From an uncultured Chloroflexia bacterium (GTDB taxonomy: Bacteria > Chloroflexota > Limnocylindria > QHBO01), in contig CAWEPF010000002.1 in the NCBI GenBank assembly GCA_963810925.1, forward strand, positions 28,233-92,232: a stretch of DNA of 64,000 bases. The letters are read 5' to 3'. The position numbers were made by a program, and so were the translations under genes. This document shows, piece by piece, positions 1 through 64,000 of this stretch. The number at the start of each line of letters is the position of its first letter. Within the stretch, counting starts at the first letter, position 1. Under the pieces are notes generated by a model. It did not search any database. It was not told where the DNA came from and worked only from the letters and a program-made list of their open reading frames with translations.

Positions 1-302
1 GACTGGTGGTCAACGCATCAGGCGTGGGCGCGGGCGCGGACGAGAGCCCGCTCCCCGCTGAGCTGCTGCCGGACGAGCTGTTCGTCCTGGATCTTGTCCT
101 GGCCCGCGACGAGACACCGCTCCTGCGGGAAGCGGCCAGGCGCGGCGGAACGGTGGCCAACGGGCAGGCCTCGTTCCTGGTGGCGCAGTCGGCGGCCTTC
201 GAGCTGTGGAACGGGGCGCCCGCACCGGCGGACGTCATGCGAACCGCCCTAGCCGCTCACCTGGGCCTCCCCGATGAGGGGCTCGCCGTCGTCGGCGACT
301 GA
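1..302 (+). CDS. aroE: shikimate dehydrogenase, C-terminal part (5' end lies outside window)
   Basis: ORF 6..302 is open to the window edge and reads ...TVANGQASFLVAQSAAFELWNGAPAP..., the conserved C-terminal segment of AroE. Confidence 0.65.
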   Translation, partial: LVVNASGVGAGADESPLPAELLPDELFVLDLVLARDETPLLREAARRGGTVANGQASFLVAQSAAFELWNGAPAPADVMRTALAAHLGLPDEGLAVVGD

Positions 303-322
303 GCCGGGCGGTCGCGGGCGGA

Positions 323-904
323 GTGATGTTCTACACGTCGGGCTGGGTGCACGTCATCTGTGGCTGCATGTTCTGCGGCAAGACCGACGAGATGCTCCGC
401 CTCCTGCGCCGCTTCACCATCGCCGGCCGCGAGGTCGTGCTGGTCAAGCCGCGGGCCGACACCCGGACCGACGAGGAAACGGTGATCTCGCGGTCCGGCG
501 CCCAGCACCGGGCGGTGGCGGTCAACACCTCGGCCGACATCGAGGGCGTGGTGGGGACGGCCGACATCGTGGCCATCGAGGAGGGCCAGTTCTGGGATGA
601 CGGACTGACCGAGGTGGTCGGGCGCCTGGCGACCGGTGGCCGCCAGGTCCTCGTCACCGGCCTGGACCAGGACTACCGCGGTGACCCGTTCGGACCGATG
701 CCAGCGCTCATGGCGCTGGCCGACCAGGTCACCAAGCTGACCGCCATCTGCATGGTGTGCGGCGAGCCCGCGACGCGAACCCAGCGCCTGATCGACGGGA
801 AGCCGGCGCCCGCGGATTCCCCATTGATCATGGTCGGCGGGATGGGCGATGAGAAATACGAGGCCCGCTGCCGCCTCCACCACGAGGTGCCCGCCGCGGG
901 CTGA
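323..904 (+). CDS. tdk: thymidine kinase
   Basis: 193 aa. P-loop GCMFCGKTDEM, VAIEEGQFW segment, and C-terminal Cys/His zinc motif CMVCG...ARCRLHH typical of type II thymidine kinases. Confidence 0.85.
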   Translation: MMFYTSGWVHVICGCMFCGKTDEMLRLLRRFTIAGREVVLVKPRADTRTDEETVISRSGAQHRAVAVNTSADIEGVVGTADIVAIEEGQFWDDGLTEVVGRLATGGRQVLVTGLDQDYRGDPFGPMPALMALADQVTKLTAICMVCGEPATRTQRLIDGKPAPADSPLIMVGGMGDEKYEARCRLHHEVPAAG

Positions 905-969
905 GGGGCTCGACGAGTGCGCAGCGAGCTGCCGCTCCGGGCATAGAATCCGGCGGAGGAGGAACAGCC

Positions 970-1527
970 ATGGCGAAGCCCACGCTGCTCGTTGTTGATG
1001 TCCAAAAAGCTTGGGATGACCCCGTGCTCGGGCAGCGGAATAACGATCCCAGCGCTGAAGAAAACGTCGCCAGGCTCCTGAACGCGTGGCGCACGGCCGA
1101 AGCACCGATCATCCACGTCCGGCATCGCGAGACACATCCGGACTGGCCGCTGCTGCACGAGGGCAACCCCGGGTTCGAGTTCATGGATGAGGCCATGCCG
1201 CAGGAAGGGGAGCCCGTGCTCACGAAGGAGGTGAATTCCGCCTTCATCGGCACGGATCTCGAGGAGCGGCTGCGCGGTACCGGCGCGACGACCGTGGTGG
1301 TCGCCGCGTTCACCACCGACCACTGTGGTTCGACAACGGTTCGGATGGCCGGCAATCTCGGGTTTGAGACGTGGTACGTGGGAGATGCGTGCTCGACCTA
1401 CGACCGCGAGGGTCCCGACGGTGAGGTCTTTCCCGCGGAGCTCATCCATCGGACCGCGCTCGCCAGCGTGCATGGCGAGTTCGCGGACGTCATCACCACC
1501 AACGAGGCGATCAAGCGCCTGGGGTAG
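970..1527 (+). CDS. isochorismatase-family cysteine hydrolase
   Basis: 185 aa. LLVVDVQ N-terminus, K-x3-SAF and TDHCG (catalytic Cys) motifs of the isochorismatase/nicotinamidase-like family. Confidence 0.7.
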   Translation: MAKPTLLVVDVQKAWDDPVLGQRNNDPSAEENVARLLNAWRTAEAPIIHVRHRETHPDWPLLHEGNPGFEFMDEAMPQEGEPVLTKEVNSAFIGTDLEERLRGTGATTVVVAAFTTDHCGSTTVRMAGNLGFETWYVGDACSTYDREGPDGEVFPAELIHRTALASVHGEFADVITTNEAIKRLG

Positions 1528-1543
1528 TGCGCTGGGCAATTGC

Positions 1544-1631
1544 TGGCGGAGGGGGTGGGATTCGAACCCACGGAGGCTTGCACCTCAGCGGTTTTCAAGA
1601 CCGCCGCATTCGTCCGCTCTGCCACCCCTCC
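1544..1631 (-). tRNA. tRNA-Ser (anticodon TGA), encoded CCA
   Basis: Reverse complement is GGAGGGGTGGCAGAGCGGACGAATGCGGCGGTCTTGAAAACCGCTGAGGTGCAAGCCTCCGTGGGTTCGAATCCCACCCCCTCCGCCA. 7-bp acceptor stem, anticodon stem GCGGT/ACCGC with loop CTTGAAA, long variable arm, T-loop GGTTCGAATCC. Confidence 0.9.
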
Positions 1632-1638
1632 GCGGTGA

Positions 1639-2915
1639 TTATCCGCCGATGGAATCGGCTCCGAAGTGCGGGCGCAGGGCCTCCGGAATGGCCACCGAGC
1701 CATCGGGCTGGAGGTGGTTCTCCAGGAGCGCCGCGATGGTCCGGGCGAGGGCCACGCCCGAGCCGTTCAGGGTGTGGACGAGCTCGGGCTTGGCATCGGC
1801 GGCTGATCGGTAGCGGACGTTCATGCGCCGCGCCTGGAAATCGGTGTAGTTGGAGCACGAGCTGATCTCGAGCCACTTCCCGACGCCCGGGCGCCCACGC
1901 CTCGAGGTCGTAGCCGCGGGCCTGGGCGAAGCCCACGTCCCCGGTGCAGCGCTCGACCGTGCGATACGGCAGCTCGAGGGCCTGGAGCACGGCCTCCGCG
2001 TCGGCGGTCAGTGTCTCCAGCTCGGCGTCCGAGGTCTCGGGGGTGACGAACTTCACGAGCTCGACCTTGTCGAACTGGTGGACGCGAAGCAGGCCACGGG
2101 TGTCCTTCCCGGCAGCCCCGGCCTCGCGGCGGAAGCACGGGGTGTAGGCGGCGTACCGAATGGGCAGCGCGCTCAGGGCCAGGATCTCGTCGCGGTGGAT
2201 GTTCGTGACCGGCACCTCGGCGGTGGGGGCAAGGTACAGGCCGTCGCGTTCGACCGCGTACATCTGCGCCTCCTTGTCGGGGATCTGGCCGGTGCCGCGA
2301 GCCGAGTCCTCGTTGACGAGGATCGGCGGCCAGACCTCGGTGTAGCCGCGCTGGGTCGCCATGTCGAGGAACAGACCGATGAGCGCGCGCACGAGGCGCG
2401 CGCCGGTGCCGGTGTACAGGACGAAGCCGGTGCCGGCGATCTTGGCCCCGCGCTCGAGGTCGAACAGGTTCAGGCGCGCGCCGATCTCCCAGTGCGGCGG
2501 CCGATCCCCGGCAGGCAGCGGCTCGCCCCACGAGCGAACGACCGGGTTGTCCTCGGGGCCGGCGCCGTCGGGTACCTCGTCGCGCGGCGGGTTGGGAACC
2601 AGGAGCAGGTCCGCCTCGAGCTCCGCTTCCACGAAGGCGAGCTGCGAATCGAGCGCGGCAATCTGGTCACCCAGCGAGCCGAGCGACGCCTTGCGGGCCT
2701 CCGCCTCGTCGGTCTTGCCGGCGCGGACCAGCTCCCCCACTTCCTTGCTGCCCGCGTTTCGCTCGTGCTTCGCGGCGTCGGCCGCGGCGAGGACCTCGCG
2801 CCGTCGCCCGTCGTTGGCGAGCAGGCGGTCGATGACCTCGGGGACCTTCGCCCTTGCGGGCGATGGCCGCCTTCACGGCGTCCGGATCGTCGCGGATGGC
2901 CTGGATCGAGATCAC
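1639..2915 (-). CDS. serS: seryl-tRNA synthetase (frame interrupted twice as sequenced)
   Basis: Three pieces join into a ~425 aa SerS: an N-terminus [22 protein letters not shown], a core in ORF 1595..2740 (...[11 protein letters not shown]...), and a C-terminus in ORF 1639..1824 (MNVRYR...[17 protein letters not shown]). Joining requires 1-nt frame changes near ~2845 and ~1888. The GTG start overlaps the lysK stop (GTGA). Confidence 0.85.
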
Positions 2916-4529
2916 GACGCGTCTCCCGCGGCCCGGAGCCGCTCCACCACGAAGGGCCGATCGAGCGAGGCGAGCAGCCAGCCGGCCCGTGGGCCGGAGG
3001 TGCGCCCCAGGAACGCAGCGTACAGGGCGGCGAAGGCGGCGCCCGCCGCGATCCCGCGCTCCTTGGCCGTGGCGAAGATGACCGACTGGACGCCCTCCCC
3101 CACCCATTCGGTGGCGGCCAGGGCGCCCAGGGCTTCGGCCAACGCGGCGCAATACGCGCGCTGGTCCGGAGCCAGGTCCGCGACCGCGTCCGGCAGCGCG
3201 TCGCGCTGGACTTCGATCCGCGCGTCGGGCGGGGCGTACGCGTCGAGCCAGGCGTGGGCCGCGCGCGTCCGCTCGTCCACGATCACCAGCTCGCGCTCGG
3301 ACAGCGCGGACCCCTTCTCGGCGGTCACCCGTTCCATGACGTCGATCCCAGGGAGCTGGGCGAGCAGCGCGAGGTGGCCAAACGCCGGTCTGATAGGCCT
3401 CCGCTTCGGCGGCGGCGTCCGCTTCGGGGTCAACCAGTGATGCGGCGAAGATCCGGTCGGCATCGGCGGGCAGCTCGCCTCGGACGGGGCGACCGGCGGT
3501 CGCCGCCGCCAATCGGTCGAACTCGTCCATGTGGCGCGGGATGGCATCGGTCCCGATCGGGTCGAACTCGAACGAGACGTTGGGCCGGTGGCGGACGAAC
3601 AACAGGCGCAGCTCGTTGGGCGGGACGACGGCCGCGATCTCGTGGGCGGGGACCCCGGTCCCACGCGAAGTGCTCATCCGCTTGCCGCCCACGTTGATGA
3701 ACTCGTACTGGACGTTGATCGGCGGCTCGCGATGGTAGACCTGGCGAGCGATCGCATCGGATCGGTCCCGTGAGCCGCCGGCCGTCGCGAGGTCCTTCCC
3801 GCAGCCTTCGAGGGTGATCCCGAACAGGCTCCACTTGGCCGCCCAGTCCACGTTGAACGGGAGCTTGGCCCGTCCGCCGAACGGGGCAACTCGGCCGGAG
3901 AAGCCACAGCCGGTCGCCCAGGTCACGAGGTCCGCCCGGCACTCGTACGACACCGTCTCGCCATTCCAGTCGGTGGCCAGGGTGGTACCGACGCGGCCGC
4001 AGTTCTCGCAGATGACCGAGAGCGGCAGCCAACCGGGCTCCTTCTCGACCCGGCTCACCTCGCGGTAGATGGTCCGCACCGTCTCGGCGTTGTCCAGTGC
4101 GGCGCGGATCAAGGGGTCCATGGCGCCCGAGCCGTACACCTCGCTCATCCAGTACAGCTCGGGCCGGATGCCGAGCGGCTCGAAGGTGCCCAGGAACAGG
4201 CTGCCCACGAAGTGCCGCGCGTAGCTGTCCGCGGGCGACCCATCCGGGGCCGGTACGTGGGCCAGGGGAACGCCCATGTACCGATCCACTGCGTCGGGGG
4301 TCAGGAGCGCCTGGGCGTCCATGGGGTCCAGGTCGTCCACCCCGTACAGGAAGCGGGCCGGGATCTCGGCGCGGCGCATGGCGCGGTAGATCTCGTCGTG
4401 GATGACCGGACCCCGGAGGCTCCCGACGTGGACGGTACCCGAGGGCGTCTTGGAGTCGTTGATGACCTGCGGCGTCGCCGCGCCCGATGCTTCGGCCGCC
4501 CTGGCCGCGATCTCGTCGGCCCAGAACAC
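2912..4529 (-). CDS. lysK: class I lysyl-tRNA synthetase (one frame interruption as sequenced)
   Basis: KTPSGTVHVGSLRG (HIGH-type) and GGKRMSTSRG (KMSKS-type) motifs of class I LysRS in ORF 2667..4529. The C-terminal ~170 aa (RPAFGHLALLAQ...FATAKERG...) continue in ORF 2912..3664 after a shift near ~3389. Confidence 0.8.
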
Positions 4530-4540
4530 GGCGGTCCGCG

Positions 4541-5011
4541 CTACTTGATGCTGACCAGCGTGTAGGTCATGGCCCCGGCCGGTGCCTGGACCGTGACCGT
4601 GTCCCCCTTCTTGTGGCCCATGAGCGCGACGCCCACCGGCGACTCGTTGCTGATCCGGCCATCGCGGGGCGCGGCCTCGGCGGAGCCCACGATGGTGAAG
4701 GTCTCCTTGCCATCCGCGCCGGTGATGACGACGGTGGAGCCGATCCGGACCTTGTCGCCGTTCTGGTGCTCGATGACCTCGGCGTTCTTCAGTTGCGCTT
4801 CGATGGTCGCGATCCGGCCTTCCAGGAACGACTGCTCCTGTTTGGCGTCCTCGTACTCGGCGTTCTCGGAGATGTCGCCGTCCAGCTTGGCGTCGTGAAT
4901 GCGCGCCGCCACGCGGGGGCGCTCCTCGGTGATGAGGTGCCGCAGCTCCACGTTGAGGCGCTCGACGCCTTCGGGCGTCAGGTACACGGGCTTGTTGTTC
5001 ATGAGTGTCAA
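4541..5011 (-). CDS. greA: transcription elongation factor GreA
   Basis: 156 aa. Coiled-coil N-domain with ...GDISENAEYEDAKQEQ... and a C-terminal FKBP-like domain; full-length GreA pattern. Lies 11 nt upstream of lysK on the same strand. Confidence 0.9.
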   Translation of the reverse strand: MTLMNNKPVYLTPEGVERLNVELRHLITEERPRVAARIHDAKLDGDISENAEYEDAKQEQSFLEGRIATIEAQLKNAEVIEHQNGDKVRIGSTVVITGADGKETFTIVGSAEAAPRDGRISNESPVGVALMGHKKGDTVTVQAPAGAMTYTLVSIK

Positions 5012-5073
5012 GGCGGTCTTTCGGTCTCAGCGGTATCGGATCTGGGGATCCGCGTCAGCGCGGCCGTCCCGAT

Positions 5074-5098
5074 AACAAAAAAGCCCCAGCTCCCGGGG
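5074..5098 (-). terminator. intrinsic terminator downstream of uppP
   Basis: The minus strand reads CCCCGG-GAG-CTGGGG followed by CTTTTTTGTT. That is a 6-bp GC stem (one G.U pair), a 3-nt loop and a U-tract, ~90 nt after the uppP stop. Confidence 0.55.
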
Positions 5099-5184
5099 TT
5101 CGGGAAACTGGCTCGGTGGTCGGCGGATTGTAGGCGTGAGGTGGTCCGGTGTCAAAGAACCGACGGGCTTCCGAAGGGGCCCGG

Positions 5185-6030
5185 TCAGTGCCCCATCGCC
5201 ACGAAGACGACCACCACCGCGGCGAGGATGATCCGCTCGAGACTGAACACCGCCAGCGACCGGGTCCGGAGCCAGTTCAGGAGGAACCGGATGGACAGCC
5301 AGCCCGACACGGCAGCCACTACGAGGCCGACCAGCATGGCGACGAGCTGCTCGCTCGGTAGCGCGGCGGTGAGCAGGTGACGGGCGCCGTACAGGCCGGC
5401 ACCCAGGGTGATCGGGGTGGCCAGGAGGAAGCTGAAGCGGGCCGCTGATTCGCGGTCGAGGCCCAGGAACAGCCCCGTGGCAATGGTCGCTCCGGAACGG
5501 CTGATGCCGGGGAGCAGGGCCGCCGCCTGCGAGAAGCCAATGGTCAGCGCGCGCGGCAGATCCACGCCAGCGAGGTCCCGGTTGCGGCGACCCAGCCGGT
5601 CGGCAACCCACAGGACGGTGGCCCCGATGACCAGGAACGCGGCGATGGCCAGGTGGGCCGAACTGGTATTGGAATGGAAGGCCTCCGCAATGAGGTCCTC
5701 GCCGACGAAGCCGATGACGGCCGCGGGGACGGTGGCCAGGGCAAGGAACCAGGCGAGGCGCCGGTCGGGGTCATCCCCGATCCGCCGGTCACGCAGGCTG
5801 GCAAGACCGGCCCTGATGAGGCGCCACCAGTCGCTCCCGAAGTAGGCCAGCAGGGCGACCAGCGTCCCCAGGTGCAGGAACACGTCGAACTCGAGGCTGC
5901 CGACCAGCGGCGAGTCCTCCCAGCCGAACAGCCACGGGGCCAGCGCCAGGTGCGCAGACGAGCTGATCGGTATGAACTCGGTCAGGCCCTGGATCAGACC
6001 GATGACCGCCGCCTGGAAGGCCAGCTCCAT
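5185..6030 (-). CDS. uppP: undecaprenyl-diphosphate phosphatase
   Basis: 281 aa polytopic protein with EFIPISSSAHL and PGISRSGATI motifs of UppP/BacA. Confidence 0.9.
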   Translation of the reverse strand: MELAFQAAVIGLIQGLTEFIPISSSAHLALAPWLFGWEDSPLVGSLEFDVFLHLGTLVALLAYFGSDWWRLIRAGLASLRDRRIGDDPDRRLAWFLALATVPAAVIGFVGEDLIAEAFHSNTSSAHLAIAAFLVIGATVLWVADRLGRRNRDLAGVDLPRALTIGFSQAAALLPGISRSGATIATGLFLGLDRESAARFSFLLATPITLGAGLYGARHLLTAALPSEQLVAMLVGLVVAAVSGWLSIRFLLNWLRTRSLAVFSLERIILAAVVVVFVAMGH

Positions 6031-6045
6031 CAGTCTGTCGTTCGG

Positions 6046-8265
6046 CTATCGGATGTACAGCGGAGCCAGCACCAGGGTGATGGTCGCCAGCAGCTTGACG
6101 AGGACGTGGAGCGACGGGCCGGCGGTGTCCTTGAACGGGTCGCCGACGGTGTCACCAACGACGGCTGCGGCATGGGCCGGTGTCTTCTTGCCGATGACGT
6201 TGCCGTCCTCGTCCTTCAGGTTGCCGGACTCGATGTACTTCTTCGCGTTGTCCCACGCCCCGCCGCCGTTGTTCAGGACGGTGGCCAGCAGGACCCCGGC
6301 GATGGTCCCGACCATCAGGAAGCCGGCGACCGCCTCCGCGCCGAGGAGCAGGCCAACCGCGATGGGTGTCGCGACGGCGACCATGCCCGGCAGGATCATC
6401 TGGCGCAGGGCGGCGGCGGTGGTGATGTCCACGACGCGCGCGTAGTCCGGCCGCTGCGTGTAATCCATGATCCCCGGCATCTCCCGGAACTGGCGCCGGA
6501 CCTCGACGATGATCGACTGCGCGGTGGTGCCCACCGCCCGGATCGCGAGCGAGCTGAAGAAGTAGACCAGCATCGCGCCGATCAGGGCGGCGATGAACAC
6601 GCTGACGTCGGCGAGGTTCACCGAGGTCAGCAGCGCGGCGCCCGGGACGTCGGCGACGATCCGCCGGGCCTCGATGAGGTTCACCTTGTCGATGTACGCG
6701 CTGAACAGCAGGAACGCCGCGAGGCTTGCGGAGGCGATGGCGTACCCCTTGGTCAGCGCCTTGGTGGTGTTGCCGACCGCGTCGAGGCGGTCGGTGATCT
6801 CCCGCGCGCCGCCCTCGGCATGCGCGAACTCGGCGATCCCACCGGCGTTATCGGTAATCGGTCCGAAGGTGTCCATGGCCAGGATGTAGGCGGTCGTCAT
6901 GAGCATGCCCATGGTGGCCACCGCGGTCCCGAAGATGCCCCCCACGTCGTGGCCGGCCTCATTGACGAGCCCTGCCTGGGATCCGAGCCAGTGGCTCAGG
7001 AACAGGGCGATGGAGATGGTGATGGCCGTGACCGCCGTCGTCTCGAAGCCCACCGCCGTGCCGCTGATGATGTTCGTGGCCGGCCCTGTCCTGCTGGCCT
7101 GTGCGATCTCGCGGACTGGGCGGTAGCCCCCCGCGGTGTAGTACTGGGTGATGTACACGAAGGCCACGCTCGTCGCCAGGCCGACGACACCGGCGAAGAA
7201 GAACCACACCCATGCCGGCAGGCCGCCGGCGGCGGTCTCGGTGCCGGTGTTCATCATGGTCGAGGTGACGAACGCCAGGGCGACAACCGAGAGGGCGGTG
7301 GTCACCCAGTAGCCGCGGTTCAGCATGTTCATCGGATCCTCGGTCTCCTTCCCGCGCACGAAGAAGATCGCGATGATGGTCGCCAGCAGGCCGAAGGCAC
7401 GGACGACGAGCGGGAAGAAGATCCACGACTCCGGGTTCGGCCACCCCGAGGCCGCCGCGATGGCGTACACGCCCACCCCCAGGATCATGGCCCCGATGTT
7501 CTCGGCGGCGGTCGACTCGAACAGGTCGGCCCCACGACCCGCGCAGTCACCCACGTTGTCCCCCACCAGGTCGGCGATGACGCCGGCGTTGCGCGGGTCA
7601 TCCTCCGGAATCCCGGCCTCGACCTTGCCCACCAGGTCCGACCCCACGTCCGCGGCCTTGGTATAGATCCCGCCGCCCAGCTGGGCAAAGAGCGCCACGA
7701 AGCTGGCGCCGAATCCAAAGCCCACGATCAGGAACGGGGCCACGGCCGGGTTCGTGAACCCGCCATACGCGACGAAGATGCCCCACACCCCGAGCAGCGA
7801 CAGGGCGACGACGAGGAACCCGGACACGGCCCCGCCACGCATCGCCACCTGGACCGCGCCGACGAGGCTGTGCTGGGCGGCCGCGGCGGTCCGCACGTTC
7901 GACTTCACGCTGATGTACATGCCAATGACGCCCGACGCCATGGAGCACAGGGCGCCCACGAGGAAGGCGACGCCGGTCATGATCCCCAGCTGGTAGCCGA
8001 AGACATCGGTATCCGCCACCTCCTGGGTCTCGACCAGGCCGATGACCAAACCGATGATCACCGCCCCCACGACCGCCAGGACGAGGATGGTCAGGTACTG
8101 GCGCCGGATGAACGCGACCGCCCCCTCGAGGATGGTGCCCGCCACGTCCCGCATGGCGTCCGTGCCCGTGTCGCGGCTCAGGACGTCCCGGGCGAGGTAG
8201 ACGGCGAACAGGACGGCCGTCAGGCCGGCGACCGGAATCACCCACGTGATGGGCTGAATCTCCAT
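6046..8265 (-). CDS. hppA: membrane-bound proton-translocating pyrophosphatase
   Basis: ORF 6046..8406. The internal ATG at 8265 (MEIQPITWV...) is preceded by GGAGGA. The ~739 aa protein carries GGGIYTKAADVGSDLVGK, DNVGDCAGRGADLFES and DNAGGIAEF motifs of H+-PPase. Confidence 0.9.
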   Translation of the reverse strand: MEIQPITWVIPVAGLTAVLFAVYLARDVLSRDTGTDAMRDVAGTILEGAVAFIRRQYLTILVLAVVGAVIIGLVIGLVETQEVADTDVFGYQLGIMTGVAFLVGALCSMASGVIGMYISVKSNVRTAAAAQHSLVGAVQVAMRGGAVSGFLVVALSLLGVWGIFVAYGGFTNPAVAPFLIVGFGFGASFVALFAQLGGGIYTKAADVGSDLVGKVEAGIPEDDPRNAGVIADLVGDNVGDCAGRGADLFESTAAENIGAMILGVGVYAIAAASGWPNPESWIFFPLVVRAFGLLATIIAIFFVRGKETEDPMNMLNRGYWVTTALSVVALAFVTSTMMNTGTETAAGGLPAWVWFFFAGVVGLATSVAFVYITQYYTAGGYRPVREIAQASRTGPATNIISGTAVGFETTAVTAITISIALFLSHWLGSQAGLVNEAGHDVGGIFGTAVATMGMLMTTAYILAMDTFGPITDNAGGIAEFAHAEGGAREITDRLDAVGNTTKALTKGYAIASASLAAFLLFSAYIDKVNLIEARRIVADVPGAALLTSVNLADVSVFIAALIGAMLVYFFSSLAIRAVGTTAQSIIVEVRRQFREMPGIMDYTQRPDYARVVDITTAAALRQMILPGMVAVATPIAVGLLLGAEAVAGFLMVGTIAGVLLATVLNNGGGAWDNAKKYIESGNLKDEDGNVIGKKTPAHAAAVVGDTVGDPFKDTAGPSLHVLVKLLATITLVLAPLYIR

Positions 8266-8413
8266 GAATCCTCCGAGGGGTTGGGCGTCGGCGCGCGGGG
8301 CGCACGAAAACGGGCGGGACACATACGAAACGCCGGCAGAGGTGCGCGTTCGCACGATCCGCCAGCGAGGCGCCTCATGGTAGCGCCAGCCCGTCCGAAG
8401 GGTCAACCGCGCT

Positions 8414-9130
8414 ATGCTTCCGCCCGTTTTGACCTACGTGCAGCCGGCCGAAGAACCCCCTGCAGACGAACCGTCCGCGGCGCGCCGAGGTTCGGGCTGC
8501 CTCCTCGAGATCGTCGAGACGGTCGTCCTGACGGCGGTCATCTACCTGCTCATCCACAACTTCGTGGCCCAGCCGTTCGAGGTGGAGCAGAACTCGATGG
8601 TGACCACCATCGAGCCGCAGGACTACGTCCTCATCGACAAGCTCTCGCCCCATTGGAGCGACTACCAGCGAGGCGACATCGTCGTCTTCCAGCCGCCTCC
8701 GGGCTACGAGCAGGGCGGGGTGCCGTTCATCAAGCGGGTCATCGGCCTGCCCGGGGAGACGATCTCCCTCGAAAACGGCGCCGTGTTCGTGACCCCGGTC
8801 GGCGGGGTCCCGACCCGCATCGACGAGCCATACGTGGTCACCGGGCCAGACGGCCAACGGGCGGCGACGCTCCCCCGGGACGCGCAGGGAACGTCGTCCT
8901 GGGAGGTCAAGCCCGGGACCTATTTCATGATGGGCGACAACCGGCCGGACAGCCAGGACTCGCGCTTCTTTGGGGCCGTGGACCGCGACCTGATCGTGGG
9001 TCGCGCGTTCGTGCGCTACTTCCCATTGGACCGGATCACGATCTTCCATCGACCCGAGTATCCCGAGCTCGAGAGCGCCGGGGCGGGGCTGCCCGCGACC
9101 GCCGGATGGCCCGCTAGGATGGCGCCATGA
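8414..9130 (+). CDS. lepB: signal peptidase I
   Basis: 238 aa. N-terminal TM, NSM(V)TT Ser box, GDIVVF, FIKRVIGLPGE (Lys box), and GDNRPDSQDSRFFG motifs of S26 peptidases. Confidence 0.85.
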   Translation: MLPPVLTYVQPAEEPPADEPSAARRGSGCLLEIVETVVLTAVIYLLIHNFVAQPFEVEQNSMVTTIEPQDYVLIDKLSPHWSDYQRGDIVVFQPPPGYEQGGVPFIKRVIGLPGETISLENGAVFVTPVGGVPTRIDEPYVVTGPDGQRAATLPRDAQGTSSWEVKPGTYFMMGDNRPDSQDSRFFGAVDRDLIVGRAFVRYFPLDRITIFHRPEYPELESAGAGLPATAGWPARMAP

Positions 9131-9843
9131 GCGGCGCACCGATCATCCTCGTCCCGGGGTTCTGGCTGGGTGCCTGGGCGTGGGACGAGGTCGCGGCGAG
9201 CCTGCGGGCGGATGGGCATGACGTCACGGCCATCACCCTGCCCGGTCTCGAGTCGGTCGACGCCGATCGATCCGCGATCACCTTCGCGGACCACGTGGAC
9301 GCGATCTGCAACGCGGTCCTCGCGGCCGACCGTCCGGTCGTGCTTGCCGTGCACAGCGCGAGTGGGTTCTCCGGGTACGCCGCGAGCGACCGCATTCCCG
9401 AGCGGATCGCGGCCATGGTGTACGTCGATACGGCTCCAGGGATCACGCCGCTGGCGCCCGATTTCGAGGGCGTCGAGAAGCCCATGGTCTGGGCGGAGAT
9501 CGAGGCGGAGGAGAACCTCGAGGGCCTGAGCGAAGCCCAGAAGGAGACGTTCCGCCAGCGGGCCGTACCGGTCCCGGGCAACCTCCTGCGAGACACGGTG
9601 ACGCTGAACAACGACGCCCGGCGCGACATCCCGAGCACCCTGATCTGCACCGGGTTCAGCGCCGATGACTACCAGACCTATGCCAGGGAGCATCCGGACT
9701 GGACGTTCCTGGCCGGCATCCCCGAGCTCCGCAACGCCACCTGGATCGACCTGCCCACCAGCCACTGGCCGATGTGGTCCCGCCCGGCCGAGCTGGCCGC
9801 GATCATCGGCGACGTCGCGGCGGCGCACGGCCCCGCGAACTAA
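9127..9843 (+). CDS. alpha/beta-fold hydrolase
   Basis: 238 aa. IILVPGFWLGAWAW N-terminus, nucleophile-elbow-like VHSASG, and C-terminal SHWPM segment, as in small alpha/beta hydrolases. The start overlaps the lepB stop (ATGA). Confidence 0.6.
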   Translation: MSGAPIILVPGFWLGAWAWDEVAASLRADGHDVTAITLPGLESVDADRSAITFADHVDAICNAVLAADRPVVLAVHSASGFSGYAASDRIPERIAAMVYVDTAPGITPLAPDFEGVEKPMVWAEIEAEENLEGLSEAQKETFRQRAVPVPGNLLRDTVTLNNDARRDIPSTLICTGFSADDYQTYAREHPDWTFLAGIPELRNATWIDLPTSHWPMWSRPAELAAIIGDVAAAHGPAN

Positions 9844-10307
9844 GGGCGGGGCGGCTCCTCGGCCACGATCCAGGCGTCCACGTCCCGCTCGTAGTCGACC
9901 AGCGCGTCTGCGCCGAACCACAGCGCGAGCTCCGCTTCCGCGGTATCGGGCGCGTCGGAGGCGTGAATCAGGTTGCGCAGCCCGCTGATCCCCAGGTCGC
10001 CCCGGATGGTGCCCGGCTCGGCCTGGTTGGGCATGGTCGCGCCCACGAGCTTGCGAACCACGGCAATGGCATCGGGCCCCGTGACCGCGATGGCGGCTAC
10101 CGGCCCCGAAGTGATGAACTCGACCAGTCCGGCGTAGAAGTGCTTGCCGGCGTGGACCGCATAGTGCGTCTCGGCCATCTCGCGGGGGACCCACAGCAGG
10201 CGAAGACCGATGACCTTGAGGCCCTTCCGCTCCAGGCGTCCGACGATCTCCCCCACCAGCCCGCGCTGCACGCCGTCGGGCTTGACCAGGACCAGGGTGC
10301 GTTCCAT
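9840..10307 (-). CDS. ndk: nucleoside-diphosphate kinase
   Basis: 155 aa. ERTLVLVKPDGV, GTIRGD and NLIHASD (catalytic His) motifs. Confidence 0.9.
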   Translation of the reverse strand: MERTLVLVKPDGVQRGLVGEIVGRLERKGLKVIGLRLLWVPREMAETHYAVHAGKHFYAGLVEFITSGPVAAIAVTGPDAIAVVRKLVGATMPNQAEPGTIRGDLGISGLRNLIHASDAPDTAEAELALWFGADALVDYERDVDAWIVAEEPPRP

Positions 10308-10322
10308 GCGGTGGTGGCTCCC

Positions 10323-11024
10323 TCAGGTACGCGCGGCGCGATCGTAGGCGGCGGAGGCCTCGCGCTCGCGGCCGGCCGCTCGGAGAAGGTCGCCGTACAG
10401 TACCAAACGCTCCGCGCCGGGCCGGGGGCCGAGGGTGGGCTCCAGCAGCGCGATACCTGCCGCGGCGATGCGCGGGTCGCGGCGCAGGGCCAGGGTCAGC
10501 TCCCGATCGCCGGTCGGCAGGTCCTCGGTGCCGTACGCCGTCGCCGCGGCGCCGAGGCGATCCTCGGCCGGGGAACCATCGGAGCCGTTCACGGGTCGCG
10601 CCGCCCAGCCCGGCGCCGGCCATTCGAGGCGGCTCGGCGCGCCGCGCCGCAGGCGCCACGCCTCGTCCGCGCCTACCGCGGTGACGACCCGCTCCAGCAG
10701 GCCCTCCGCCTGGCGCATCTCGCCAATCGCGGCGAGCCCCTCGGCTTCGACCATCATCGTGATCGAGCGCCGACGTTCGATCCCGCGGGGACGAACCGCG
10801 GTCACCGCGTCGTACGCGGCGACCGGTCGGCCAGACCGCCACAGCGACTCGGCCAGCAGGGCGCGGGCGGCATCCAGCTCCTCGGGGTTCCGCCCGGTGG
10901 CCTCCAGGGTGGCGATCCGCCGCCGGAGGGTGCCCTCCACCACGCCGTACTGCGCGGCGTCCATCTGCGCCCGGGCCAGCGCCAGCTGGTCGGGAACGAG
11001 GTCGATGCCGGTCTCGGCGGTCAT
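10323..11024 (-). CDS. hypothetical protein (Ala/Arg-rich helical, TPR-like)
   Basis: 233-aa ORF whose start overlaps the M16 peptidase stop (ATGA). Helical repeat-like composition; no motif I can name. Confidence 0.45.
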   Translation of the reverse strand: MTAETGIDLVPDQLALARAQMDAAQYGVVEGTLRRRIATLEATGRNPEELDAARALLAESLWRSGRPVAAYDAVTAVRPRGIERRRSITMMVEAEGLAAIGEMRQAEGLLERVVTAVGADEAWRLRRGAPSRLEWPAPGWAARPVNGSDGSPAEDRLGAAATAYGTEDLPTGDRELTLALRRDPRIAAAGIALLEPTLGPRPGAERLVLYGDLLRAAGREREASAAYDRAART

Positions 11025-12346
11025 GCGGCGAGCAGGGCCTCCACCCGTCGGCGGCCACGGAACGGGCCGAGCAGGACCACGCGCGCCATCTCCGGGCGCA
11101 GGTAGCGGCGCGCGACCCGCAGCAGGTCATTGGCGGTCACCGCCTCCAGGCGCTCGACCACCTCGTCCACGGTCAGGATCCGGGGGAGCAGGCTCTCCCC
11201 CGTCCCCAGCCAGGCGGCCACCGCACTGGACTCGTCCAGGCGCAGCTCGATCCGGCCGCGGGTGTAGGCGCGGGCCCGATCCAGCTCCGCGGCCGGAATC
11301 GGTTCCTGGACAACCCGCTCCAGCTGCTCGAGGGCGGCCGTGATGATGGCCGACGCCTGGGCGGGATCGAATCCGGCGTGGATGCCCACCGTGCCGCAGT
11401 CGGCGTACGAAGCGGCAAAGGTGCCGATGTCGTAGGCCAGCGACCGACGCTCCCGCAGCTCCACGAAGAGACGGCTGCTCATGCCGTCACCGAGGACCGC
11501 GGTCAGCAGGTCCAGGGCCCATCGGTCCGGATGGGTCCGCGACACGCCCGGCATGCCCAGGCACAGGTTGCCCTGGCTCAGGCGCCGGAACGCGACCTGC
11601 ACGGCGCCCGCCGGTGACGGCCCGGGAGCGGGCGCGGCACCGATGCCGTCGCTGCGCACCGGCTTGTGGGCCGGTGTCGACCGGTCGAACCAGCCCCGCG
11701 CCGCGCGGCGGACCGCAGCGTGGTCAATGGCACCCGCCACGGCCAGGACCATGTGCTGCGGGACATACCACCGCTGCCAGTGCCGCTCGACGTCGGCGTG
11801 GGTCGTGCGCCGCACGCTTTGCGGCGTCCCCGCGATCTCGCGTCCGAGCGGGTGATCCCCGAACAGCAGCTGGTCGAACAGGGCGAAGACGTGGTCCGAG
11901 GGCGAGTCGACGTAGGCCCGGATCTCGTCCACCACCACCGGCTTCTCGGCCACGAGGTCGGCGGGACGCAGCAGGGGCCGCAGAGCGAGTTCGGCCACGA
12001 CCTCGAAGGCCCGGTCGGCACGGCTGCGCGGGACGCGCGCCGAGTACACCGTCAGCTCGCGGTCGGTGGAGGCGTTGACGGTGCCCCCGCACGCCTCGAT
12101 GGCCTCCGACAGGGCGCCCGGCTCGGGGTAGCCGCGCGTGCCCTTGAAGACGAGGTGCTCGACCATGTGCGACAGCCCGGCCTCGGTGGCGGCCTCGTGC
12201 CGCGAGCCAACGCCCACGAACAGGGCCACCGAGACGGATCGGGCGTGCGGCATGGCCTGACTGACCACGCGGAGGCCGTTGGGAAGGACGCTGCGCTCGT
12301 GGGGAGCAGCGCTGCGCCTAGGCGTCCTCGTCCTCTTCAGGGCCAT
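11021..12346 (-). CDS. M16-family (pitrilysin/insulinase-like) zinc peptidase
   Basis: 441 aa. Inverted zinc motif HMVEHLVFKG (HxxEH) near the N-terminus, with the downstream Glu region typical of M16B peptidases. Confidence 0.8.
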   Translation of the reverse strand: MALKRTRTPRRSAAPHERSVLPNGLRVVSQAMPHARSVSVALFVGVGSRHEAATEAGLSHMVEHLVFKGTRGYPEPGALSEAIEACGGTVNASTDRELTVYSARVPRSRADRAFEVVAELALRPLLRPADLVAEKPVVVDEIRAYVDSPSDHVFALFDQLLFGDHPLGREIAGTPQSVRRTTHADVERHWQRWYVPQHMVLAVAGAIDHAAVRRAARGWFDRSTPAHKPVRSDGIGAAPAPGPSPAGAVQVAFRRLSQGNLCLGMPGVSRTHPDRWALDLLTAVLGDGMSSRLFVELRERRSLAYDIGTFAASYADCGTVGIHAGFDPAQASAIITAALEQLERVVQEPIPAAELDRARAYTRGRIELRLDESSAVAAWLGTGESLLPRILTVDEVVERLEAVTANDLLRVARRYLRPEMARVVLLGPFRGRRRVEALLAA

Positions 12347-12788
12347 CGGGGGACTTGAGGAGCTCCATCTGGATGAAGTCCGGATCGAGCGCCAGGTCGT
12401 CGGCGGCCATGGCGGCGCGCATCGGTGCCTCGTCCTCGATCCCGATCTCGGTCGCGGCCTGCGCGAACTCGATGACCACCTTCTCCGAGCCGATGACCAG
12501 GGTGTAGGTCAGGAGCTGGTCGGACGTCGTGTCGAACTGGAGGTAGTCGAACGAGTCGAGGTTCAGGCAGATGGACAGCGGCGTGAAGTAGGACGCGATT
12601 TCGGGGTGGTCGACCACCAGCCGCTCGACCCAGCCGGTTCCCCCGCTGGCCACCTGGTTGCCGCGGAAGTAGGCGTAGGTGACGGTCTGCTTCAGGAGTG
12701 GGCGGAGGATGTTGTAAATGTCACTCTTGTCGGTGACAAGGCCCGTGTTGATGTAGAGCTTGGCGCGATGTTCGGGCGTGGGCTCCAT
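12318..12788 (-). CDS. hypothetical acidic protein
   Basis: Only the 3' part of ORF 12318..13427 looks coding. The ATG at 12788 (MEPTPEHRAKLYINTG...) is preceded by AGGAGAAA. 156 aa with an acidic tail ...SPDGPEEDEDA; no recognisable family. Confidence 0.5.
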   Translation of the reverse strand: MEPTPEHRAKLYINTGLVTDKSDIYNILRPLLKQTVTYAYFRGNQVASGGTGWVERLVVDHPEIASYFTPLSICLNLDSFDYLQFDTTSDQLLTYTLVIGSEKVVIEFAQAATEIGIEDEAPMRAAMAADDLALDPDFIQMELLKSPDGPEEDEDA

Positions 12789-12863
12789 CGGTTTCTCCTG
12801 CGAGGTCTGGGGGAGTCTAGCATCGGTAGAATCGGCGCAAACGGCTGTTACGATGCTTGACTG

Positions 12864-13670
12864 ATGCGACTCCTGGCGGCCGATATCGGCAACACGAGCA
12901 CCGCGATCGGGCTTTTTGACGAGGGGGGCCTGGTCGGGTCGTGGCACGCCGAAACCGATCCCACCGTGACCGATGACGAGCTGGCGGCGACCGTGACCGG
13001 CCTGCTGGCCCTGGACGGGCACCACATGACCGATGTCACCGCGGCCGCGCTGGCCTGCGTGGTCCCGCCCCTGGTTCCGGGGTGGTCGCGGATGCTGGAA
13101 CGACGCGCCGGCGTGGCACCGCTGGTGATCGATGCGGCGCTGTTGAAGGGCGTGATGGCCATCGAGATCGACCGGCCCGCCGAGGCGGGCGCGGACCGCC
13201 TGGTGAACGCCCTCGCGGCGCGCGAGGAGGTGGGCGGCCCGGCGATCGTGGTCGACCTGGGCACGAGCACGAACTTCGACGTGGTCAGCGCCGAGGGCGC
13301 ATACATCGGTGGGGCGATTGCGCCGGGCCTGGGCATCTCGGTGGACGCGCTGGTGAGCCGCGCCGCCAAGCTGCCGCGCGTCGAGCTGCGGCGCCCTCCG
13401 AATGCCATCGGGACGAATACGATGCACGCCATGCAGAGCGGCGCGGTGAACGGGTACATCGGCCTGGTGAGCGGGCTGCTGGCGGCCCTGCGCGGCGAGC
13501 TCATGGAGCGCTCGCCGGCCGGCGCGCGGGTGACCGTCCTGGCCACCGGCGGGTTCGCCCTCCAGCCGTGGCTGGCCGACGTGCCGGGGATTGACCGGGT
13601 GGAGCCCGCGCTGACCCTGCGCGGCATCCGATACGCCGCGCAGCTGGTGGGCGTGGAGGCGCGCTCATGA
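12864..13670 (+). CDS. coaX: type III pantothenate kinase
   Basis: 268 aa. LAADIGNT, GADRLVNA, DLGTSTNFD, GGAIAPG and IGTNT motifs of CoaX. Confidence 0.85.
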   Translation: MRLLAADIGNTSTAIGLFDEGGLVGSWHAETDPTVTDDELAATVTGLLALDGHHMTDVTAAALACVVPPLVPGWSRMLERRAGVAPLVIDAALLKGVMAIEIDRPAEAGADRLVNALAAREEVGGPAIVVDLGTSTNFDVVSAEGAYIGGAIAPGLGISVDALVSRAAKLPRVELRRPPNAIGTNTMHAMQSGAVNGYIGLVSGLLAALRGELMERSPAGARVTVLATGGFALQPWLADVPGIDRVEPALTLRGIRYAAQLVGVEARS

Positions 13671-14962
13671 CCGACGGGTCGACCGGGACGCTGGTCGGAC
13701 GCCGCGTGGTCGTGGGCGTCACCGGGAGCATCGCGGCCTACAAGGCCGCCGTCCTCGTCCGCCAGCTCATGAACGCGGGCGCCATCGTGGACGTGGCCAT
13801 GACCCCGTCCGCCGCGGCGTTCGTGACCCCGCTCACCTTTGCGGCGCTCACCCATCGCCCGGTGATCACCGACGTCATGGCCCTGGATCCCGACCAGCAC
13901 ATCGCCCACATCGAGCTGGCGGAGGCCGCCGACGCCATCGTCCTGGCCCCGGCCACGGCCAACCTGCTCGGCAAGCTGGCCGCGGGCCTGGTGGACGACG
14001 CGGTGACCGCCATCGCCTGCGCCAGCCGAGCGCGGGTGGTGGTCGCGCCGGCCATGGACGCCGGGATGTGGACCCACCCGGCCACCCAGCGCAACGTCGA
14101 GACGCTCCGGGGCTTTGGCTACCTGGTCGTGGAGCCGGAGGTCGGGGCGCTGGCCTCGGGCCTGACCGGCATCGGTCGGTTGGCGGAGCCGGAGACGATC
14201 CTGGCCGCGGTCGAGCGCCTGTTCGCGCGGGCCGGCGACCTCGAGGGGATGCGGGTCGCGATCAGCGCCGGTGGGACGCGCGAGCCCATCGACCCGGTGC
14301 GGTTCATTGGCAACCGGAGCAGCGGCAAGATGGGCGTGGCCCTGGCCGAGGCGGCGCGCGACCGGGGAGCCACGGTGACCCTGGTCGCGGGCGCCATGTC
14401 GGTCACCCCGCCCCGGGGAGTGGACGTGGTGGAAGCAACGACCGCCGCCGCCATGCGCGAGGCCGTGCTGCGGGCGGCGCCGACGGCCGACATCCTGGTG
14501 ATGGCCGCCGCGGTCGCGGACTACGGGCCGGCCAAGCCCAGCGGTCGAAAGATCAAGCGTGGCTCCGGCAACATCAGCCTGGAGCTCGTCCCCAACCCGG
14601 ACATCATCGCCGAGGTGGGCGAGATGCCCGACCCGGTCCGACCCTTCCTGGTGGGCTTCGCCGCGGAGAGCGACGACCTGGAGGCCAACGCCACCGGCAA
14701 GCTGCGCGACAAGGGCCTGGACCTGATCGTCGGCAACCGGGTGGGCGGGCCGTTCGACGCCATCGGCTCCGAGGAGAACAAGGTCGTGGTCTTTGGCGTG
14801 GAGGGCGCCCTGACCGATTGGCCGATGCTCCCCAAGCGCCAGGTCGCCGAGCGCCTGTGGGATCTCATCGCAGACCGATATCGCGCCGGACGGCACGGCG
14901 ACACCACCCCGGAGCCCACCGCGCGCCCGCGTGCGCGCCGCTCCCGCCAACAGGACGCCTAG
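13667..14962 (+). CDS. coaBC: bifunctional phosphopantothenoylcysteine decarboxylase / phosphopantothenate-cysteine ligase
   Basis: 431 aa. N-terminal flavoprotein domain (VVVGVTGSIAAYKA, PAMDAGMW) and C-terminal CoaB domain (ISAGGTREPIDPVRFIGNRSSGKMG). ATGA overlap with coaX. Confidence 0.9.
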   Translation: MTDGSTGTLVGRRVVVGVTGSIAAYKAAVLVRQLMNAGAIVDVAMTPSAAAFVTPLTFAALTHRPVITDVMALDPDQHIAHIELAEAADAIVLAPATANLLGKLAAGLVDDAVTAIACASRARVVVAPAMDAGMWTHPATQRNVETLRGFGYLVVEPEVGALASGLTGIGRLAEPETILAAVERLFARAGDLEGMRVAISAGGTREPIDPVRFIGNRSSGKMGVALAEAARDRGATVTLVAGAMSVTPPRGVDVVEATTAAAMREAVLRAAPTADILVMAAAVADYGPAKPSGRKIKRGSGNISLELVPNPDIIAEVGEMPDPVRPFLVGFAAESDDLEANATGKLRDKGLDLIVGNRVGGPFDAIGSEENKVVVFGVEGALTDWPMLPKRQVAERLWDLIADRYRAGRHGDTTPEPTARPRARRSRQQDA

Positions 14963-14964
14963 CG

Positions 14965-15777
14965 GTGCAGGTCGTCCGCGGCGTCGATCAGCTGCGGGAC
15001 GCCATCCTCGATCTCCGTCGAGCGGGCCACTCCATCGGGTTCATCGCCACCACCGGCCTCGTCCATTCGGGGCAGCTGTCGCTCGTCCAGGCTTCGCGCG
15101 GGACCGATGGCGCGGTGGTGGTCAGCAACCAGCGCGATCCCTCGGGGACCGCGGCCGACGAGGAGCGGCTGCTGGCCCTCCTCGAGCGCGAGGGCGTGGA
15201 CGTGGCCTTCCTCCCGGCGCCCGGCACGGTGGACCCGCCCCACGTCACCCGGGTCACGGTGGACGGGCTGACCGGACGGCTGGAGGGCGCCTCGCGTCCG
15301 GGATACCTGGACGAGGTGGCGACCACGACCATGAAGCTGCTCCACCTGGTCGGCCCCGCCCGCCTGTACCTGGGCCAGAAGGACGCCCAACGGGTGGTCG
15401 TCGTGCGCCGCATGCTCAGCGACCTGTTCGTCAACGTGGAGCTGGTGGTGTGCCCCATCGCCCGTGAGCCCGACGGCCTGGCGGCCTCGGCCGCGAACAT
15501 GGGGCTGTCCATCGAGGAACGGCATGCCGCCACCTGCCTGTACACGGCCATCGCGGCGGCCGAGGCGGCCTACGACGGCGGCGAGCGTTCGGCCGAGGTG
15601 GTGCGCGCCCGGATGACCGATCGGATCGGCGCCGAACCGCTGGCCCGGGTGGACTACCTGAGCGTGGCGGACACCGAGACCCTGGCCGAACAATCCCGGC
15701 TCGAGGGGCCGGCGCTGGCCATGGCCGCGGTGTGGATCGGTCGCACGAGACTCACCGACAACGTGCCCCTGGGCTGA
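14965..15777 (+). CDS. panC: pantoate-beta-alanine ligase homolog with degenerate active-site motifs
   Basis: GTG at 14965 lies 2 nt after the coaBC stop. The 270 aa protein is collinear with PanC (EGASRPG..., GQKDAQR, REPDGLAASAAN, TRLTDN), but key motifs are substituted (see finding). The 5' part of ORF 14068..15777 is an out-of-frame overlap with coaBC. Confidence 0.6.
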   Translation: MQVVRGVDQLRDAILDLRRAGHSIGFIATTGLVHSGQLSLVQASRGTDGAVVVSNQRDPSGTAADEERLLALLEREGVDVAFLPAPGTVDPPHVTRVTVDGLTGRLEGASRPGYLDEVATTTMKLLHLVGPARLYLGQKDAQRVVVVRRMLSDLFVNVELVVCPIAREPDGLAASAANMGLSIEERHAATCLYTAIAAAEAAYDGGERSAEVVRARMTDRIGAEPLARVDYLSVADTETLAEQSRLEGPALAMAAVWIGRTRLTDNVPLG

Positions 15778-15839
15778 CCGCGGCCCCGCATTCCGAAAGT
15801 ACTACTGACCGCCATACGCGGCTGGGTAGGATGGGCTGG

Positions 15840-15877
15840 GGAGGCCGGCGAGTGCCCACGTCCGGCCTCCTTTTTCT
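15840..15877 (+). terminator. intrinsic terminator after the coaX-coaBC-panC operon
   Basis: GGAGGCCGG - 13 nt loop - CCGGCCTCC (perfect 9-bp stem) followed directly by TTTTTCT. Confidence 0.65.
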
Positions 15878-15912
15878 GCGCCCGGCGGGGCGCAGATCCG
15901 TCGAAAATCGCC

Positions 15913-16494
15913 CTACTTGGTGGCGGCCGCGGCCCGCATGGCGGCCTTGTGAGCGCGCTTCTTGGCCTGGTACGCCTCCAGCGCCTCGGGCGTGTCCACG
16001 TCTCCCAGGGTGGGCCAGGTCGGTAGGCGCTCGGCCAGTCCGGGGAGGTCCACCCCGTAGCGCTTGGACAGGATTGCCATGATCCCGGAGACCTTCAGGT
16101 CACCGATGGACGGCAGGGCCCGCAGCCGCTTCTCGAGATCCGCCCCGTCCTGCGCGTCGCGCCACACCCGGCTCGCGTCCCCGCCGTAGGTCTCGGTGAT
16201 GACGCGGCACAGGGCCGCCACCCGGGTGGCCATGGAGGCCGGGTATCGGTGCAGGGCCGGGCGTTCGCGGAACACGCGTTCCAGCTCGGCCGGGTCCATG
16301 GCCGCAATCCGGGCCGGGTCCAGGTGCCCGATCCGGCGGCGCAGCTCCCACGGGCCGTTGAACGCGTGCTGGACCGTGATCTGCTGGTCGAGCGCGAACC
16401 CGATCAGGAGGGCCAGCGGATCCGCGCCCAGCAGGGCGTTGGCCTCGGGGTTGTCGGTGAAGGGCAGGACCGGGGTGGCGGTGGCGCGGGCCAT
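15913..16494 (-). CDS. HhH-GPD-type base-excision DNA repair family protein
   Basis: 193 aa. ...LALLIGFALDQQ..., LPSIGDLKVSGI hairpin-helix-like element, and a Lys-rich tail, as in the small HhH-GPD-type repair protein family. Confidence 0.6.
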   Translation of the reverse strand: MARATATPVLPFTDNPEANALLGADPLALLIGFALDQQITVQHAFNGPWELRRRIGHLDPARIAAMDPAELERVFRERPALHRYPASMATRVAALCRVITETYGGDASRVWRDAQDGADLEKRLRALPSIGDLKVSGIMAILSKRYGVDLPGLAERLPTWPTLGDVDTPEALEAYQAKKRAHKAAMRAAAATK

Positions 16495-16498
16495 GGGG

Positions 16499-17119
16499 TC
16501 AGCTCTCGCGGGGTGCGCTCGCGGACCCGGTTCGGCGCTGGATCCGCTCGACGGCCTCGTGCAGGCGCGCGACCAGCTCGGCGTCGACCATCTCCGGCTC
16601 GATGTGCTCCCCCAGCCGCTCCATGAGGTCCGCGGCGATGTTCAGCAGGATGTCCGCGTCCGCGATGAAGAACTGCGGCTCGTTGTTGTAGCGGACCAGG
16701 GTCAGCCGGCCCTGGAGGGTCGAGCCCGCCTCCCCGTGGAGGACCTGGGTCCCGAAGTTGTGGCCCTGGATCCCGTCGGGGTTGTTCAGGAAGTTCAGGG
16801 CGTTGTCGATGGCCAGGCCAAAGCGTGCCCGCCAGCTGACGATCCGCTCCCCGATCTCGGGCGACAGACCGATCTGGCCGACCTCCTCGAACACTTCGCG
16901 GGTGACGGTCAGCAGACCGATGAGGGTCGAGCCGGCCCGGTTGCCGAGCATCACCTGGAGCGAGCGCTCGAGGGTGAAGACGTCCGCGTCGAAGCGGGGG
17001 CTGGTCGTGACGTCGGCCAGGAGGTCCTCGACGTTGTCCAGCTGCCCCGGCTCGGACAGGGCGGTGCTGAGGGTCAGGATTTCCTCCCGGAAGAGGAACC
17101 GCTCCTCGTGATCGAGCAT
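16499..17119 (-). CDS. hypothetical protein
   Basis: Within ORF 16499..18121, the ATG at 17119 (MLDHEERFLFREEILT...) lies 17 nt after the gdh stop. 206 aa. Its stop lies 4 nt before the HhH-GPD gene start. No recognisable motif. Confidence 0.5.
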   Translation of the reverse strand: MLDHEERFLFREEILTLSTALSEPGQLDNVEDLLADVTTSPRFDADVFTLERSLQVMLGNRAGSTLIGLLTVTREVFEEVGQIGLSPEIGERIVSWRARFGLAIDNALNFLNNPDGIQGHNFGTQVLHGEAGSTLQGRLTLVRYNNEPQFFIADADILLNIAADLMERLGEHIEPEMVDAELVARLHEAVERIQRRTGSASAPRES

Positions 17120-17136
17120 GGGCCCGTCTTCGGCGT

Positions 17137-18402
17137 CTATGGGTACAGGCCTCGGAGCGTCGTCGCCTCGGCCACCCGCGACACGGCCACCATGTAGGCC
17201 GCCGTCCGCATGTGGACCTCGTGCAGGTCGCTCATCTTGTAGACCGCCTCGAACGCGCGATCCATGATCTCCTTGAGGCTCTCGTTGATGCGGGCCTCGG
17301 TCCAGAAGAAGGACTGCATGTCCTGGACCCACTCGAAGTAGCTGACCGTGACCCCGCCCGCGTTGCACAGGATGTCGGGGATCACGAAGACACCGCGCTC
17401 GAACAGGATGGCATCGGCCTCGGGCGTGGTCGGTCCGTTGGCGGCCTCGGCCACCACCTTGGCCTGGATCCGGTGGGCGACGTCGGCGGTGATCTGGTTC
17501 TCGAGTGCGGCCGGAATGAGGATGTCGCAGTCGAGGGTCAGCAGCTCGTCGTTGGTCACCGTGGTCGTTCCGGGGAAGCCGACCACGGTCCCGTGCTCCT
17601 GCTTCCAGGCACCCACCTTGGCCGGGTCCAACCCGGCCGGGTTGTGGATGCCGCCGGTCGAGTCGCTGACCGCCACGATGGTTGCGCCCTCCGCGGCCAG
17701 GAGCTGGGCGGCGATGGAGCCGGCATTGCCGTAGCCCTCGATTGCGACCCGTGCGCCGGCGAGCGGCAGGTTCAGGACGGTGGACGCCTGCTGGAGGCAG
17801 AACACGGCGCCGCGGGCGGTCGCCTCGTTGCGGCCCAGCGAGCCACCGATCGCGATCGGCTTGCCGGTCACCACGCCCGAGATCGTGTAGCCGTTGTGCA
17901 TCGAGTAGGTGTCCATCATCCAGGCCATGGTCTGGGAGTTCGTGTTCACGTCCGGCGCGGGGATGTCCCGGTCCGGACCGATGAGCGGGCTGATCTCGGT
18001 CGTGAACCGGCGGGTCAGGCCCTCGAGCTCCTTCCGGGACAGCTTCTTGGGATCGACGATCACGCCGCCCTTGCCGCCGCCGTAGGGGATGTTCACGACC
18101 GCGCACTTCCAGGTCATCCACATGGACAGGGCCCGCACCTCGTCCAGGGTCACGTCCTGGTGGTAGCGGATGCCGCCCTTGGCCGGGCCGCGCGAGAGGT
18201 TGTGCTGGACGCGGTAGCCGGTGAAGACCTCCACGTGCCCGTCGTCCATGGTGACCGGGAAGTGGACCGTGAGCTCGCGCTTGGGTTCTCGCAGGACGCG
18301 TCGCAGACCTGGATCCAGGTCGAGCTTCTCGGCGGCCTGGTCGAACTGCTGCTGGGCCACCGCCCAGATGTTCGGAGCCTCGGCGGTTGACTGGTCGGTC
18401 AT
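17137..18402 (-). CDS. gdh: glutamate dehydrogenase (Glu/Leu/Phe/Val dehydrogenase family), canonical
   Basis: 421 aa with all hallmark motifs: GPAKGGIRYH, MTWKCA, PYGGGKGG, PAPDVNT, GYGNAGS, ANGPTTPEAD, NAGGVTVSYFEW. Confidence 0.9.
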   Translation of the reverse strand: MTDQSTAEAPNIWAVAQQQFDQAAEKLDLDPGLRRVLREPKRELTVHFPVTMDDGHVEVFTGYRVQHNLSRGPAKGGIRYHQDVTLDEVRALSMWMTWKCAVVNIPYGGGKGGVIVDPKKLSRKELEGLTRRFTTEISPLIGPDRDIPAPDVNTNSQTMAWMMDTYSMHNGYTISGVVTGKPIAIGGSLGRNEATARGAVFCLQQASTVLNLPLAGARVAIEGYGNAGSIAAQLLAAEGATIVAVSDSTGGIHNPAGLDPAKVGAWKQEHGTVVGFPGTTTVTNDELLTLDCDILIPAALENQITADVAHRIQAKVVAEAANGPTTPEADAILFERGVFVIPDILCNAGGVTVSYFEWVQDMQSFFWTEARINESLKEIMDRAFEAVYKMSDLHEVHMRTAAYMVAVSRVAEATTLRGLYP

Positions 18403-18513
18403 GGGTGGCGGACGTCTCCCGTTGGTTGTTCTGGTCGTGGGTGCCCGGCGAGCGTCGCTCGGCGAAAAGGCGCGCCGATTATAGGGGCCGCCCCCCGGAA
18501 ATCGTCTAGAGGT

Positions 18514-19700
18514 CTAGACCAGTTCGACGGCCAGGGCCACCGCTCCCCCGCCGCCGAGGCACAGGGTCGCGAGGCCCCGCTTCCCGCCGCGATTGCGGAG
18601 GGCGTACAGGAGCGTCGTGAGCACGCGTGCCCCGGATGCACCGATGGGATGGCCCAGCGCCACGGCGCCGCCGTTGACGTTGACCTTGTCCCAGTCGAAG
18701 CCCAGGGCGTTGCCATCGGCCAGGACCTGGGCGGCGAAGGCCTCGTTGATCTCGATCAGGTCGAAGTCGGCCAGCGGGATGCCCACCTTCTCGACCAGCC
18801 GCTGCACCCCGTCGATCGGTGCCTCGAACAGCCACTCGGGGGCGACGTCGGCCTGGGCGTAGCCGAGGATGCGGGCCATGGGCTGGAGTGCCGGCATCGG
18901 CGACCCGATCGCCGGAGGCGAGGACCAGGGCCGCGGCGCCATCGGTGATGCCGGGGGAGTTGCCGGCCGTGACGGTGCCGGTGCCATCGGTCTGGAAGGC
19001 GGGCTTGAGGTTGGCCAGCGCCTCGGCCGAGGTGTCGGGGCGGGGCCCTTCATCGGTGTCCACGATGGTCGGGCCCTTCTTGCCGGGCACCTCGACCGGG
19101 ACGATCTCGTCCGCGAACGCGCCCGACGCCTGCGCGGCCAGGGCCCGCTGGTGGGAGCGCAGGGCGAAGGCGTCCTGGGCCTCGCGGCTGACCTGGTGCT
19201 TGTTTGCCACCCGCTCGGCGTGGATGCCCATGTGGACGTCGCAGGCGGTGCACCACAGGCCGTCGTACACGGTGGCGTCCACGAGCTCCTGGTTGCCGAG
19301 CCGGTAGCCGGCCCGGGCACCGGGGAGCAGGTACGGGCCCAGGTTCATGTTCTCCATGCCCCCGGCCACGATCACGGCCGCGTCACCGGCCGTGATGGAC
19401 GCAGCGCCCAGCATCACGGCCTTCAGGCCGGAGCCGCACACCTTGTTGATGGTCGTGGCACTGACCCCGTCCGGCAGCCCGGCCTTGCGCGCCGCCTGGC
19501 GGGCGGGGGCCTGGCCCGCGCCGGCCTGGATGACCTGGCCCATGAAGACCTCGTCCACGGTCGCCGGGTCCATGCCCGACCGCTCGACCGCAGCCCGGAT
19601 GGCCACCGCTCCCAGGTCCGTGGCCGGAACCGTGGACAGGCGCGCCCCCGAACTTGCCGATGGGCGTCCGGGCGGCGGACAGGATGAAGACGTCGGTCAC
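18514..19700 (-). CDS. acetyl-CoA C-acetyltransferase (thiolase), two frame interruptions as sequenced
   Basis: N-terminus [19 protein letters not shown] (ORF 19383..19748), core with the active-site Cys in [10 protein letters not shown] (ORF 18506..19606), and C-terminus NEAFAAQ...[19 protein letters not shown]...CLGGGGAVA (ORF 18514..19320). Frame shifts near ~19641 and ~18889. Confidence 0.85.
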
Positions 19701-19933
19701 GCCGTCATGGTACCCGGGGTCCTCAGGCCAGCGAGATCGCGACCTCATCCAGCAGGTCGTATACGTCCTGCATCCCGTCCTCCATGCCGGTCGCGAGGAT
19801 CATGTCCCGGACCTCAGGGCTGTACGCTTCGGCCAGTGGCGTCATGAGAGTCCGACGTCCTGCTTGGCGAACGTCTGCTGGCACCCTTCCGGGAAGATCG
19901 ATACGCCGAGCCGCTTCCGCGCATCTTTACAGT

Positions 19934-19965
19934 GAGCGGGCCTGCCTGAGAGGGCCGCAGCGAGG
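19934..19965 (+). promoter_or_regulatory. conserved leader box, copy 1 (upstream of sigma-1)
   Basis: GAGCGGGCCTGCCTGAGAGGGCCGCAGCGAGG ends 8 nt before the GTG start. Near-identical copies occur at 22144 and 24147. It contains an imperfect inverted repeat GCGGNCC/GGGCCGC and ends in an SD-like GAGG. Confidence 0.5.
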
Positions 19966-19973
19966 CGAAGCGC

Positions 19974-20521
19974 GTGGAGCGTGACCTGGTGATCCGAGCG
20001 CAGCACGGCGACGAGGACGCCTTTTCATCGCTGGCGGCGGCCCTGGGCGATCGATGGCTGAACGTCGCGCAGCGAATCGTCCGCGACGTCGCCATGGCTG
20101 AGGACGCGACCCAGGCGGCGATCGTCGCCATCTGGCGGCAGCTCCCCCGCCTCCGCGATCCGGACCACTTCGAGGGCTGGGCCTACCGCATCCTCGTCAA
20201 CGAGTGCCGGTTGGAACTGCGCCGCGAGAAGCGGGCGATTCCGACCATGAGCCTCACGCCGGACGACGGATCGGTCCACGACGGCGGTACCGCTCTGGCC
20301 GTTCGCGACCAGCTCGAACAGGCATTCCTCCGGCTGCCGGTCGAGCATCGGGCCATCCTCGTCCTCCAGCATTACCTCGGCCTCACGCTGGATCAATGTG
20401 CCGAGCGGCTTGCTATTCCCGTGGGGACCGCCCGTTCCGGAGCCACTCCGCGAAAGGCCAGCTGCGAGCCGCCTTGGAAGCCGATGAACGGGCAATCGCG
20501 CGCGAGGTGCAGTCGGCATGA
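19974..20521 (+). CDS. ECF (sigma-70 family, group IV) RNA polymerase sigma factor, cassette 1; one frame interruption
   Basis: Region 2 (DATQAAIVAIWRQLPRLRDPDHFEGWAYRILVNEC) and region 4 (HRAILVLQHYLGLTLDQCAERLAIPVGT). The C-terminus ...RSHSAKGQLRAALEADE... continues in ORF 20204..20521 after a shift near ~20439. Confidence 0.85.
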
Positions 20522-21957
20522 GCGGCAGGACGAACCGCCCGCTTGACGTCGACACAGCTCTCACGGACTGGCTGCGCGGGAGTCCACGCCTCTCGGCCGA
20601 CCACGTGGTCGCCTCGGCGTTGACCGAAGTCGCGAAGACCCGTCAGCCGCGGAGCCTGTTCTTCGTCGACGCGACGGTCTTCCGTGTCGGGCTCATCGCG
20701 GCGGCCGTGGCTGCCTTGGCGATTGGACTGGGACTCGGTCTCGGCCCGCACCTGATTGGGACCGATGCATCACCCACGCCGTCGATCGGCCCCGCCCCGA
20801 GCGACGAGAACCCACCGTTGGTCTCGTACACGAACCCTGTGCTCGGCTATGAACTCCTCCTCCCACCCGCGTGGGTGGCAAGTGCGGAGCCGATGTCGGA
20901 CAACCGGGAGGGGGTACCGCCGGGGACCGCGGTGCCAGGCGTCGTTCGCTTCGGCAACTCGGAGGTCAGCCTCCAGCCGGCGCTGATGATCAGCGTCGGG
21001 ACCGCGGATGGCGAGGTATTCATCTGCGAGACGGGCATATGCGCGCCGCAGACCGTCGCAGACCTCGACGAGCTTGATGCCGCGGTGGCGAGCGTCCCCG
21101 CTTCTGCCCTCGGTGTGCCTCTCCTCTCAACAACCGAGGTCCTCGTGGACGGAGAAGTGGGTCGCATCGAGTCCCCGCGTTCCGTCACCTGTGACGATGG
21201 CTGTTGGTTCAGCATGCGATCCGGGATGACGTGGTTGCCAGGTAGGCCACAAGTGCATCGCACGGTGACCTTCCTGCACGATGGTCGCCCTGTCGTGCTC
21301 GCCTTCGACTACTTCTCGGCGAGCCTCGAAGAGGTTCGCGCCATCGTCGAGAGCTTCCGTTTCCTCGACTCGGACGCCACCACTCCGACCCCGAGCGACA
21401 TCGAGGCTGGGTTCGCCCACTACACGGCGGAGGCGGGCACGTACGAAGTCAGCGTGCCCTCCGCCTGGGGCCTTCGGACCGACCTCTTTGGCGACGGAGC
21501 GTTCTATGGGATCGGCGATCCGTCCCTGCCGGTCACTGGCTGGGGCGAGGGCTACGAACGGCCGTACACAGCTCTGGTGACGATCTCAGTGGGTGATTCC
21601 CAGGGCCGGATCCGTCTGTGCCAGGCCAGCGGATGTTTCAGAACCTACGAGGTGGGTAACACCATCGAGGAAATGGACGCTGCCATCGCCTCCCTGACGC
21701 AGCCGGAAGGGGGGTTTCCCAGCATGACCGAGTACCGCTGGGAGGTGAGGCTGGACAGTGAACCTGCGCTCTTTGTGGGCATCACCTCGCCGCACGGCTG
21801 GACAGCGACCCCCCAGTTCCGACACGTATTTGCCGTGCACGAGGGGCGCCCGCTGGTCATCGCTTTCGAGCATTGGGCCCTGATGAATGCGACTGGTGAT
21901 GAGCGTCAATCGTGGCGGCGGCTGATCGATACCTTCCGCTTCCTGGATGGATGGTGA
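20518..21957 (+). CDS. anti-sigma-like single-pass membrane protein with two extracytoplasmic 'HDGRP/FRFLD' domains (cassette 1, intact)
   Basis: 479 aa. The ATG overlaps the sigma stop (GCATGA). The ~55 aa N-terminal segment has LTDWL...ADHVVASAL...RQPRS, followed by the TM VGLIAAAVAALAIGLGLGLG and a Pro/Ser/Thr linker. Two repeats each start GYE/TYE-x3-P-x2-W, contain a Cys pair, and end HDGRPVVLAF...SFRFLD or HEGRPLVIAF...TFRFLD. Confidence 0.8.
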   Translation: MSGRTNRPLDVDTALTDWLRGSPRLSADHVVASALTEVAKTRQPRSLFFVDATVFRVGLIAAAVAALAIGLGLGLGPHLIGTDASPTPSIGPAPSDENPPLVSYTNPVLGYELLLPPAWVASAEPMSDNREGVPPGTAVPGVVRFGNSEVSLQPALMISVGTADGEVFICETGICAPQTVADLDELDAAVASVPASALGVPLLSTTEVLVDGEVGRIESPRSVTCDDGCWFSMRSGMTWLPGRPQVHRTVTFLHDGRPVVLAFDYFSASLEEVRAIVESFRFLDSDATTPTPSDIEAGFAHYTAEAGTYEVSVPSAWGLRTDLFGDGAFYGIGDPSLPVTGWGEGYERPYTALVTISVGDSQGRIRLCQASGCFRTYEVGNTIEEMDAAIASLTQPEGGFPSMTEYRWEVRLDSEPALFVGITSPHGWTATPQFRHVFAVHEGRPLVIAFEHWALMNATGDERQSWRRLIDTFRFLDGW

Positions 21958-22102
21958 AAGGAACGCTCGACCATCGCCTCATGTTCCTGGCGGGCGTGGT
22001 GGCCTTCGGGGCGGGACAGCGGCTCCGCAGTTCATCACGTTGTCATCGACGCTTCGGGTTCACCGATTGAGGGCCGCCTGCCTTCATCCGTGACACCGGC
22101 TC

Positions 22103-22175
22103 GATAATCGAACCGCGGCCACCTCTCCCCCACTCCTCCCATTGAGCGGACCTGCCCAAGAGGGCCGCATCGAGG
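22103..22175 (+). promoter_or_regulatory. conserved upstream module, copy 2 (GATAATCGAACC + 29 nt + leader box)
   Basis: GATAATCGAACC at 22103..22114 and box GAGCGGACCTGCCCAAGAGGGCCGCATCGAGG at 22144..22175. Same elements and same 29-nt spacing as copy 3. The box ends 7 nt before the GTG start. Confidence 0.5.
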
Positions 22176-22182
22176 TCAGCGA

Positions 22183-22726
22183 GTGGACCCACGGATCGTG
22201 GAACAGGCGCAGCGGGGCGACCAGCAGGCGTTCGCCGAAATGGCCCACGCCCTGGGGTCACGCCTCTACGCGATCGCCTACCGCATCCTCCGCGACCATG
22301 ACCGGGCCGATGACGCGGCCCAGCACGCGATCGTCACCATCTGGCGCGACCTTCCCAGCCTTCGTGACCCGTCGCGCTTCGAAGCCTGGGCGTATCGGAT
22401 CCTTGTGCACGCCTGCTACGCGGAGGCGCGGCAGGGTCGGCGCGACGACCATCCGTCCGACGGGGTCCCGGATGGGGTAACGCCCGATGACGCGCTGTCC
22501 GTCGCAGACCGCGACGAGCTTGACCGGGCCTTCCGGCGCGTGCCGGCCGACCAACGGGCGATCCTGGTCCTCCAGCACTACCTGGACATGGGCCTGCCCC
22601 GAGATCGCCGAGCTGCTGCATGTCCCGCTCGGCACCGTCAAGTCGCGGAGCCACGCCGGACGCCGGGCGCTCCGCGCCGCCCTGGAAGCCGACGCGCGCC
22701 CAGCCGCAGGAGCGCAACCAGCATGA
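22183..22726 (+). CDS. ECF sigma factor, cassette 2; one frame interruption
   Basis: DAAQHAIVTIWRDLPSLRDPSRFEAWAYRILVHAC and QRAILVLQHYLDMGLP. The remainder (EIAELLHVPLGTVKSRSHAGRRALRAALEADA) is in ORF 22487..22726. Extra C in a CCCC run near ~22598. Confidence 0.85.
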
Positions 22727-24080
22727 GCACCTTCGGACGCCCGCTGACCGACGACGGACTGATCCGCGCGCTCGACCACTGGCTCGACGACGGGCCGGTC
22801 GTGGCACGCCGACCTCATGGTCGAGTCCGCGCTGCGGACGGCCGCCGGATGCCGCAGCGCCGCTGGCGAGGTCGCGTGCTTCGCTTTACTGGCGGATCAC
22901 CGCTTGTTCCTGTTGGCCTGACGCTGGCTGCCGTGGCGCGGTCGTGGCCCTCGGCGTCGGCCTCGGACAGGTGCTGCCGCTCCCTGGCACCCAGGCAACG
23001 CCGACGCCTGAGCTCACCGACAATCCGACCCCGGACGCCTCCAGCGCGCCGTCGGGTTTGGTCATCTTCACGAACCCTCGGGACGGCTACGAGCTGACGC
23101 GTGCCGGCCAGTTGGACGCCGGGCGAGTTCCTCTCCAATCCGCCGGGAACGATGCGGTTTGGCGCTGCACACAGCGACAACGGTCCAAGTTCCTTCGGCG
23201 CCTTGACGGTGAGCATCGGCAGCACCGACGGGATCGTGCGCGACTGCGCTCCTGGCCCTTGCCGTCCGATCGTCGCGACCACGATCGATGCACTGGACGC
23301 CGCCATCGCGAACGGCAGCACGCGGAAGAGGCGTTTGGATCACGACCACCGATGTCGATGTGACATTGGACGGCGAGCCGGCCCGCTGGAGTACGTGACC
23401 TTCGGCGGCGGACTGATCGAGGCCGGTCCGCAGTTCCACCACCTCTTCGCGATCCATGACGGACGCCCCATCGTCCTGTCGTTCGACAAGTACGCCCAGG
23501 GCTTGGGGGTCATTCGGACGACATCGGGTGGGTCGAGTCGCTCATCCGGGGTTTCCGGTTCCTCGAAGTCGCGCCGGATTCGCCTACGACCGGTACGTTC
23601 TCATTCCCCGAGTTCGGGTATGAGCTCTCCTTGCCGGAGGGTTGGACCCAGACGGGGACGCTCGATCCATCGGCGTTCGCCTTGCAGAGCGGCAACGGAA
23701 CGGCGACGGTGGTTGTCGGCGACGAGGCGGGTCGGATCTGGACGTGCACCGAACCGGCAGGACCCTGGGAGGTCTGTCAGCGGGTCACCGCGCCCGGGCT
23801 TGATGCCCTCACGGCAGCGGTCGAGCCCCGAAGTGCGGACGAGCACGGGATTCCTGTGCCGGGGACGATTACCCGGGACACCATGCTTCTCGACGGCGAG
23901 GACGCGAACCTGGTCGGCGTCGGGGCGTACGAGTACCCCGCCCGCGGCGGGGAACACGTCACGTACATCTTGGCTTTCCATGACGGACGCCCGTTCATCC
24001 TCCGCTTCCACACGACGTTGGAAGGGCCGCCGGACGGGTGGATCAGCGACTTCCTTTCGGGTTTCCGATTCCTCGATTGA
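22723..24080 (+). pseudogene. cassette 2 anti-sigma-like membrane protein with two HDGRP/FRFLD domains, multiply frameshifted
   Basis: The ATG overlaps the sigma-2 stop (GCATGA). Homologous segments are spread over three frames: MSTFGRPLTDDGLIRALDHWLDDGP...; TM AVVALGVGLGQVL; GYELT/VPASW...CAPGPC...HDGRPIVLSF; IRGFRFLE; GYELSLPEGW...HDGRPFILRF...SGFRFLD. ORF-breaking shifts near ~22935, 23100 and ~23500. Confidence 0.7.
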
Positions 24081-24105
24081 CGCCGGCCAGCGGCCGTGCG
24101 CCCCT

Positions 24106-24178
24106 GATAATCGAACCGATCCAGCCGAACCCGCATCGTACGAACCGAGCGGGCCTGCCCAAGAGGGCCGCACCGAGG
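24106..24178 (+). promoter_or_regulatory. conserved upstream module, copy 3 (GATAATCGAACC + 29 nt + leader box)
   Basis: GATAATCGAACC at 24106..24117 and box GAGCGGGCCTGCCCAAGAGGGCCGCACCGAGG at 24147..24178, 7 nt before the GTG start. Confidence 0.5.
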
Positions 24179-24185
24179 TACTGAC

Positions 24186-24732
24186 GTGGAGCGGAGGCTC
24201 GTGGAGCTGGCCCAGCGAGGAGACCAGAAGGCGTTCTCCGAGATCGCCTTCCTCGTCAGCCCACGCCTGTTCCCCGTCGCGCAGCGGATCCTCCGCGACT
24301 ACCACCGGCGCCGAGGACGCCACCCAGCAGACCCTGGTCCAGATCTGGCGCAAGCTGCCGAAGCTCTCGGACCCCGACAAGTTCGACGGGTGGGCGTATC
24401 GGATCCTGGTCAACACCTGCTACGCCGAGGCCCGGAAGAGCAAGCGCCATCCCGACGACCTCCGCCTCCTGGAGACCGATCGCGCCAGCGCCGACGAGTC
24501 GCTGAGCGTCGCCGACCGCGACATGCTGGAGCGGGCGTTCGACCGCCTGCCGGCTGAGCAACGCGCGGTGCTTGTCCTCCAGTACTACCTGGACCTGGGC
24601 CATCCGCAGATCGCCGAGATGCTCGGCGTCCCGCTGGGGACCGTGAAGTCCCGAGCGTCAAGTGGACGCCAGGCCCTGCGAGCGGCTCTGGAAGCCGATG
24701 CGCGGACGGGTGTTGGGCGGTGGACGGCATGA
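24186..24732 (+). CDS. ECF sigma factor, cassette 3; one frame interruption
   Basis: N-terminus MERRLVELAQRGDQKAF (ORF 24186..24557). After a shift near ~24308 the remainder is in ORF 23101..24732: EDATQQTLVQIWRKLPKLSDPDKFDGWAYRILVNTC...QRAVLVLQYYLDLGHPQIAEMLGVPLGTVKSR. Confidence 0.85.
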
Positions 24733-26144
24733 CCGAGCGCGAGGGCCCGATGACCGAGCTGCAGTTCGACGAGCTGTTGGGGACCTGGCTTGCCGATGGC
24801 GCCCATGCGACGGCGGACCGCATCGCCGAGAACGCGATGCTGGAGATCGCGACCGTTCCACAGGAGCGGAACTGGCTGGCTGCCATGCAGTCGTCGTTCG
24901 CGTCCGCGCCGGTGGCGTGGGCTGCCGCGATCCTGGCGTTGGCGGTCGGGATCGGACTCCTGGTGGGCACTCGGCTGGTGGGCAACCCCAATCCGAGTCC
25001 GACTCCGGACCCCAACGCGCTCGTCCTGCAAAGTTACGAGGACGCGGGCTACGAGCTGGAGATCCCCGCCTCGTGGTCGGAGGTCGATTCCGGATACGCA
25101 GATGCCAAGATGTGGTCTGGTCCTGGCGGCACGCTCATGATCAGCTATGGGACGACGATCTTCGACGGTGGCGCGGTGACGATCTGCGCGCCGCCGCTGC
25201 CGGATTACAACACCTGCATGGCGATCGAACACGGGTATTCGGTCCCGGTCGTTCCGAGCGATTACACGGGTCCGATCTCGCAGGAGGGCTGGCTCGACCG
25301 CTGCGACGGCGCCTGCCCGGTGGATTACACCGAAACCGTCCTAGACAAAGAGCCCGCGGGTCAGGACCGGGCAGTGATCACCGATTTTCAGCTCACTTAT
25401 GTGTCGACGTTCCACAATTACCGGCCGATCATCCTGTACTGGTCCGAGCCGCTGGCGACCGCCGACCTGACTCGGGTCGAGGCGATGCGGGACAGCTTCC
25501 GCTTCCTCGACCAATCCGCCGGAGGCAGCCCGCCACCATTCGTCGATCCGACCGAGCTGGTTCTGTACTCGAATCCGGATGACGGCTACGAGATGCTCGT
25601 GCCTCGCTTCTGGCAGGAGAGTGCGGCGGCCATCCTGGATCCGGACGGGGAACCCCTATCCACGCGTGCAGTCACTTCGGGACCGGACGGTGCCGAGGAA
25701 ACGGACTCCGGGTGTGATGATCAGCCTGGGTGAGCCCGATGGATCGGTCTACGCCGAATTGCCACGGACCGCTCCAGGAGGGACTGGGACATTGCCTCCC
25801 CCTGAATGCCGCCAATTTGCGGCCACGTCGCTCGACGAGTTGCAGGCGGAAGTAACCAGTGTCCCGACCTACTACGTGGAAGGGGTTGGCCGGCATTGGG
25901 AGCCGTGCCGACCGAGGAGAGCGGCGACCTCGTGCTCGGCGGTGAGCCGGGCCGATTCGAACGCCCCGTGTATCTGACCGACTCGCATGGGTGCCTCGGC
26001 TGCCCGTGGATGCTCTACAACGTGTTCGCAATCCACGACGGACGACCGGTGGTGCTCGCCTTCGACTGGTGGAACATCGACTTCGAGCAGATCAGCGCCG
26101 ACTACTTCGACCAGATGCTGACCAGCTTCCGCTTCCTGGACTGA
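24729..26144 (+). CDS. cassette 3 anti-sigma-like membrane protein with two HDGRP/FRFLD-type domains; two frame interruptions
   Basis: The ATG overlaps the sigma-3 stop (GCATGA). N-terminal module LGTWLADGAHATADRIAENAMLEIATVPQERNW, then TM AAAILALAVGIGLLVG. Domain 1 is GYELEIPASW...SFRFLD. Domain 2 (GYEMLVPRFW...HDGRPVVLAFDWW...TSFRFLD) is split over ORFs 24720..25733, 25579..25977 and 25806..26144, with shifts near ~25713 and ~25903. Confidence 0.75.
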
Positions 26145-26164
26145 TTCGGCCGCCGCACCCGTCG

Positions 26165-26203
26165 TTTTCGAACCGATCCGCTCCGAGTCGCATCGAACGG
26201 TGC
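26165..26203 (+). promoter_or_regulatory. partial copy of the upstream module directly before the orphan membrane protein
   Basis: TTTTCGAACCGATCCGCTCCGAGTCGCATCGAACGGTGC shares TCGAACCGATCC...GCATCG(T/A)ACG with 24111..24143. No leader box and no sigma gene follow; the ATG follows immediately. Confidence 0.35.
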
Positions 26204-27931
26204 ATGAACGGATCGCTGGATCGCCGAAACGGATTCCTCGTGGCGGTCGTGGGGGGCGGGGTGATCATGGCCACGCTCGCGCTGCTCCTCGTGGTCCCGC
26301 CAGGCGGTCCCGCTCAAGTGGCCCCTACGGGCAACGCACCGGGACCCTCGCCGTCGCCTCGAACCAACGAATACATGGTGCTGTTCCAAAATCATGCAGA
26401 CGGCTACGAGGTCACACTGCCGGCCGCCTGGAAGGTGCGAGAAAGCGCAGACACGATCGAGCCGCTGTTTTCCGGTGTGAGGCGATTCGATCTGGACGCG
26501 TCCGGCCGATTTGACGGGTTGACCGCGCTCACGATCATGGTCGGGGAACCGTCCGGCGAGTTCTACAACTGCTTCGGTGGCCCGTGTAACAAGGCAACGG
26601 CGAGCGGCCTGGATGAGCTCGCCGAGCTCATCCACATTCTTCCGAGCGACATCGAGGCCCAGTATCTGAGAGGGGGAGACGCGCGACTCGACGGCGAGCC
26701 GGCGCGATGGGAGTCGCTCAGGCCCAGCGGATTCGCCGGCGGTCCGCCCGCGTACTACACCGTGATGGCGATGCATGACTCCAGGCCCGTCATCCTCCAG
26801 TTTGACCACTGGGCGATCAAGTGGGGCTACTGGTCCCAGCGCACCGTTGACGAGATCGTTGCCAGCTTCCAGTTCATAGAGCCAGTAAGCGGCGGATATT
26901 TGCCTCCGCCCGCCAGCCCAATTCCTGCCCTCAGCTCGCGCTGGGAAGGCCAGCAGCTCGTGTTTGCCGAGGCGGGCTTTCAGGTTCGTATCCCTCGATT
27001 CTGGAATGTGGACGCACAGGGTTCGAACGTTGTGATGGGCGGTGAAGGCACGCATTTCTCGGTCCGGGTCGGCGATGCCCAGGGTCGGCTCCTGACCTGC
27101 GACCAGCCCGACCGGCCGTGGGAGCGCTGCAGGGACGTGGTCGTTACCACCCTCGACGAGTTCGCCGACGCGGTGAAGCAAGGCCCTGTCGTAGGCTGCG
27201 GCGATCTCTGCCCTCCCGCGGCGAGCGGCGGCTCTGCATCCCTGGCAGGCGAAGACGCCTGGCGCGTAACAATCTTCGGGTACGAATATCCGGCTCACGG
27301 CGGCGAGAACGCCCTCTACATCCTCGCGCTACACGAAGGCCGGCCGTACTTCCTCCGATTCCACACGTCTGCCGACCGCAAGCCGGGATCCCTGTGGGAC
27401 GAGATCGTTGCCTCCTTCGAATTCGTGGATTCGCCGACCGCCGGAGGGCAGACCTTCACGTCCACTGAGGCGGGCTTCGCGATCGACGTGCCCGCGAGCT
27501 GGGTCGAGGAGCCCGACGACGATCCCAACGCTGTATGGATCCATGGCTCCGAGGGCGGCCTCAAGATCCGAGTGGGCGATGGGTCGGGGAACATTCTCAA
27601 CTGCAACGTTCCGCCGAGTTCGCCGTGTGTCGAGGTCCTGGTCGGATCGGTTGAGGATCTGGTCGAGCTGCTCACACCCACGGGCCGGCGCTCCCCGCCG
27701 TTCGTGCCAGGTTCGGTATGGCTGAGCCGCAAGGCGTCCTCGTTGGGGAATATTTCGGCCGTGCAGATGACCGTTAGGGCGTGGGAAAGCGGCCCGTCGG
27801 CTCGGGCGTATACCCGCCACTACGTGGTGGCGATGGACCGCGGTCGCCCCGTCATCATCAAGTGGGAGCCCGGGACCTTCCACGGTCGCGAGTTCCAGCA
27901 GCTGTTGTCTTCGTTCCGCTTCCTGGACTGA
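26204..27931 (+). CDS. orphan membrane-anchored protein with three HDGRP/FRFLD-type domains (no partner sigma, intact)
   Basis: ATG at 26204 within ORF 25991..27931; 575 aa. Short N-terminus, TM FLVAVVGGGVIMATLALLLVV, then three repeats: GYEVTLPAAW...HDSRPVILQF...SFQFIE; GFQVRIPRFW...HEGRPYFLRF...SFEFVD; GFAIDVPASW...DRGRPVIIKW...SFRFLD. Confidence 0.8.
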   Translation: MNGSLDRRNGFLVAVVGGGVIMATLALLLVVPPGGPAQVAPTGNAPGPSPSPRTNEYMVLFQNHADGYEVTLPAAWKVRESADTIEPLFSGVRRFDLDASGRFDGLTALTIMVGEPSGEFYNCFGGPCNKATASGLDELAELIHILPSDIEAQYLRGGDARLDGEPARWESLRPSGFAGGPPAYYTVMAMHDSRPVILQFDHWAIKWGYWSQRTVDEIVASFQFIEPVSGGYLPPPASPIPALSSRWEGQQLVFAEAGFQVRIPRFWNVDAQGSNVVMGGEGTHFSVRVGDAQGRLLTCDQPDRPWERCRDVVVTTLDEFADAVKQGPVVGCGDLCPPAASGGSASLAGEDAWRVTIFGYEYPAHGGENALYILALHEGRPYFLRFHTSADRKPGSLWDEIVASFEFVDSPTAGGQTFTSTEAGFAIDVPASWVEEPDDDPNAVWIHGSEGGLKIRVGDGSGNILNCNVPPSSPCVEVLVGSVEDLVELLTPTGRRSPPFVPGSVWLSRKASSLGNISAVQMTVRAWESGPSARAYTRHYVVAMDRGRPVIIKWEPGTFHGREFQQLLSSFRFLD

Positions 27932-27947
27932 ACGAGCGCCGCCGGCG

Positions 27948-28051
27948 CGGATGGCAACCGCTCCCAGGTCCGTCGCAGGAACTGTTGAAAGGCCCCCGCC
28001 GAACTTGCCGATGGGCGTCCGGGCGGCAGAGAGGATGAGGACGTCGGTCAA
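27948..28051 (-). pseudogene. remnant of a thiolase 5' end (first ~35 codons only)
   Basis: The start of ORF 27329..28051 reads [37 protein letters not shown] and then loses all similarity. By eye, the DNA aligns with 19596..19700 (5' end of the full thiolase) with about a dozen mismatches and one indel. Confidence 0.75.
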
Positions 28052-28116
28052 CCGACAATCGTGCTCGGAGCGTGGCGCATACTCCGAACCCGCCTGTGCC
28101 CAACCTCTTCGTCCGG

Positions 28117-29166
28117 ATGATTCCGGCGCGCAGCCTCACACTTGGCGCGACATTGCTCGTGGTCGTCGGCTGCGCCACGTCACCTGGCGGATCTTCGACC
28201 CCTGTCGGGAGTGCATCGGCCGACCCGCTCCAGGCACTCGCCGATGAAAACGGCAGCGGGGTCATCCTTGCGTATGGCACGTCCGCGGGCTTGGAATCCG
28301 CTGCGGCCGGCGCAGATGGCGATGGCTCGGCGATAGCGCCGGAGAGCGCCTGGTGGGTCGGCTCCGTCGCGAAGATGATCACGGCGACCGCGATCCTCCA
28401 GCTCGTGGACGCGGGCGAGGTGGCCCTCGATAGTCCGGCTGCGGCTTACCTCGAGGGGTCGGTCTCGGACGCGTTCACGATCCGTCAGCTCCTCCAGATG
28501 CGAAGCGGGGTCCCGGGTACGTCCGAACACATCGGCGCGTGCCCGTCGGCTGGAATCGTCCAGACCGCCCTGGACCTGGCGGCTGAGCCGAAGTTCGAGC
28601 CAGGATCGCGGTTCGATTACTCGAACACGAATTACATCCTGCTTGGGCAGGTCATCCGGACGGTCACGGCGAGCGACCCCGCGACGGTCATCCGAAGCGG
28701 CATCTTCGATCCACTCGGCATGGATGACTCGTTCTTCTGGGACAGCGAGACGGGTGCGGCCATCTCAAGCCACGCGGCCGGCGCGGGCGTCCCGATCCCC
28801 GGCGGATGTCCCCTGCTGGACGAGACGGTCGGGACCGATGGGTGGCTGGTGTCCAGCGCGCAGGACCTGGACCGCTTTTTCCGGGGCCTTTTCGGGGGCC
28901 AGCTCATCAGCGAGGCAAGCCTGGCTGCCATGACCGATACGAGTGTGAATGATGGCGAGTTCCTGCAATTCGGGCTGGGCCTGATGGAGGAGGCGCAACC
29001 CTCTCACCCGGGCACGACGCTTTACGGGTTCGTCGGCACGCCCGAGGACTACGAGACCACCGCGTACCACGATCCGGCAACGGGCACCACGGTCGTCGTG
29101 ATGTACGCATTCCAGGGCACGGCGCTTGCCTGGCACCTGTACGACCTGGCGATCGCAAACCCGTAG
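28117..29166 (+). CDS. serine hydrolase (beta-lactamase/transpeptidase-like), predicted lipoprotein
   Basis: ORF 28072..29166. ATG at 28117 gives MIPARSLTLGATLLVVVGC (lipobox). S-x-x-K motif GSVAKM and YSNTNY (Y-x-N) motif of class C beta-lactamase-like esterases. Confidence 0.75.
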   Translation: MIPARSLTLGATLLVVVGCATSPGGSSTPVGSASADPLQALADENGSGVILAYGTSAGLESAAAGADGDGSAIAPESAWWVGSVAKMITATAILQLVDAGEVALDSPAAAYLEGSVSDAFTIRQLLQMRSGVPGTSEHIGACPSAGIVQTALDLAAEPKFEPGSRFDYSNTNYILLGQVIRTVTASDPATVIRSGIFDPLGMDDSFFWDSETGAAISSHAAGAGVPIPGGCPLLDETVGTDGWLVSSAQDLDRFFRGLFGGQLISEASLAAMTDTSVNDGEFLQFGLGLMEEAQPSHPGTTLYGFVGTPEDYETTAYHDPATGTTVVVMYAFQGTALAWHLYDLAIANP

Positions 29167-29179
29167 GGTTTGCCTGGCC

Positions 29180-31130
29180 TCAGGCGGGGGTGCCGTCGTC
29201 CTCGAAGAGGCGGTCGATCTGAGTCGGCCAGTTCTCCTGGACCACCCGCAGCTTCGTCTTCAGGGTGGGAGTCAGCTCCCCGTTTTCCTCGGAGAGGGCC
29301 CGGGGAAGCAGCGCGATCCGGCGCGGGCGCTCGTAGACCGCGAAGTCCTCCAGCAGGTTCCGCACGTCCCCCTCGACCAGCTGCCGGACGGCCTTCTCCT
29401 CCACCAGCTTCTCGGGCGCCATGCCGCCCAGCCCGTTGGCCTCCGCCCACGGCAGCAGCTCGTCGAAGTTCGGCGCGATCAACGCCCCGGTGTACGGGTG
29501 GCGGTCGCCCAGGATGACGGCCTGGGCGATGTACTTCGAGGCGGACAGCGCGGCTTCCATCGGTCCCGGTGACACGTTCTTGCCGTTGCCCAGGACGATG
29601 ATGTTCTTGAGCCGATCGGTGATCTTGATCCGACCGATGGGGTCCAGCTCACCGATGTCCCCGGTGTGGAACCAGCCGTCGGGGTCGATGGCCTTGGCCG
29701 TTTCGGCGGCGTTGTTCAGGTAGCCGAGCATGATCTGCGGGCCACGCACCTGGATCTCGCCCGTCTCGGGATCAATGCGGACTTCGGTCGCCGGCGCCGG
29801 ACGGCCCACCGTTCCGAACACGAAGTCATCGGGCCGGTTGATGCTCACCAGCGGGCTCGTCTCGGACAGCCCGTAGCCCTCGAGGATGAGGATGCCCAGG
29901 GCGTAGAAGAACTCCCCCACCTCGCGCGACAGCGGCGCCGAGCCAGAGACGAAGTAGCGGACCCGGCCACCGGTCCGGGCCTTGACCCGGTGGTAGACGA
30001 GCTTGTCCGCGATGGCGTGCTGGACCTTCAGGCCCAGCCCATCCCCGCGCCCGGCGACGTGGTTCTCGTACCGCTTCCGCCCCACGCCAATCCCCCAGTG
30101 GAAGATCCGCTGCCGCAATCGGCGGTGACGCCTCGACCGATGCCACGACCCGCCCGTAGACCCGCTCGTAGAAGCGGGGCACGGCGGCCATGACGGTGGG
30201 CTGGACCTCGACCATGTTGTCCGCCAGCCGCTCGATGAGCGATTCGGCGTACACGACGGTGGACCCGTGGGCCAGCGGAATGATCTCCCCGGTCAGCCGC
30301 TCGAAGATGTGGGACAGGGGCAGCCACGACAGGAAGACGTCGGCCTCGTAGAAGTCGACGATCTGGACCGCGGCCTCGTAGTTGTAGAGCAGGTTGCCGT
30401 GGCGAATCATCGCCCCCTTGGGGTTGGCGGTCGTCCCCGAGGTATGGATGACCGTGGCCAGGTGCTCGCGGTCGATCGCCCGCCAGCGCGCCTCCCAGCC
30501 GGCCCGCTGCGCCTCGTCGAACGCGCGGCTGCCGAGCTCCTCCAGGGTCAGGGTGCCGGCCGGGAACTTGCCCGACGTGTCGAACGTGATGACGTGGCGG
30601 AGGTTCGGGCAGTTGGCCCGGATGGACTCGACCTTGGCGGCCTGCTGCGCGTTCTCGACGAACACGGCCACCGCGCCGGTGTTGTTGAGGATGAACTCGG
30701 CCTGGCCGGCCTCGGTCTGGGGGTAGATGGGACACGAAACCGCGCCGAGCGCCCAGGCCGCGATGTCCGCGACCAGCCATTCGGGGCGGGTGCGGGACAT
30801 GATGCAGATGGCGTCACCATCGGCGACGCCCAGGCCCTGCAGGCCGAGCGATACGTCGGTGATCCAGTCCCAGAACTCGGCGTATGAGCGGCTGACCCAG
30901 GTCGGCAGCGGCTCGCCCCGTCCCTCCGCGGCTTCGCGCTGGGCCTTCGACGGCTTCCAGCGCAGCGCCTCCTTGTTCGGGATGCGCTCCACGGACCGAT
31001 GGATGAGCTCCACCACGTTCCGCGCCTTCTCGGACTCGGGGAGCAGGAGGGTCTCCACCTCGTTCCACATGCGGCGTGGGGCAGGGGCGGTTCCGGCGGC
31101 CACCGGCGGGGCGGGCGGGGCGGCGGTCAT
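29180..31130 (-). CDS. fadD: long-chain acyl-CoA synthetase (AMP-forming), one frame interruption
   Basis: ORF 29826..31130 has IHTSGTTANPKGAM (AMP-binding motif). ORF 29180..30118 has EGYGLSETSP, WFHTGDIG, and GRIKITDRLKNIIVLGNGKNVSP. Shift near ~30119. Confidence 0.85.
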
Positions 31131-31157
31131 CGGTATCTCTCCTCTGATGGGCCGTGT

Positions 31158-32030
31158 TCAGCCGATCTTATGGCCCTGGTCGTCGTATCGGTAGAAGCCA
31201 CGGCCGGTCTTCCGGCCCAGGTGACCGGCGGCCACCATCTGGCGGAGCAGCGGGGCGGCACGGAACTTGGGGTCGCCAAAGCCGCGCAGCAGGACGTCCA
31301 TGACGTTGAGCATGACGTCGTTACCGATGAAGTCGCTGAGCTCCAGCGGGCCCATCGGGTGGTTCAGGCCCAGGCGGGCACCGGTGTCGATCTCCTCGGC
31401 GGTCCCGGTGCCCTCCATGAGGGCGAAGATCGCCTCGTTGATGAACGGGCCGAGCATCCGGTTGACGAGGAAGCCGGGGTAGTCCTTGGAGGTGATGACC
31501 GTCTTGCCCAGCTCCTGGGCAAAGGCCCGGCATGCTTCCTCGGTAGCGTCCGAGGTGTCCAGGCCGCGGATGATCTCGATCAGGCCCATGACCGGGACCG
31601 GTGAGAAGAAATGCAGACCGATGAACCGATCCGGCCGATCGGTGGCGGTGGCCAGGGCGGTGATGCTGATCGACGAGGTGTTGGTCGCGAAGATGGCTCC
31701 GGGGTCGGCGACATCGGTCAGGGCGGTCCACGTTTCGCGCTTGAGGCCCTCGTCCTCGAACACGGCCTCGATGACGATGTCGTGTCCGGCCGCGCCGTCG
31801 ACCCCGACCGCGGTCCCGATCCGGCCCATGGTCTCGTCGGCCGCCGCCTGGTCCAGGCGCCCCTTTTCGACCTGGCGGGCGAGGTTGGACTCGATTCGCT
31901 GCCGGCCCTTGGCCGCCAGGTCATCGGTCCGGTCGGCGAGGGTCACCGACTTGCCGGCCGCGGCGCTCACCTGGGCGATCCCGTGGCCCATGAGACCGGC
32001 GCCGACGACGTAGACGCGTTCGAGGGTCAT
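31158..32030 (-). CDS. hbd: 3-hydroxybutyryl-CoA / 3-hydroxyacyl-CoA dehydrogenase
   Basis: ATG at 32030 within ORF 31158..32315; 290 aa. VVGAGLMGHGIAQ Rossmann motif, NTSSISIT, HFFSPVPVM, and PGFLVNR motifs. Confidence 0.9.
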   Translation of the reverse strand: MTLERVYVVGAGLMGHGIAQVSAAAGKSVTLADRTDDLAAKGRQRIESNLARQVEKGRLDQAAADETMGRIGTAVGVDGAAGHDIVIEAVFEDEGLKRETWTALTDVADPGAIFATNTSSISITALATATDRPDRFIGLHFFSPVPVMGLIEIIRGLDTSDATEEACRAFAQELGKTVITSKDYPGFLVNRMLGPFINEAIFALMEGTGTAEEIDTGARLGLNHPMGPLELSDFIGNDVMLNVMDVLLRGFGDPKFRAAPLLRQMVAAGHLGRKTGRGFYRYDDQGHKIG

Positions 32031-32043
32031 CGGTCGCAGCCTA

Positions 32044-32955
32044 TCAGTCGAGCAGCGCGTCGGCCGCGGCGAACGGGTCCAGGCGACGGTCCGCGACGGC
32101 GGCCACCGTCTCGTCCCAGGACGGCGCCGCGGTGGCGCGGGCGATGGCCCGGTTGGCCAGGGCGCGGCGCACGAGCTCGGCGGCGTGGGCGCGGTGGCGT
32201 TCCGGGGTCCGCGCGGCCCGGTGCGCGGCGATCGCGGCGGCCAGGGTGTCGACACCCGCGCCGGTGGTGGCGGTCGTGACCAGGACACGCGGCGCGGGAC
32301 GGGTGACGCGGCCACCGGCCGTGGAGAGCATGGCTTTCAGCTGGCGGGCGGTGCGGTCGGCCCCAGGCCGGTCGCCCTTGTTGACCGCGACCACGTCGGC
32401 CACCTCCAGCAGCCCGGCCTTGATGGCCTGCACCTCGTCCCCCATCTCGGGCGCCTCGACAACGACCGTGGTCTCGGCCAGGGTCGCCACGTCCACCTCG
32501 GACTGGCCGGCGCCCACCGTCTCGATGACGACCGGGTCGTAGCCCGCCGCGTCCATGGCCGCGGCGGTCAGCCAGGTCGCCCCGGCCAGCCCGCCCAGCG
32601 CGCCGCGCGAGGCCATGGAGCGGACGAACACGCCCTCGTCGCCGGCGTGCTCCATCATCCGGATCCGGTCGCCCATGATCGCGCCCCCGGTCACCGGGGA
32701 GCTGGGATCAACCGCGATCACCCCCACTCGCCGGCCCTCGCTCCGCCAGTGGCGAATGAGCGCGTTGACCAGGGTGGACTTGCCGCTCCCCGGAGGCCCG
32801 GTGACGCCCACCAGGTGTGCGTCGTGGCCGGCGGCGAACACCGCTCCCAGGTCGGGGCCGGCGAGCGTGCCGTCCTCGAGATCGGTGAGCAGCCGAGCCA
32901 GCGCGCGACGGTCGCCGGCCTGGGCGTCGCGCAGGCGATCGGCCAGCTCAGGCAC
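32044..32955 (-). CDS. meaB: acyl-CoA mutase-associated G3E GTPase (MeaB/ArgK family)
   Basis: ORF 32044..33015. I prefer the GTG at 32955 (VPELADRL...[11 protein letters not shown]), which overlaps the upstream gene by 8 nt. P-loop GPPGSGKST, then VIAVDPSSP and NKGD motifs. Confidence 0.8.
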
Positions 32956-33364
32956 GCCGACGGGCGTGCTCCCGGAAGTAGGTTGCCACCTGCCCGATGG
33001 TCGTGCCCGGGCCAAAGACCTCGGCCACGCCCGCGGCCTTCAGGCTCGCCACGTCGGCGTCGGGGATGATCCCGCCGGCCGCGACCAGCACGTCGTCCAG
33101 TCCCTTGGCCCGGACCAGCTCCACGATCCGGGGCAGGAGGGTCATGTGCGCGCCGGACAGGATGGAGAGGCCCACCACGTCCACGTCCTCCTGCTCGGCG
33201 GCGTCGGCCACCATCTCGGGGGTCTGGCGCAGACCGGTGTAGATGACCTCGAACCCTTCGTCGCGCAGGCCGCGGGCCAGGACCTTCGCCCCTCGGTCGT
33301 GGCCGTCCAGGCCGGGCTTGGCGAGCAGGACGCGGATCGGGCGAGCGGACGCGTCGGCGGTCAT
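32948..33364 (-). CDS. icmB: acyl-CoA mutase small subunit, cobalamin-binding domain
   Basis: ATG at 33364 within ORF 32948..33583; 138 aa. Reads [31 protein letters not shown] (DxHxxG B12 motif), SILSGAH, and GGIIP. See the ICM-type large subunit at 48488. Confidence 0.8.
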
Positions 33365-33684
33365 GAGCCCGGCGATTCTAGTCCCGCCGTCCCGCCCGAC
33401 ACGAGGTCGTCGATGGTCGCGGCCATGCCCATGTCCCGGAACGTGATCCCGTCGGCAGCCTTGGTCGTGAGGCGGAACGTGACCCGCCGCCAGCGAATGT
33501 CGATGTCCGGGTGGTGGTCGGCCGCCTCCGCCGCGTCGGCCACCGCGTCCACCAGGTCGACGGCAGCCCGGAACGTCGGGCACTCCACGGTCCGGACCAG
33601 GTTGTCGCTCTCCCGGTGCCAGTCGGGTCGCTCGGCCAGCCCGGCCTCGATCTCGGCGTTGGACAACAGGGGCGCGTACGGCAT
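33361..33684 (-). CDS. 4a-hydroxytetrahydrobiopterin (pterin-4-alpha-carbinolamine) dehydratase
   Basis: 107 aa. ...W...L.R.F.F..F..A..FV..VA..AE..DHHPDI pattern ([15 protein letters not shown]). Confidence 0.8.
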
Positions 33685-33690
33685 CGGTTG

Positions 33691-34272
33691 CTAGCGGGCC
33701 GTCGGATGACCGATGAAGCTGAGGAACTCCGCGCGCGTCTTGGCATCACGGCGGAAGGTGCCCAGCATGGCCGAGGTGACCATCGTCGCGCCCGGACGAC
33801 GAACGCCGCGCATGGCAATGCACAGGTGGGTCGTCTCGAGGACCACGCCCACCCCCTTGGGCTCCAGGCGGGTCATCAGGAATTCGGCGATCTGAGACGT
33901 CATCCGCTCCTGGAGCTGAAGCCGATGGGCGAACAGGTCCACCACCCGGGGCACCTTCGACAGACCGATGACCCGGCCCCGCGGCAGGTAGCCCACGTGC
34001 GCCGTCCCGAAGAACGGGACGAGGTGGTGCTCGCACAGCGAGTACACCTCGATGTCGCGGACGACCACCATCTCGTCGTAGTCGACCTCGAACGTCGCCT
34101 CGTCCAGGATCGAGTCGGGATCGGTGTGGTAGCCCTCGGTCAGCTGTTCCAGGGTGCGTCGCACCCGGCCGGGCGTGTCGCGCAGACCGGCGCGGTCGGG
34201 GTCCTCGCCGATCCCTTCCAGGATCGCCCGGACCGCGGCCTCCATCGATGCAGCGCGCTCATCGGTTCCCAT
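33691..34272 (-). CDS. folE: GTP cyclohydrolase I
   Basis: ATG at 34272 within ORF 33691..34569; 193 aa. Reads [39 protein letters not shown], and HLCIAMRGV. Confidence 0.9.
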
Positions 34273-34315
34273 GGCCGCCGATGCTAGCAGCCGATTGGCG
34301 GGGTATCGTCCGGCC

Positions 34316-36343
34316 GTGAACGGCACGCCACGACAGTGGGCGGCAGCGCTTGCCACCGTCGTGGCCGTGGGGATCGGTCTGGGCGCGGCCTGGATCTGGC
34401 CCATCGTCTCGGTCGCCACCGTCTGGCCGTACCTGCTGGTGGTCCCCGGCTGGGCGCTCGTCGCGTGGGCGTGCCGCGGCCGCGCGCGGATGCCGGCCAC
34501 CGGGCGGCTGGGCCTGGCCATCGTCCTGTCGGTCGCCGTCTCGGCCCATCTGGGGTGGTGGCTGGCCACCCTGGCCGGTGGCTACGGGCGCGAAACGATC
34601 TTCATCGCCGCCGCCATCCTCGCCCTGCCCCTGCCCATCGCGGCCTGGCGAACGGCCAACGGCCCGCAGGGCTGGTTCGCGGACGCCGCTCGCTCCGCTG
34701 GTCGGTCCCTGCGTCGCAACCGCGGCGGATTCGCGCTCGGGTTGGGCGCAACCCTCTGGGTGGGCGCAGTCCTTGCCCGCGGCCTGTGGCAGACCGACAC
34801 GGGCGCCGTGCTCGTGGCCGGCTCGAACTGGAGCGACCTGGGCGTCCACATGTCCATTGCCCAGTCGGTCAACGCGGGCAACTTCCCGCCGCAGGTCCCG
34901 TTCTTCGCCGGCGAGCCGCTCATCTACCACTGGTTCGCCGACTTCCACGCCGCCCTCTTGGCTCGCGCGGCCGACCTGTTCGCGGTCCCGGTCTTCGTCG
35001 TCCAGTCCGCGGCGCTGGCCGGAGCGCTCGCGCTGGTGGTCCACGGCCTGGCCCTGGTCCTCGTCCGCGAGTGGTCGGCCCATCGCACTGCGTTCCTGGC
35101 GACGGTCCTCGTGGTCCTGGGCGGCGGCCTGGGATGGACACGCCTCGTGGGCGACCTGGCGACCGGGCAGGGATCGCTGCTGGACCTGCTGATGATCCAC
35201 GCGTACGACAACCAGTGGCTGACCGGGTTCCCCGAGTTCTCCATCCCGTCGGTCATGACCACCGGGCTCCTCGTCCACCGGGCCACGACCGCCGGTCTGC
35301 CGCTGATGGTGGGCGCGGTGCTGCTGATGGCGGTGGGCCTGCCCTCGGCCCGCCGGCGCGCCGAGGGCTTCGTGGACCGCCCACGGCTGATCGTCCTGTC
35401 GGGCCTGGCGGGCGCGCTGCTGGCGCCGTTCCACTTCTTCTTCTTCCCCCTGGTGCCGCTCCTCGTCCTGCTCTGGGTGGCCGTCGGGCGCCGCTTCGAC
35501 CGCACGGCCGTCGCCAACGCGGGCCGCTTCGCCGCGCCGTACCTGCTCGCCATCCCGTTCGCGCTGCCGGCCGTCACCCAGGCCACCGGATCGGGCTGGC
35601 TCAAGCTCGTCGTCGGCTGGCCCACGGCCCCCATCGCCGACGGCCCGGGCGCGGTCCTGTTCTTCTACCTGACCAACCTGGGCATCCCGTTCGCGTTGGC
35701 CATCCTCGCCCTCGCCATGCGCCGGGCCCCTGCCCGCGCCTTCCTCGCCCTGTGGGTGGCGCTCCTGTTCCTCATCCCGAACGTGGTTCAGCTCAGCTTC
35801 GTGTCGTTCGACATGAACAAGTACTTCCAGGCGATGTGGATCGCGGTCGCGGTTCTCGCGGGCTGGCTGCTCGCCCGGTGGCCCACGGCGGCGGTGGTGG
35901 TCGTTCTCGTGCTCAGCATGGCGTCCCCCGTCCTGGCATCGGTCCACCACGCGTTCTCGCGCAACTTCTTGATGGGGCCCGACCAGGTGGCGGCCGCGGC
36001 CTGGGTCGCGGCCGAGACGCCGGAACGATCGGTGTTCGTGACCGATGACTGGATCATCTCCCCCACCGATCCGGCAGGGCGGCTGCGCCTCACCACCTAC
36101 GGACCCTACGTGGCCAACCTGGGCTTCAACGTGATCGACCGCATCGCCCAGGTCAAGACCATCCGCTGTGGCGGCGATGCGACGGCGTCCGCGGCGCTCA
36201 TGCGGCAGCTGGGCGCGACCTACGTCATCGCCTCCACGGCCGCGGACTGCGAGAAGCCGGTGGAATTCGCCGCGAGCCCGCTGTTCGAGCTGGTCTTCGC
36301 CGAGGGGGGCGTGGTGATCTTCCACCTATCATCGGCTCCATGA
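34316..36343 (+). CDS. large polytopic membrane protein, GT-C-type glycosyltransferase-like (ArnT/PMT-like)
   Basis: ORF 34154..36343. The 5' end would overlap folE, so I prefer the GTG at 34316. More than 12 predicted TM helices and a loop motif SNWSDLGVHMSIAQSVNAGNFPPQVPFFAGEPLIYHWFADFH. Family assignment is tentative. Confidence 0.5.
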   Translation: MNGTPRQWAAALATVVAVGIGLGAAWIWPIVSVATVWPYLLVVPGWALVAWACRGRARMPATGRLGLAIVLSVAVSAHLGWWLATLAGGYGRETIFIAAAILALPLPIAAWRTANGPQGWFADAARSAGRSLRRNRGGFALGLGATLWVGAVLARGLWQTDTGAVLVAGSNWSDLGVHMSIAQSVNAGNFPPQVPFFAGEPLIYHWFADFHAALLARAADLFAVPVFVVQSAALAGALALVVHGLALVLVREWSAHRTAFLATVLVVLGGGLGWTRLVGDLATGQGSLLDLLMIHAYDNQWLTGFPEFSIPSVMTTGLLVHRATTAGLPLMVGAVLLMAVGLPSARRRAEGFVDRPRLIVLSGLAGALLAPFHFFFFPLVPLLVLLWVAVGRRFDRTAVANAGRFAAPYLLAIPFALPAVTQATGSGWLKLVVGWPTAPIADGPGAVLFFYLTNLGIPFALAILALAMRRAPARAFLALWVALLFLIPNVVQLSFVSFDMNKYFQAMWIAVAVLAGWLLARWPTAAVVVVLVLSMASPVLASVHHAFSRNFLMGPDQVAAAAWVAAETPERSVFVTDDWIISPTDPAGRLRLTTYGPYVANLGFNVIDRIAQVKTIRCGGDATASAALMRQLGATYVIASTAADCEKPVEFAASPLFELVFAEGGVVIFHLSSAP

Positions 36344-37472
36344 CCGATGCGCCGCAGGGGCTGCCGGCCGCCAGCGGCTCGGTGGTCGCCTTCGAGCACG
36401 TGACCAAGCGGTACGGGGACGGGCCGACCGCGGTCACCGACCTGTCGCTCACCATCCGGGCGGGCGAGATCTGCGTCCTGGTCGGCCCGTCCGGATGCGG
36501 GAAGACGACCACCATGAAGATGGTCAACCGGCTGGTGGAGCCCACCAGCGGGCGGGTCATGATCGACGGCGAGGACGTGGCGAGCCTGCCGCCCGTCGAG
36601 CTTCGGCGGCGGATCGGGTACGTCATCCAGCATGTAGGCCTCTTCCCGCACCTCACCATCGCCGACAACGTGGCAGTCGTTCCCCGGCTCCTGGGCTGGC
36701 CGGCGGCGAGGATCACGGCCCGCACCGAGGAGCTCCTGGACCTGGTGGGCCTCGAGCCGGGCACCTACGGGACGCGCTATCCCGCGGCCCTGTCCGGCGG
36801 CGAGCGTCAGCGGGTGGGGGTGGCGCGGGCGATGGCGGCCGACCCTACCGTCCTGCTCATGGACGAGCCGTTTGGCGCGGTGGACCCCATCCGCCGCGAG
36901 CGGCTCCAGAACGAGTTCCTCCGGCTCCAGGCCCGCCTCCACAAGACGATCGTGTTCGTCACCCATGACGTGGACGAGGCGATCAAGATGGCCGACCGGA
37001 TCGCCATCCTCCAGGTCGGCGGGGTGCTGGCCCAGTACGACACCCCGGACCAGATCCTGGGCGCCCCGACCAGTCCGTTCGTCGAGCACTTCGTGGGGGC
37101 GGACCGCGGCCTCAAGCGCCTGTCGCTGGCCCGGGTGCGCGACCTACCGCTCGCCCAACCCCAGCTGGTGGAAGTGGGCGACTCCTTTGCCGCTGCCCGC
37201 CAGCGCCTGGCCGATGGCACTGCCTGGGCGCTCGTCGTGGATGCCGATCGGCGGCCGGTGGGCTGGCTCGAGACGACCGAGCTGGACGGCGATGGCACGG
37301 TGGGCGCCCAGCGGCCGTCCCCGGCTCGGCCCTGCTCCAGCCCGAATCCACCCTCCGCGACGCGCTGTCGGCGATGCTCGCGTCCTCGGTCCAGGTGGGG
37401 GTCGTGGTCGACGAGCACGACGCTTTGCTGGGGGTGATCAGCGTGGGCGCGATCTCGGCCACGCTCCAGTGA
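36340..37472 (+). CDS. osmoprotectant-type (glycine betaine/choline) ABC transporter ATP-binding protein with C-terminal CBS region; one frame interruption
   Basis: Walker A GPSGCGKTT, signature LSGGERQRV, Walker B LLMDEPFGAVD. The CBS-like tail ...LRDALSAMLASSVQVGVVVDEHDALLGVISVGAISATLQ is in another frame (shift near ~37320). ATGA overlap with the upstream gene. Confidence 0.8.
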
Positions 37473-37479
37473 GAACCCG

Positions 37480-38145
37480 ATGAACGACCAGCCCTTCTTC
37501 CGCCTGGACTGGATCGTGGACAACCTCGACCTGCTCGCCCAGCGCACCCTGGAGCACGTCGCCCTGACCCTCATCGCGGTCATCGGGGGGATCCTGATCG
37601 CGACCCCAGTGACGATCCTCATCTACCGTCGCCGGCGGCTCATCGGTCCGGTCCTGGGCTTCACCGGGATCCTGTACGCCATCCCCAGCCTCGCCCTGTT
37701 CGCAGTCCTCATCCCGGTCACCGGAATCGGGATCGTGACCGCCGAGATCGCACTGATCAGCTACACCCTGCTGATCCTGATCCGGAACGGGCTGTCGGGC
37801 CTGGACGGGGTCGAGCCCGACGTCATCGAGGCGGCCACCGGCCTCGGACACACCCGTCGTCAGCGACTGTGGCGGGTGGAGCTCCCACTCGCGCTGCCGG
37901 TCATCATGGCCGGCCTGCGGGTGGCCACCGTGACCACGATCGGCCTGGTGGCCGTGACAGCGCTCATCGGCCAGGGCGGGCTGGGGTTCGTGATCATCGT
38001 GATGGGCATTCGCCGCCAGTTCCAGACGGCCATCGTGGTCGGGATATTGCTCTCGGTCCTGCTCGCCGTGCTGGCGGACCGCGGGCTGGTCCTCCTCGAG
38101 CGCGCGCTCACCCCATGGGCTCGCGAGCGGCCGGGGGCCGGCTGA
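37480..38145 (+). CDS. ABC transporter permease (OpuB/OpuC-type)
   Basis: 221 aa, 5-6 TM helices, EAA-loop-like EAATGLGHTRRQRLWRVELPLALP. Confidence 0.8.
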   Translation: MNDQPFFRLDWIVDNLDLLAQRTLEHVALTLIAVIGGILIATPVTILIYRRRRLIGPVLGFTGILYAIPSLALFAVLIPVTGIGIVTAEIALISYTLLILIRNGLSGLDGVEPDVIEAATGLGHTRRQRLWRVELPLALPVIMAGLRVATVTTIGLVAVTALIGQGGLGFVIIVMGIRRQFQTAIVVGILLSVLLAVLADRGLVLLERALTPWARERPGAG

Positions 38146-38149
38146 GCGG

Positions 38150-38881
38150 ATGGGCATCTCCGAGGTCGTCGCCTGGCTCACCGATCCCGCCAACTGGACC
38201 GGCCGGGACGGCATCCCCGTCCGGGTCGGCGAGCACGTCGCCCTGTCCGGCGTGAGCCTGGCAATCGGCCTGGCCATCGCGATCCCGCTCGGCCTGTACA
38301 TCGGTCACACGGGACGCTGGGCTGGTGCCGTGGTGGCCATCACGAACGTCGGCCGCGCTATCCCCTCGGTCGGGATCCTGGGGATCGCCTACACGCTGAC
38401 CCTCCCCCTGGTGGCGGCCCTCGACCTGCGGAACATCGGGACCCCGGCCACGATCATTGCCCTGATCGCGCTGGCCATCCCGCCCATCGTGGTGAATACC
38501 TACGTCGGGATCCGCGAGGTGGACGCCGACACGAAAGAGGCCGCCCGCGGGCTCGGCATGACCGGCCAGCAGCTCCTCCGACGGGTGGAGGTCCCGCTCG
38601 CCCTGCCCGTCATCCTGGCCGGCGTCCGAACCGCCTCGATCCAGGTCATTGCCACGGCCACCCTGGGGGCGATCATCTCGACCGGCGGCCTGGGGCGGTA
38701 CATCGTGGATGGCTTCGCGCAGGTGGACTACCCCCAGATGGTGGGCGGTGCGGTCCTGGTCATGGGACTGGCGCTCCTGAGCGAGGCCCTGTTCGCCGTG
38801 GCCCAGCGGCGCGCCACCTCGCCCGGCCTGAGGCGGCGCCGCGCCGGAGCGGTCGAGCCCGCCCCGGGGTTCGGTCTCTAA
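38150..38881 (+). CDS. ABC transporter permease (OpuB/OpuC-type)
   Basis: 243 aa, EAARGLGMTGQQLLRRVEVPLALP EAA loop; paralog of the preceding permease. Confidence 0.8.
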   Translation: MGISEVVAWLTDPANWTGRDGIPVRVGEHVALSGVSLAIGLAIAIPLGLYIGHTGRWAGAVVAITNVGRAIPSVGILGIAYTLTLPLVAALDLRNIGTPATIIALIALAIPPIVVNTYVGIREVDADTKEAARGLGMTGQQLLRRVEVPLALPVILAGVRTASIQVIATATLGAIISTGGLGRYIVDGFAQVDYPQMVGGAVLVMGLALLSEALFAVAQRRATSPGLRRRRAGAVEPAPGFGL

Positions 38882-38986
38882 CCACCGTCCGGCGGACGCT
38901 GGTAACTGGTAGACTCCCGCCCACGGGCCGCACCTGCCGCCCGTGACCGATCTCATCGGTCAAGACATACCCCCAAAGGAGGACCC

Positions 38987-39928
38987 ATGCGGAACTTCCG
39001 CATGCTCGCTGTCGGGGCGGTTGTCATGGCACTGCTGGTCAGTGCCTGCCAGCCGGGTGGCAGCAGCAGTCCCAGCCCGAGTTCCGGATCGCCCTCAGCA
39101 CCTGCGGAACTCCCCACCGTCAAGATCGGCTCGGCCGACTTTGACGAGTCGGCCGTCGTGGCCGAGATCTATGCGCAGGCGTTGGAGGCAGCCGGGTTCA
39201 CGGTCGAGCGTCACCTGTACTTCGGGTCGCGCGAGACGACCATCCCGGCTCTCGAGGACGGCGATCTGAACCTCATGCCCGAATACATCGGCAGCATGAC
39301 GGTCCAGCTCGGCGGCGAGGCTACCGCTGATGCGGATGCGACCTTTGCGGCGCTCCTGGACCTCCTCGCCGAGCACGACATGACCGCCTTCGACTTTGCC
39401 GATGCGGCCGACTCGGACGCGTTCGCGGTGACCTCGGAGACGGCCCAGGCCAAGAGCCTCACGACGGTCAGCGACCTCGCCCCCATCGCGGCGGACCTCA
39501 CCTGGGGCCTGCCGCCGGAGTGTGAGACCCGTCCGCAGTGCGGCATCGGGCTGAACGACCTGTACGGGATTGACGTCTCCGCCATCCCGGTGGAGACCAT
39601 CTCGCCGTGCGGAGCGGACATGGCCCAGGCCCTGGCCAGCGGTGCGATCGACGTGGGCCGGGTGTGCTCCACCCAGCCCGAGATCATCAGCGACAACCTG
39701 GTCGTCCTCGAAGACGACAAGGGGCTGGATCCGGCCCAGAACATGGCGCCGGTGCTCCGGCAGGACCTGGCCGACGGCGGCGGAGACCTCCTCCGCTCGA
39801 CGCTGAACGCCGTTTCGGCGGCCCTGACCACGGAAGACCTCACCCAGCTGTACTTCTCGGTGGCGGTCGACGTGAAGGACATCGCCGACGTGGCCCACAC
39901 CTGGCTCCAGGACAACGGCCTGCTGTAG
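38987..39928 (+). CDS. glycine betaine/choline-type ABC substrate-binding lipoprotein
   Basis: 313 aa. Lipobox MALLVSAC. IGSADFDESAVVAEIYAQALE and MPEYIGS motifs typical of OpuAC/OsmF-type binding proteins. Confidence 0.75.
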   Translation: MRNFRMLAVGAVVMALLVSACQPGGSSSPSPSSGSPSAPAELPTVKIGSADFDESAVVAEIYAQALEAAGFTVERHLYFGSRETTIPALEDGDLNLMPEYIGSMTVQLGGEATADADATFAALLDLLAEHDMTAFDFADAADSDAFAVTSETAQAKSLTTVSDLAPIAADLTWGLPPECETRPQCGIGLNDLYGIDVSAIPVETISPCGADMAQALASGAIDVGRVCSTQPEIISDNLVVLEDDKGLDPAQNMAPVLRQDLADGGGDLLRSTLNAVSAALTTEDLTQLYFSVAVDVKDIADVAHTWLQDNGLL

Positions 39929-39952
39929 GTCGACCCTGCTCCTGATACCGAT

Positions 39953-39978
39953 GGTGGCCGGCCGCAAGGCCGGCCACC
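39953..39978 (+). terminator. GC-rich hairpin after the ABC transporter operon
   Basis: GGTGGCCGGCC-GCAA-GGCCGGCCACC: perfect 11-bp stem and 4-nt loop, 25 nt after the stop. No U-tract. Confidence 0.5.
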
Positions 39979-40025
39979 GTGCTGTCCGGCGCGCCCGAGG
40001 TCGGGCGCCGATATGCTGCTGAGAG

Positions 40026-40658
40026 ATGAGCGAGCACCTCGAGCTGGCCGACTGGCGCCGGCAGGTCTGGCAGCTGTACCGCGAGCTGCGTGACGACCCC
40101 GACCCGGGAGCCGATCGGCTCCGCGCGTTCCGCGAGGGAAAGGACCGGCTGTTCGCCGCGCATCCCCAGTCACCGATTCCCGAAGCCGAGCGGGCGTCCT
40201 TTGCGGGTCTGGCCTACTGGCCGCTCGATCCGACACTTCGGCTGACCGCCCGCCTGGAGCCCGACGCGGAGGCGCCGCCCCTGGACCTGCCGGTGTCCAG
40301 CGGAGATCCGTTCGCGTTCAGCCGGGTGGGAAGGGTGTCGTTCCCTCTCGACGGCGCGACGCAGCGCCTGGCGGTGTACTGGTTGTCGGGATACGGGGGC
40401 GGCGTGTTCATCCCGTTCCGCGACGCAACCAGCGGCACGGAGACCTATGGCGGTGGCCGGTACCTGTGGGACTCGGTCAAGGGCGCGGACCTGGGATCGT
40501 CCGACGATGGGCTGGTCCTCGACTTCAACTACGCCTATCACCCCTCGTGCACCTACGACCCGCGCTGGAGCTGCCCGCTCGCCCCGCGAGACAACTGGCT
40601 GACGGTGCCCATCCGCGCCGGCGAGCGGCTGCCGGCCGGCTACGGAGCCTCGACATGA
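40026..40658 (+). CDS. DUF1684 domain protein
   Basis: 210 aa. ...FAGLAYWPLDP..R..., TETYGGGRYL, LDFNYAYHPSCTYDPRWSCPL pattern characteristic of DUF1684. Confidence 0.7.
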   Translation: MSEHLELADWRRQVWQLYRELRDDPDPGADRLRAFREGKDRLFAAHPQSPIPEAERASFAGLAYWPLDPTLRLTARLEPDAEAPPLDLPVSSGDPFAFSRVGRVSFPLDGATQRLAVYWLSGYGGGVFIPFRDATSGTETYGGGRYLWDSVKGADLGSSDDGLVLDFNYAYHPSCTYDPRWSCPLAPRDNWLTVPIRAGERLPAGYGAST

Positions 40659-41133
40659 GCGACGACCAGGGCGGCCTGCCCGGCGTTCGGCGCGTCGGGC
40701 AAGTGCCTCAAGTGCGGCCGGCCGGTCAACCCCGAGCAGACGATGTGCGAGGTCTGCAATGCCGCCGGCATGGTCGAGCCGGCCGCCACCCAGATGCACG
40801 GGACCCTGTTCGTGGCGATCGTCGGCTCGGTCGTGGGGCTCGGAGTCGTGGCCGCCATCCTGCTCGGTGGGGTCGGGCCGTTCACGAGCCACGTCATGGC
40901 CATCGGTCCGGTCGCCGAAGCCTCGGTCGTGGTGAACGTCGAGGTCCTCAACGAGGGCACCCGCGAGGGTCGCGCTCGCTGCGAGCTGACCGCCTACGAC
41001 GCGAATGACATCCCCGTGGCGCGCACGGTGACCCTGTCGCCCGCGGTTCCGCCCAGGGGGCTCGGTTCCGTTCGACGCCCAGATTCCGGGATTGACCGCC
41101 GACCCGGCCCGGGTCATGGTCCTCTGCCAATGA
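40655..41133 (+). CDS. zinc-ribbon membrane protein with extracytoplasmic beta-sandwich-like domain; two frame interruptions
   Basis: The ATG overlaps the DUF1684 stop (ATGA). CLKCGRPVNPEQTMCEVC (CxxC-x10-CxxC) and the TM LFVAIVGSVVGLGVVAAILLG are in ORF 40743..41288. The first ~8 codons and the last ~25 codons (...SVPFDAQIPGLTADPARVMVLCQ) are in other frames, with shifts near ~40670 and ~41060. Confidence 0.5.
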
Positions 41134-42865
41134 CGCCCATTCGCTGGCTCCTCGTTGCCATCGGGATCGTCGTGTTCGTCGTTCCGCGCTGGCCTTGTCG
41201 GTGGTCAGCGAGGTCGTTTCGCCTGCCCAGCCGCACTTTCCCCCGCCGGTGGAGAACCAGGCGGTGTACGACGTGGCCGAGGTGCTGACGCCCATCCGAG
41301 GAGGCGGCGCTCGAGGATCGGATCGACGCCCTCGAGTCACGCAGCGGCGCAGAGATGGCGATCTACCTCCAGGTGAGCCCGTCCCAGACCTTCGACTCCA
41401 ACCTCGCGTTGGCCGAGAGTCTGCTGAACGAGTGGGGCGTGGGTCGCCGCGGGTTCGACGACGGATTCGTGATCCTGGTCAGCTTCGAGACCAGCCTGGA
41501 GCACGGCGTCATCAGCACGTACGGCGGTGGCGGCTTCACGGTGGCGTACCTGGGCGTGGACGAGCAGCAGGCACTGATCAATGACGTCATCGGGCCGCGG
41601 TTCCAGCGAGGGCGACTTCACCGGCGGCCTCCTGGCGGCCATGGACGAGGTCGATGCCGCCGTCACCCCGGAGGCTACCGCCACGCTCAATGCGTACCGG
41701 GTCGCGAACGCGGTCATCGGTATCCCGGGCGGCATCCTGGCCTTCGTCCTGACGGCCGGCACCGCGTTCATCACCTGGCGCCGGGAGGGCGACGATCCGG
41801 AGGTCCTGGACTCCGAATCGGTGCTCATGGCGGGACCGCCGGCCGGCATGACCCCGCCGCTGGCCACCGTGGTCCGCGAGGGCCGCGCCTCGAAGGACGC
41901 GCTCCAGACGATCCTGATCGAGCTGGCCGGCACCGGGTTCATCCGATTCCGAAACCTCGATCGGGTGGGCCACGTGAAGAGCGACGACGATCCCAATCCG
42001 GAGACCGATCCGGCCATCGACCTCCTCAAGCCGCCGCGCGATCAGGCGGACCCGCGCGGACCGACCGGCGAGGCGTACCAGGTGCTCGTGAACCGGGGCG
42101 GCCTCGCGTGGGGGGGCGAGGCCCAAGGGATCACTGACCCGAGAGGCGCTGTGGGGCGTCAACGCAGCATTGAACCCGATCAAGCGCAGCCTCGAAGCGG
42201 AGGCGGTCCGCCTCGGCTGGTTCACCCGACTGCCGACGCCGGCCATCACCAAGTGGACGGTGATCGGCGTCCTGGAGGGGGCGGCGGGGGGCGGGCTCGC
42301 GTTCCTGGGCTTCACGATCCCGATGTCCGGCCTGACCCTGGTCGGCGTGGCGCTGATCGCCGGGGGGCTGATCACGTTTGCCTTCGGGACCCAGATGTCC
42401 AAGCGGACAAATACCGGGGCGTATGCGGACGCCATGCTCAAGGCGTATCGGCGAACGCTTCAGAAGACGATGCAGCAGGCGCAGTCCATGGCCGCGGTCG
42501 TCGCGGAGCCCACGGTGCGGATTCTCGCCGACACGCCCGACAAGGCGGTCATCTGGGGCGTGGCCCTGGGCCTGCGCGACGAGGTGAGCCAGGTCCTGAC
42601 CCGCGAGATGGCCGATCCGACGACCCAGGCCACGCTGGCGAGCTCCGGCGCGTACTACCCGGTGTGGTTCGGATCGTCGGGCGGCATGGGCGGAGACGGC
42701 GGCGGCGGGAGCCTGTTCTCTGGATCAGGCGTTCCCGACGTGGGCGGCATGATGGGAGCATTGGGCAGCGTGGGCTCGTCGCCACCGTCGTCGAGCAGCG
42801 GTGGCGGTGGCGGTTTCGGTGGTGGCGGTGGCGGGGGCGGAGGCGGCGCCAGCGGCGGCTTCTAG
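41130..42865 (+). CDS. TPM-domain / DUF2207-like membrane protein with Gly-rich C-terminus; about four frame interruptions
   Basis: ATGA overlap with the upstream gene. Segments in different frames: MTPIRWLLVAIGIVVFVV; VYDVAEVLTP; EEAALEDRIDALESRSGAEMAIYLQV...GFVILVS (TPM-like); DFTGGLLAAMDEV...; and the C-terminal TM pair plus GGGGGFGGGGGGGGGGASGGF tail (ORF 42170..42865). Shifts near ~41185, ~41296, ~41612 and ~42115. Confidence 0.55.
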
Positions 42866-42875
42866 AACCCCTCCA

Positions 42876-42903
42876 TTACAAACAACATGACAACATTTGA
42901 AAT
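42876..42903 (+). promoter_or_regulatory. candidate sigma-70-type promoter in an unusually AT-rich spacer
   Basis: TTACAA - 16 nt - TGAAAT, ~19 nt upstream of the ATG at 42922. The spacer contains the direct repeat ACAACAT-G-ACAACAT. Confidence 0.35.
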
Positions 42904-42921
42904 GTCCGGTATCGTTCGGGC

Positions 42922-43719
42922 ATGACATACGACCGCGACCGACGCCCCCGCCCCCGCCGACCGGACGACCGTCGGCCCAGCCCCGGCGGCTTCCGCCCGA
43001 ACGACCGACCGCGCCCCCAGCAGGGTGGCCGACCGCCCTACCAGAGCCGACCTCCACGCCCGCCGTATGCCGGCGCGGCCGATGAAGGCGCCATGTCCAT
43101 CCGACTCGATCCCCGGCACCTGGGAACGCTGCGGACGCTGGCTGGCGAAGCCGGTGTCCGGCCCGGCGAGCTGGTGACCTTGTGGGTCACCGAGCGCCTG
43201 GACGCAGAGCGTCGCGGCGCTCCCTCGCCCGGTGACATCAGCGCCGTGCTGGAGTCGTTGAACGACCGCATCGAGTCGCTGTCCCGACGGGTGGACGCCC
43301 TCGCCGCCGGCGGCGGCAAGGCCCGCGCCGAGGCTTCTGCACCGGAAGGGCCCAAGGCCGAGGCTCCGCAGGCAGAGGCCGCTCCGGCCGCCGACGCGGC
43401 GCCCAAGCGTCGCGGACGACCGCCCAAGACGACCGCCGCAACGAACGGGGTCAAGGCACGCCCGACGACCAGGAAGACCCCGCGTGGGAAGGGCAAGAAT
43501 CCGGCCGTCCCGCTCCACGATGAGATCGCCGCCGTCCTGGCCGAGCGAGGACCGATGAGCGCCGCCGACCTGGCGACCACCATCACCGAGCGGGCGATCT
43601 ACGCGCCGCCGCGGAGTGGCAAGCCACTCGACGCGACCGCGGTCAGCGTCCGGGTGTCGAACCCGCGCTATCGGTCTCGGTTCACGCGCTCGGGCGGGAT
43701 GATCGGTCTGGCGAGCTAG
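42922..43719 (+). CDS. hypothetical DNA-binding-like protein (Arg/Pro-rich N-terminus, RHH-like segment, AT-hook, C-terminal winged-helix-like domain)
   Basis: 265 aa. RRPRPRRPDDRRPSPGG... low-complexity head. MSIRLDPRHLGTLRTLAGEAGVRPGELVTLWVTERL resembles a ribbon-helix-helix unit. KRRGRPPK is an AT-hook core. The tail LHDEIAAVLAERGPMSAADLATTI... is HTH-like. Domain calls are by eye only. Confidence 0.45.
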   Translation: MTYDRDRRPRPRRPDDRRPSPGGFRPNDRPRPQQGGRPPYQSRPPRPPYAGAADEGAMSIRLDPRHLGTLRTLAGEAGVRPGELVTLWVTERLDAERRGAPSPGDISAVLESLNDRIESLSRRVDALAAGGGKARAEASAPEGPKAEAPQAEAAPAADAAPKRRGRPPKTTAATNGVKARPTTRKTPRGKGKNPAVPLHDEIAAVLAERGPMSAADLATTITERAIYAPPRSGKPLDATAVSVRVSNPRYRSRFTRSGGMIGLAS

Positions 43720-43742
43720 GGACAAGCTCCGGCGCCTGGGGC

Positions 43743-43946
43743 CTAGTCCTCGAGGACGAACGTCACCAGGATGTTGACCTGGAATTCGAGCTCGCCGTTC
43801 GGTCCCACCGCGACCCGCTGTTCCTTGACCCAGGCGCTTTTCACGCCGCGCAGTGTCTTGCGCGCGCGCCCAATACCCTGGCGCACGGCGTCCTCGAAGC
43901 TGTCGCTCGAGGTGCAGCTGAGCTCGGTGACCCTGGCTACCGACAT
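43743..43946 (-). CDS. dodecin-family flavin-binding protein
   Basis: 67 aa, MSVARVTELSCTSSDSFEDAVRQGIGRARKTLRGVKSAWVKEQ...VTFVLED; matches the dodecin size and sequence pattern. Confidence 0.75.
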   Translation of the reverse strand: MSVARVTELSCTSSDSFEDAVRQGIGRARKTLRGVKSAWVKEQRVAVGPNGELEFQVNILVTFVLED

Positions 43947-43994
43947 CGGTCTTCCTCCTGAGGCAATCGGGCAGCCAGTCTAGGCGCGATCCGG

Positions 43995-44937
43995 CTAGGG
44001 CAGGGTCAGGATGCGGCGCGGATTCTCGACCGTGATCCGCTCCAGCTCGCCCTCCCCCACCGCCGCCGTCCGGAGGGCGGGCAGGAAGTGCTGCTGGAGG
44101 TAGGTGTAGCCAAAGCCGCCATTCACCTTGAGCTGCCGGTCGTGGCACACGTCCTGGCTGAGCAGCACCTGGCTGCCGTACCCGCGCTCCAGGAGCTCGA
44201 CCAGCAGCTCCACGACGCGGGGCTCGCGCGCCTCGTCCACCGGGTCGAAGCGGTGGCCCAGGAAGTCGAACTGGAGGTTGGCGCCCCGCTCGAGGATGGC
44301 GAGGTAGTGGTCGAGGTCGGGCCACGAGTCGGCATGACCGATGACGACCCGCGCCGGGTCCACCCCCTCGCTCAGGAAGATCGCGAGCTGTTCGCGGCCA
44401 ACCGCTGACTGGACGCCGTGGGTGGTGATTGCCATGCCCGTCCGGAGGGAGGCCCGTGCCGCCGCCCGGTGGACGCGCTCCTCGAGGGCTGACACCCAGG
44501 GCTTGTCGGTCCCGATCTCGCCGATGATCCCGGGCCGCACGTGGCTCTCCCCGACGCCGTGCTCGAACTCGGCCACCAGCTCGTCGGCAAGGTCGTCCAC
44601 CGAGCGCCGGTCGATCCGCGCCTCGGCCGGGTAGTACGGGCCTCGATACCAACCGCAGCCCATGACGATGTGGACGGCGCTCGCGCTGGCCAGGCGACGC
44701 AGGCGCTCCGGGTCGCGGCCGATCCCCGGCAGGGTGAGGTCCACAACCGTTCGCCCGCCGCGTCGACGGAAGTCGCGCAGCTCCTCGGTGATGGTCAGCT
44801 CGTCCGCGGCCAGCTCCCAGTAGTCGAATCGACCCGGGACGTGCCACAGGGCAGACCTTGGTGTGCTCGTGCGGGAGAGCGAATCCCACCCGGTCGGGAG
44901 GGATAGGGCCAGCAACGGTCATTACCCGGGGAGCCAT
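43995..44937 (-). CDS. phosphotriesterase-related (PTER/amidohydrolase) protein; one frame interruption
   Basis: The N-terminus MAPRVMTVAGPIPPDRVGFALPHEHT (HxH metal motif) is at the start of ORF 42862..44937. The remainder is in ORF 43995..44915 (GIIGEIG, ITTHG, IGHAD, SQDV). Shift near ~44858. Confidence 0.75.
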
Positions 44938-45132
44938 GGCGGTACCTCGGTTTTGGGCGCCGGTCAGCGTTCAGCGGACTGCCGGTGCCTCGGGAACAAT
45001 TGGCCCAGCCATGGTGCCACCTCGCACCCATGCCGCGCAAAAGGGGTACCTCGCACGGGGCGCAAGTGCTACAACACCCCGAGTGGCCGCCCAAAATCGA
45101 CGGCCTGGACCACATTGGAGGTCAGTGCAGCG

Positions 45133-45762
45133 ATGAATCAGCGGCCAATGGGGGTAACCATTCTGGCGATCTTCGCCTTTATTGCCGGAGGGTTGGGCAT
45201 CCTCGGCAGCCTCGCCCTGCTGGGTGTGGGCGCATTGTTTTCGGCCTACGCCGGAGGCGGCGGACTGGCCTTCATCTTCGGAATCGTGGCGCTTCTTCTC
45301 AGCTTCCTCTACCTGTACATTGGCTATGGGTTCTGGACGCTGAAGCGGACCGCGTGGAGCCTCGGCCTGGTCGTGTTCGGGGCCGGCATCCTGATTGATG
45401 TCATCGAAACCGCGCTTGGCTATGGGGCCTGGTCCAGCGTCATCTTCACGATCATCATCAATGGCATTGTCCTGTACTACCTGTTGACGCCTGCGGTGAA
45501 GGCCGCGTTTGGCGTGACGGGTGATCTGCAGACCGCAGTCATGAGCGGGCTGCCCATGGGCGGTGGCGCAGCGGCCGGCAGCGCCGCAGCGGCATCTCCA
45601 GCAGCGACGCCAGCGGAAACGTATACCCCGCCCCCGGCACCGGCCGCAGCGCCGGAGCCGCCGGCCGCACCTCCGCCGGCCACCTCCAGCTGGGACGCAC
45701 CGAGCGACACCTCCTCGGGCGGTGGCGAGTCTCACGACGGAGGCGAGGGCGACACCGCCTAG
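45133..45762 (+). CDS. hypothetical membrane protein (4 TM, Ala/Pro-rich tail)
   Basis: The ATG at 45133 within ORF 44863..45762 is preceded by GGAGG. 209 aa with four hydrophobic helices, then a PPPAPAAAPEPPAAPPPA tail. Confidence 0.55.
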   Translation: MNQRPMGVTILAIFAFIAGGLGILGSLALLGVGALFSAYAGGGGLAFIFGIVALLLSFLYLYIGYGFWTLKRTAWSLGLVVFGAGILIDVIETALGYGAWSSVIFTIIINGIVLYYLLTPAVKAAFGVTGDLQTAVMSGLPMGGGAAAGSAAAASPAATPAETYTPPPAPAAAPEPPAAPPPATSSWDAPSDTSSGGGESHDGGEGDTA

Positions 45763-45795
45763 CTGAGCGGTTGCATCTCGCGCACGAAACCTCTC

Positions 45796-45830
45796 GTGGG
45801 CGCCCGGCGGTCAGCCGCCGAGGCGCCCAC
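45796..45830 (+). terminator. long GC-rich hairpin between the membrane-protein gene and the GDH paralog
   Basis: GTGGGCGCC-CGGCGG-TCA-(G)CCGCCG-A-GGCGCCCAC: ~15 bp of pairing with one bulge. No U-tract. Confidence 0.4.
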
Positions 45831-45853
45831 GCTGGTTCACTGAGGGGAACGAC

Positions 45854-47119
45854 ATGAGCGGCGAATCGTCGGGCAACGGCGTCGATCCCTGGGGCGCCGC
45901 CCAGGCCGAATTGGACGCGGTGGCCGAGCGGCTCGAGCTGGACGAGGGCATGCACCGCGTCCTGCGCGTTCCCAAGCGCGAGCTCGAGGTGCACTTTCCC
46001 GTCCGATTCGACGACGGGCATACGGATGCCATGACCGGGTGGCGGGTCCAGCACAACCTCAACCGTGGACCGTCGACCGGCGGCGTGCGCTACACGCCCG
46101 ACCTGACCCTGGCCGAGGTGCGGGCCAACGCCATGCGCAACACCTGGAAGGCGGCCCTGGTCGAGATCCCCTACGGCGGGGCATTCGGCGGCGTAGTCGC
46201 CAACCCCAAGGCCATGTCCGCCCACGAGGTCGAAGGCCTCACCCGGCGGTTCACGACCGAGATCAGCTCGATCATCGGTCCGGCGCGGGACATCCCGATG
46301 CCGGACGTGAACACCGATGACCAGACCATGGCCTGGATGATGGATACCTACTCCATGCACCGCGGCTACACGGTGCGCGCCGTGGTGACCGGGAAGCCGC
46401 CGGCCATTGGCGGCACGCGGGGCCAGCGCGAAGCGGTCAGCCGCGGGGCGCTGCGGGCCATCGAGGCCGTCGCGGCCCAGCAGCAGCTGGCGCTCGATGG
46501 CGCCCGGGTCGTGGTCCAGGGCTTCGGACGAGTGGGCACGATCTTGGCCGAGATGCTGGCCGGCGCCGGCGTCCGAATCGTGGTCCTGGCCGACGATCAC
46601 GTCGCGGTCCGAAACCCGGGGGGAATCGCGATCGGTCCCGCGCTGGCCCACATGGTCGAGCACGACTCCGTGGCAGGCCTGCCCGGTTCGGAGCCCGTGG
46701 ATCGGGACGCCGTCTTCGGCGAGGCTTGCGACGTCCTGGTCAGCGCCGGCCTGCAGCACCAGATCACCCGGGCCAACGCGGGGTCCATCCAGGCCACCAT
46801 CGTCGCCGAGACGGCGACCGCGCCCACCACACCCGAGGCGGATGCCGTTCTCCGTGACAAGGGAGTAGCCGTGATCCCCGACATCCTGGGGACCGCCGGC
46901 GGATTCGTGGTGGGCTACTTCGAATGGGTCCAGGACCTCCAGTCGTTCTTCTGGACCGATGACGAGGTGACCGCGGAGCTGGACCGAGTGATGGACCGGG
47001 CCACCGCCGCGGTGCTGGCCGAGGCGGCCGAGCACCAGGTGGACCTCCGAACGGCCGCGCTGATGGTGGCCGTCCGGCGGGCTGCAGAGGCGACCACGCT
47101 GCGCGGCCTATACCCTTAA
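45854..47119 (+). CDS. Glu/Leu/Phe/Val dehydrogenase-family paralog lacking catalytic residues (probable pseudoenzyme)
   Basis: 421 aa, collinear with the canonical GDH at 17137..18402. Differences: GPSTGGVRY (Lys to Thr), PYGGAFGG (catalytic Lys to Phe), ETATAPTTPEAD (ANGP lost), and TAGGFVVGYFEW (Asn and Ser lost). Confidence 0.8.
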   Translation: MSGESSGNGVDPWGAAQAELDAVAERLELDEGMHRVLRVPKRELEVHFPVRFDDGHTDAMTGWRVQHNLNRGPSTGGVRYTPDLTLAEVRANAMRNTWKAALVEIPYGGAFGGVVANPKAMSAHEVEGLTRRFTTEISSIIGPARDIPMPDVNTDDQTMAWMMDTYSMHRGYTVRAVVTGKPPAIGGTRGQREAVSRGALRAIEAVAAQQQLALDGARVVVQGFGRVGTILAEMLAGAGVRIVVLADDHVAVRNPGGIAIGPALAHMVEHDSVAGLPGSEPVDRDAVFGEACDVLVSAGLQHQITRANAGSIQATIVAETATAPTTPEADAVLRDKGVAVIPDILGTAGGFVVGYFEWVQDLQSFFWTDDEVTAELDRVMDRATAAVLAEAAEHQVDLRTAALMVAVRRAAEATTLRGLYP

Positions 47120-47126
47120 GGGCACG

Positions 47127-48491
47127 GTGGCGACCGAGCACGATCGACCGGAGCAGTACGGCGGGGACGGCCTGGATCTCGCCCGGGACCGCCTGACCCT
47201 CCGCTTCGAGAACCACGACCTGGAGCGAGAGTTCCAGGTTGACCTGGGCGAGCGCCTCACCTTCCAGCTCCAGGGTGGGCTCGTCCTGGGGTTGTCGCTG
47301 TGGGTGACCGCGGCCGCCCTCCTGCCCCTGATCTACGGGACCGACCCGGCGCGAATGGCGATTGCCGTCGCCATTCCCATCGTCGTCCTGGTAGGTGCGT
47401 TCATCGCGGTCAGTCGCGTTCGGAGCTGGGATGCGCAACAGGCGATCAACGGGATCACGAATTTCGTGGGCGGGCTGTCGATGATCTACGTCGCCACGAC
47501 GGTGGTGGGGGTGCCCGAGCTCCTCTCCGCTGCGCTCACGCTCAACGCGATCTTCGCCTTCAGCGTGGTGCGGATGGGCTTCGTGGCGGGCCTGGCCGCC
47601 CAGCTGCCGGTTCTCCTGTGGCTCGGGGCGCTGGCCTGGATCGGCGAGTACCCCGAGATCGGGTGGTTCGGGGTCTTCATCGTGGCAAGCGCCATGGGTG
47701 TCGCCGCGTTCGGGGCCTACATGCTCGAGTCGTCGAGCCGCGCGCGCTTCCTCCAGCGGCAGGCGCTCAAGGAGCAGCGCGAGGCACTGGCCCTAGAGAT
47801 GAAGAAGTCGGACGCGCTCCTGCGTTCCATGCTGCCCCCATCCGTCGCGGAGCGCCTCCGCGACCAGCCCGGGGTCATCGCCGACGCGATCGACGAGGCG
47901 ACGGTCATCTTCTCGGACATCGTGGGCTTCACGACGATCGGTTCCGAAATGGCCCCAACCAATGTCGTGTCCATCTTGAACCAGCTCTTCGGTCGCTTTG
48001 ACGAACTCGCCGTCGAGCACGGCCTCGAGAAGATCAAGACCATCGGCGACGGCTACATGGCCGTGGCTGGGGCGCCACTTCCCGTGGCGGACCACGCCGA
48101 CCGCGCGGTGCGGTTCGGCCTCGAGCTGGTCCAGACCACCGAGGCGCTGGGCGCCGAGGTGGGGGTTCCCCTCCGGTTGCGGGTCGGGATCCATTCCGGA
48201 CCACTGGTCGCCGGCGTCATCGGTCGCGACAAGCTCGCCTACGACCTGTGGGGCGACACGGTCAACGTGGCCAGCCGTATGGAATCGCAGGGCCTGCCCG
48301 GCCGCGTCCAGATCAGCGCCGCAACCGCCGAGCGACTCACCGTGGACCTCGCCCTCGAGCCGCGGGGGACGATCGAGGTCCGGGGGCGCGGACCGATGCG
48401 GGTCCTGCTGGTGGCGGCGGACGAAGCGCCCGCGGCTGCGGGCGCGGTCGAGTTGCCGCCCGATGAGCCAGCCGTGAAGATGCCCGCGTGA
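47127..48491 (+). CDS. membrane-anchored class III adenylate cyclase
   Basis: 454 aa. ~6 TM N-terminal half, then a CYCc domain: [23 protein letters not shown] (substrate Lys), [31 protein letters not shown] (Asp at the purine-specifying position). Confidence 0.85.
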
Positions 48492-50080
48492 CCGAGCGCA
48501 AGTCCCGCTTTACGACCCAATCCGGGGTCGAGATCAATCGGCTGTACACCGCGGACGACCTGGCCGGCTGGGACCCGGAGCGCGACCTCGGGGAGCCGGG
48601 CACACCGCCCTTCACCCGCGGCATCCACCCCACCGGCCATCGCGGGCGGCTGTGGACGATGCGCATGTTCGCCGGCTTCGGGGCCGCGGAGGACACGAAC
48701 GCCCGCTTCCGCCGCCTGATCGCCGAAGGCGGGACGGGCCTGTCCATCGCCTACGACATGCCCACCCTGTACGGGTACGACCACGACGACCCGGAGGCGG
48801 CGGGCGAATTCGGGACGTGCGGGGTGGCGGTCAGCAGCCTGGCCGACATGGAGATCCTGCTCGACGGCCTGCCCATCGGTGAGCTGAGCACCTCGATGAC
48901 CATCAACTCGCCCGCGGCCATGATCTGGGCGATGTACATCGTGGCCGCCGAGAAGGCCGGCGTGCCGCGCGCGCAGCTGGCGGGCACGCTCCAGAACGAC
49001 ATCCTCAAGGAGTTCATCGCCCAGAAGGAGTACATCTTCCCGCCGGCGCCCTCGCTGCGCCTCGTGACCGACACCGTCCAGTTCGGGACGGCCGAGCTGC
49101 CGCGCTGGAACACGATCAGCATCAGCGGCTATCACATCCGCGAGGCGGGCTCGACCGCCGTCCAGGAGCTGGCGTTCACGATCGCCGACGGGATCGCCTA
49201 CGTCGAGGACGCCCTCGCCCGGGGCATGGCCTTCGACGACTTCGCACCGCGCCTGTCGTTCTTCTTCAACAGCCACAACGACTTCTTCGAGGAGATCGCC
49301 AAGTTCCGGGCCGCGCGCCGGATGTGGTACCAGCTCTGCACGCAGCGCTTCGGGGCGGAGAACGAGCGGTCGACCTGGATGCGGTTCCACACCCAGACCG
49401 CGGGCGTGTCCCTCACCGCCCAGCAGCCCCTGAACAACCTGACCCGGGTCGCGATCCAGGCCCTGGCCGCGGTGCTGGGCGGGACCCAGTCGCTCCATAC
49501 CGATGCGTACGACGAGGCGTGGGCCGTTCCCTCGGAAGCGGCCGCCCTCCTCGCCCTCCGCCAGCAGCAGGTCCTGGCGGAGGAGTCCGGCGTGGCCAAC
49601 ACGGTGGATCCGCTGGGTGGGTCGTACTTCGTTGAGGCGCTGACCAACCAGACCGAGGCGGCCGCGTGGGAGTACATCCGTCGCATCGACGACATGGGCG
49701 GCATGCTGGCTGCCGTCGAGGCGGGCTATCCCCAGGCCGAGATCGCGGACGCGGCGTACGCCCAGGTCCAGGCCCTGGAGTCGGGGGAGCACAGCCTGGT
49801 GGGCGTCACCCGCTACGCCGATCCGAACGAGGAGCTGCGCATCCCGCTCCTGGAGATCACGCCCGAGATGGAGCGCCGCCACCTCGACCGCCTGGTCCGC
49901 GTCCGCGCCGAGCGGGACGCCGACGCGCACGCGCGGGCCATCACCCGTCTCCACGACGAGGCGGTCCGGGACGACGTCAACCTCATGCCCGCCATCATCG
50001 CGGGCCGTGGAGGCGTACGCGACCATCGGTGAGATGTGCGGGGTCCTGCGTGGCGTCTTCGGGGAGTACCGCGAGCCGCT
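48488..50080 (+). CDS. icmA: acyl-CoA mutase large (catalytic) subunit, isobutyryl-CoA mutase-type signature; one frame interruption
   Basis: The GTG overlaps the cyclase stop (GTGA). [26 protein letters not shown] and [21 protein letters not shown] carry Phe and Gln where methylmalonyl-CoA mutase has Tyr89/Arg207. The C-terminus ...[27 protein letters not shown] is reached after a shift near ~50003. There is no fused B12 domain. Confidence 0.8.
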
Positions 50081-50235
50081 CGCCGTCTGACGCGTACTTC
50101 AGGGTTCCTCGAGGGGGTACCGGCGGCTCACGTCGGCTGACCAAGGTACCCCCGCGAGGGTGAAACCTTCGCCATCCCCATCGGCTCAAGCGTTGTAGAG
50201 ACTGGCATCGGCCTGGCACGGGCCGCCGAGCCCTC

Positions 50236-50952
50236 ATGTCGCGTGGGGTCAACAACATGAAGCTAAGCCCGCGTTTCGCGATCGTGCTGTTCGCTGCACT
50301 CGGTCTCGTGCTGGTCGCGATTACCGATCGCATCCTGCCCGGGACCACCGAGCACCAGCAGGAGCTGCAGATCTGGCTTGCCGCGCGCGCAACCGGGGTC
50401 GCGGGGCTCGTGTTGCTCGCCGTGATGGTGGTACTCGGCATCCTGATGAGCCACCCGGAGCAGACCCGCTGGAAGGCCGCCAAGACGATCTACCCGTGGC
50501 ACGAGACGCTCTGGGTCTTCGTATTGGCCTTCATGGTCGTCCACGCCGTAAGCCTGGCGCTCGATCCGTTCGCCGAGGTCGGGCTGGGCGGGATGCTGGT
50601 CCCCGGCCTCTCGACGTATCGACCCATCCCCGTCGCGATTGGCGTGGTGGCGCTGTACGCCGCCCTGATCACCGGCCTCACCGCGCGCTTTACCAAGCTC
50701 CTGCCCACCGGGTGGTGGCTGAAGCTCCACCGGTTTGCGCTCGTGGTCCTGGCCCTTGCCTGGACCCATGGCGTCCTGGCAGGGACCGACACGCTTGCGT
50801 TCGCGCCCTTCTACTGGGGGATCGCTGCCGCAGTCGCCGTGGCCGGTGCCCACCGCTTCTGGATCATGCGCCCACGGGTGGTCCGGAAGACGACTCACGC
50901 CCTTGTTCCAGCACCGGAGGACACGCATGAACCATCCGTTCGTACGCCGTAG
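50236..50952 (+). CDS. ferric-reductase-like (FRD/MsrQ-like) di-heme transmembrane protein
   Basis: 238 aa, 6 TM. Two His pairs with FRD-type spacing: HETLWVFVLAFMVVH and HRFALVVLALAWTH. Confidence 0.65.
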   Translation: MSRGVNNMKLSPRFAIVLFAALGLVLVAITDRILPGTTEHQQELQIWLAARATGVAGLVLLAVMVVLGILMSHPEQTRWKAAKTIYPWHETLWVFVLAFMVVHAVSLALDPFAEVGLGGMLVPGLSTYRPIPVAIGVVALYAALITGLTARFTKLLPTGWWLKLHRFALVVLALAWTHGVLAGTDTLAFAPFYWGIAAAVAVAGAHRFWIMRPRVVRKTTHALVPAPEDTHEPSVRTP

Positions 50953-51388
50953 CCTGGTCGTGGCCGTGGCCGCAGCCGCACTGGTCGGTGGGCTACTCGC
51001 GGTCAACGTCGCCGCGGACTGGGTCGCTACCGCAACCAACCTGGATCAGGCTCCGCCGAACGCCGAGGACCTCATGGACCAGCTGGAAGCGGAGCGCGCG
51101 TACGCAGCCGACCTGGCCACGCAGCTCCAGGACATGGCCGCACGCGCCGCCGAACTGGAGGCGGCGCTGGCCGCAACGCAGGGCAAGGCGAGCACCGATG
51201 CCGCCACGGCCTCGGCGCTGGCACAACAGCTCGCAGCTGCGCAGGCGCAGCTCGCCGCTCTCCAGGGACAGGTCGCTGCGGCCGGGACAGGATCGCAGCC
51301 CGGTCCCACGCCCCAGCCCAGCGGTGGTGGCGGGGAACACCATCACGCGACGCCGGAGCCCACCCAATCGCCGGAGCCGCCCGACTGA
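50927..51388 (+). CDS. hypothetical membrane-anchored coiled-coil protein with His-rich tail
   Basis: The ATG at 50927 within ORF 50735..51388 is preceded by GGAGGA. N-terminal TM, Ala/Gln/Leu coiled coil, then GGGGEHHHATPEP. Confidence 0.5.
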   Translation: MNHPFVRRSLVVAVAAAALVGGLLAVNVAADWVATATNLDQAPPNAEDLMDQLEAERAYAADLATQLQDMAARAAELEAALAATQGKASTDAATASALAQQLAAAQAQLAALQGQVAAAGTGSQPGPTPQPSGGGGEHHHATPEPTQSPEPPD

Positions 51389-51807
51389 TGGCCGGAAGCC
51401 GTCCGGTCCTCCACCTACCGATCGCCGCCGCACTGTGCTCGGGCTTGTACGCGCTGAGCCTCGCCACGGTCACGGCCCTCCAGGCCCACCACGAGGCGGA
51501 GGTGACGGCCGACCGAGCGCCGCTGGTCGACGCCGCAGCACGGGCAGCCGACGAGCGAGCCCGCATGCTGGAGACGGTCGCTCAGGCCAATGCGGCCCTG
51601 CAGGCGGCCACCGACCAGTACAACGCGGCCGTGTCCGCGTCCGGCGAGCTTGACCAGCGGCTGTCTGCGCTCGCAGCCAGCGTGGCCGCCTTGAGCGGCG
51701 CGGCGGCGCGGATCCCGGCATCGGCTCCGCTGCCCGCCGCCCCCGGGGCCGTCGCGGCGCCCGCACCTCCACCGGTCCAGGGCACGACGGGCGCCTCGGG
51801 ACAGTGA
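51388..51807 (+). CDS. hypothetical membrane-anchored protein
   Basis: 139 aa. Start overlaps the previous stop (TGATG). N-terminal hydrophobic helix, Ala-rich helical region, Pro/Ala tail ending VQGTTGASGQ. Confidence 0.45.
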   Translation: MAGSRPVLHLPIAAALCSGLYALSLATVTALQAHHEAEVTADRAPLVDAAARAADERARMLETVAQANAALQAATDQYNAAVSASGELDQRLSALAASVAALSGAAARIPASAPLPAAPGAVAAPAPPPVQGTTGASGQ

Positions 51808-51856
51808 CCTCGGCGCAGGCGGAGTTGCGCGGCGCCGAGAGGCTCGTACCGACGAG

Positions 51857-52789
51857 GTGTTCGAGGGGCGAGCCATGGGCTCGGCCCTGCGGCTCACGCT
51901 GGTGGGTGTCGCTCCGCGCCTCGCGCGGCACGTGTGGTCCGCGTTCAGGCAGACATGGCACAGAGCGATGTGGTGCTGTCGCAGGTTCCGGGATGACAGC
52001 GACCTTACGCGGCTGAATCGGGCACGTGGAGGTGAACCCTCCCCCGTCGATCGGCGCCTGTATGCCTTGTTGGCGACGTCCCATCGCGCTCAGCGCGTGA
52101 CGGAGGGGCGCTTTGATCCGCGCGTGCTCGCCCGCCTGGAGGCCATGGGCGAGCACGGGGCAGCGGTGCAAGGGCTGGACGGGGACGCGCCCCTCGACGG
52201 CGCGCAGTGGCTGCTTCGGGAGCCACGCGAGCGTCGGGCAGCCGTTACGCGGCCCGTGGACTCAGGAGGACTTGGCAAAGGCCTCGGCCTGCGGTGGGCA
52301 CTTCAGGTGGCACGCGCAGAGGCACCCGCTGCGCGCGGGGTACTGATCGAAGCGGGAGGAGATCTCGTCGCCTGGGGCCGCGGCCCCGGCGGTCCTGAAG
52401 CTCCGTGGCTCGTGGGCATCGAGGACCCGACTGAAGGGTCGGTCACGCCGGCCGCGGTGCTCGAGATCGCCGAAGGGGCGGTAGCCACCTCGTCAACCGC
52501 CGTTCGTCGCTGGATGTCTCCCGAGGGGGTCATGGTCCACCACTTGATCGATCCGCGTACCGGGCTCCCTGGCGGAGACGGGCTCCTCTCGGTCACGGTG
52601 CGGCATGCCGACCCCGCATGGGCGGAGGTCTGGTCCAAGGCGTTATTCCTGGCGGGCCCTCAGGCGATCGGGCCGGAGGCTCGGGCCCGAGATATGGCTG
52701 CATGGTGGGTGGAGTCCGATGGCTCGCTGCACATGACGCCAGCCGCCCGAATGAGCACGACCTGGACGCACACCGAAGGATTCATCTAG
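51857..52789 (+). CDS. apbE: FAD:protein FMN transferase (ApbE family)
   Basis: 310 aa. ...AMGSALRLTL..., RFRDDSDLTRLN (S-x-f-x-x-S-e-l-s-r-l-N pattern), GGLGKGLG, EAGGDL, ATSSTAVRRW, and HHLIDPRTG motifs. Confidence 0.75.
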   Translation: MFEGRAMGSALRLTLVGVAPRLARHVWSAFRQTWHRAMWCCRRFRDDSDLTRLNRARGGEPSPVDRRLYALLATSHRAQRVTEGRFDPRVLARLEAMGEHGAAVQGLDGDAPLDGAQWLLREPRERRAAVTRPVDSGGLGKGLGLRWALQVARAEAPAARGVLIEAGGDLVAWGRGPGGPEAPWLVGIEDPTEGSVTPAAVLEIAEGAVATSSTAVRRWMSPEGVMVHHLIDPRTGLPGGDGLLSVTVRHADPAWAEVWSKALFLAGPQAIGPEARARDMAAWWVESDGSLHMTPAARMSTTWTHTEGFI

Positions 52790-52818
52790 CCGACAGTGCG
52801 GCGCCGCCCATCGACCGG

Positions 52819-55671
52819 TCAGTCGGGCGGATGCTCCGCGGTTCGACCCTGGAGACGGAGATAGATCCAGCCGGCACCGATCAGCAGCACGCCCAGGCCC
52901 ACGAAGGACAGGACGCGGAAGGCGACGTCCAGCGCCGCGAGGTCGACGATGAAGACCTTGACCGTGGCCACTCCGAGGAGGGCGAGGCCGAAGACCCGTA
53001 CCGGGAGGCTGCGGATCGCGAGTCCGGCCAGCAGGGTGCCAAGTCCCAGCGTGGCCCAGCACGCACTGAGGGCCACCTGGCCGATGTACTCCAGGTCGGC
53101 CGCTGCGAGCGAGCCGCCCGCCACCCACTCCACCACGTCGATGACCATGACCGAGACGAGGTACACCGCGCCCACGCCCGCCGCGGCGGCGAAGCCCAAG
53201 CGCTGGCGCGGGTCGTTGCTCAGCCATGCTGTGAACGCCAGGAGGCCGATGCTCGCCAGGGCGGCCGCCGTCCCCTCGTTGAAAATTGGTGTTTGCGGAT
53301 CGAACCCGGCGATCAGCGACTGCGGCGGCACGACCGCGAGCAAGTACAGGCCGATGGCGAGCACACCGAGGACGGCACCCGCATACCCAAGTGCGGGGTG
53401 GGAGAGCCACCACTCACGGCCGGCCAGGAGCGCTCCACCGAGGAGAGACCAGCCCACCACGACCCACGCCAACGGGAGCTCGAACGGCAGCAGATACGCA
53501 ACCGTTGACGCGGCAAGGATGACGCTCGTGGCGCGCCACCACCCACGCTCGCCCAGCATTCCGGAGGCCAGGCCGGCGATGACCAGGCCAAGCACCATGG
53601 CGCTCCCCGCATCCACGAACGGAACCGGTGGGGTCGCGGCCTGGCCCACCAGCAAGTCGGCCAGGTGGCGAAGTGGGAGCTCGGTGGCCAGCGTCGTTCC
53701 GTAGGCGAGTACTGCCGATGCGGCCACGACCACCATGAGGGCGATCGGGGCACCACGAGCCGCTGCCGGAATGAGGGGGAAAGCATCATCGGTCTGGACG
53801 CGGAGCCATCGCCAGCACGCGCCGGCCCCGATAACGGCGGCCAGGCCCCAGGCCCAGATCAAGGTCACACCGACGAGCTCGTGGGGCAGCGCCCAGCTGA
53901 CCAGGCCGATCAGGACGGCGGCAAGGTACGACCGTTCGATGTTCGTCCGCAGGATGACAAGGGCCGCTCCGCCCACGGCGAGGGTCCAGCCCAGGGCCAG
54001 GCCTGCAGGGTCGGCAAACGGGAATCCGGCGCCGCCGACCGTGGCGACGGCCACGAACGCGGGCGGGTATTCGATCGCCATCAGGTGGCCCGCGGCGAGC
54101 AGACCCAGGATCAGCGCCCCCAGTCCGCTGAGGGGGTGCCGTCGGTTGACGTAGATCCAGGTCAGGGCCAGTGCCTCGGCCGCCCAGATCATCGGCACCG
54201 GGGCGCCGTGGAAGTGCAAAGGCACGGCCAAGGTCGCCGCGCTGACGCCCGTGCCAAGGGCCAGCAGGCCGAACGGATGTCGATCGCCGCCGCGATACAG
54301 GAAGCTCCCTCCCAGGGCCAGGTACCCCAGACCGACCACAAGGACCGTCACGCCCTCGAAGGCCGACGCGGCATCGGCCAATACGACGATCAAGGCCCAG
54401 ACCACGAATCCGGCGCTGGCGACCAGCAGGACCGCGGACGATGGGCTGAGCTCGCGACGAAGCACCCGCCACTCCTCTCCCGCCGCGGCCACGGCGTTGA
54501 GGGCACCGAATCCCAACAGAACGGGCACCGCCTGGATCGGTTCCGGCGTGCCTGCGGCATAGACCGCCAGTTGAGGGGCGGTCAGCACGAATGCCAGCGA
54601 CGGCAACCAGCGCCAGGACTGGGAGATCGCGATCACCGTGGTGGCCACCAGGGCGACCCCGAGGAACAGGACGGTCATCAGCGACGGCTCGGCCCCGGTG
54701 AGGGGCGGCGCGACCAGAACCGTCACGAGCCCCAGCCCGGCCAGCACCTGGGACCGGACACGAATGGCCAGCGCGGCCGCCGACAGGTCGGCGATCAGGG
54801 CGGCAAGGATGCCCAGTTCGGGCGGGGCCAGGCCGTACAGCTGGGTCGCCGCGAAGATGGCCAGCGAGATGACGCCGAGGCCGACGCCGACCAGGACGTG
54901 GCCGATGACCGCCTGGCTGCGAAACAGGAGCGCCGCACCCAGCAGGTACGTCGCGGTACCGGCCGCCAACCCGATCAGGACGCGACCTTCTTCCCCGATC
55001 CAACCGCGGCTGAACGCCAATCCGAGGAAGAGGATCGCGGCGACGACCAGGGCCACGCCACCGATGATCGGCAGCAACCGACCGGCCACCAGTTGCTCGA
55101 GCTCCGCGGTGGACGCCGACCGCAGCTGCTGCACCCGGACCTCGATGAAGGAAGGTGGGGCCGGTTGAACGGGCGGCGCCGGCGCGACCGGAGGCTGTGT
55201 GGCCACCGCCGCGGCCGCCGGGCCCCACAGGGCCGGGGCGACGACGGCAGGCGTCGCCACCACCGGGGCGGCCGGAGGCGCCGTCGGGACGGGCGGTCCT
55301 GGATGGACGGCAGGCGCTGCGGCCGAAAGCCCCGCGACCTGCCGCTCAAGGACGGCAATCCGCGCCCGGCTCCGCTGTTCCCGACCGGTCACGACCGACG
55401 TCACGAGGCCGATCCCAATCGCCAGAGCGATGCCATACCCGGTTGCGAGCACGACAATCGCGGCACCGATCCCGAGCGCCACGGCCACGCCAAGACCCGA
55501 GTTGGGCGGCGCCTGCGCGGCGACCTGGGTCCAGCCCGTTGAGGGGGCTTCGCGTCCGGCCGTCAGCACGCCACATCGGCGGCATTCGTACCCATTCCGC
55601 GACTGGTTCCACCACTGCGCATACAGCGGGGCGCCGCAGGCTTCGCACACGAGCGCGGTGTCGCTGCTCAT
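52819..55671 (-). CDS. giant polytopic membrane protein, DUF2339-like, with N-terminal zinc ribbon
   Basis: 950 aa. CEACGAP...CRRCG zinc ribbon, a short coiled segment RARIAVLERQVAGL, a Pro/Ala linker, then more than 20 hydrophobic helices to the C-terminus. Confidence 0.55.
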   Translation of the reverse strand: MSSDTALVCEACGAPLYAQWWNQSRNGYECRRCGVLTAGREAPSTGWTQVAAQAPPNSGLGVAVALGIGAAIVVLATGYGIALAIGIGLVTSVVTGREQRSRARIAVLERQVAGLSAAAPAVHPGPPVPTAPPAAPVVATPAVVAPALWGPAAAAVATQPPVAPAPPVQPAPPSFIEVRVQQLRSASTAELEQLVAGRLLPIIGGVALVVAAILFLGLAFSRGWIGEEGRVLIGLAAGTATYLLGAALLFRSQAVIGHVLVGVGLGVISLAIFAATQLYGLAPPELGILAALIADLSAAALAIRVRSQVLAGLGLVTVLVAPPLTGAEPSLMTVLFLGVALVATTVIAISQSWRWLPSLAFVLTAPQLAVYAAGTPEPIQAVPVLLGFGALNAVAAAGEEWRVLRRELSPSSAVLLVASAGFVVWALIVVLADAASAFEGVTVLVVGLGYLALGGSFLYRGGDRHPFGLLALGTGVSAATLAVPLHFHGAPVPMIWAAEALALTWIYVNRRHPLSGLGALILGLLAAGHLMAIEYPPAFVAVATVGGAGFPFADPAGLALGWTLAVGGAALVILRTNIERSYLAAVLIGLVSWALPHELVGVTLIWAWGLAAVIGAGACWRWLRVQTDDAFPLIPAAARGAPIALMVVVAASAVLAYGTTLATELPLRHLADLLVGQAATPPVPFVDAGSAMVLGLVIAGLASGMLGERGWWRATSVILAASTVAYLLPFELPLAWVVVGWSLLGGALLAGREWWLSHPALGYAGAVLGVLAIGLYLLAVVPPQSLIAGFDPQTPIFNEGTAAALASIGLLAFTAWLSNDPRQRLGFAAAAGVGAVYLVSVMVIDVVEWVAGGSLAAADLEYIGQVALSACWATLGLGTLLAGLAIRSLPVRVFGLALLGVATVKVFIVDLAALDVAFRVLSFVGLGVLLIGAGWIYLRLQGRTAEHPPD

Positions 55672-55923
55672 GAGCCGGTCGCTCCGGGTCGCGCCACAGG
55701 CATTCCGATCACCCTATCTCGCGGCGAATGCGGCCATGGTTGCTCGGGTGGACTACGGAAGGACTGCGGACCTTCCTGACGGCGGAATTGGTGGGCAGCG
55801 CGCAGTCCGGGACGGATGCCAGGAGTGCCGCTTACGGGTGGCTGCCGATCACCGTACCACCAGGCCATCACCACGCCCCCTCCGGGGCACGCACGCGACG
55901 CCATCGGTCCGTAGGATCTCCGC

Positions 55924-56796
55924 GTGAAGGTCCACCTCGTTGACGCCACGTTCGAGCTGTTCCGCGCGTTCCACTCGCGCCCGCCGGAGCGAGGTCCCGA
56001 TGGGCGACCGGTGAACGCGGTGCGAGGGCTCATCGACTCGCTCCTGAGCCTGCTCCGCGAGCCGGACGTGACGCACATCGGTGCGGCGACCGACCACGTC
56101 ATCGAGAGCTGGCGCAACGACGTATTCCCCGGATACAAGTCGAGCGCGGGCATCGAGCGCGAGCTGCTGAGCCAGTTCGACCTCGCCGAATGGGCCATCC
56201 GCGCGCTGGGCATCTCGCTGTGGCCCATGGTCGAGGACGAAGCGGACGACGCCCTGGCCACGGTCGCCGCACGGGCGGCGGCCGACCCGCGCGTGGAGCA
56301 GGTCGTGATCTGCAGCGTGGACAAGGACCTCGCCCAGTGCGTGCGCGGGCAGCGCGTCGTGCTGCGCGACCGGATGCGGACGATCACGTACGACGAGGAC
56401 GGCGTTCGTGCGAAGTTCGGCGTGGACCCGACCAGCATGGCGGACTACCTCGCCCTGGTCGGCGACAGCGCCGATGGGTACCCCGGTCTGCCGGGGTGGG
56501 GCGCCCGGAGCGCCGGCGCGGTGCTCGCCCGCTGGAAGCACCTCGAGGGCATTCCCGACGACCCGCTGACCTGGGACGTGGACGTCCGCGGCGCAGGCCG
56601 GTTGGCCGCGACATTCCGCCAGCAGCGCGACGAGGCATTCCTGTACCGGCGCCTCGCAACCTTGGGGACCACGGCGGACGCTCCGGAAGAGGTAGACGAC
56701 CTGGCCTGGCACGGGGTCCTGCGCGAGCCATTCGAGGCGCTGTGCGCGGAGCTTGGCTTCGAGTCCATCCCGGCACGGGTCCATCGCTGGGCCTGA
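55924..56796 (+). CDS. stand-alone 5'-3' exonuclease (FEN / Pol I N-terminal domain family)
   Basis: 290 aa. HLVDATFELFRAF, EDEADDALATV, SVDKDLAQ, and the H3TH segment VGDSADGYPGLPGWGARSA. Confidence 0.8.
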   Translation: MKVHLVDATFELFRAFHSRPPERGPDGRPVNAVRGLIDSLLSLLREPDVTHIGAATDHVIESWRNDVFPGYKSSAGIERELLSQFDLAEWAIRALGISLWPMVEDEADDALATVAARAAADPRVEQVVICSVDKDLAQCVRGQRVVLRDRMRTITYDEDGVRAKFGVDPTSMADYLALVGDSADGYPGLPGWGARSAGAVLARWKHLEGIPDDPLTWDVDVRGAGRLAATFRQQRDEAFLYRRLATLGTTADAPEEVDDLAWHGVLREPFEALCAELGFESIPARVHRWA

Positions 56797-56919
56797 GCCA
56801 CGGGCTCACCCTCCCGGACCACACCGCACCCCACCAGACCATCGCGCACTGGTACTCGGGGGCCACTCCAGGGGGACCATCGGCCCGGCTGACCCGGCGA
56901 GGGCCGCCCGATACGGTCA

Positions 56920-57906
56920 TTGGCGATGCCGCGCCGTGCTGTGGCGGCGTCGCTCCTGGTCGCTGGAGCCCTGTTGGGAAGCGGCTGGCCGGGATCGATC
57001 GCCCCCGCGACCGCCTCCTCGTGCAGTGGCTGGACGAGCGAATCCACTCCGCCGCCCACCATTCGCGTGTTTCGGGCTGCGACCGGCGCGGTCGAGACGG
57101 TTGACTTCAAGGTCTATGCCAAGAACGTCCTGAGCCGCGAATGGATCGGTTCGTGGACGACCGAGTCCCTGCGCTCGGGGGGCGTGGCCGTGAAGATGTA
57201 CGCCTGGTACCACGTCCTCCACTGGCGGGGGCTGACCAACGCCGACGGCGCCTGTTTCGACGTGTACGACGACACTCGCGACCAGGTCTACAACCCCGCT
57301 CAGCCCACCTGGTCGAGTGCCGCCGCGGCGGTGGACGCCACGTGGGCCACCCGGGCGTTGAAGAGCGGGAGCATCTACCCGACCTATTACAACGCTGGAG
57401 CCTCGAACGAGGCGTGCGGCGCCAATGCGAACGGCTGGCGGATGTACCAGTGGGGCACGCAGGCCTGTGGCCTGGGCGGGCTGAGCGCCGCCCAGATCCT
57501 GCTGACCTACTACTACCCCGGATGGACCGTGACCGATGCGCCGGGCCCGCCGGCGCCCACGGCGACGCCGGTGCCGACGCCCGTTCCGACGCCCGTTCCC
57601 ACACCGGCCCCAACCCCCACGCCCCCGCCCACGGCTCCGCCCACCGGGACCCCGGCCCCAACCCCGGTCCCGACGCCGCACCCCACGCCGGCACCCACGC
57701 CTCCGCCACCGCCTCCACCGCCTCCACCTCCACCGCCCACCGGCGGCTCACCGGGCGGCGGCCAGTCCGGGATCGAAGGCCAGGCCACGCCCCCACCCCC
57801 GCCGCCGGCCAATCCGGACGTGGTCGCGATCACGACCGACACGACCCGATTCCTCGGGCTCCCCGATCGAGCGGGAGCCATGGCTGCGCCGCCCGGCGGC
57901 CAGTGA
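56920..57906 (+). CDS. secreted SpoIID/LytB-like domain protein with Pro/Thr-rich tail
   Basis: 328 aa. Signal peptide MAMPRRAVAASLLVAGALLG. VDFKVYAKNVLSREWIGSWTTESLRSGGVAVKMYAWY resembles the SpoIID/LytB core. The C-terminal part is low complexity. Confidence 0.5.
   Translation: MAMPRRAVAASLLVAGALLGSGWPGSIAPATASSCSGWTSESTPPPTIRVFRAATGAVETVDFKVYAKNVLSREWIGSWTTESLRSGGVAVKMYAWYHVLHWRGLTNADGACFDVYDDTRDQVYNPAQPTWSSAAAAVDATWATRALKSGSIYPTYYNAGASNEACGANANGWRMYQWGTQACGLGGLSAAQILLTYYYPGWTVTDAPGPPAPTATPVPTPVPTPVPTPAPTPTPPPTAPPTGTPAPTPVPTPHPTPAPTPPPPPPPPPPPPPTGGSPGGGQSGIEGQATPPPPPPANPDVVAITTDTTRFLGLPDRAGAMAAPPGGQ
57538..57738 (+). repeat. coding low-complexity tract: (T/A)P(V/A)PTP repeats and a run of 13 consecutive Pro codons
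   Basis: Translates to APGPPAPTATPVPTPVPTPVPTPAPTPTPPPTAPPTGTPAPTPVPTPHPTPAPTPPPPPPPPPPPPP. The DNA shows imperfect ACGCCCGTTCC(G/C) units. Confidence 0.85.
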
Positions 57907-58104
57907 TCGGTTCTTCGCCGGGGACCAGCGGGTCAGCACGGCCGATGGCCCTCCAGCTTCGACTGACGGACCCCCGGAGGCCCGCGAGCTCCCGGCTCCG
58001 GTGATCCGCGACCTCGCCGGACGGCTGGCGATTGCCCTCTTCGTGGGCACGGCCGACCCCGCGCTGGCCACCCCGCCGGTCGATCTCCCCGCCGTGGCGG
58101 GTCG

Positions 58105-59068
58105 CTAGGAAGCCGCTCCCCGCTTCTCGCGCCACGCGGCGACGGCGAGGTCCGCGGTCGCCAGGTCCTGGATGGACAGCCCAACGCTCTTGAACACGGT
58201 GATCGCCTGTGGATCGCGCGAGGCGGCCCAGTCGCGGCTCACGGTCCCGATCTCCACCACGTCGGCCGCTGCCAGCTCGCCCCGCGCGATGGCCGCGGCC
58301 AGGTCCCCGGCTTCGGCCTCGGCCGCGCTCCGCGAGTCGACCGCAACCACCGATGCCCGCCCCCAGACCGCGGGCGGAACCTCGACCATCCCCATCCGGA
58401 ACGAACCGATGGCGTTGACGTGGGTTCCCGGCTCCACCCAATCAGCCTCGAAGACCGGCGTTTCCGATGGCGTCACGCTGCAGATGATGTCGGCCCCACG
58501 GACCGCCTCCTCGGCGGTGTCCACCGCCCGGACGGTCACCGGCGAGCACGGCGTCCATCCGCTCCGCGAACGCCTGGCGCGGTCCCGGCGTGCGGGCAAA
58601 GACGCGGACCTCGCGGATCGGGCGCGCGGCGAGCACCGCGCGAATCTGGGGCTCGGCCTGGACGCCCGCGCCGAACAGCGCCATGACCGACGCATCGGGC
58701 CGGGAGAGGAGCCGCGCCCCGACCCCGGACGCGGCACCGGTCCGCAGGGCGGTGACCGTCGGTCCATCCATCTGGAAGGCGGGGACCCCGGTCTGGGCGT
58801 CGAACCAGGTCACGAGGCCCTGGATGGTGGGCAGGTTGCGGGCGGGGTTGCCCGGGATCCAGGTGATCAGCTTGACGGCGGCGCCGGCCCCGCCTTCCCG
58901 TTCGGCGGGCATGAGGACCAGCAGTCCGCCGCCGGGCAGCTCGAGATGCTGGCGGAGTGGCGAGTGGTCGCGGCCTGCGGCCACGTCTCGGTAGGCGTCT
59001 TCGATCGCGTCCAGCAGCCGGTCCATGGGGACCAGCGCCTTGAGCTCATCGGCGTCGATCAACTGCAT
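58105..59068 (-). CDS. ornithine cyclodeaminase / mu-crystallin family protein; one frame interruption
   Basis: ORF 58442..59068 (…TALRTGAASGVGARLLSRPDASVMALFGAGVQA...) and ORF 58105..58767 (...VTVRAVDTAEEAVRGADIICSVTPS...GTHVNAIGS...KSVGLSIQD) join near ~58543. Confidence 0.75.
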
Positions 59069-59107
59069 CGGCGCGGCGAGTCCTGCGATCGGTTCGGGTG
59101 CGCTAGG

Positions 59108-59218
59108 GTTAGAAGAAGGTGTCGAGGGGGTTCGGCGTCCCCAGCACGAATGAGGCCCCGATGATGATCACCAGAATGGCGGCCGCGAAGACCCCCATCC
59201 ACTTCAAGACGTCCCACA
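59108..59218 (-). CDS. possible 36-aa small membrane protein (below ORF-track cutoff)
   Basis: The minus strand reads ATG...TAA, encoding MWDVLKWMGVFAAAILVIIIGASFVLGTPNPLDTFF: one clean TM helix. No obvious SD. Confidence 0.3.
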
Positions 59219-59248
59219 TGGTTCACGGATTCTAGGGGCACCGCGCAA

Positions 59249-60473
59249 GTGCCCCTCGCGCGGAGGCTTCAGCTCCGCCTGTACGACACCCGCCGCGCGG
59301 CCGTGGTTCCGTTCGAGCCACTCGGGGACGGGCCGATCGGTCTGTACGTGTGCGGCATCACCCCATATGACACGACCCACCTGGGGCACGCCTTCACGTA
59401 CCTGGTATTCGACGTCCTGCAGCGCTACCTGGCCTACCACGGCCACGAGGTCACCTACGTCCAGAACCTGACCGACGTGGACGACGACATGCTCCGTCGC
59501 GCCCGGGAGCTGAACGAGGACTACCTGGCCCTGGGCACCCGTCACGCCGAACGATTCCTGGCCGACATGGCCGCGCTCAACTGGCGCGCGCCGGCCGTTC
59601 TGCCCCGTGCCACGGAGCACATCTCGCAGATGCAGGCCATGATCGAGCGCCTCCTTGCCAACGGGCACGCGTATCGGTCTGACGGGTACGTCTACCTGGC
59701 CGCTGCGGCGGATCCAGGGTGGGGCTCCCTGTCCCACGTGCCAGCGGCCGACCAGCTGGCACTGGCCAACGAGCGGGGCAACCGCGCCGACCTGCCGGGC
59801 AAGCGTGATCCCATCGACCCGGTCCTGTGGCAGCCCTCCGCCCCGGACGAGCCGGCGTGGGAGGGGCCCTGGGGAGCCGGGCGGCCCGGCTGGCACATCG
59901 AGTGCTCGGCCATGAGCGTGACCCACCTCGGTCCACGGTTCGAGATCCACGGCGGCGGGGTGGATCTCGCGTTTCCCCACCACGAGTCCGAGCGGCTCCA
60001 GTCCGAGGGAGCGACCGGCCGAGTCCCCGGTCGTGGGCCATTGGGTCCACACCGGCATGGTCCACTACGACGATGCGAAGATGAGCAAGTCGCTCGGGAA
60101 CCTGGTCATGGTTCGCGACCTCCTCCGTGACTGGTCCGCCGACGTCATCCGGGTCGCGCTCCTCGACCATCGGTATCGCGAGGACCTGGTCTGGACCGAT
60201 GCCCGCCTGACCGATGCCCAGGCGACCGTTGACCGCTGGGCAGCCGCGGTGACCGCCGAAGGCGCCTCCGGATGGACCGATGCCGACCCACTGCCGCCGC
60301 CGGTCGACGCCCTGCGCGAGCGGGCGCTCGGCGCGCTCGACGACGACCTCGATACGGTGCGCATGATCGCCGTCCTCGACGAGCTGGCCGCCCTGCGCGA
60401 CGCGGCCGCGTCCTCCGTCCTGGCCGACCTGTCGCGATCGGTGCTCGGCCTGCGCCTGGATCCCGTCGCGTGA
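59249..60473 (+). CDS. mshC: cysteine ligase of the MshC / CysRS-like family (most like mycothiol ligase MshC); one frame interruption
   Basis: ~408 aa total, the size of MshC rather than CysRS. CGITPYDTTHLGHAFTY (HIGH), ERGNRADLPGKRDPIDPVLWQ, GRPGWHIECSAMS, and FPHHE are in ORF 59249..60130. VHTGMVHYDDAKMSKSLGN is in ORF 60033..60473. Shift near ~60025. Confidence 0.65.
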
Positions 60474-60979
60474 CCGACGAACCCAACGTTCCGCTCAGCG
60501 TGCAGCTGGGCGAGGTCGTCCCGCCCGAGGATCCGGAGGACTGGCGGAAGCCGCTGACCTGGGTCGTGGCCGTCGGGATGCTGGCCGCGCCTCTCTGGGC
60601 GGCGGTGTGGTTCGTGTCGGCACCGCCGGTCGACCCGTACGCGGCACGACCCGGGACCGCCCTGCTGGCGGTGGCTGTCGCGGCCGGGGCCGCGGTGGTG
60701 GGGGCGAGCCAGCGCGGCGCCCTGCGCGCGCTGCTGGGAACCCTGGGCGCTGGGCTGTTCGCCGCCCTTGGGGTGATCGTGGTGGCCAGCGTGATCGGCG
60801 GCGGGACCGGCATGGGGACGGCCGTCGTGGCCGCGACCGGCGGGATGATCGGCGCCCTGCCCGCGGCCGCCCTGGGCGCCGCCCTGTCATCGGCCGGTCG
60901 TGCGCGCCGCTTCCTGTCGCCCGCGATCGCCGGCGGCCTGACCGCCGTGGCGGCCGTCCAGGTGCTGCTGAGCCTCTAG
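60470..60979 (+). CDS. hypothetical membrane protein
   Basis: The GTG at 60470 overlaps the mshC stop (GTGA), within ORF 60272..60979. 169 aa with four Ala/Gly-rich hydrophobic helices. Confidence 0.45.
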   Translation: MTDEPNVPLSVQLGEVVPPEDPEDWRKPLTWVVAVGMLAAPLWAAVWFVSAPPVDPYAARPGTALLAVAVAAGAAVVGASQRGALRALLGTLGAGLFAALGVIVVASVIGGGTGMGTAVVAATGGMIGALPAAALGAALSSAGRARRFLSPAIAGGLTAVAAVQVLLSL

Positions 60980-62016
60980 CTCGGCGCCTCGCCTCCGCGG
61001 TCCGCCGGTCCGCGGTCGATCGGTCCGCTGCCGACCAGGATGCACGCCGCCTCGTGCCCGGGTCCGACCGTGGTCAGGGCCGGGTCCACCGTCTTGCATC
61101 GGTCAATCGCGACCGGGCACCGCGGATGGAACCGGCAGCCACCCGGAATGCGCGCCGGATCGGGCGTCTCGCCGGACAGGACCTGGGGCCGCTCGCGGGC
61201 CGACGGGTCGGTGGTGGGAACCACCGACAGCAGGGCCTTGGTGTACGGGTGCTGCGGATCGCGCAGGACCGACGCGGTGTCGCCCGTCTCGACGATGCGC
61301 CCCAGGTACATGACCGCCAGCCGATCGGCGTACGCGGCCACGGTCGCCAGGTCGTGGGTGATCATCACGATCGCGATCCGCTCCTCGGTGGCGAGGCGGC
61401 GGAGCAGGTTGAGGATCTCGGCCCGGATGGACACGTCGAGCATCGAGACCGGCTCGTCGGCGACGAGCAGTCGCGGCTCGAGGGTGAGCGCGGCCGCGAT
61501 GACCACCCGCTGGCGCTGCCCGCCGGACAGCTCGAACGGGTAGCGGTTCTCGAAGACCTCCGGCGGCGCCAGTCCGGCCAGGGTCAGGGCGTGGCGGATC
61601 CGGGCGTGCTCGTCCTCGGTCCCGCTCGCCACGTGATGGACGCGCAGCGGCTCCCCGATGATGTCCGCCACCCGCATCCGCGGGTTCAGCGACTCGTACG
61701 GGTCCTGGAAAATCATCTGCGCCGCCCGGCGCAGGGCCGCCATCTGGCGCTTGTCCATCTCGTCCAGGCGCGTGCCCTCGTAGGTCACCGAGCCGCCGCT
61801 GAGCGGGATGAGGCCCAGCAGCAGGTTCCCGGTCGTCGTCTTGCCACAGCCCGACTCGCCGACCAGGGCCACCACCTCGCCCGGCGAAACCGACAGCGAG
61901 ATCCCGTCCACGGCGCGGACCGAGGGCACCGGCCGGCGGCGCAGCGTGTCCATGAACGAGCGGTGGCCCATGAAGCGCGCCTCGAGGTCGGTGGCGGCGA
62001 TCAGCGGTTCAGCCAC
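60976..62016 (-). CDS. oligopeptide/dipeptide ABC transporter ATP-binding protein (OppF/DppF-like)
   Basis: 346 aa. Walker A GESGCGKTT, signature LSGGQRQRV, Walker B LLVADEPVSMLD, and C-terminal oligopeptide-type extension with CRFHPRC. Confidence 0.85.
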   Translation of the reverse strand: MAEPLIAATDLEARFMGHRSFMDTLRRRPVPSVRAVDGISLSVSPGEVVALVGESGCGKTTTGNLLLGLIPLSGGSVTYEGTRLDEMDKRQMAALRRAAQMIFQDPYESLNPRMRVADIIGEPLRVHHVASGTEDEHARIRHALTLAGLAPPEVFENRYPFELSGGQRQRVVIAAALTLEPRLLVADEPVSMLDVSIRAEILNLLRRLATEERIAIVMITHDLATVAAYADRLAVMYLGRIVETGDTASVLRDPQHPYTKALLSVVPTTDPSARERPQVLSGETPDPARIPGGCRFHPRCPVAIDRCKTVDPALTTVGPGHEAACILVGSGPIDRGPADRGGEAPS

Positions 62017-63976
62017 GGGTCGCGTCCTTCGGGTTCACCGCCGGTGCGTTCGGATCCAACAGGTAGCACGAGGCGGCCCACCGGTCACCTACCTGGTAGA
62101 GCGGCGGATGGGCGGTGTCGCATCGCTCAAAGGCGTGCGCACAGCGCGGCGCGAACGGGCATCCCGGGGGCATGGCGTCGAGCCGCGGCGGGGTGCCGGG
62201 GATGCCACGCAGCTCCCGCTCCGGATGGGCGACGTCCGGGAAGGCGTCGAGCAGGGCCTGCGAATACGGGTGCTGCGGGTTCGCGAACAGCGACCGCGCC
62301 GGGGCGTCCTCGGCCACCCGCCCGCCGTACATGACCACCACCCGATCGCACACCTGGGCCACCACGCCGAGGTCGTGGGTGACGAGGATGGTGCTCATCC
62401 CCAGGTCGCGGCTCAGGCCGGCCAGGAGCTCGAGGATCTGGGCCTGGATCATCACGTCCAGGGCGGTGGTGGGCTCGTCGGCCACGATGACGTCCGGCTG
62501 GCAGGCCAGGGCCAGGGCGATCATCGCCCGCTGGCGCATGCCGCCCGAGTAGGTATGCGGATACTCCCCGGCCCGCGCGGCACCGATGCCGACCCGGTCC
62601 AGCAGCTCGCCGGTCTGCCGTTTGGCCGCCTTCTCGTCGGCCCCATGGTCGTGAAGCCGAATGGCCTCGCTGACCTGGTCGCCCACCGACTTGACCGGGT
62701 TCAGCGCGTTCATCGCGCCCTGGAACACCATCGACAGCCGGGTCCAGCGGAACTCGCGCAGCTCGTCGGGCGAGAGCGACAGGAGGTCCTCCCCGTCGAA
62801 CACGGCCTGGCCGCCCACGACGTGGCCACCGGGCGGCAGGAGGCGCAACAGGCCGAGCATGGCCGTCGTCTTCCCGCTCCCCGACTCCCCCACCAGGCCC
62901 AGCGTCTCGCCCCGGGCCAGGTCGAAGCTCACCTCGTTCACGGCGCGCACCGGGCCGTCTGGCGTGTCGAACTCCACGCTCAGGTTCCGGATGGACAGGA
63001 GTGGCGCGTTTGGGCTCGGAACGATGGCCGGCAGGGGCGGCGACTCCGGGCGAATGACGTCCTGGCGCCCGGACTCGAGGTGGTGCCGCTTGAGGCGCGG
63101 ATTGAGGATGTCCTCGAGGGCCGTCCCCAGCAGGGTGGTCCCCAGCACGACCCACACGATGGCCAGGCCGGGCGGGATGAACGCCCACCAGGCGCCGGCC
63201 GACATCGCGCCGCGCGAGAACGCGAAGTTCAGCATCTTCCCCCAGCTGATGACGGTCGGATCGCCCAGGCCCACGAAGGCCAGGGTGGACTCGGACAGGA
63301 TGGCCAGGCTGATGACCAGGACCGCATTGGCCAGCATGAGGGGCAGGACCAGCGGGACGATGTGGCGGCGGATGATGTACCAGTCCGAGGCACCGATGGC
63401 GTGGGCACGGGACACGAACTTCCGCTCCCGGACGGTGAGTGACTGCGATCGGATCAGGCGCGCGGTCGTGGTCCAGCCCAATACACCGATGACCGCGATG
63501 ATGGTCAGCAGGCTCGGCCCCAGGATGGCCACCAGCACGATCTGGAGCGCCAGGTCGGGGATGACCAGGAAGAAGTCGGTGAAGCGCATGAGCGCGCCGC
63601 CCGTCCGGCCGCCCTTGTAGCCGGCCACGATCCCGATCGTGCCGCCGATGACGATGGCGATGGCCGCCGCGGTGAAGCCCACGATGAGGGACACGCGTGA
63701 TCCGTAGATGAGGGCGGACAGGACGTCCTTCCCACCGTCATCGGTCCCCAGCGGATGCTCGGCTGAGGGAGGCTGGTAGATGTCGTTGATCGTGACCGGC
63801 GGGGTCGCGAACGGGTCATACGGGGCGAGCACCGGCGCGAAGATCGCCACGAACAAGGTGAACCCCAGCATGATCAGGCCCGCCAGTCCGACCGGGTGGT
63901 GGAGCAGCGTCCGCAGCGCGCCGCGCGGGGCGGCGATGCCCGTGGGTCGGGTGGCGACTTCGGCGACGGCGGTCAT
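62009..63976 (-). CDS. fused Opp/Dpp permease (OppC-like) and ATP-binding (OppD-like) protein
   Basis: 655 aa. The N-terminal ~300 aa are a permease ([22 protein letters not shown]-like [20 protein letters not shown]). The C-terminal ~340 aa are an ATPase ([37 protein letters not shown]). Confidence 0.8.
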
Positions 63977-64000
63977 CGGCTCATGCCTCGGTCACTCGTG

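Follow-up and report, generated by a model that had tools for sequence, protein, structure and literature searches.

Tandem ECF sigma factor genes and their putative anti-sigma partners with PsbP-like extracytoplasmic domains in an uncultured Chloroflexia bacterium

Among the closest described systems are those in which a sigma factor is paired with a membrane-bound partner. The sigmaV/RsiV pair of Bacillus subtilis and Clostridioides difficile is membrane-anchored, and the ectodomain of its anti-sigma factor is the receptor (PMC4183432, PMC9044953). Multiple sigmaI/RsgI pairs are found in Clostridium thermocellum (PMC12203970), and a short anti-sigma domain, of class III, is that of RsbN/BldN (PMC6101532). 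In this report, we will focus on a locus of an uncultured Chloroflexia bacterium, within a window of 64,000 nucleotides (the whole stretch of DNA that was analysed), where three ECF sigma genes, three partner membrane proteins (P1 to P3) and one sigma-less paralogue (P4) occupy positions 19896-27931 of the plus strand. We consider it likely that we deal here with a chromosomal hot spot that carries three self-contained operons, each of an ECF sigma factor and a single-pass anti-sigma factor, and one sigma-dependent orphan paralogue. The system is an uncharacterised family of ECF sigma and putative anti-sigma factors with a new PsbP-like sensor domain, while the signalling scheme itself is well known.

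Layout and integrity of the array

The sequence-only reading had described three cassettes of a sigma gene and a membrane-protein gene, followed by a sigma-less fourth protein. This array is real, comparable ones being found in independent assemblies, one of them made with SPAdes, and all seven start coordinates proposed for the sigma and membrane-protein genes were correct (Table 1). The sigma genes all start with GTG and the membrane-protein genes with ATG, and the genes of the single-pass proteins P1, P2 and P3 each share their first 4 bp (ATGA) with the end of the preceding sigma gene, stop codon included. The extracytoplasmic repeat module is present twice in each of P1, P2 and P3 and three times in P4; no tenth copy was found by tblastn anywhere in the 64 kb.

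Table 1. Features of the array and of its right-hand junction (positions in the window)
Feature	Position	Strand	Remarks
Promoter-like motif, cassette 1	19896-19927	+	GATCGATAC ... GCATCTT; aligns with the motif 5' of 12 sigma genes in 6 contigs; putative function
5' leader	19934-19973	+	GAGCGGGCCTGCCTGAGAGGGCCGC and GAGG Shine-Dalgarno; kept among paralogues and relatives
ECF sigma 1	19974-20521	+	~182 aa after mending one indel near 20440; Pfam Sigma70_r2, r4_2
P1	20518-21957	+	479 aa, intact; repeats 20815-21375, 21409-21954
Promoter-like motif, cassette 2	22106-22140	+	AATCGAACC ... CCCACTCC
ECF sigma 2	22183-22726	+	One extra C at ~22598; Pfam; intact 180-aa ORF in Logan contig
P2	22723-24080	+	Reading frame switches ~7 times in this assembly; repeats ~23053-23541, 23592-24077
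Promoter-like motif, cassette 3	24109-24145	+	AATCGAACC-N17-CATCGTAC
ECF sigma 3	24186-24732	+	One indel near 24305; Pfam; intact relative is L001 sigB
P3	24729-26144	+	Two frame switches, both in domain 2; repeats 25017-25517, ~25554-26141
Promoter-like motif of P4	26167-26200	+	TCGAACCGATCCGCTCCGAGTCGCATC; ends 9 nt before ATG
P4	26204-27931	+	575 aa, intact; repeats 26369-26887, 26951-27436, 27446-27928
Thiolase gene 5' remnant	27945-28050	-	~36 codons; right-hand array junction; homology stops at P4 stop codon

P1 and P4 are the only sigma or membrane-protein reading frames of the array that are uninterrupted in this assembly. About 12 frameshifts are spread over the others (one per sigma gene, about seven in P2 and two in P3), and the C-terminal part of sigma 1 runs on in another frame; the earlier reading was silent on these breaks. 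Such a density, about twelve in 8 kb with seven of them within P2, would favor an assembly artefact or a decaying cluster of pseudogenes, but we give this explanation next to no credence. The same kind of indels is found in flanking housekeeping genes, the neighboring thiolase and acyl-CoA synthetase genes being likewise frameshifted. In addition, an independent Logan assembly of run ERR12036786 was compared over the C-terminus of sigma 1, P1, sigma 2 and the first 165 aa of P2. There, the sigma 1 C-terminus is in frame, P1 differs by 1 aa, sigma 2 is intact with 180 aa and the beginning of P2 is uninterrupted. Because this assembly encodes those stretches intact, the indels at the end of sigma 1, in sigma 2 and at the start of P2 are assembly errors and no marks of pseudogenes.

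Other samples, assembled with Flye or SPAdes, also yielded contigs with intact orthologues and similar arrays. Sigma 1 is 87% identical to the intact sigma factor of contig L003, and sigma 3 is 98% identical in amino acids to the intact sigB of L001; P2 has intact relatives in P0008 (67% identical over domain 1) and P0009 (57% over domain 2), and P3 has an intact orthologue of 477 aa, 58% identical, in the Chloroflexia MAG L005. Collapsed or expanded repeats are ruled out, since the paralogues are at most 39% (repeats) and 58% (sigma factors) identical. Given the same figures, with 52-58% identity between sigma factors, the local amplification described earlier should not be taken for a recent one.

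All three sigma factors give Pfam matches to Sigma70_r2 and Sigma70_r4_2 (5e-13 and 2e-7, respectively, for sigma 1). They are of the ECF type (group 4), as had been proposed, with sigma2 and sigma4 domains only and with the general ECF model TIGR02937 above its cutoff (75-82 bits in intact orthologues of 176-181 aa, for a cutoff of 42.9).

The repeat module and its fold

The module measures about 165 aa, and in an alignment of the nine repeats, about 165 columns long, the positions P, W, G, G, C, RP and F.F never vary. Each repeat matches the family profile with E-values from 1e-23 to 1e-51; an exhaustive profile search retrieved 526 cluster representatives. Some copies are closer across proteins than within them, as first noticed: the second domains of P2 and P4 share 37% identity, as compared to 28-35% for within-protein pairs, the maximum over all repeats being 39%. 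No Pfam or NCBIfam model matched the module above threshold, and no characterised family was hit significantly by sequence, and the initial reading had likewise been unable to place the repeat in a named family. The Cys pair is about 90% conserved and lies on adjacent strands of the structural model, so that a hairpin disulfide probably stabilises each module. Thus, what stands of the "disulfide-containing" repeat is the pair as observed and the bond as a prediction drawn from that pair. The single Cys reported in the second domain of P3 is correct for the hairpin position, but this domain also has a second pair, CLGC.

An AlphaFold2 model of the first repeat of P4 (pLDDT 89, pTM 0.87) was searched with Foldseek. 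The top match was PsbP (E 7e-6, probability 1.0, TM 0.5-0.6), and 17 of the 18 PDB matches at E <= 1e-3 were PsbP-family chains or PsbP-containing complexes (TM 0.47-0.62). The modeled repeat is an alpha-beta-alpha sandwich superposable on PsbP, which corresponds to a PsbP/Mog1/DcrB-like fold. Other structural neighbors were Apa, DcrB (E 0.02, TM 0.42-0.49), and Tsi3 and EagT6, both weak (E 0.01-0.2). In a profile search of the PDB, PsbP was the sole family in the top 10 and made up 11 of the 12 matches listed, all of them above E 0.05, and weak Pfam matches to PsbP were found in 11 of 28 members (best E-value 3.3e-4). Membership of the PsbP family PF01789 was rejected, P4 and L005 scoring 13.9-15.3 bits, below the gathering threshold of 23.5 bits; Pfam gave no match of the module to DUF1795/DcrB. 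The first impression of a PsbP/DUF1795/DcrB-type domain is borne out for PsbP at the level of the fold, through the Foldseek match and the sub-threshold sequence matches. As modeled, the module is an unnamed domain with a PsbP fold.

The alpha-beta-alpha sandwich and, at the N-terminus, a hairpin with the motif G-[YF]-x...P..W are common to the module and to PsbP/CyanoP and the Mog1-PsbP-DcrB group (PsbP PF01789; DcrB 6e8a; Apa/FAP 5zxa; Tsi3 3wa5; Jonesia 3lyd), with an identity to these structures of only 11-17%. The module is set apart by its Cys-x4-9-Cys hairpin, by an H-[DE]-G-R-P turn and by a C-terminal strand with SFRFLD. Unlike that group, it is borne, in 1-4 copies in tandem, by membrane anchors that are coupled to sigma factors, and no relative of known structure is a sensor in a sigma pathway.

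Partner proteins, promoters and competing readings

In P1, a two-helix module at the N-terminus (aa 9-40) is followed by a TM helix, a linker rich in Pro and two repeats; its model shows helices at 9-20 and 27-40, the TM helix at 53-74, a disordered linker and two confident domains. The Arg-rich segment and TM helix of the partner proteins indicate an N-in topology. P4 has a short tail and a TM anchor, without the N-terminal sigma-binding-type module. Among 155 family representatives, 73 carry this N-module, 27 a TM or lipoprotein anchor only, and 55 are N-truncated fragments; the N-module, with a TM helix, is thus present in about 73 of the ~100 N-terminally complete members. Because about a quarter of these are devoid of it, the role of the ectodomain is not confined to sigma signalling. 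Partners whose ectodomains are unrelated (L001 pB, the 280-aa and 258-aa proteins of L004 and the 302-aa protein of L005) conversely carry the N-module too, which therefore behaves as a sigma-side module, and the ectodomain as an exchangeable sensor. Cassettes and ectodomains turn over rapidly: cassette number and ectodomains vary between genomes ~90% identical in their flanks, and one ectodomain has been replaced, with the sigma factor (98% identical) and the N-module staying in place. All family members so far come from metagenome assemblies and MAGs of uncultured organisms.

The N-module could not be assigned to class I or ZAS anti-sigma domains, for which we looked for an N-terminal domain of ~80-90 aa with four helices, for HxxxCxxC and for Pfam matches of the zf-HC2/RskA type. 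The N-terminal 81-84 aa have no Pfam or NCBIfam match, the consensus TTDADLDRILRAWLAEGPERAPDRVVEAALAEVATTPQRR has no His and no Cys, and the AF2 model shows, with moderate confidence, two helices only, shorter than a class I domain; no PDB match and no sequence likeness to any known anti-sigma domain were found for it. The genomic context is that of anti-sigma genes: the partners have a single TM helix, are N-in, and are encoded right after an ECF sigma gene, in the same orientation (3/3 here, and eight other contigs). The adjacency of repeat and ECF sigma gene holds in relatives, in all 8 of the contigs examined that have an N-terminally complete or N-module-bearing member; a ninth member, in L002, is N-truncated and has its sigma gene two genes upstream, with one short ORF between. 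The 4-bp overlap recurs in L001, L003, L004, L005, L006, L007, L008 and the Logan contig, and the identity matrices of sigma factors and N-modules correlate (r = 0.85). The overlap, this modularity and this co-variation suggest that P1-P3 are putative anti-sigma factors, and the anti-sigma-like character first ascribed to them agrees with their single-pass architecture and translational coupling.

An ECF-like promoter motif precedes each sigma gene of the array, P4, and the L003 orthologue of P4, and RATYGAAC-N17-C(A/G)TC is the form found across the 12 sigma genes. The fixed-spacer pattern matches twice in the 64 kb, at the sigma 3 and P4 promoters, a count that is not significant alone, the motif being short (two or more matches arise in 17 of 100 shuffles). 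The motif of P4 is kept with the same spacing ahead of its L003 orthologue, and P4 appears, from sequence, to be a candidate sigma target; an mRNA starting from it would be leaderless or near-leaderless. The leader of cassette 1 forms an imperfect hairpin that is thermodynamically not unusual and has no Rfam match.

In each operon, an ECF-type promoter motif and a conserved leader stand ahead of the gene for an ECF sigma factor of ~180 aa, to which that of the membrane protein is translationally coupled. We propose that the ~45-aa cytoplasmic two-helix module would tether the cognate sigma factor at the membrane, and that the two PsbP-fold domains outside would bind an extracellular or envelope ligand. 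Binding of this ligand, or its loss, would release the sigma factor, regulated proteolysis of the anti-sigma factor being the default assumption. The freed sigma factor would then use the RATCGAAC-N17-CRTC promoter to transcribe its own operon, as well as targets including the three-domain orphan P4, which bears a copy of this promoter. Gene order, translational coupling, domain architecture, fold, the linkage to ECF sigma genes across the family, the conserved promoter motif and the fast turnover of cassettes and ectodomains are established here, whereas sigma binding, signal, release mechanism and regulon are all putative.

Alternatively, the membrane proteins may be sigma-driven envelope proteins (surface-binding, chaperone or lipoprotein-like, as DcrB, LpqN or Apa), transcribed together with the sigma gene as its principal target, and the sigma factors be controlled otherwise. 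The PDB relatives of the fold are non-signalling envelope or secreted proteins, 27 of the ~100 N-terminally complete members and P4 bear an anchor only, no known anti-sigma domain detectably resembles the N-module, and P4 is apparently a sigma target. We nevertheless hold this to be unlikely, if worth keeping in mind: a conserved module ahead of the TM helix, carried across unrelated ectodomains and always encoded, with an overlap, right behind an ECF sigma gene, is the signature of an anti-sigma factor and not of a cargo protein, and the exchange of ectodomains retained precisely the sigma factor and the N-module. That the array encodes immunity-type binders neutralising secreted antagonists such as muralytic toxins (as in Tsi3/Tse3), with sigma factors that merely induce them and paralogues born of an arms race, seems to us quite improbable. 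The T6SS immunity and chaperone proteins Tsi3 and EagT6 are among the structural neighbors, turnover is fast, and divergent paralogues stand in tandem (L003 has 13 repeats within 12 kb), but PsbP is a much better match than these two proteins, and the neighborhoods examined hold no toxin, secretion-system or polymorphic-toxin genes, the flanks being fatty-acid metabolism genes. A more speculative variant of the sigma/anti-sigma reading, to which we give little weight, would make the locus a fast-evolving repertoire of ECF-coupled receptors, whose ectodomains are swapped at the Pro-rich linker and each recognise a different extracellular macromolecule (a competitor's muralytic enzyme or toxin, for example), with the sigma-less, sigma-induced P4 and its three domains as decoy or neutraliser. 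It draws on the analogies of RsiV with lysozyme and of Tsi3 with Tse3; if true, this would be a bacterial sensing array akin to innate immunity, built on a fold new to sigma signalling.

Comparison with known systems

For all intact sigma factors of the family, the best NCBIfam subfamily is that of the actinobacterial SigE sigma factors (TIGR02983), yet their 108-118 bits are below its curated cutoff of 141.55 bits, and membership was rejected. In Streptomyces, the context of SigE is CseA/B/C, to which the partners here are unrelated. The N-module shares with the short anti-sigma domains of class II, which is CnrY-type, and of class III (RsbN/BldN) a very short cytoplasmic segment before a single TM helix, without zinc motif; no sequence similarity to them was found.

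As in sigmaV/RsiV, the gene next to that of the ECF sigma factor, on its 3' side, encodes a single-pass anti-sigma factor (here putative) whose ectodomain would sense the signal directly. Autoregulation is likewise expected, and regulated proteolysis is the model assumed by default for the release. The ectodomain and the N-terminal anti-sigma domain of RsiV belong, however, to other families, whereas the present partners have two PsbP-fold repeats outside and an unclassified two-helix module of ~45 aa inside. With sigmaI/RsgI of C. thermocellum, the system shares many paralogous pairs per genome, a common N-terminus, here predicted to bind sigma, with a TM helix, and varied modular extracellular sensors. 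SigI is not an ECF sigma factor and the sensors of RsgI are carbohydrate-binding modules; moreover, the sigmaI/RsgI pairs are dispersed, whereas the present ones stand in tandem at one hot spot.

Gene layout and reading frames

The array consists of seven forward-strand genes lying between a thiolase gene and a beta-lactamase-family ORF, in a window of about 70% G+C that is a portion of a 177,932-bp NCBI/ENA contig. Three ECF sigma genes (sigma1 to sigma3) are each followed by a membrane-protein gene (P1 to P3), and a sigma-less paralogue, P4, comes last; the seven starts proposed in the sequence-only reading all proved exact.

Features of the array, its surroundings and related contigs (window positions unless a contig is named)
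Feature	Position	Strand	Remarks
Thiolase gene	18506-19748	-	full gene, left of the array
Leader of sigma1	19934-19958	+	between promoter-like motif and ribosome-binding site
sigma1	GTG 19974	+	Pfam Sigma70_r2, Sigma70_r4_2
P1	ATG 20518	+	ATGA overlap with corrected sigma1 stop codon
Leader of sigma2	22144-22168	+	as for sigma1
sigma2	GTG 22183	+	Sigma70_r2, Sigma70_r4_2
P2	ATG 22723	+	ATGA overlap with corrected sigma2 stop codon
Leader of sigma3	24147-24171	+	as for sigma1
sigma3	GTG 24186	+	Sigma70_r2, Sigma70_r4_2
P3	ATG 24729	+	ATGA overlap with corrected sigma3 stop codon
P4	start 26204	+	60 bp downstream of P3
Thiolase 5' remnant	27945-28050	-	~36 codons; homology ends at P4 stop codon
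Beta-lactamase-family ORF	28072-29166	+	364 aa; PF00144, E 1e-41; signal-like N-terminal segment; missing at the equivalent position in L001
Long-chain acyl-CoA synthetase gene	29180-31130	-
AT-skew excursion (strong)	34001-36000		-0.31; overlaps a 675-aa ORF without Pfam hit in the L001 annotation
Second glutamate-dehydrogenase-like stretch	45923-47118	-	68% nt identity to L001 glutamate dehydrogenase region; probably a paralogue
AT-skew excursion (strong)	52001-56000		+0.18 to +0.23
L001			thiolase left, two cassettes, acyl-CoA synthetase right; flanks 88-93% nt identical to window
L001, partner of sigma3 orthologue	12387-14030	+	450-aa ectodomain, no Pfam hit
L002			thiolase left flank; then sigma, 92-aa ORF, P0013
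L003	1-12120		13 repeats in 12 kb
L003, candidate third sigma gene	1974-2525		183-aa ORF, no Pfam hit
L004			three cassettes, acyl-CoA synthetase right flank
L006			one cassette, acyl-CoA synthetase right flank

Within the array, P1 (479 aa) and P4 (575 aa) alone read through as single ORFs; the frame switches once in each sigma gene, about seven times in P2 and twice in P3 (about 12 indels overall). Frameshifts likewise split two neighbouring genes, those for thiolase and acyl-CoA synthetase. In the related contig L001, these two genes are intact and glutamate dehydrogenase is broken instead, and the alignment of the window with L001 (flanks about 90% identical) contains 1-2-nt indels scattered in both assemblies, a pattern that suggests long-read indel errors on both sides as the origin of the split flanking genes. 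For the array itself, an independent assembly of run ERR12036786 (the Logan contig) has the C-terminal 59 aa of sigma1 in frame, with an overlap into a P1 that differs from the window version by one substitution, an intact sigma2 of 180 aa with its r2 and r4 domains, and a P2 that overlaps sigma2 by 4 bp and is uninterrupted over 165 aa from its start. Over the stretches comparable with this contig, the window version has four frame switches. At least in sigma1, sigma2 and the P2 N-terminus, for which these gene calls rule out a pseudogene reading, the frameshifts are errors of assembly; an assembly artefact is also excluded as an explanation of the array. Since intact relatives are on record for P2 (P0008, P0009) and for P3 (on contig L005, 477 aa), in addition to the intact Logan stretches, all seven genes are treated as functional, as a working assumption.

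The repeat family and its predicted fold

The nine repeat copies of P1 to P4 can be aligned over about 165 columns at 20-39% pairwise identity, with the landmarks G-[YF]-E...P..W, (I/V)SVG, a hairpin Cys pair, LDEL, H-[DE]-G-R-P and SFRFLD. They match a 29-sequence family profile with E values of 1e-23 to 1e-51, and no further copy is found in the 64-kb window. The resemblance across proteins noticed earlier between the second repeats of P2 and P4 amounts to 37% identity, above that to their own neighbours, and a second subtype comprises P1d1, P2d1, P3d2 and P4d1 (36-39% identity; d1 and d2 number the repeats within a protein). The repeats are thus old paralogues, with no recent amplification.

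No Pfam or NCBIfam model covers the repeat, and the sole signal from these collections comes from PsbP, matched below threshold by 11 of 28 full-length members (best E 3.3e-4). When PDB sequences were searched with a profile, PsbP again made up the top 10 matches (11 of the 12 listed overall), every one with E > 0.05. The first repeat of P4, modelled by AlphaFold2 with the family alignment as input, reached a pLDDT of 89 and a pTM of 0.87, and its best Foldseek matches in the PDB were PsbP and CyanoP (E 7e-6 to 4e-4, probability 1.0, TM 0.5-0.6), followed by Mycobacterium tuberculosis Apa, a Jonesia protein (3lyd), BT_1490, Tsi3, DcrB and EagT6. The model and its matches thus bear out, at the level of fold, the initial impression of a PsbP/DUF1795/DcrB-type domain, and we describe the repeat as a new, divergent sequence family with a predicted PsbP/Mog1/DcrB-type sandwich. 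The Cys pair, about 90% conserved, falls in the model on two neighbouring strands (residues 64-67 and 74-77), making a predicted disulfide plausible.

A word-indexed protein search found only 13 relatives, none with a Pfam domain. An exhaustive profile search returned 526 representatives, which are clusters at 50% identity, with E <= 1e-3 (251 with E <= 1e-10 and 122 with E <= 1e-30). The best 155 of these 526 carry one (49), two (81), three (22) or four (1) repeats, the other two having zero above the length cut-off used. The same search yielded P0147, a protein of 3507 aa with 12 partial matches confined to profile positions 35-92 (the Cys-hairpin region); these may stem from an unrelated repeat or from distant use of this sub-motif. 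The family is so far known from metagenome assemblies and MAGs only, one of the MAGs being labelled 'uncultured Chloroflexia bacterium' and belonging to the Microflora Danica long-read set. Its taxonomic range is poorly sampled because the sub-alignment scan of the genome collection rested on a single pattern, GRP[VI]VLAFD, and gave one named genome.

Coupling to ECF sigma factors

P1 to P3 begin with a short module, the N-module, whose consensus is TTDADLDRILRAWLAEGPERAPDRVVEAALAEVATTPQRR. In the full-length P1 model, two helices (9-20 and 27-40) precede a TM helix (53-74), beyond which come a disordered Pro-rich linker and two domains modelled with confidence. Of the best 155 representatives, 73 start with this conserved segment of about 45 aa, followed in 72 by a TM helix; 27 have a TM or lipoprotein anchor alone, as P4 does, and 55 are N-terminally truncated fragments. 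The N-module matches nothing in Pfam, NCBIfam or PDB sequences and its consensus is devoid of Cys and His, so that a ZAS domain was rejected; a profile search of a 5.8-billion-protein set gave two short matches only.

The association of the repeat with ECF sigmas put forward in the sequence-only reading recurs in other contigs. An ECF sigma gene lies directly upstream, with a 4-bp overlap, in L001, L003 to L008 and the Logan contig, which is every contig whose examined member carries the N-module or is read from its start; in L002, it lies two genes upstream of the N-truncated member P0013. The N-module is also found on partners with unrelated ectodomains (pB of L001, two L004 proteins and one L005 protein), and it probably represents a new sequence family of predicted sigma-binding domains. 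The sigmas themselves pass the general ECF model, their top NCBIfam match being TIGR02983 (SigE family), below cutoff.

Upstream of 12 sigma genes on 6 contigs, we found the motif RATYGAAC-N17-C(A/G)TC, which resembles ECF -35/-10 elements; the pattern by itself has no statistical significance in the window and is supported instead by where it lies and by its conservation across genomes. These 12 genes also share a leader, GAGCGGRCCTGCCCAAGAGGGCCGCACCGAGG, followed by the GTG (window form GAGCGGRCCTGCCCAAGAGGGCCGC), which carries an imperfect inverted repeat, GCGGRCC/GGNCCGC. The leader has no Rfam match, RNAalifold gave no more than a stem of 4 bp showing little covariation, and the folding energy is not lower than that of shuffled controls; on these results we do not regard it as a demonstrated structured RNA and keep it as a conserved sequence, which might serve as an operator or form a 5' stem in the mRNA. 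P4 is preceded by TCGAACCGATCCGCTCCGAGTCGCATC, which nearly repeats the sigma3 promoter and ends 9 nt before the ATG; the L003 orthologue of P4 has this element too, at an unchanged distance. This conserved element and spacing suggest that P4 is a sigma-dependent gene whose mRNA would be leaderless or nearly so.

We consider it likely that the array is made of three autoregulated ECF sigma/anti-sigma operons whose sensor ectodomain, of PsbP fold, is new, accompanied by a sigma-controlled orphan paralogue. The main rival explanation, in which the partners would be envelope proteins driven by the sigmas and not anti-sigmas, is weakened because the N-module is modular and invariably coupled to sigma genes. 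As for orphan P4, an immunity or decoy role is possible.

Ectodomain exchange and known systems

Several contigs have one or both array flanks in common with the window, and cassette number varies at this single hot spot. The repeats of L003, from the same sample as L001, are spread over at least seven proteins, denser than in the window array, with two called sigma genes and the candidate third. At the right array edge, the thiolase remnant, opposite the full gene, suggests a rearrangement or a fusion of two thiolase-adjacent loci.

Window sigma3 and its L001 orthologue, sigB, are 98% identical in amino acids. Their partners are alike over residues 1-91 (60% identical) and have unrelated ectodomains beyond. 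Retention of the P3-type ectodomain in the more distant Chloroflexia MAG L005 (58% identity over 267 aa) shows that the ectodomain was replaced in L001, the breakpoint lying at the linker. The L001 ectodomain shows by eye several S/T-x-D-x-G-x-x-W (Asp-box-like) motifs and is possibly a beta-propeller.

These near-identical sigmas, with the same N-module and unrelated ectodomains in sister genomes, constitute a natural experiment through which the acquisition of new inputs by ECF pathways could be tested. A previously unnamed domain family is defined and given a PsbP-like fold, its likely role being the sensor half of ECF anti-sigma factors, and better annotation of uncultured soil lineages would follow. 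The general picture of ECF signalling is unchanged.

No relevant paper came up in our literature search on anti-sigma factors with PsbP, Mog1 or DcrB domains. An ECF sigma with a single-pass anti-sigma is a textbook scheme, and paralogous families with swapped sensor modules are already known, RsgI/SigI for example, a feature that the present array shares. The novelty lies in the domain family and the short N-terminal module, together with a well-documented hot spot at which ectodomains are exchanged.

What the first reader, a model, noticed from the sequence alone, without database searches (positions are those of the whole stretch)
45854..47119. Glutamate-dehydrogenase paralog that has lost catalytic residues, in an operon with an adenylate cyclase and an acyl-CoA mutase subunit
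The window encodes two 421-aa, collinear GDH-family proteins. The copy at 17137..18402 has every hallmark.

In the copy at 45854..47119:
- the glutamate-binding Lys of GP-x-KGG is Thr (GPSTGGVRY);
- the catalytic Lys of GGGKGG is Phe (PYGGAFGG);
- the ANGP segment is ATAP;
- NAGGV-x-x-S is TAGGFVVG.

These correspond to K89, K125 and S380 in Clostridium symbiosum GDH numbering. Retained features are the second Lys (TWK), the Asp of P-x-PDVNT, and the GxGxxG fold motif (GFGRVG). The substitutions are whole-codon changes, not frameshift artefacts.

The gene is followed after 7 nt by a membrane adenylate cyclase, which in turn overlaps icmA by GTGA, so the three are likely co-translated. My hypothesis is that a catalytically dead, ligand-binding GDH scaffold acts as a sensor or regulatory partner in amino-acid or branched-acyl-CoA metabolism. 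This is inference.
Basis: partly seen in the sequence, partly recalled or inferred. Interest (0 to 1): 0.65.

Follow-up and report, generated by a model that had tools for sequence, protein, structure and literature searches.

The report
Conserved catalytically dead glutamate dehydrogenase paralog
This soil Chloroflexota (Limnocylindria) genome carries, besides a normal glutamate dehydrogenase, a second full-length copy that has lost the lysines needed for catalysis yet has been kept under selection across the whole class, so it most likely acts as a non-catalytic regulatory partner, as a similar protein does in Thermus.

Summary
Window 45854..47119 (+) encodes a 421-aa GDH-fold protein (pGDH). 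It is 56% identical, without gaps, to the canonical GDH at 17137..18402 (-). It has Thr for K89, Phe for the catalytic K125 and Gly for S380, but keeps K113, D165 and GxGxxG.

This is not decay. All 85 orthologous loci examined (80 species-level Limnocylindria genomes) lack both lysines, and dN/dS is about 0.19. pGDH and canonical GDH lie on the same contig, 24-28 kb apart, in the three genomes measured.

The adenylate cyclase is an insertion found only in the window's subclade. The pGDH-to-IcmA-like mutase neighbourhood is class-wide, but it lies in a broadly syntenic block and is often interrupted by opposite-strand genes.

The closest precedent is Thermus thermophilus GdhA, an inactive regulatory subunit of a GdhA/GdhB heterohexamer, which has also lost K125. 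The Limnocylindria clade never groups with GdhA (0 of 100 bootstraps), so it is an independent origin. It keeps the leucine-site residues invariant.

Best reading (about 0.45): a non-catalytic regulatory subunit of the canonical GDH. The main rival is a ligand sensor for a neighbouring enzyme. I rate it a new variant of a known kind, of moderate interest.

The parts
45854..47119 (+). pGDH: a 421-aa GDH-fold paralog that lacks the K89 and K125 equivalents (a pseudo-glutamate dehydrogenase)
   Evidence: ORF and Pfam domains. Gapless 56% identity to the canonical copy. AF2 model with pLDDT 78 and pTM 0.82. Foldseek top hit is 3aoe_A with TM 0.84. Orthologs in 85 loci all lack both lysines. Median dN/dS 0.19.
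46076..46078 (+). Codon ACC = Thr75, at the position of the gamma-carboxyl-binding Lys (K89 in C. symbiosum GDH)
   Evidence: Across the 85 orthologous loci this position is T in 50, S in 26, N in 7, A in 1 and Y in 1, and never K.
46184..46186 (+). Codon TTC = Phe111, at the position of the catalytic Lys (K125) in the GGGKGG motif
   Evidence: Across the 85 orthologous loci this position is A in 38, M in 26 and F in 21, and never K. Thermus GdhA has Ala at this position.
46913..46915 (+). Codon GGC = Gly354, at the position of S380
   Evidence: Gly in 83 of 85 orthologous loci.
46817..46822 (+). Codons for Thr322-Ala323 (ATAP in place of ANGP), a degeneration of the cofactor-site motif that is specific to this lineage
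   Evidence: Asn is retained in 81 of 85 orthologous loci.
17137..18402 (-). Canonical GDH (cGDH) with all catalytic hallmarks; the proposed catalytic partner
   Evidence: Orthologs are 83-91% identical. cGDH lies on the same contig as pGDH, 24-28 kb away, in relatives.
47127..48491 (+). Membrane class III adenylate cyclase, a lineage-specific insertion between pGDH and the mutase
   Evidence: Pfam Guanylate_cyc 1.8e-56. Found only in L001, L006, L010-L014 and L016. Junction sequences. The metal, substrate and transition-state residues can be read directly from the sequence ([24 protein letters not shown]).
48488..50090 (+). Large subunit of an IcmA-like acyl-CoA mutase, with no B12-binding domain; it carries an apparent +1 frameshift near 50004-50005
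   Evidence: Pfam MM_CoA_mutase 1.7e-202. TIGR00641 match. Best solved structure is HcmA 4r3u. Frameshift shown. It lies downstream of pGDH in essentially all loci.
43995..44915 (-). Phosphotriesterase-family gene, the conserved divergently oriented upstream neighbour
   Evidence: Pfam PTE 1.7e-60. Present upstream in nearly all loci that extend that far.
45139..45762 (+). Small predicted membrane protein with a Pro/Ala-rich tail, directly upstream of pGDH (context only)
   Evidence: ORF. No Pfam hit. A 193-aa unannotated gene occupies the same position in L001. It is absent in more distant loci.

Best explanation
pGDH is a pseudoenzyme: a GDH-fold protein that can no longer perform oxidative deamination or reductive amination but is kept under purifying selection throughout the class Limnocylindria.

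The most likely mechanism is inferred, not shown. pGDH co-assembles with the canonical GDH encoded 27.5 kb away into hetero-hexamers and serves as a non-catalytic regulatory subunit, as GdhA does for GdhB in Thermus thermophilus. In this model the conserved oligomerisation core (domain I), the C-terminal ...RGLYP tail and the interface leucine-type allosteric site are what selection preserves. The former active-site cleft has been remodelled in a fixed way, and the dinucleotide-fold motifs are mostly kept. Such a subunit would change the activity or allosteric response of the GDH complex, for example to hydrophobic amino acids.

In the window's own lineage the gene is additionally packed with a membrane adenylate cyclase and an IcmA-like mutase. 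This probably couples its expression, but not necessarily its function, to those genes.
For: SHOWN:
1. Loss of K89 and K125 and gain of G354, with retention of K113, D165 and GxGxxG.
2. All 120 closest database proteins and all 85 genomic loci (80 species-level genomes) lack both lysines. K99 is kept in 84/85, D151 in 85/85 and G354 in 83/85.
3. Purifying selection: median dN/dS is 0.19, and 0.10 against the closest relative.
4. pGDH and cGDH co-occur on the same contig. Coordinates were measured in three genomes: 27.5 kb apart in the window, about 28 kb in OY969424.1 and about 24 kb in contig_30070.
5. Precedent: Thermus GdhA (PDB 3aoe chain E) has GGAAGG, so it has lost the same catalytic Lys. 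It is described as a catalytically inactive regulatory subunit in a leucine-activated heterohexamer (PMC9570180; bioRxiv 10.1101/2025.10.31.685773).
6. The residues that bind leucine in the Thermus complex are the second Arg of TRR, the Asp of MDTYS, and the C-terminal Arg, Tyr and Pro. They are invariant in both the pGDH and cGDH clades. They are not universal in the family: R132 occurs in 74/150 representatives, the C-terminal Tyr in 33/150 and Pro in 54/150.
7. Domain I is the best-conserved part of pGDH (mean conservation 0.86, against 0.75 for the NAD domain) and shares 75% of consensus residues with cGDH. The two paralogs are exactly collinear.
8. Sites changed in pGDH overlap the sites changed in the independently derived GdhA: 22/34 against 44/161, Fisher p = 5e-5.
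9. Other Lys-less GDH lineages sit next to a canonical GDH gene. In L088 the two genes overlap by 8 nt; for P0167 a second ELFV gene lies 4.4 kb away.
Against: - There is no physical or expression evidence for a pGDH-cGDH complex.
- The two genes are not adjacent, unlike Thermus gdhA-gdhB and the L088 pair.
- pGDH is not orthologous to GdhA: it never grouped with it in 100 bootstraps, and identity is 40%. The analogy therefore rests on convergence.
- 31 clade-fixed differences are strongly conserved, for example T75, N96, A110, R226, D248, G299 and F288. This could equally mean that a new ligand pocket or a new partner surface has been selected.
- Conservation of the leucine site and of domain I would also be expected for a homo-hexameric sensor.
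- The site-overlap test is inflated by rate heterogeneity among sites.
- The sister relationship between the pGDH and cGDH clades has only 55% bootstrap support.
Confidence: 0.45

Rival explanations
1. pGDH is a stand-alone ligand sensor that binds NAD(H) and/or a neutral amino or oxo acid. It regulates a different enzyme by direct binding, most plausibly the IcmA-like acyl-CoA mutase encoded downstream. This would resemble the T. thermophilus alanine-dehydrogenase-like pseudoenzyme ADLP, which senses NAD+ and inhibits a CoA transferase.
For: - pGDH is followed on the same strand by the mutase in essentially all 85 loci. In 28 loci the gap is 450 bp or less.
- GxGxxG and D247 are invariant, and Asn322 is kept in 81/85, so dinucleotide binding is plausible.
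- The ex-active site is remodelled in a conserved rather than random way. K89 becomes T/S and S380 becomes G, which removes gamma-carboxylate recognition, while the alpha-carboxylate Lys (K99) and D151 are kept.
- ADLP is a precedent for a dehydrogenase-derived pseudoenzyme that controls an acyl-CoA enzyme.
- No B12-binding small-subunit gene lies next to the mutase in L001-L005.
Against: - The whole 10-15 kb block is syntenic across the class, so adjacency carries little specific information.
- In at least 27 species, opposite-strand genes separate pGDH from the mutase, which breaks any operon.
- pGDH evolves about twice as fast as the mutase (dN 0.120 against 0.052).
- Bulky Phe/Met at position 111 and Phe/Met/Leu at position 351 may simply fill the pocket.
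- In the window's own lineage the cofactor motif ANGP has degenerated to ATAP.
Confidence: 0.2
2. pGDH is a neofunctionalised enzyme. It uses the retained K99, D151 and Rossmann fold for a different NAD(P)-dependent reaction, or acts on a different substrate, without needing the K125-type general base.
For: - Cleft substitutions are strongly conserved (T/S75, N96, A110, G354) and the dinucleotide motifs are retained.
- The K89 and S380 positions are the classical substrate-specificity positions of the ELFV family (established knowledge).
Against: - K125 is the essential catalytic residue in all characterised Glu/Leu/Phe/Val dehydrogenases (established knowledge).
- Its replacement here is variable (Ala, Met or Phe), which does not look like a selected catalytic residue.
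- The only characterised GDH homolog lacking this Lys, Thermus GdhA, is reported to be inactive (PMC9570180).
- The window's lineage has also lost Asn322.
Confidence: 0.12
3. pGDH is a cytosolic sensor partner of the membrane adenylate cyclase encoded 7 nt downstream. This is the reader's operon reading: metabolite binding by pGDH would modulate cAMP synthesis.
For: - The genes are tightly packed in the window, with a 7-nt gap followed by a GTGA overlap.
- The same arrangement is found in 7 related loci.
- The cyclase keeps its canonical catalytic residues, as read from the sequence.
Against: - The cyclase is absent from about 90% of species that carry pGDH, including sister species at 77-79% identity (L007-L009, L015).
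- The same intergenic site has accepted unrelated genes in other lineages.
- The pGDH substitutions predate the cyclase insertion.
Confidence: 0.05
4. The gene is a decaying duplicate with no function, or the substitutions are assembly errors.
For: - The window contains several apparent frameshifts, in the mutase near 50004, in the thiolase at 18.5-19.7 kb, and elsewhere.
- pGDH evolves about twice as fast as cGDH.
Against: - The 421-codon ORF is intact and collinear with cGDH.
- The same substitutions occur in 85 independent loci.
- dN/dS is 0.10-0.24.
- 118 columns are invariant across both paralog clades.
Confidence: 0.02

Closest known systems
Thermus thermophilus GdhA, the regulatory subunit of the GdhA/GdhB hetero-hexameric GDH (PDB 3AOE chains C-F; Tomita et al. 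2010, 2011, as cited in PMC9570180)
   Same: - Full-length GDH fold of about 420 aa.
- The catalytic Lys of GGGKGG is lost, together with the Gly-to-Ala change just before it (GGAAGG in GdhA, GGA[F/M/A]GG here).
- K113 and D165 equivalents are retained.
- A catalytically complete paralog exists in the same genome.
- The leucine-site residues (TRR, MDTYS, C-terminal R..YP) are identical.
- The sets of canonical-conserved sites that have changed overlap significantly.

   Different: - Not orthologous: 40% identity, and never grouped together in 100 bootstraps.
- GdhA keeps K89 and S380, whereas pGDH has lost both.
- pGDH keeps the acidic residue at the end of beta-2 (D247) where GdhA has Thr.
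- Thermus gdhA and gdhB form an operon, whereas the two genes here are 27.5 kb apart.
- Heteromer formation and leucine activation are demonstrated for Thermus and untested here.
T. thermophilus ADLP, an alanine-dehydrogenase-like pseudoenzyme that senses NAD+ and inhibits a CoA transferase (bioRxiv 10.1101/2025.10.31.685773)
   Same: - An amino-acid-dehydrogenase paralog that has lost catalytic residues but keeps a dinucleotide-binding fold.
- A possible link to an acyl-CoA-metabolising enzyme.
   Different: - A different dehydrogenase family (AlaDH rather than ELFV).
- The partner is known experimentally for ADLP; here the mutase link rests on gene order alone.
Canonical hexameric GDH of the Thermotoga / Pyrococcus / Thermus GdhB type (e.g. 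PDB 1b26, 3aog, 4xgi)
   Same: - Same two Pfam domains, length and predicted fold, with TM 0.82-0.86.
- 44-49% sequence identity.
   Different: - Lacks the K89, K125 and S380 equivalents.
- Scores 404 bits against 594 for the window's canonical copy on NCBIfam GdhA_Arch.
Other uncharacterised Lys-less GDH lineages in metagenomes (e.g. P0160, P0167, P0137, P0202)
   Same: - 17 of 150 family representatives lack the catalytic Lys.
- Some are encoded in tandem with a canonical GDH.
   Different: - They fall in separate clades on the NJ tree.
- They have different replacement residues and different gene neighbourhoods.

Membership tests
ELFV (Glu/Leu/Phe/Val) dehydrogenase superfamily | N-terminal dimerisation domain (PF02812) plus C-terminal NAD(P)-binding domain (PF00208) | tested here: met
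   E-values 6.5e-47 and 1.3e-53, with both profiles matched end to end. Foldseek TM 0.82-0.86 to solved GDHs.
Catalytically competent glutamate dehydrogenase (EC 1.4.1.2-4) | Catalytic Lys in GGGKGG (K125 in C. symbiosum numbering) | tested here: not met
   F111 in the window. A, M or F in all 85 orthologous loci.
Catalytically competent glutamate dehydrogenase (EC 1.4.1.2-4) | Gamma-carboxylate recognition by K89 and S380 | tested here: not met
   T75 and G354 in the window. The orthologs have T, S, N, A or Y at position 75, and Gly at position 354 in 83/85.
Catalytically competent glutamate dehydrogenase (EC 1.4.1.2-4) | K113, D165 and the GxGxxG dinucleotide fold | tested here: met
   K99 in 84/85 and D151 in 85/85 loci. 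G223, G225 and G228 are invariant.
Catalytically competent glutamate dehydrogenase (EC 1.4.1.2-4) | Measurable glutamate/2-oxoglutarate dehydrogenase activity | not testable with these tools
   Requires recombinant protein.
Thermus-type GdhA regulatory GDH subunit | GDH homolog that lacks the catalytic Lys | tested here: met
   GdhA has GGAAGG; pGDH has GGAFGG.
Thermus-type GdhA regulatory GDH subunit | Common descent with (orthology to) T. thermophilus GdhA | tested here: not met
   NJ tree and 100 bootstraps: pGDH grouped with GdhA 0 times out of 100. Identity is 40% to GdhA against 56% to its own cGDH.
Thermus-type GdhA regulatory GDH subunit | A catalytic GDH paralog encoded in the same genome | tested here: met
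   Same contig in the window.
Thermus-type GdhA regulatory GDH subunit | gdhA and gdhB adjacent in one operon | tested here: not met
   The genes are 27.5 kb apart in the window, on opposite strands, and 24-28 kb apart in relatives.
Thermus-type GdhA regulatory GDH subunit | Interface leucine-binding residues (Arg of TRR, Asp of MDTYS, C-terminal Arg/Tyr/Pro) | tested here: met
   R132, D164, R417, Y420 and P421 are invariant in both the pGDH and cGDH clades. The residue list comes from PMC9570180.
Thermus-type GdhA regulatory GDH subunit | Physical hetero-hexamer with the catalytic subunit and leucine activation | not testable with these tools
   Needs co-purification and kinetics. No multimer prediction was available.
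ADLP-like NAD+-sensing pseudo-dehydrogenase | Retained NAD(H) binding despite lost catalysis | tested here: inconclusive
   GxGxxG and D247 are invariant and N322 is kept in 81/85. However, the window has T322/A323, and several fixed changes lie in the cofactor cleft (N226R, P297S, A299G).
ADLP-like NAD+-sensing pseudo-dehydrogenase | Complex with, and regulation of, an acyl-CoA enzyme | not testable with these tools
   Only gene order is available.

The most novel reading that the evidence does not exclude
pGDH is not a GDH subunit at all. It is an ancient, class-wide metabolite/redox sensor built from a dead GDH scaffold, and it directly controls the neighbouring IcmA-like acyl-CoA mutase (or, in the window's lineage, feeds into cAMP signalling). 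More broadly, Lys-less GDH paralogs make up about 11% of the family clusters sampled here and arose many times, so they would form a large unrecognised class of bacterial metabolic regulators.
Probability: 0.2. Interest if true: 0.65.

Novelty: new variant of a known kind. Interest (0 to 1): 0.45.

Why it matters
Catalytically dead enzyme paralogs that regulate their active relatives are well known in eukaryotes, but few have been documented in bacteria. For GDH the only characterised case is Thermus GdhA.

This finding shows a second, independently evolved lineage. It is fixed across an abundant, uncultured soil class (Limnocylindria) and has a different substitution pattern and genomic arrangement. 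It sits among many other Lys-less GDH lineages.

If the heteromer model holds, control of the carbon-nitrogen branch point by pseudo-subunits is a recurrent solution, and annotation pipelines that name all these proteins 'glutamate dehydrogenase' overcount GDH activity in metagenome-based metabolic models. If pGDH instead regulates the mutase, it would be a new type of regulator of acyl-CoA metabolism.

Tried and rejected
- Looked for a misalignment that would restore Lys at the catalytic positions. The alignment is gapless and no alternative Lys lies nearby. Rejected.
- Tested whether the cyclase is a conserved partner. It is present only in the window plus 7 loci of one subclade. Rejected as the ancestral partner.
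- Tested orthology to Thermus GdhA. Rejected.
- Promoter and terminator scan of 44800-50400 found nothing informative: 0 promoter-like sites, and terminator-like sites at chance level.
- The two original Thermus papers (PMC3199488, PMC6597394) are not held. I relied on secondary descriptions, and recovered the GdhA sequence from a PDB alignment.
- A literature search for Limnocylindria plus GDH returned nothing. A search for pseudoenzyme plus GDH returned only the Thermus work.
- The AF2 monomer model confirms the fold only. Residues 141-186 have low pLDDT, so I did not use it for pocket or interface analysis.
- I did not survey the whole window for an IcmB (B12-binding subunit) or MeaB gene.
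Full report
**1. Observation**

The ORF at 45854..47119 (+) is intact and encodes 421 aa with both ELFV dehydrogenase domains. It aligns to the canonical GDH at 17137..18402 (-) over all 421 residues with no gaps, at 56% identity.

A motif alignment to C. symbiosum GDH (1bgv residues 86-137, gapless) fixes the numbering:
- K89 corresponds to T75.
- K113 corresponds to K99, which is retained.
- K125 corresponds to F111.

The codons are ACC and TTC, against AAG and AAG in the canonical copy. S380 is G354, ANGP is ATAP, and NAGG is TAGG. D151 (PDVNT) and GFGRVG are retained. The 7-nt spacing to the cyclase start and the GTGA overlap with the mutase start are also correct.

**2. Not an artefact and not a decaying gene**

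The 120 best database hits (63-94% identity) are nearly all annotated as Chloroflexota or Candidatus Limnocylindria MAGs. All of them lack both lysines.

A scan of one genome per species returned 80 loci. Including five loci fetched earlier, position 75 is T in 50, S in 26, N in 7, A in 1 and Y in 1. Position 111 is A in 38, M in 26 and F in 21. K99 is kept in 84/85, D151 in 85/85 and G354 in 83/85. N322 is kept in 81/85, so ATAP is a recent, lineage-specific change.

Pairwise dN/dS among the closer relatives has a median of 0.19, and is 0.10 against the 93%-identical L006. For comparison, the mutase gives 0.11, PTE 0.12 and the cyclase 0.25. The protein is therefore under clear purifying selection, although it evolves about twice as fast as the canonical GDH. 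In matched genomes, identity to the window is 65-78% for pGDH and 84-87% for cGDH.

An AF2 model (pLDDT 78, pTM 0.82) has the complete GDH fold. Its best structural match is Thermus GdhB in the hetero-hexamer entry 3AOE (TM 0.84).

**3. Surroundings**

In the window the order is PTE (-), a small membrane protein (+), pGDH (+), a membrane class III adenylate cyclase (+) and an acyl-CoA mutase large subunit (+).

The mutase is closest in sequence to HcmA (4r3u). However, it has Phe in RMFAGFG and Gln in FIAQKEY and lacks the HCM Asp. By my knowledge of the MCM, ICM and HCM specificity residues, this makes it IcmA-like.

Across 85 loci, PTE(-) | pGDH(+) ... mutase(+) is essentially universal. The interval between pGDH and the mutase varies:
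- 28 loci have a gap of 450 bp or less.
- 7 loci plus the window hold the cyclase.
- 13 hold a LAL-type AAA16-TPR-GerE regulator on the opposite strand.
- 14 hold an S9 peptidase on the opposite strand.
- About 12 hold a roughly 1.2-kb insert.

Sister species at 77-79% identity (L007-L009, L015) have no cyclase. The cyclase is therefore a late insertion into an insertion-prone spot, not part of a conserved three-gene unit.

The pGDH-mutase neighbourhood is old, but the whole block is syntenic (OpuAC, DUF1684, TPM phosphatase, dodecin, PolX/PHP, PTE, pGDH, mutase, 5'-3' exonuclease, SpoIID, OCD). Gene order alone cannot name the mutase as the partner.

**4. The canonical paralog**

The canonical GDH has well-conserved orthologs (83-91% identity). 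It lies on the same contig as pGDH. Coordinates were measured in three genomes:
- 27.5 kb apart in the window.
- About 28 kb apart in OY969424.1.
- About 24 kb apart in contig_30070.

In each case examined, cGDH directly follows a thiolase gene.

**5. Comparison with what is known**

T. thermophilus GDH is a hetero-hexamer of a catalytically inactive regulatory subunit, GdhA, and a catalytic subunit, GdhB. It is activated by leucine bound at subunit interfaces (PMC9570180; bioRxiv 10.1101/2025.10.31.685773).

I recovered the GdhA sequence from a PDB alignment. It reads GPAKGG ... LPFGGAAGG, so it has lost exactly the catalytic Lys, with the same preceding Gly-to-Ala change as pGDH, but it keeps K89 and S380.

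The leucine-site residues named for Thermus are the second Arg of TRR, the Asp of MDTYS, and the C-terminal Arg, Tyr and Pro. They are invariant in both Limnocylindria paralog clades. They are not universal in the family: R132 occurs in 74/150 representatives, the terminal Tyr in 33/150 and the terminal Pro in 54/150.

Domain I, the oligomerisation core, is the most conserved part of pGDH.

Of 195 sites at which the Limnocylindria canonical GDH and Thermus GdhB agree, pGDH differs at 34. GdhA also differs at 22 of those 34, against 44 of the other 161 (odds ratio 4.9, p = 5e-5). The shared sites include H81, G110, K111, N226, P297, N347 and V351-V353, which line the catalytic and nicotinamide cleft. 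Rate heterogeneity among sites inflates this test, so I treat it as supportive only.

**6. Independent origin**

In an NJ tree of 152 sequences, the pGDH clade and the Limnocylindria canonical clade are each monophyletic (100/100 bootstraps). They are sisters in 55/100 bootstraps. pGDH never joins GdhA (0/100). Identities are 56% to its own cGDH, 49% to GdhB and 40% to GdhA.

Among 150 representatives of 50%-identity clusters, 17 lack the catalytic Lys, and they are scattered over several clades. In one of these lineages (L088), a canonical GDH gene overlaps the Lys-less gene by 8 nt, beside HMG-CoA lyase and enoyl-CoA hydratase genes. In another, a second ELFV gene lies 4.4 kb away. A third has no GDH neighbour within 5 kb. 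Lys-less GDH paralogs paired with a canonical copy are thus recurrent.

**7. Mechanism**

Shown:
- Loss of the residues required for ELFV chemistry.
- Long-term purifying selection.
- Co-occurrence with a canonical paralog.
- Retention of the oligomerisation core, the C-terminal tail and the leucine-type site.
- Mostly retained dinucleotide-fold motifs.
- A cleft remodelled in a fixed way (T/S75, N96, A110, hydrophobic residue at 111, G354).

Inferred: pGDH co-assembles with cGDH and acts as a non-catalytic regulatory subunit, convergent with Thermus GdhA (confidence about 0.45).

Rivals:
- An ADLP-like stand-alone sensor that acts on the IcmA-like mutase or another enzyme (0.2).
- A neofunctionalised enzyme (0.12).
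- A partner of the cyclase (0.05).
- A functionless relic (0.02).

The remainder is left to unknown roles.

**8. Novelty and verdict**

I found no description of this clade in the literature held here. The kind of thing, an inactive GDH homolog used for regulation, is known from a single organism. This is an independently evolved, class-wide variant with a different substitution pattern (K89 and S380 are also lost) and an unlinked genomic arrangement.

Its functional reading is partly supported: the dead-scaffold and regulatory-role ideas hold, but the conserved operon with the cyclase does not. Interest is moderate, at 0.45. It would be higher if the protein proves to regulate acyl-CoA metabolism, or if the many Lys-less GDH lineages prove to be a general class of regulators.

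Noticed in passing
window 49990-50090: The IcmA-like mutase has one extra base near 50004-50005 relative to L006 and L008. The annotated ORF stops at 50032, but the conserved C-terminus ([27 protein letters not shown]) continues in the +1 frame to 50090. This is either a sequencing indel or a real frameshift.
   Followed up: partly
window 18506-19700 (-), and 11021-13664, 29180-31157, 31158-33039, 34133-37437: The thiolase upstream of the canonical GDH is split over two overlapping frames. Several other pairs of high-GC3 ORFs overlap in the same way. This suggests multiple indel errors typical of a long-read MAG assembly.
   Followed up: no
between pGDH and the mutase: window 47120-48487 and loci L001-L085: This intergenic site is an insertion hot spot in Limnocylindria. 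It is empty in 28 loci. Elsewhere it holds a membrane adenylate cyclase (7 loci plus the window), a LAL-type AAA16-TPR-GerE regulator on the opposite strand (13), an S9 peptidase on the opposite strand (14), or an uncharacterised insert of about 1.2 kb (about 12).
   Followed up: partly
L088 3788-6305: A canonical GDH gene (GPAKGG, GGGKGG) overlaps by 8 nt a Lys-less GDH paralog (GPCLGG, GGSMGG) from an unrelated lineage. The pair lies beside HMG-CoA lyase and enoyl-CoA hydratase genes, which suggests a link to leucine catabolism.
   Followed up: partly
representative proteins P0121-P0270: 17 of 150 representatives of 50%-identity GDH clusters lack the catalytic Lys. They fall in several separate clades of the NJ tree. 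GDH pseudoenzymes appear to be widespread and annotated as ordinary GDH.
   Followed up: partly
L025 (JBBQGI010000015.1): PTE, pGDH and the start of the mutase each appear twice in mirror-image orientation on this contig. This is probably a palindromic assembly artefact.
   Followed up: no
window 17137-19700 (-); L091; L092: The canonical GDH is always directly preceded on the same strand by a thiolase gene. The distance from cGDH to pGDH (24-28 kb) is conserved across relatives whose pGDH is 65-78% identical to the window's.
   Followed up: partly
loci L040, L049, L054, L069, L073 and L004: Loci with typical Limnocylindria synteny are labelled Steroidobacteraceae, Methylomirabilota, Angelobacter or Zixibacteria in their MAG records. 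These are probably mis-binned or mis-classified contigs.
   Followed up: no
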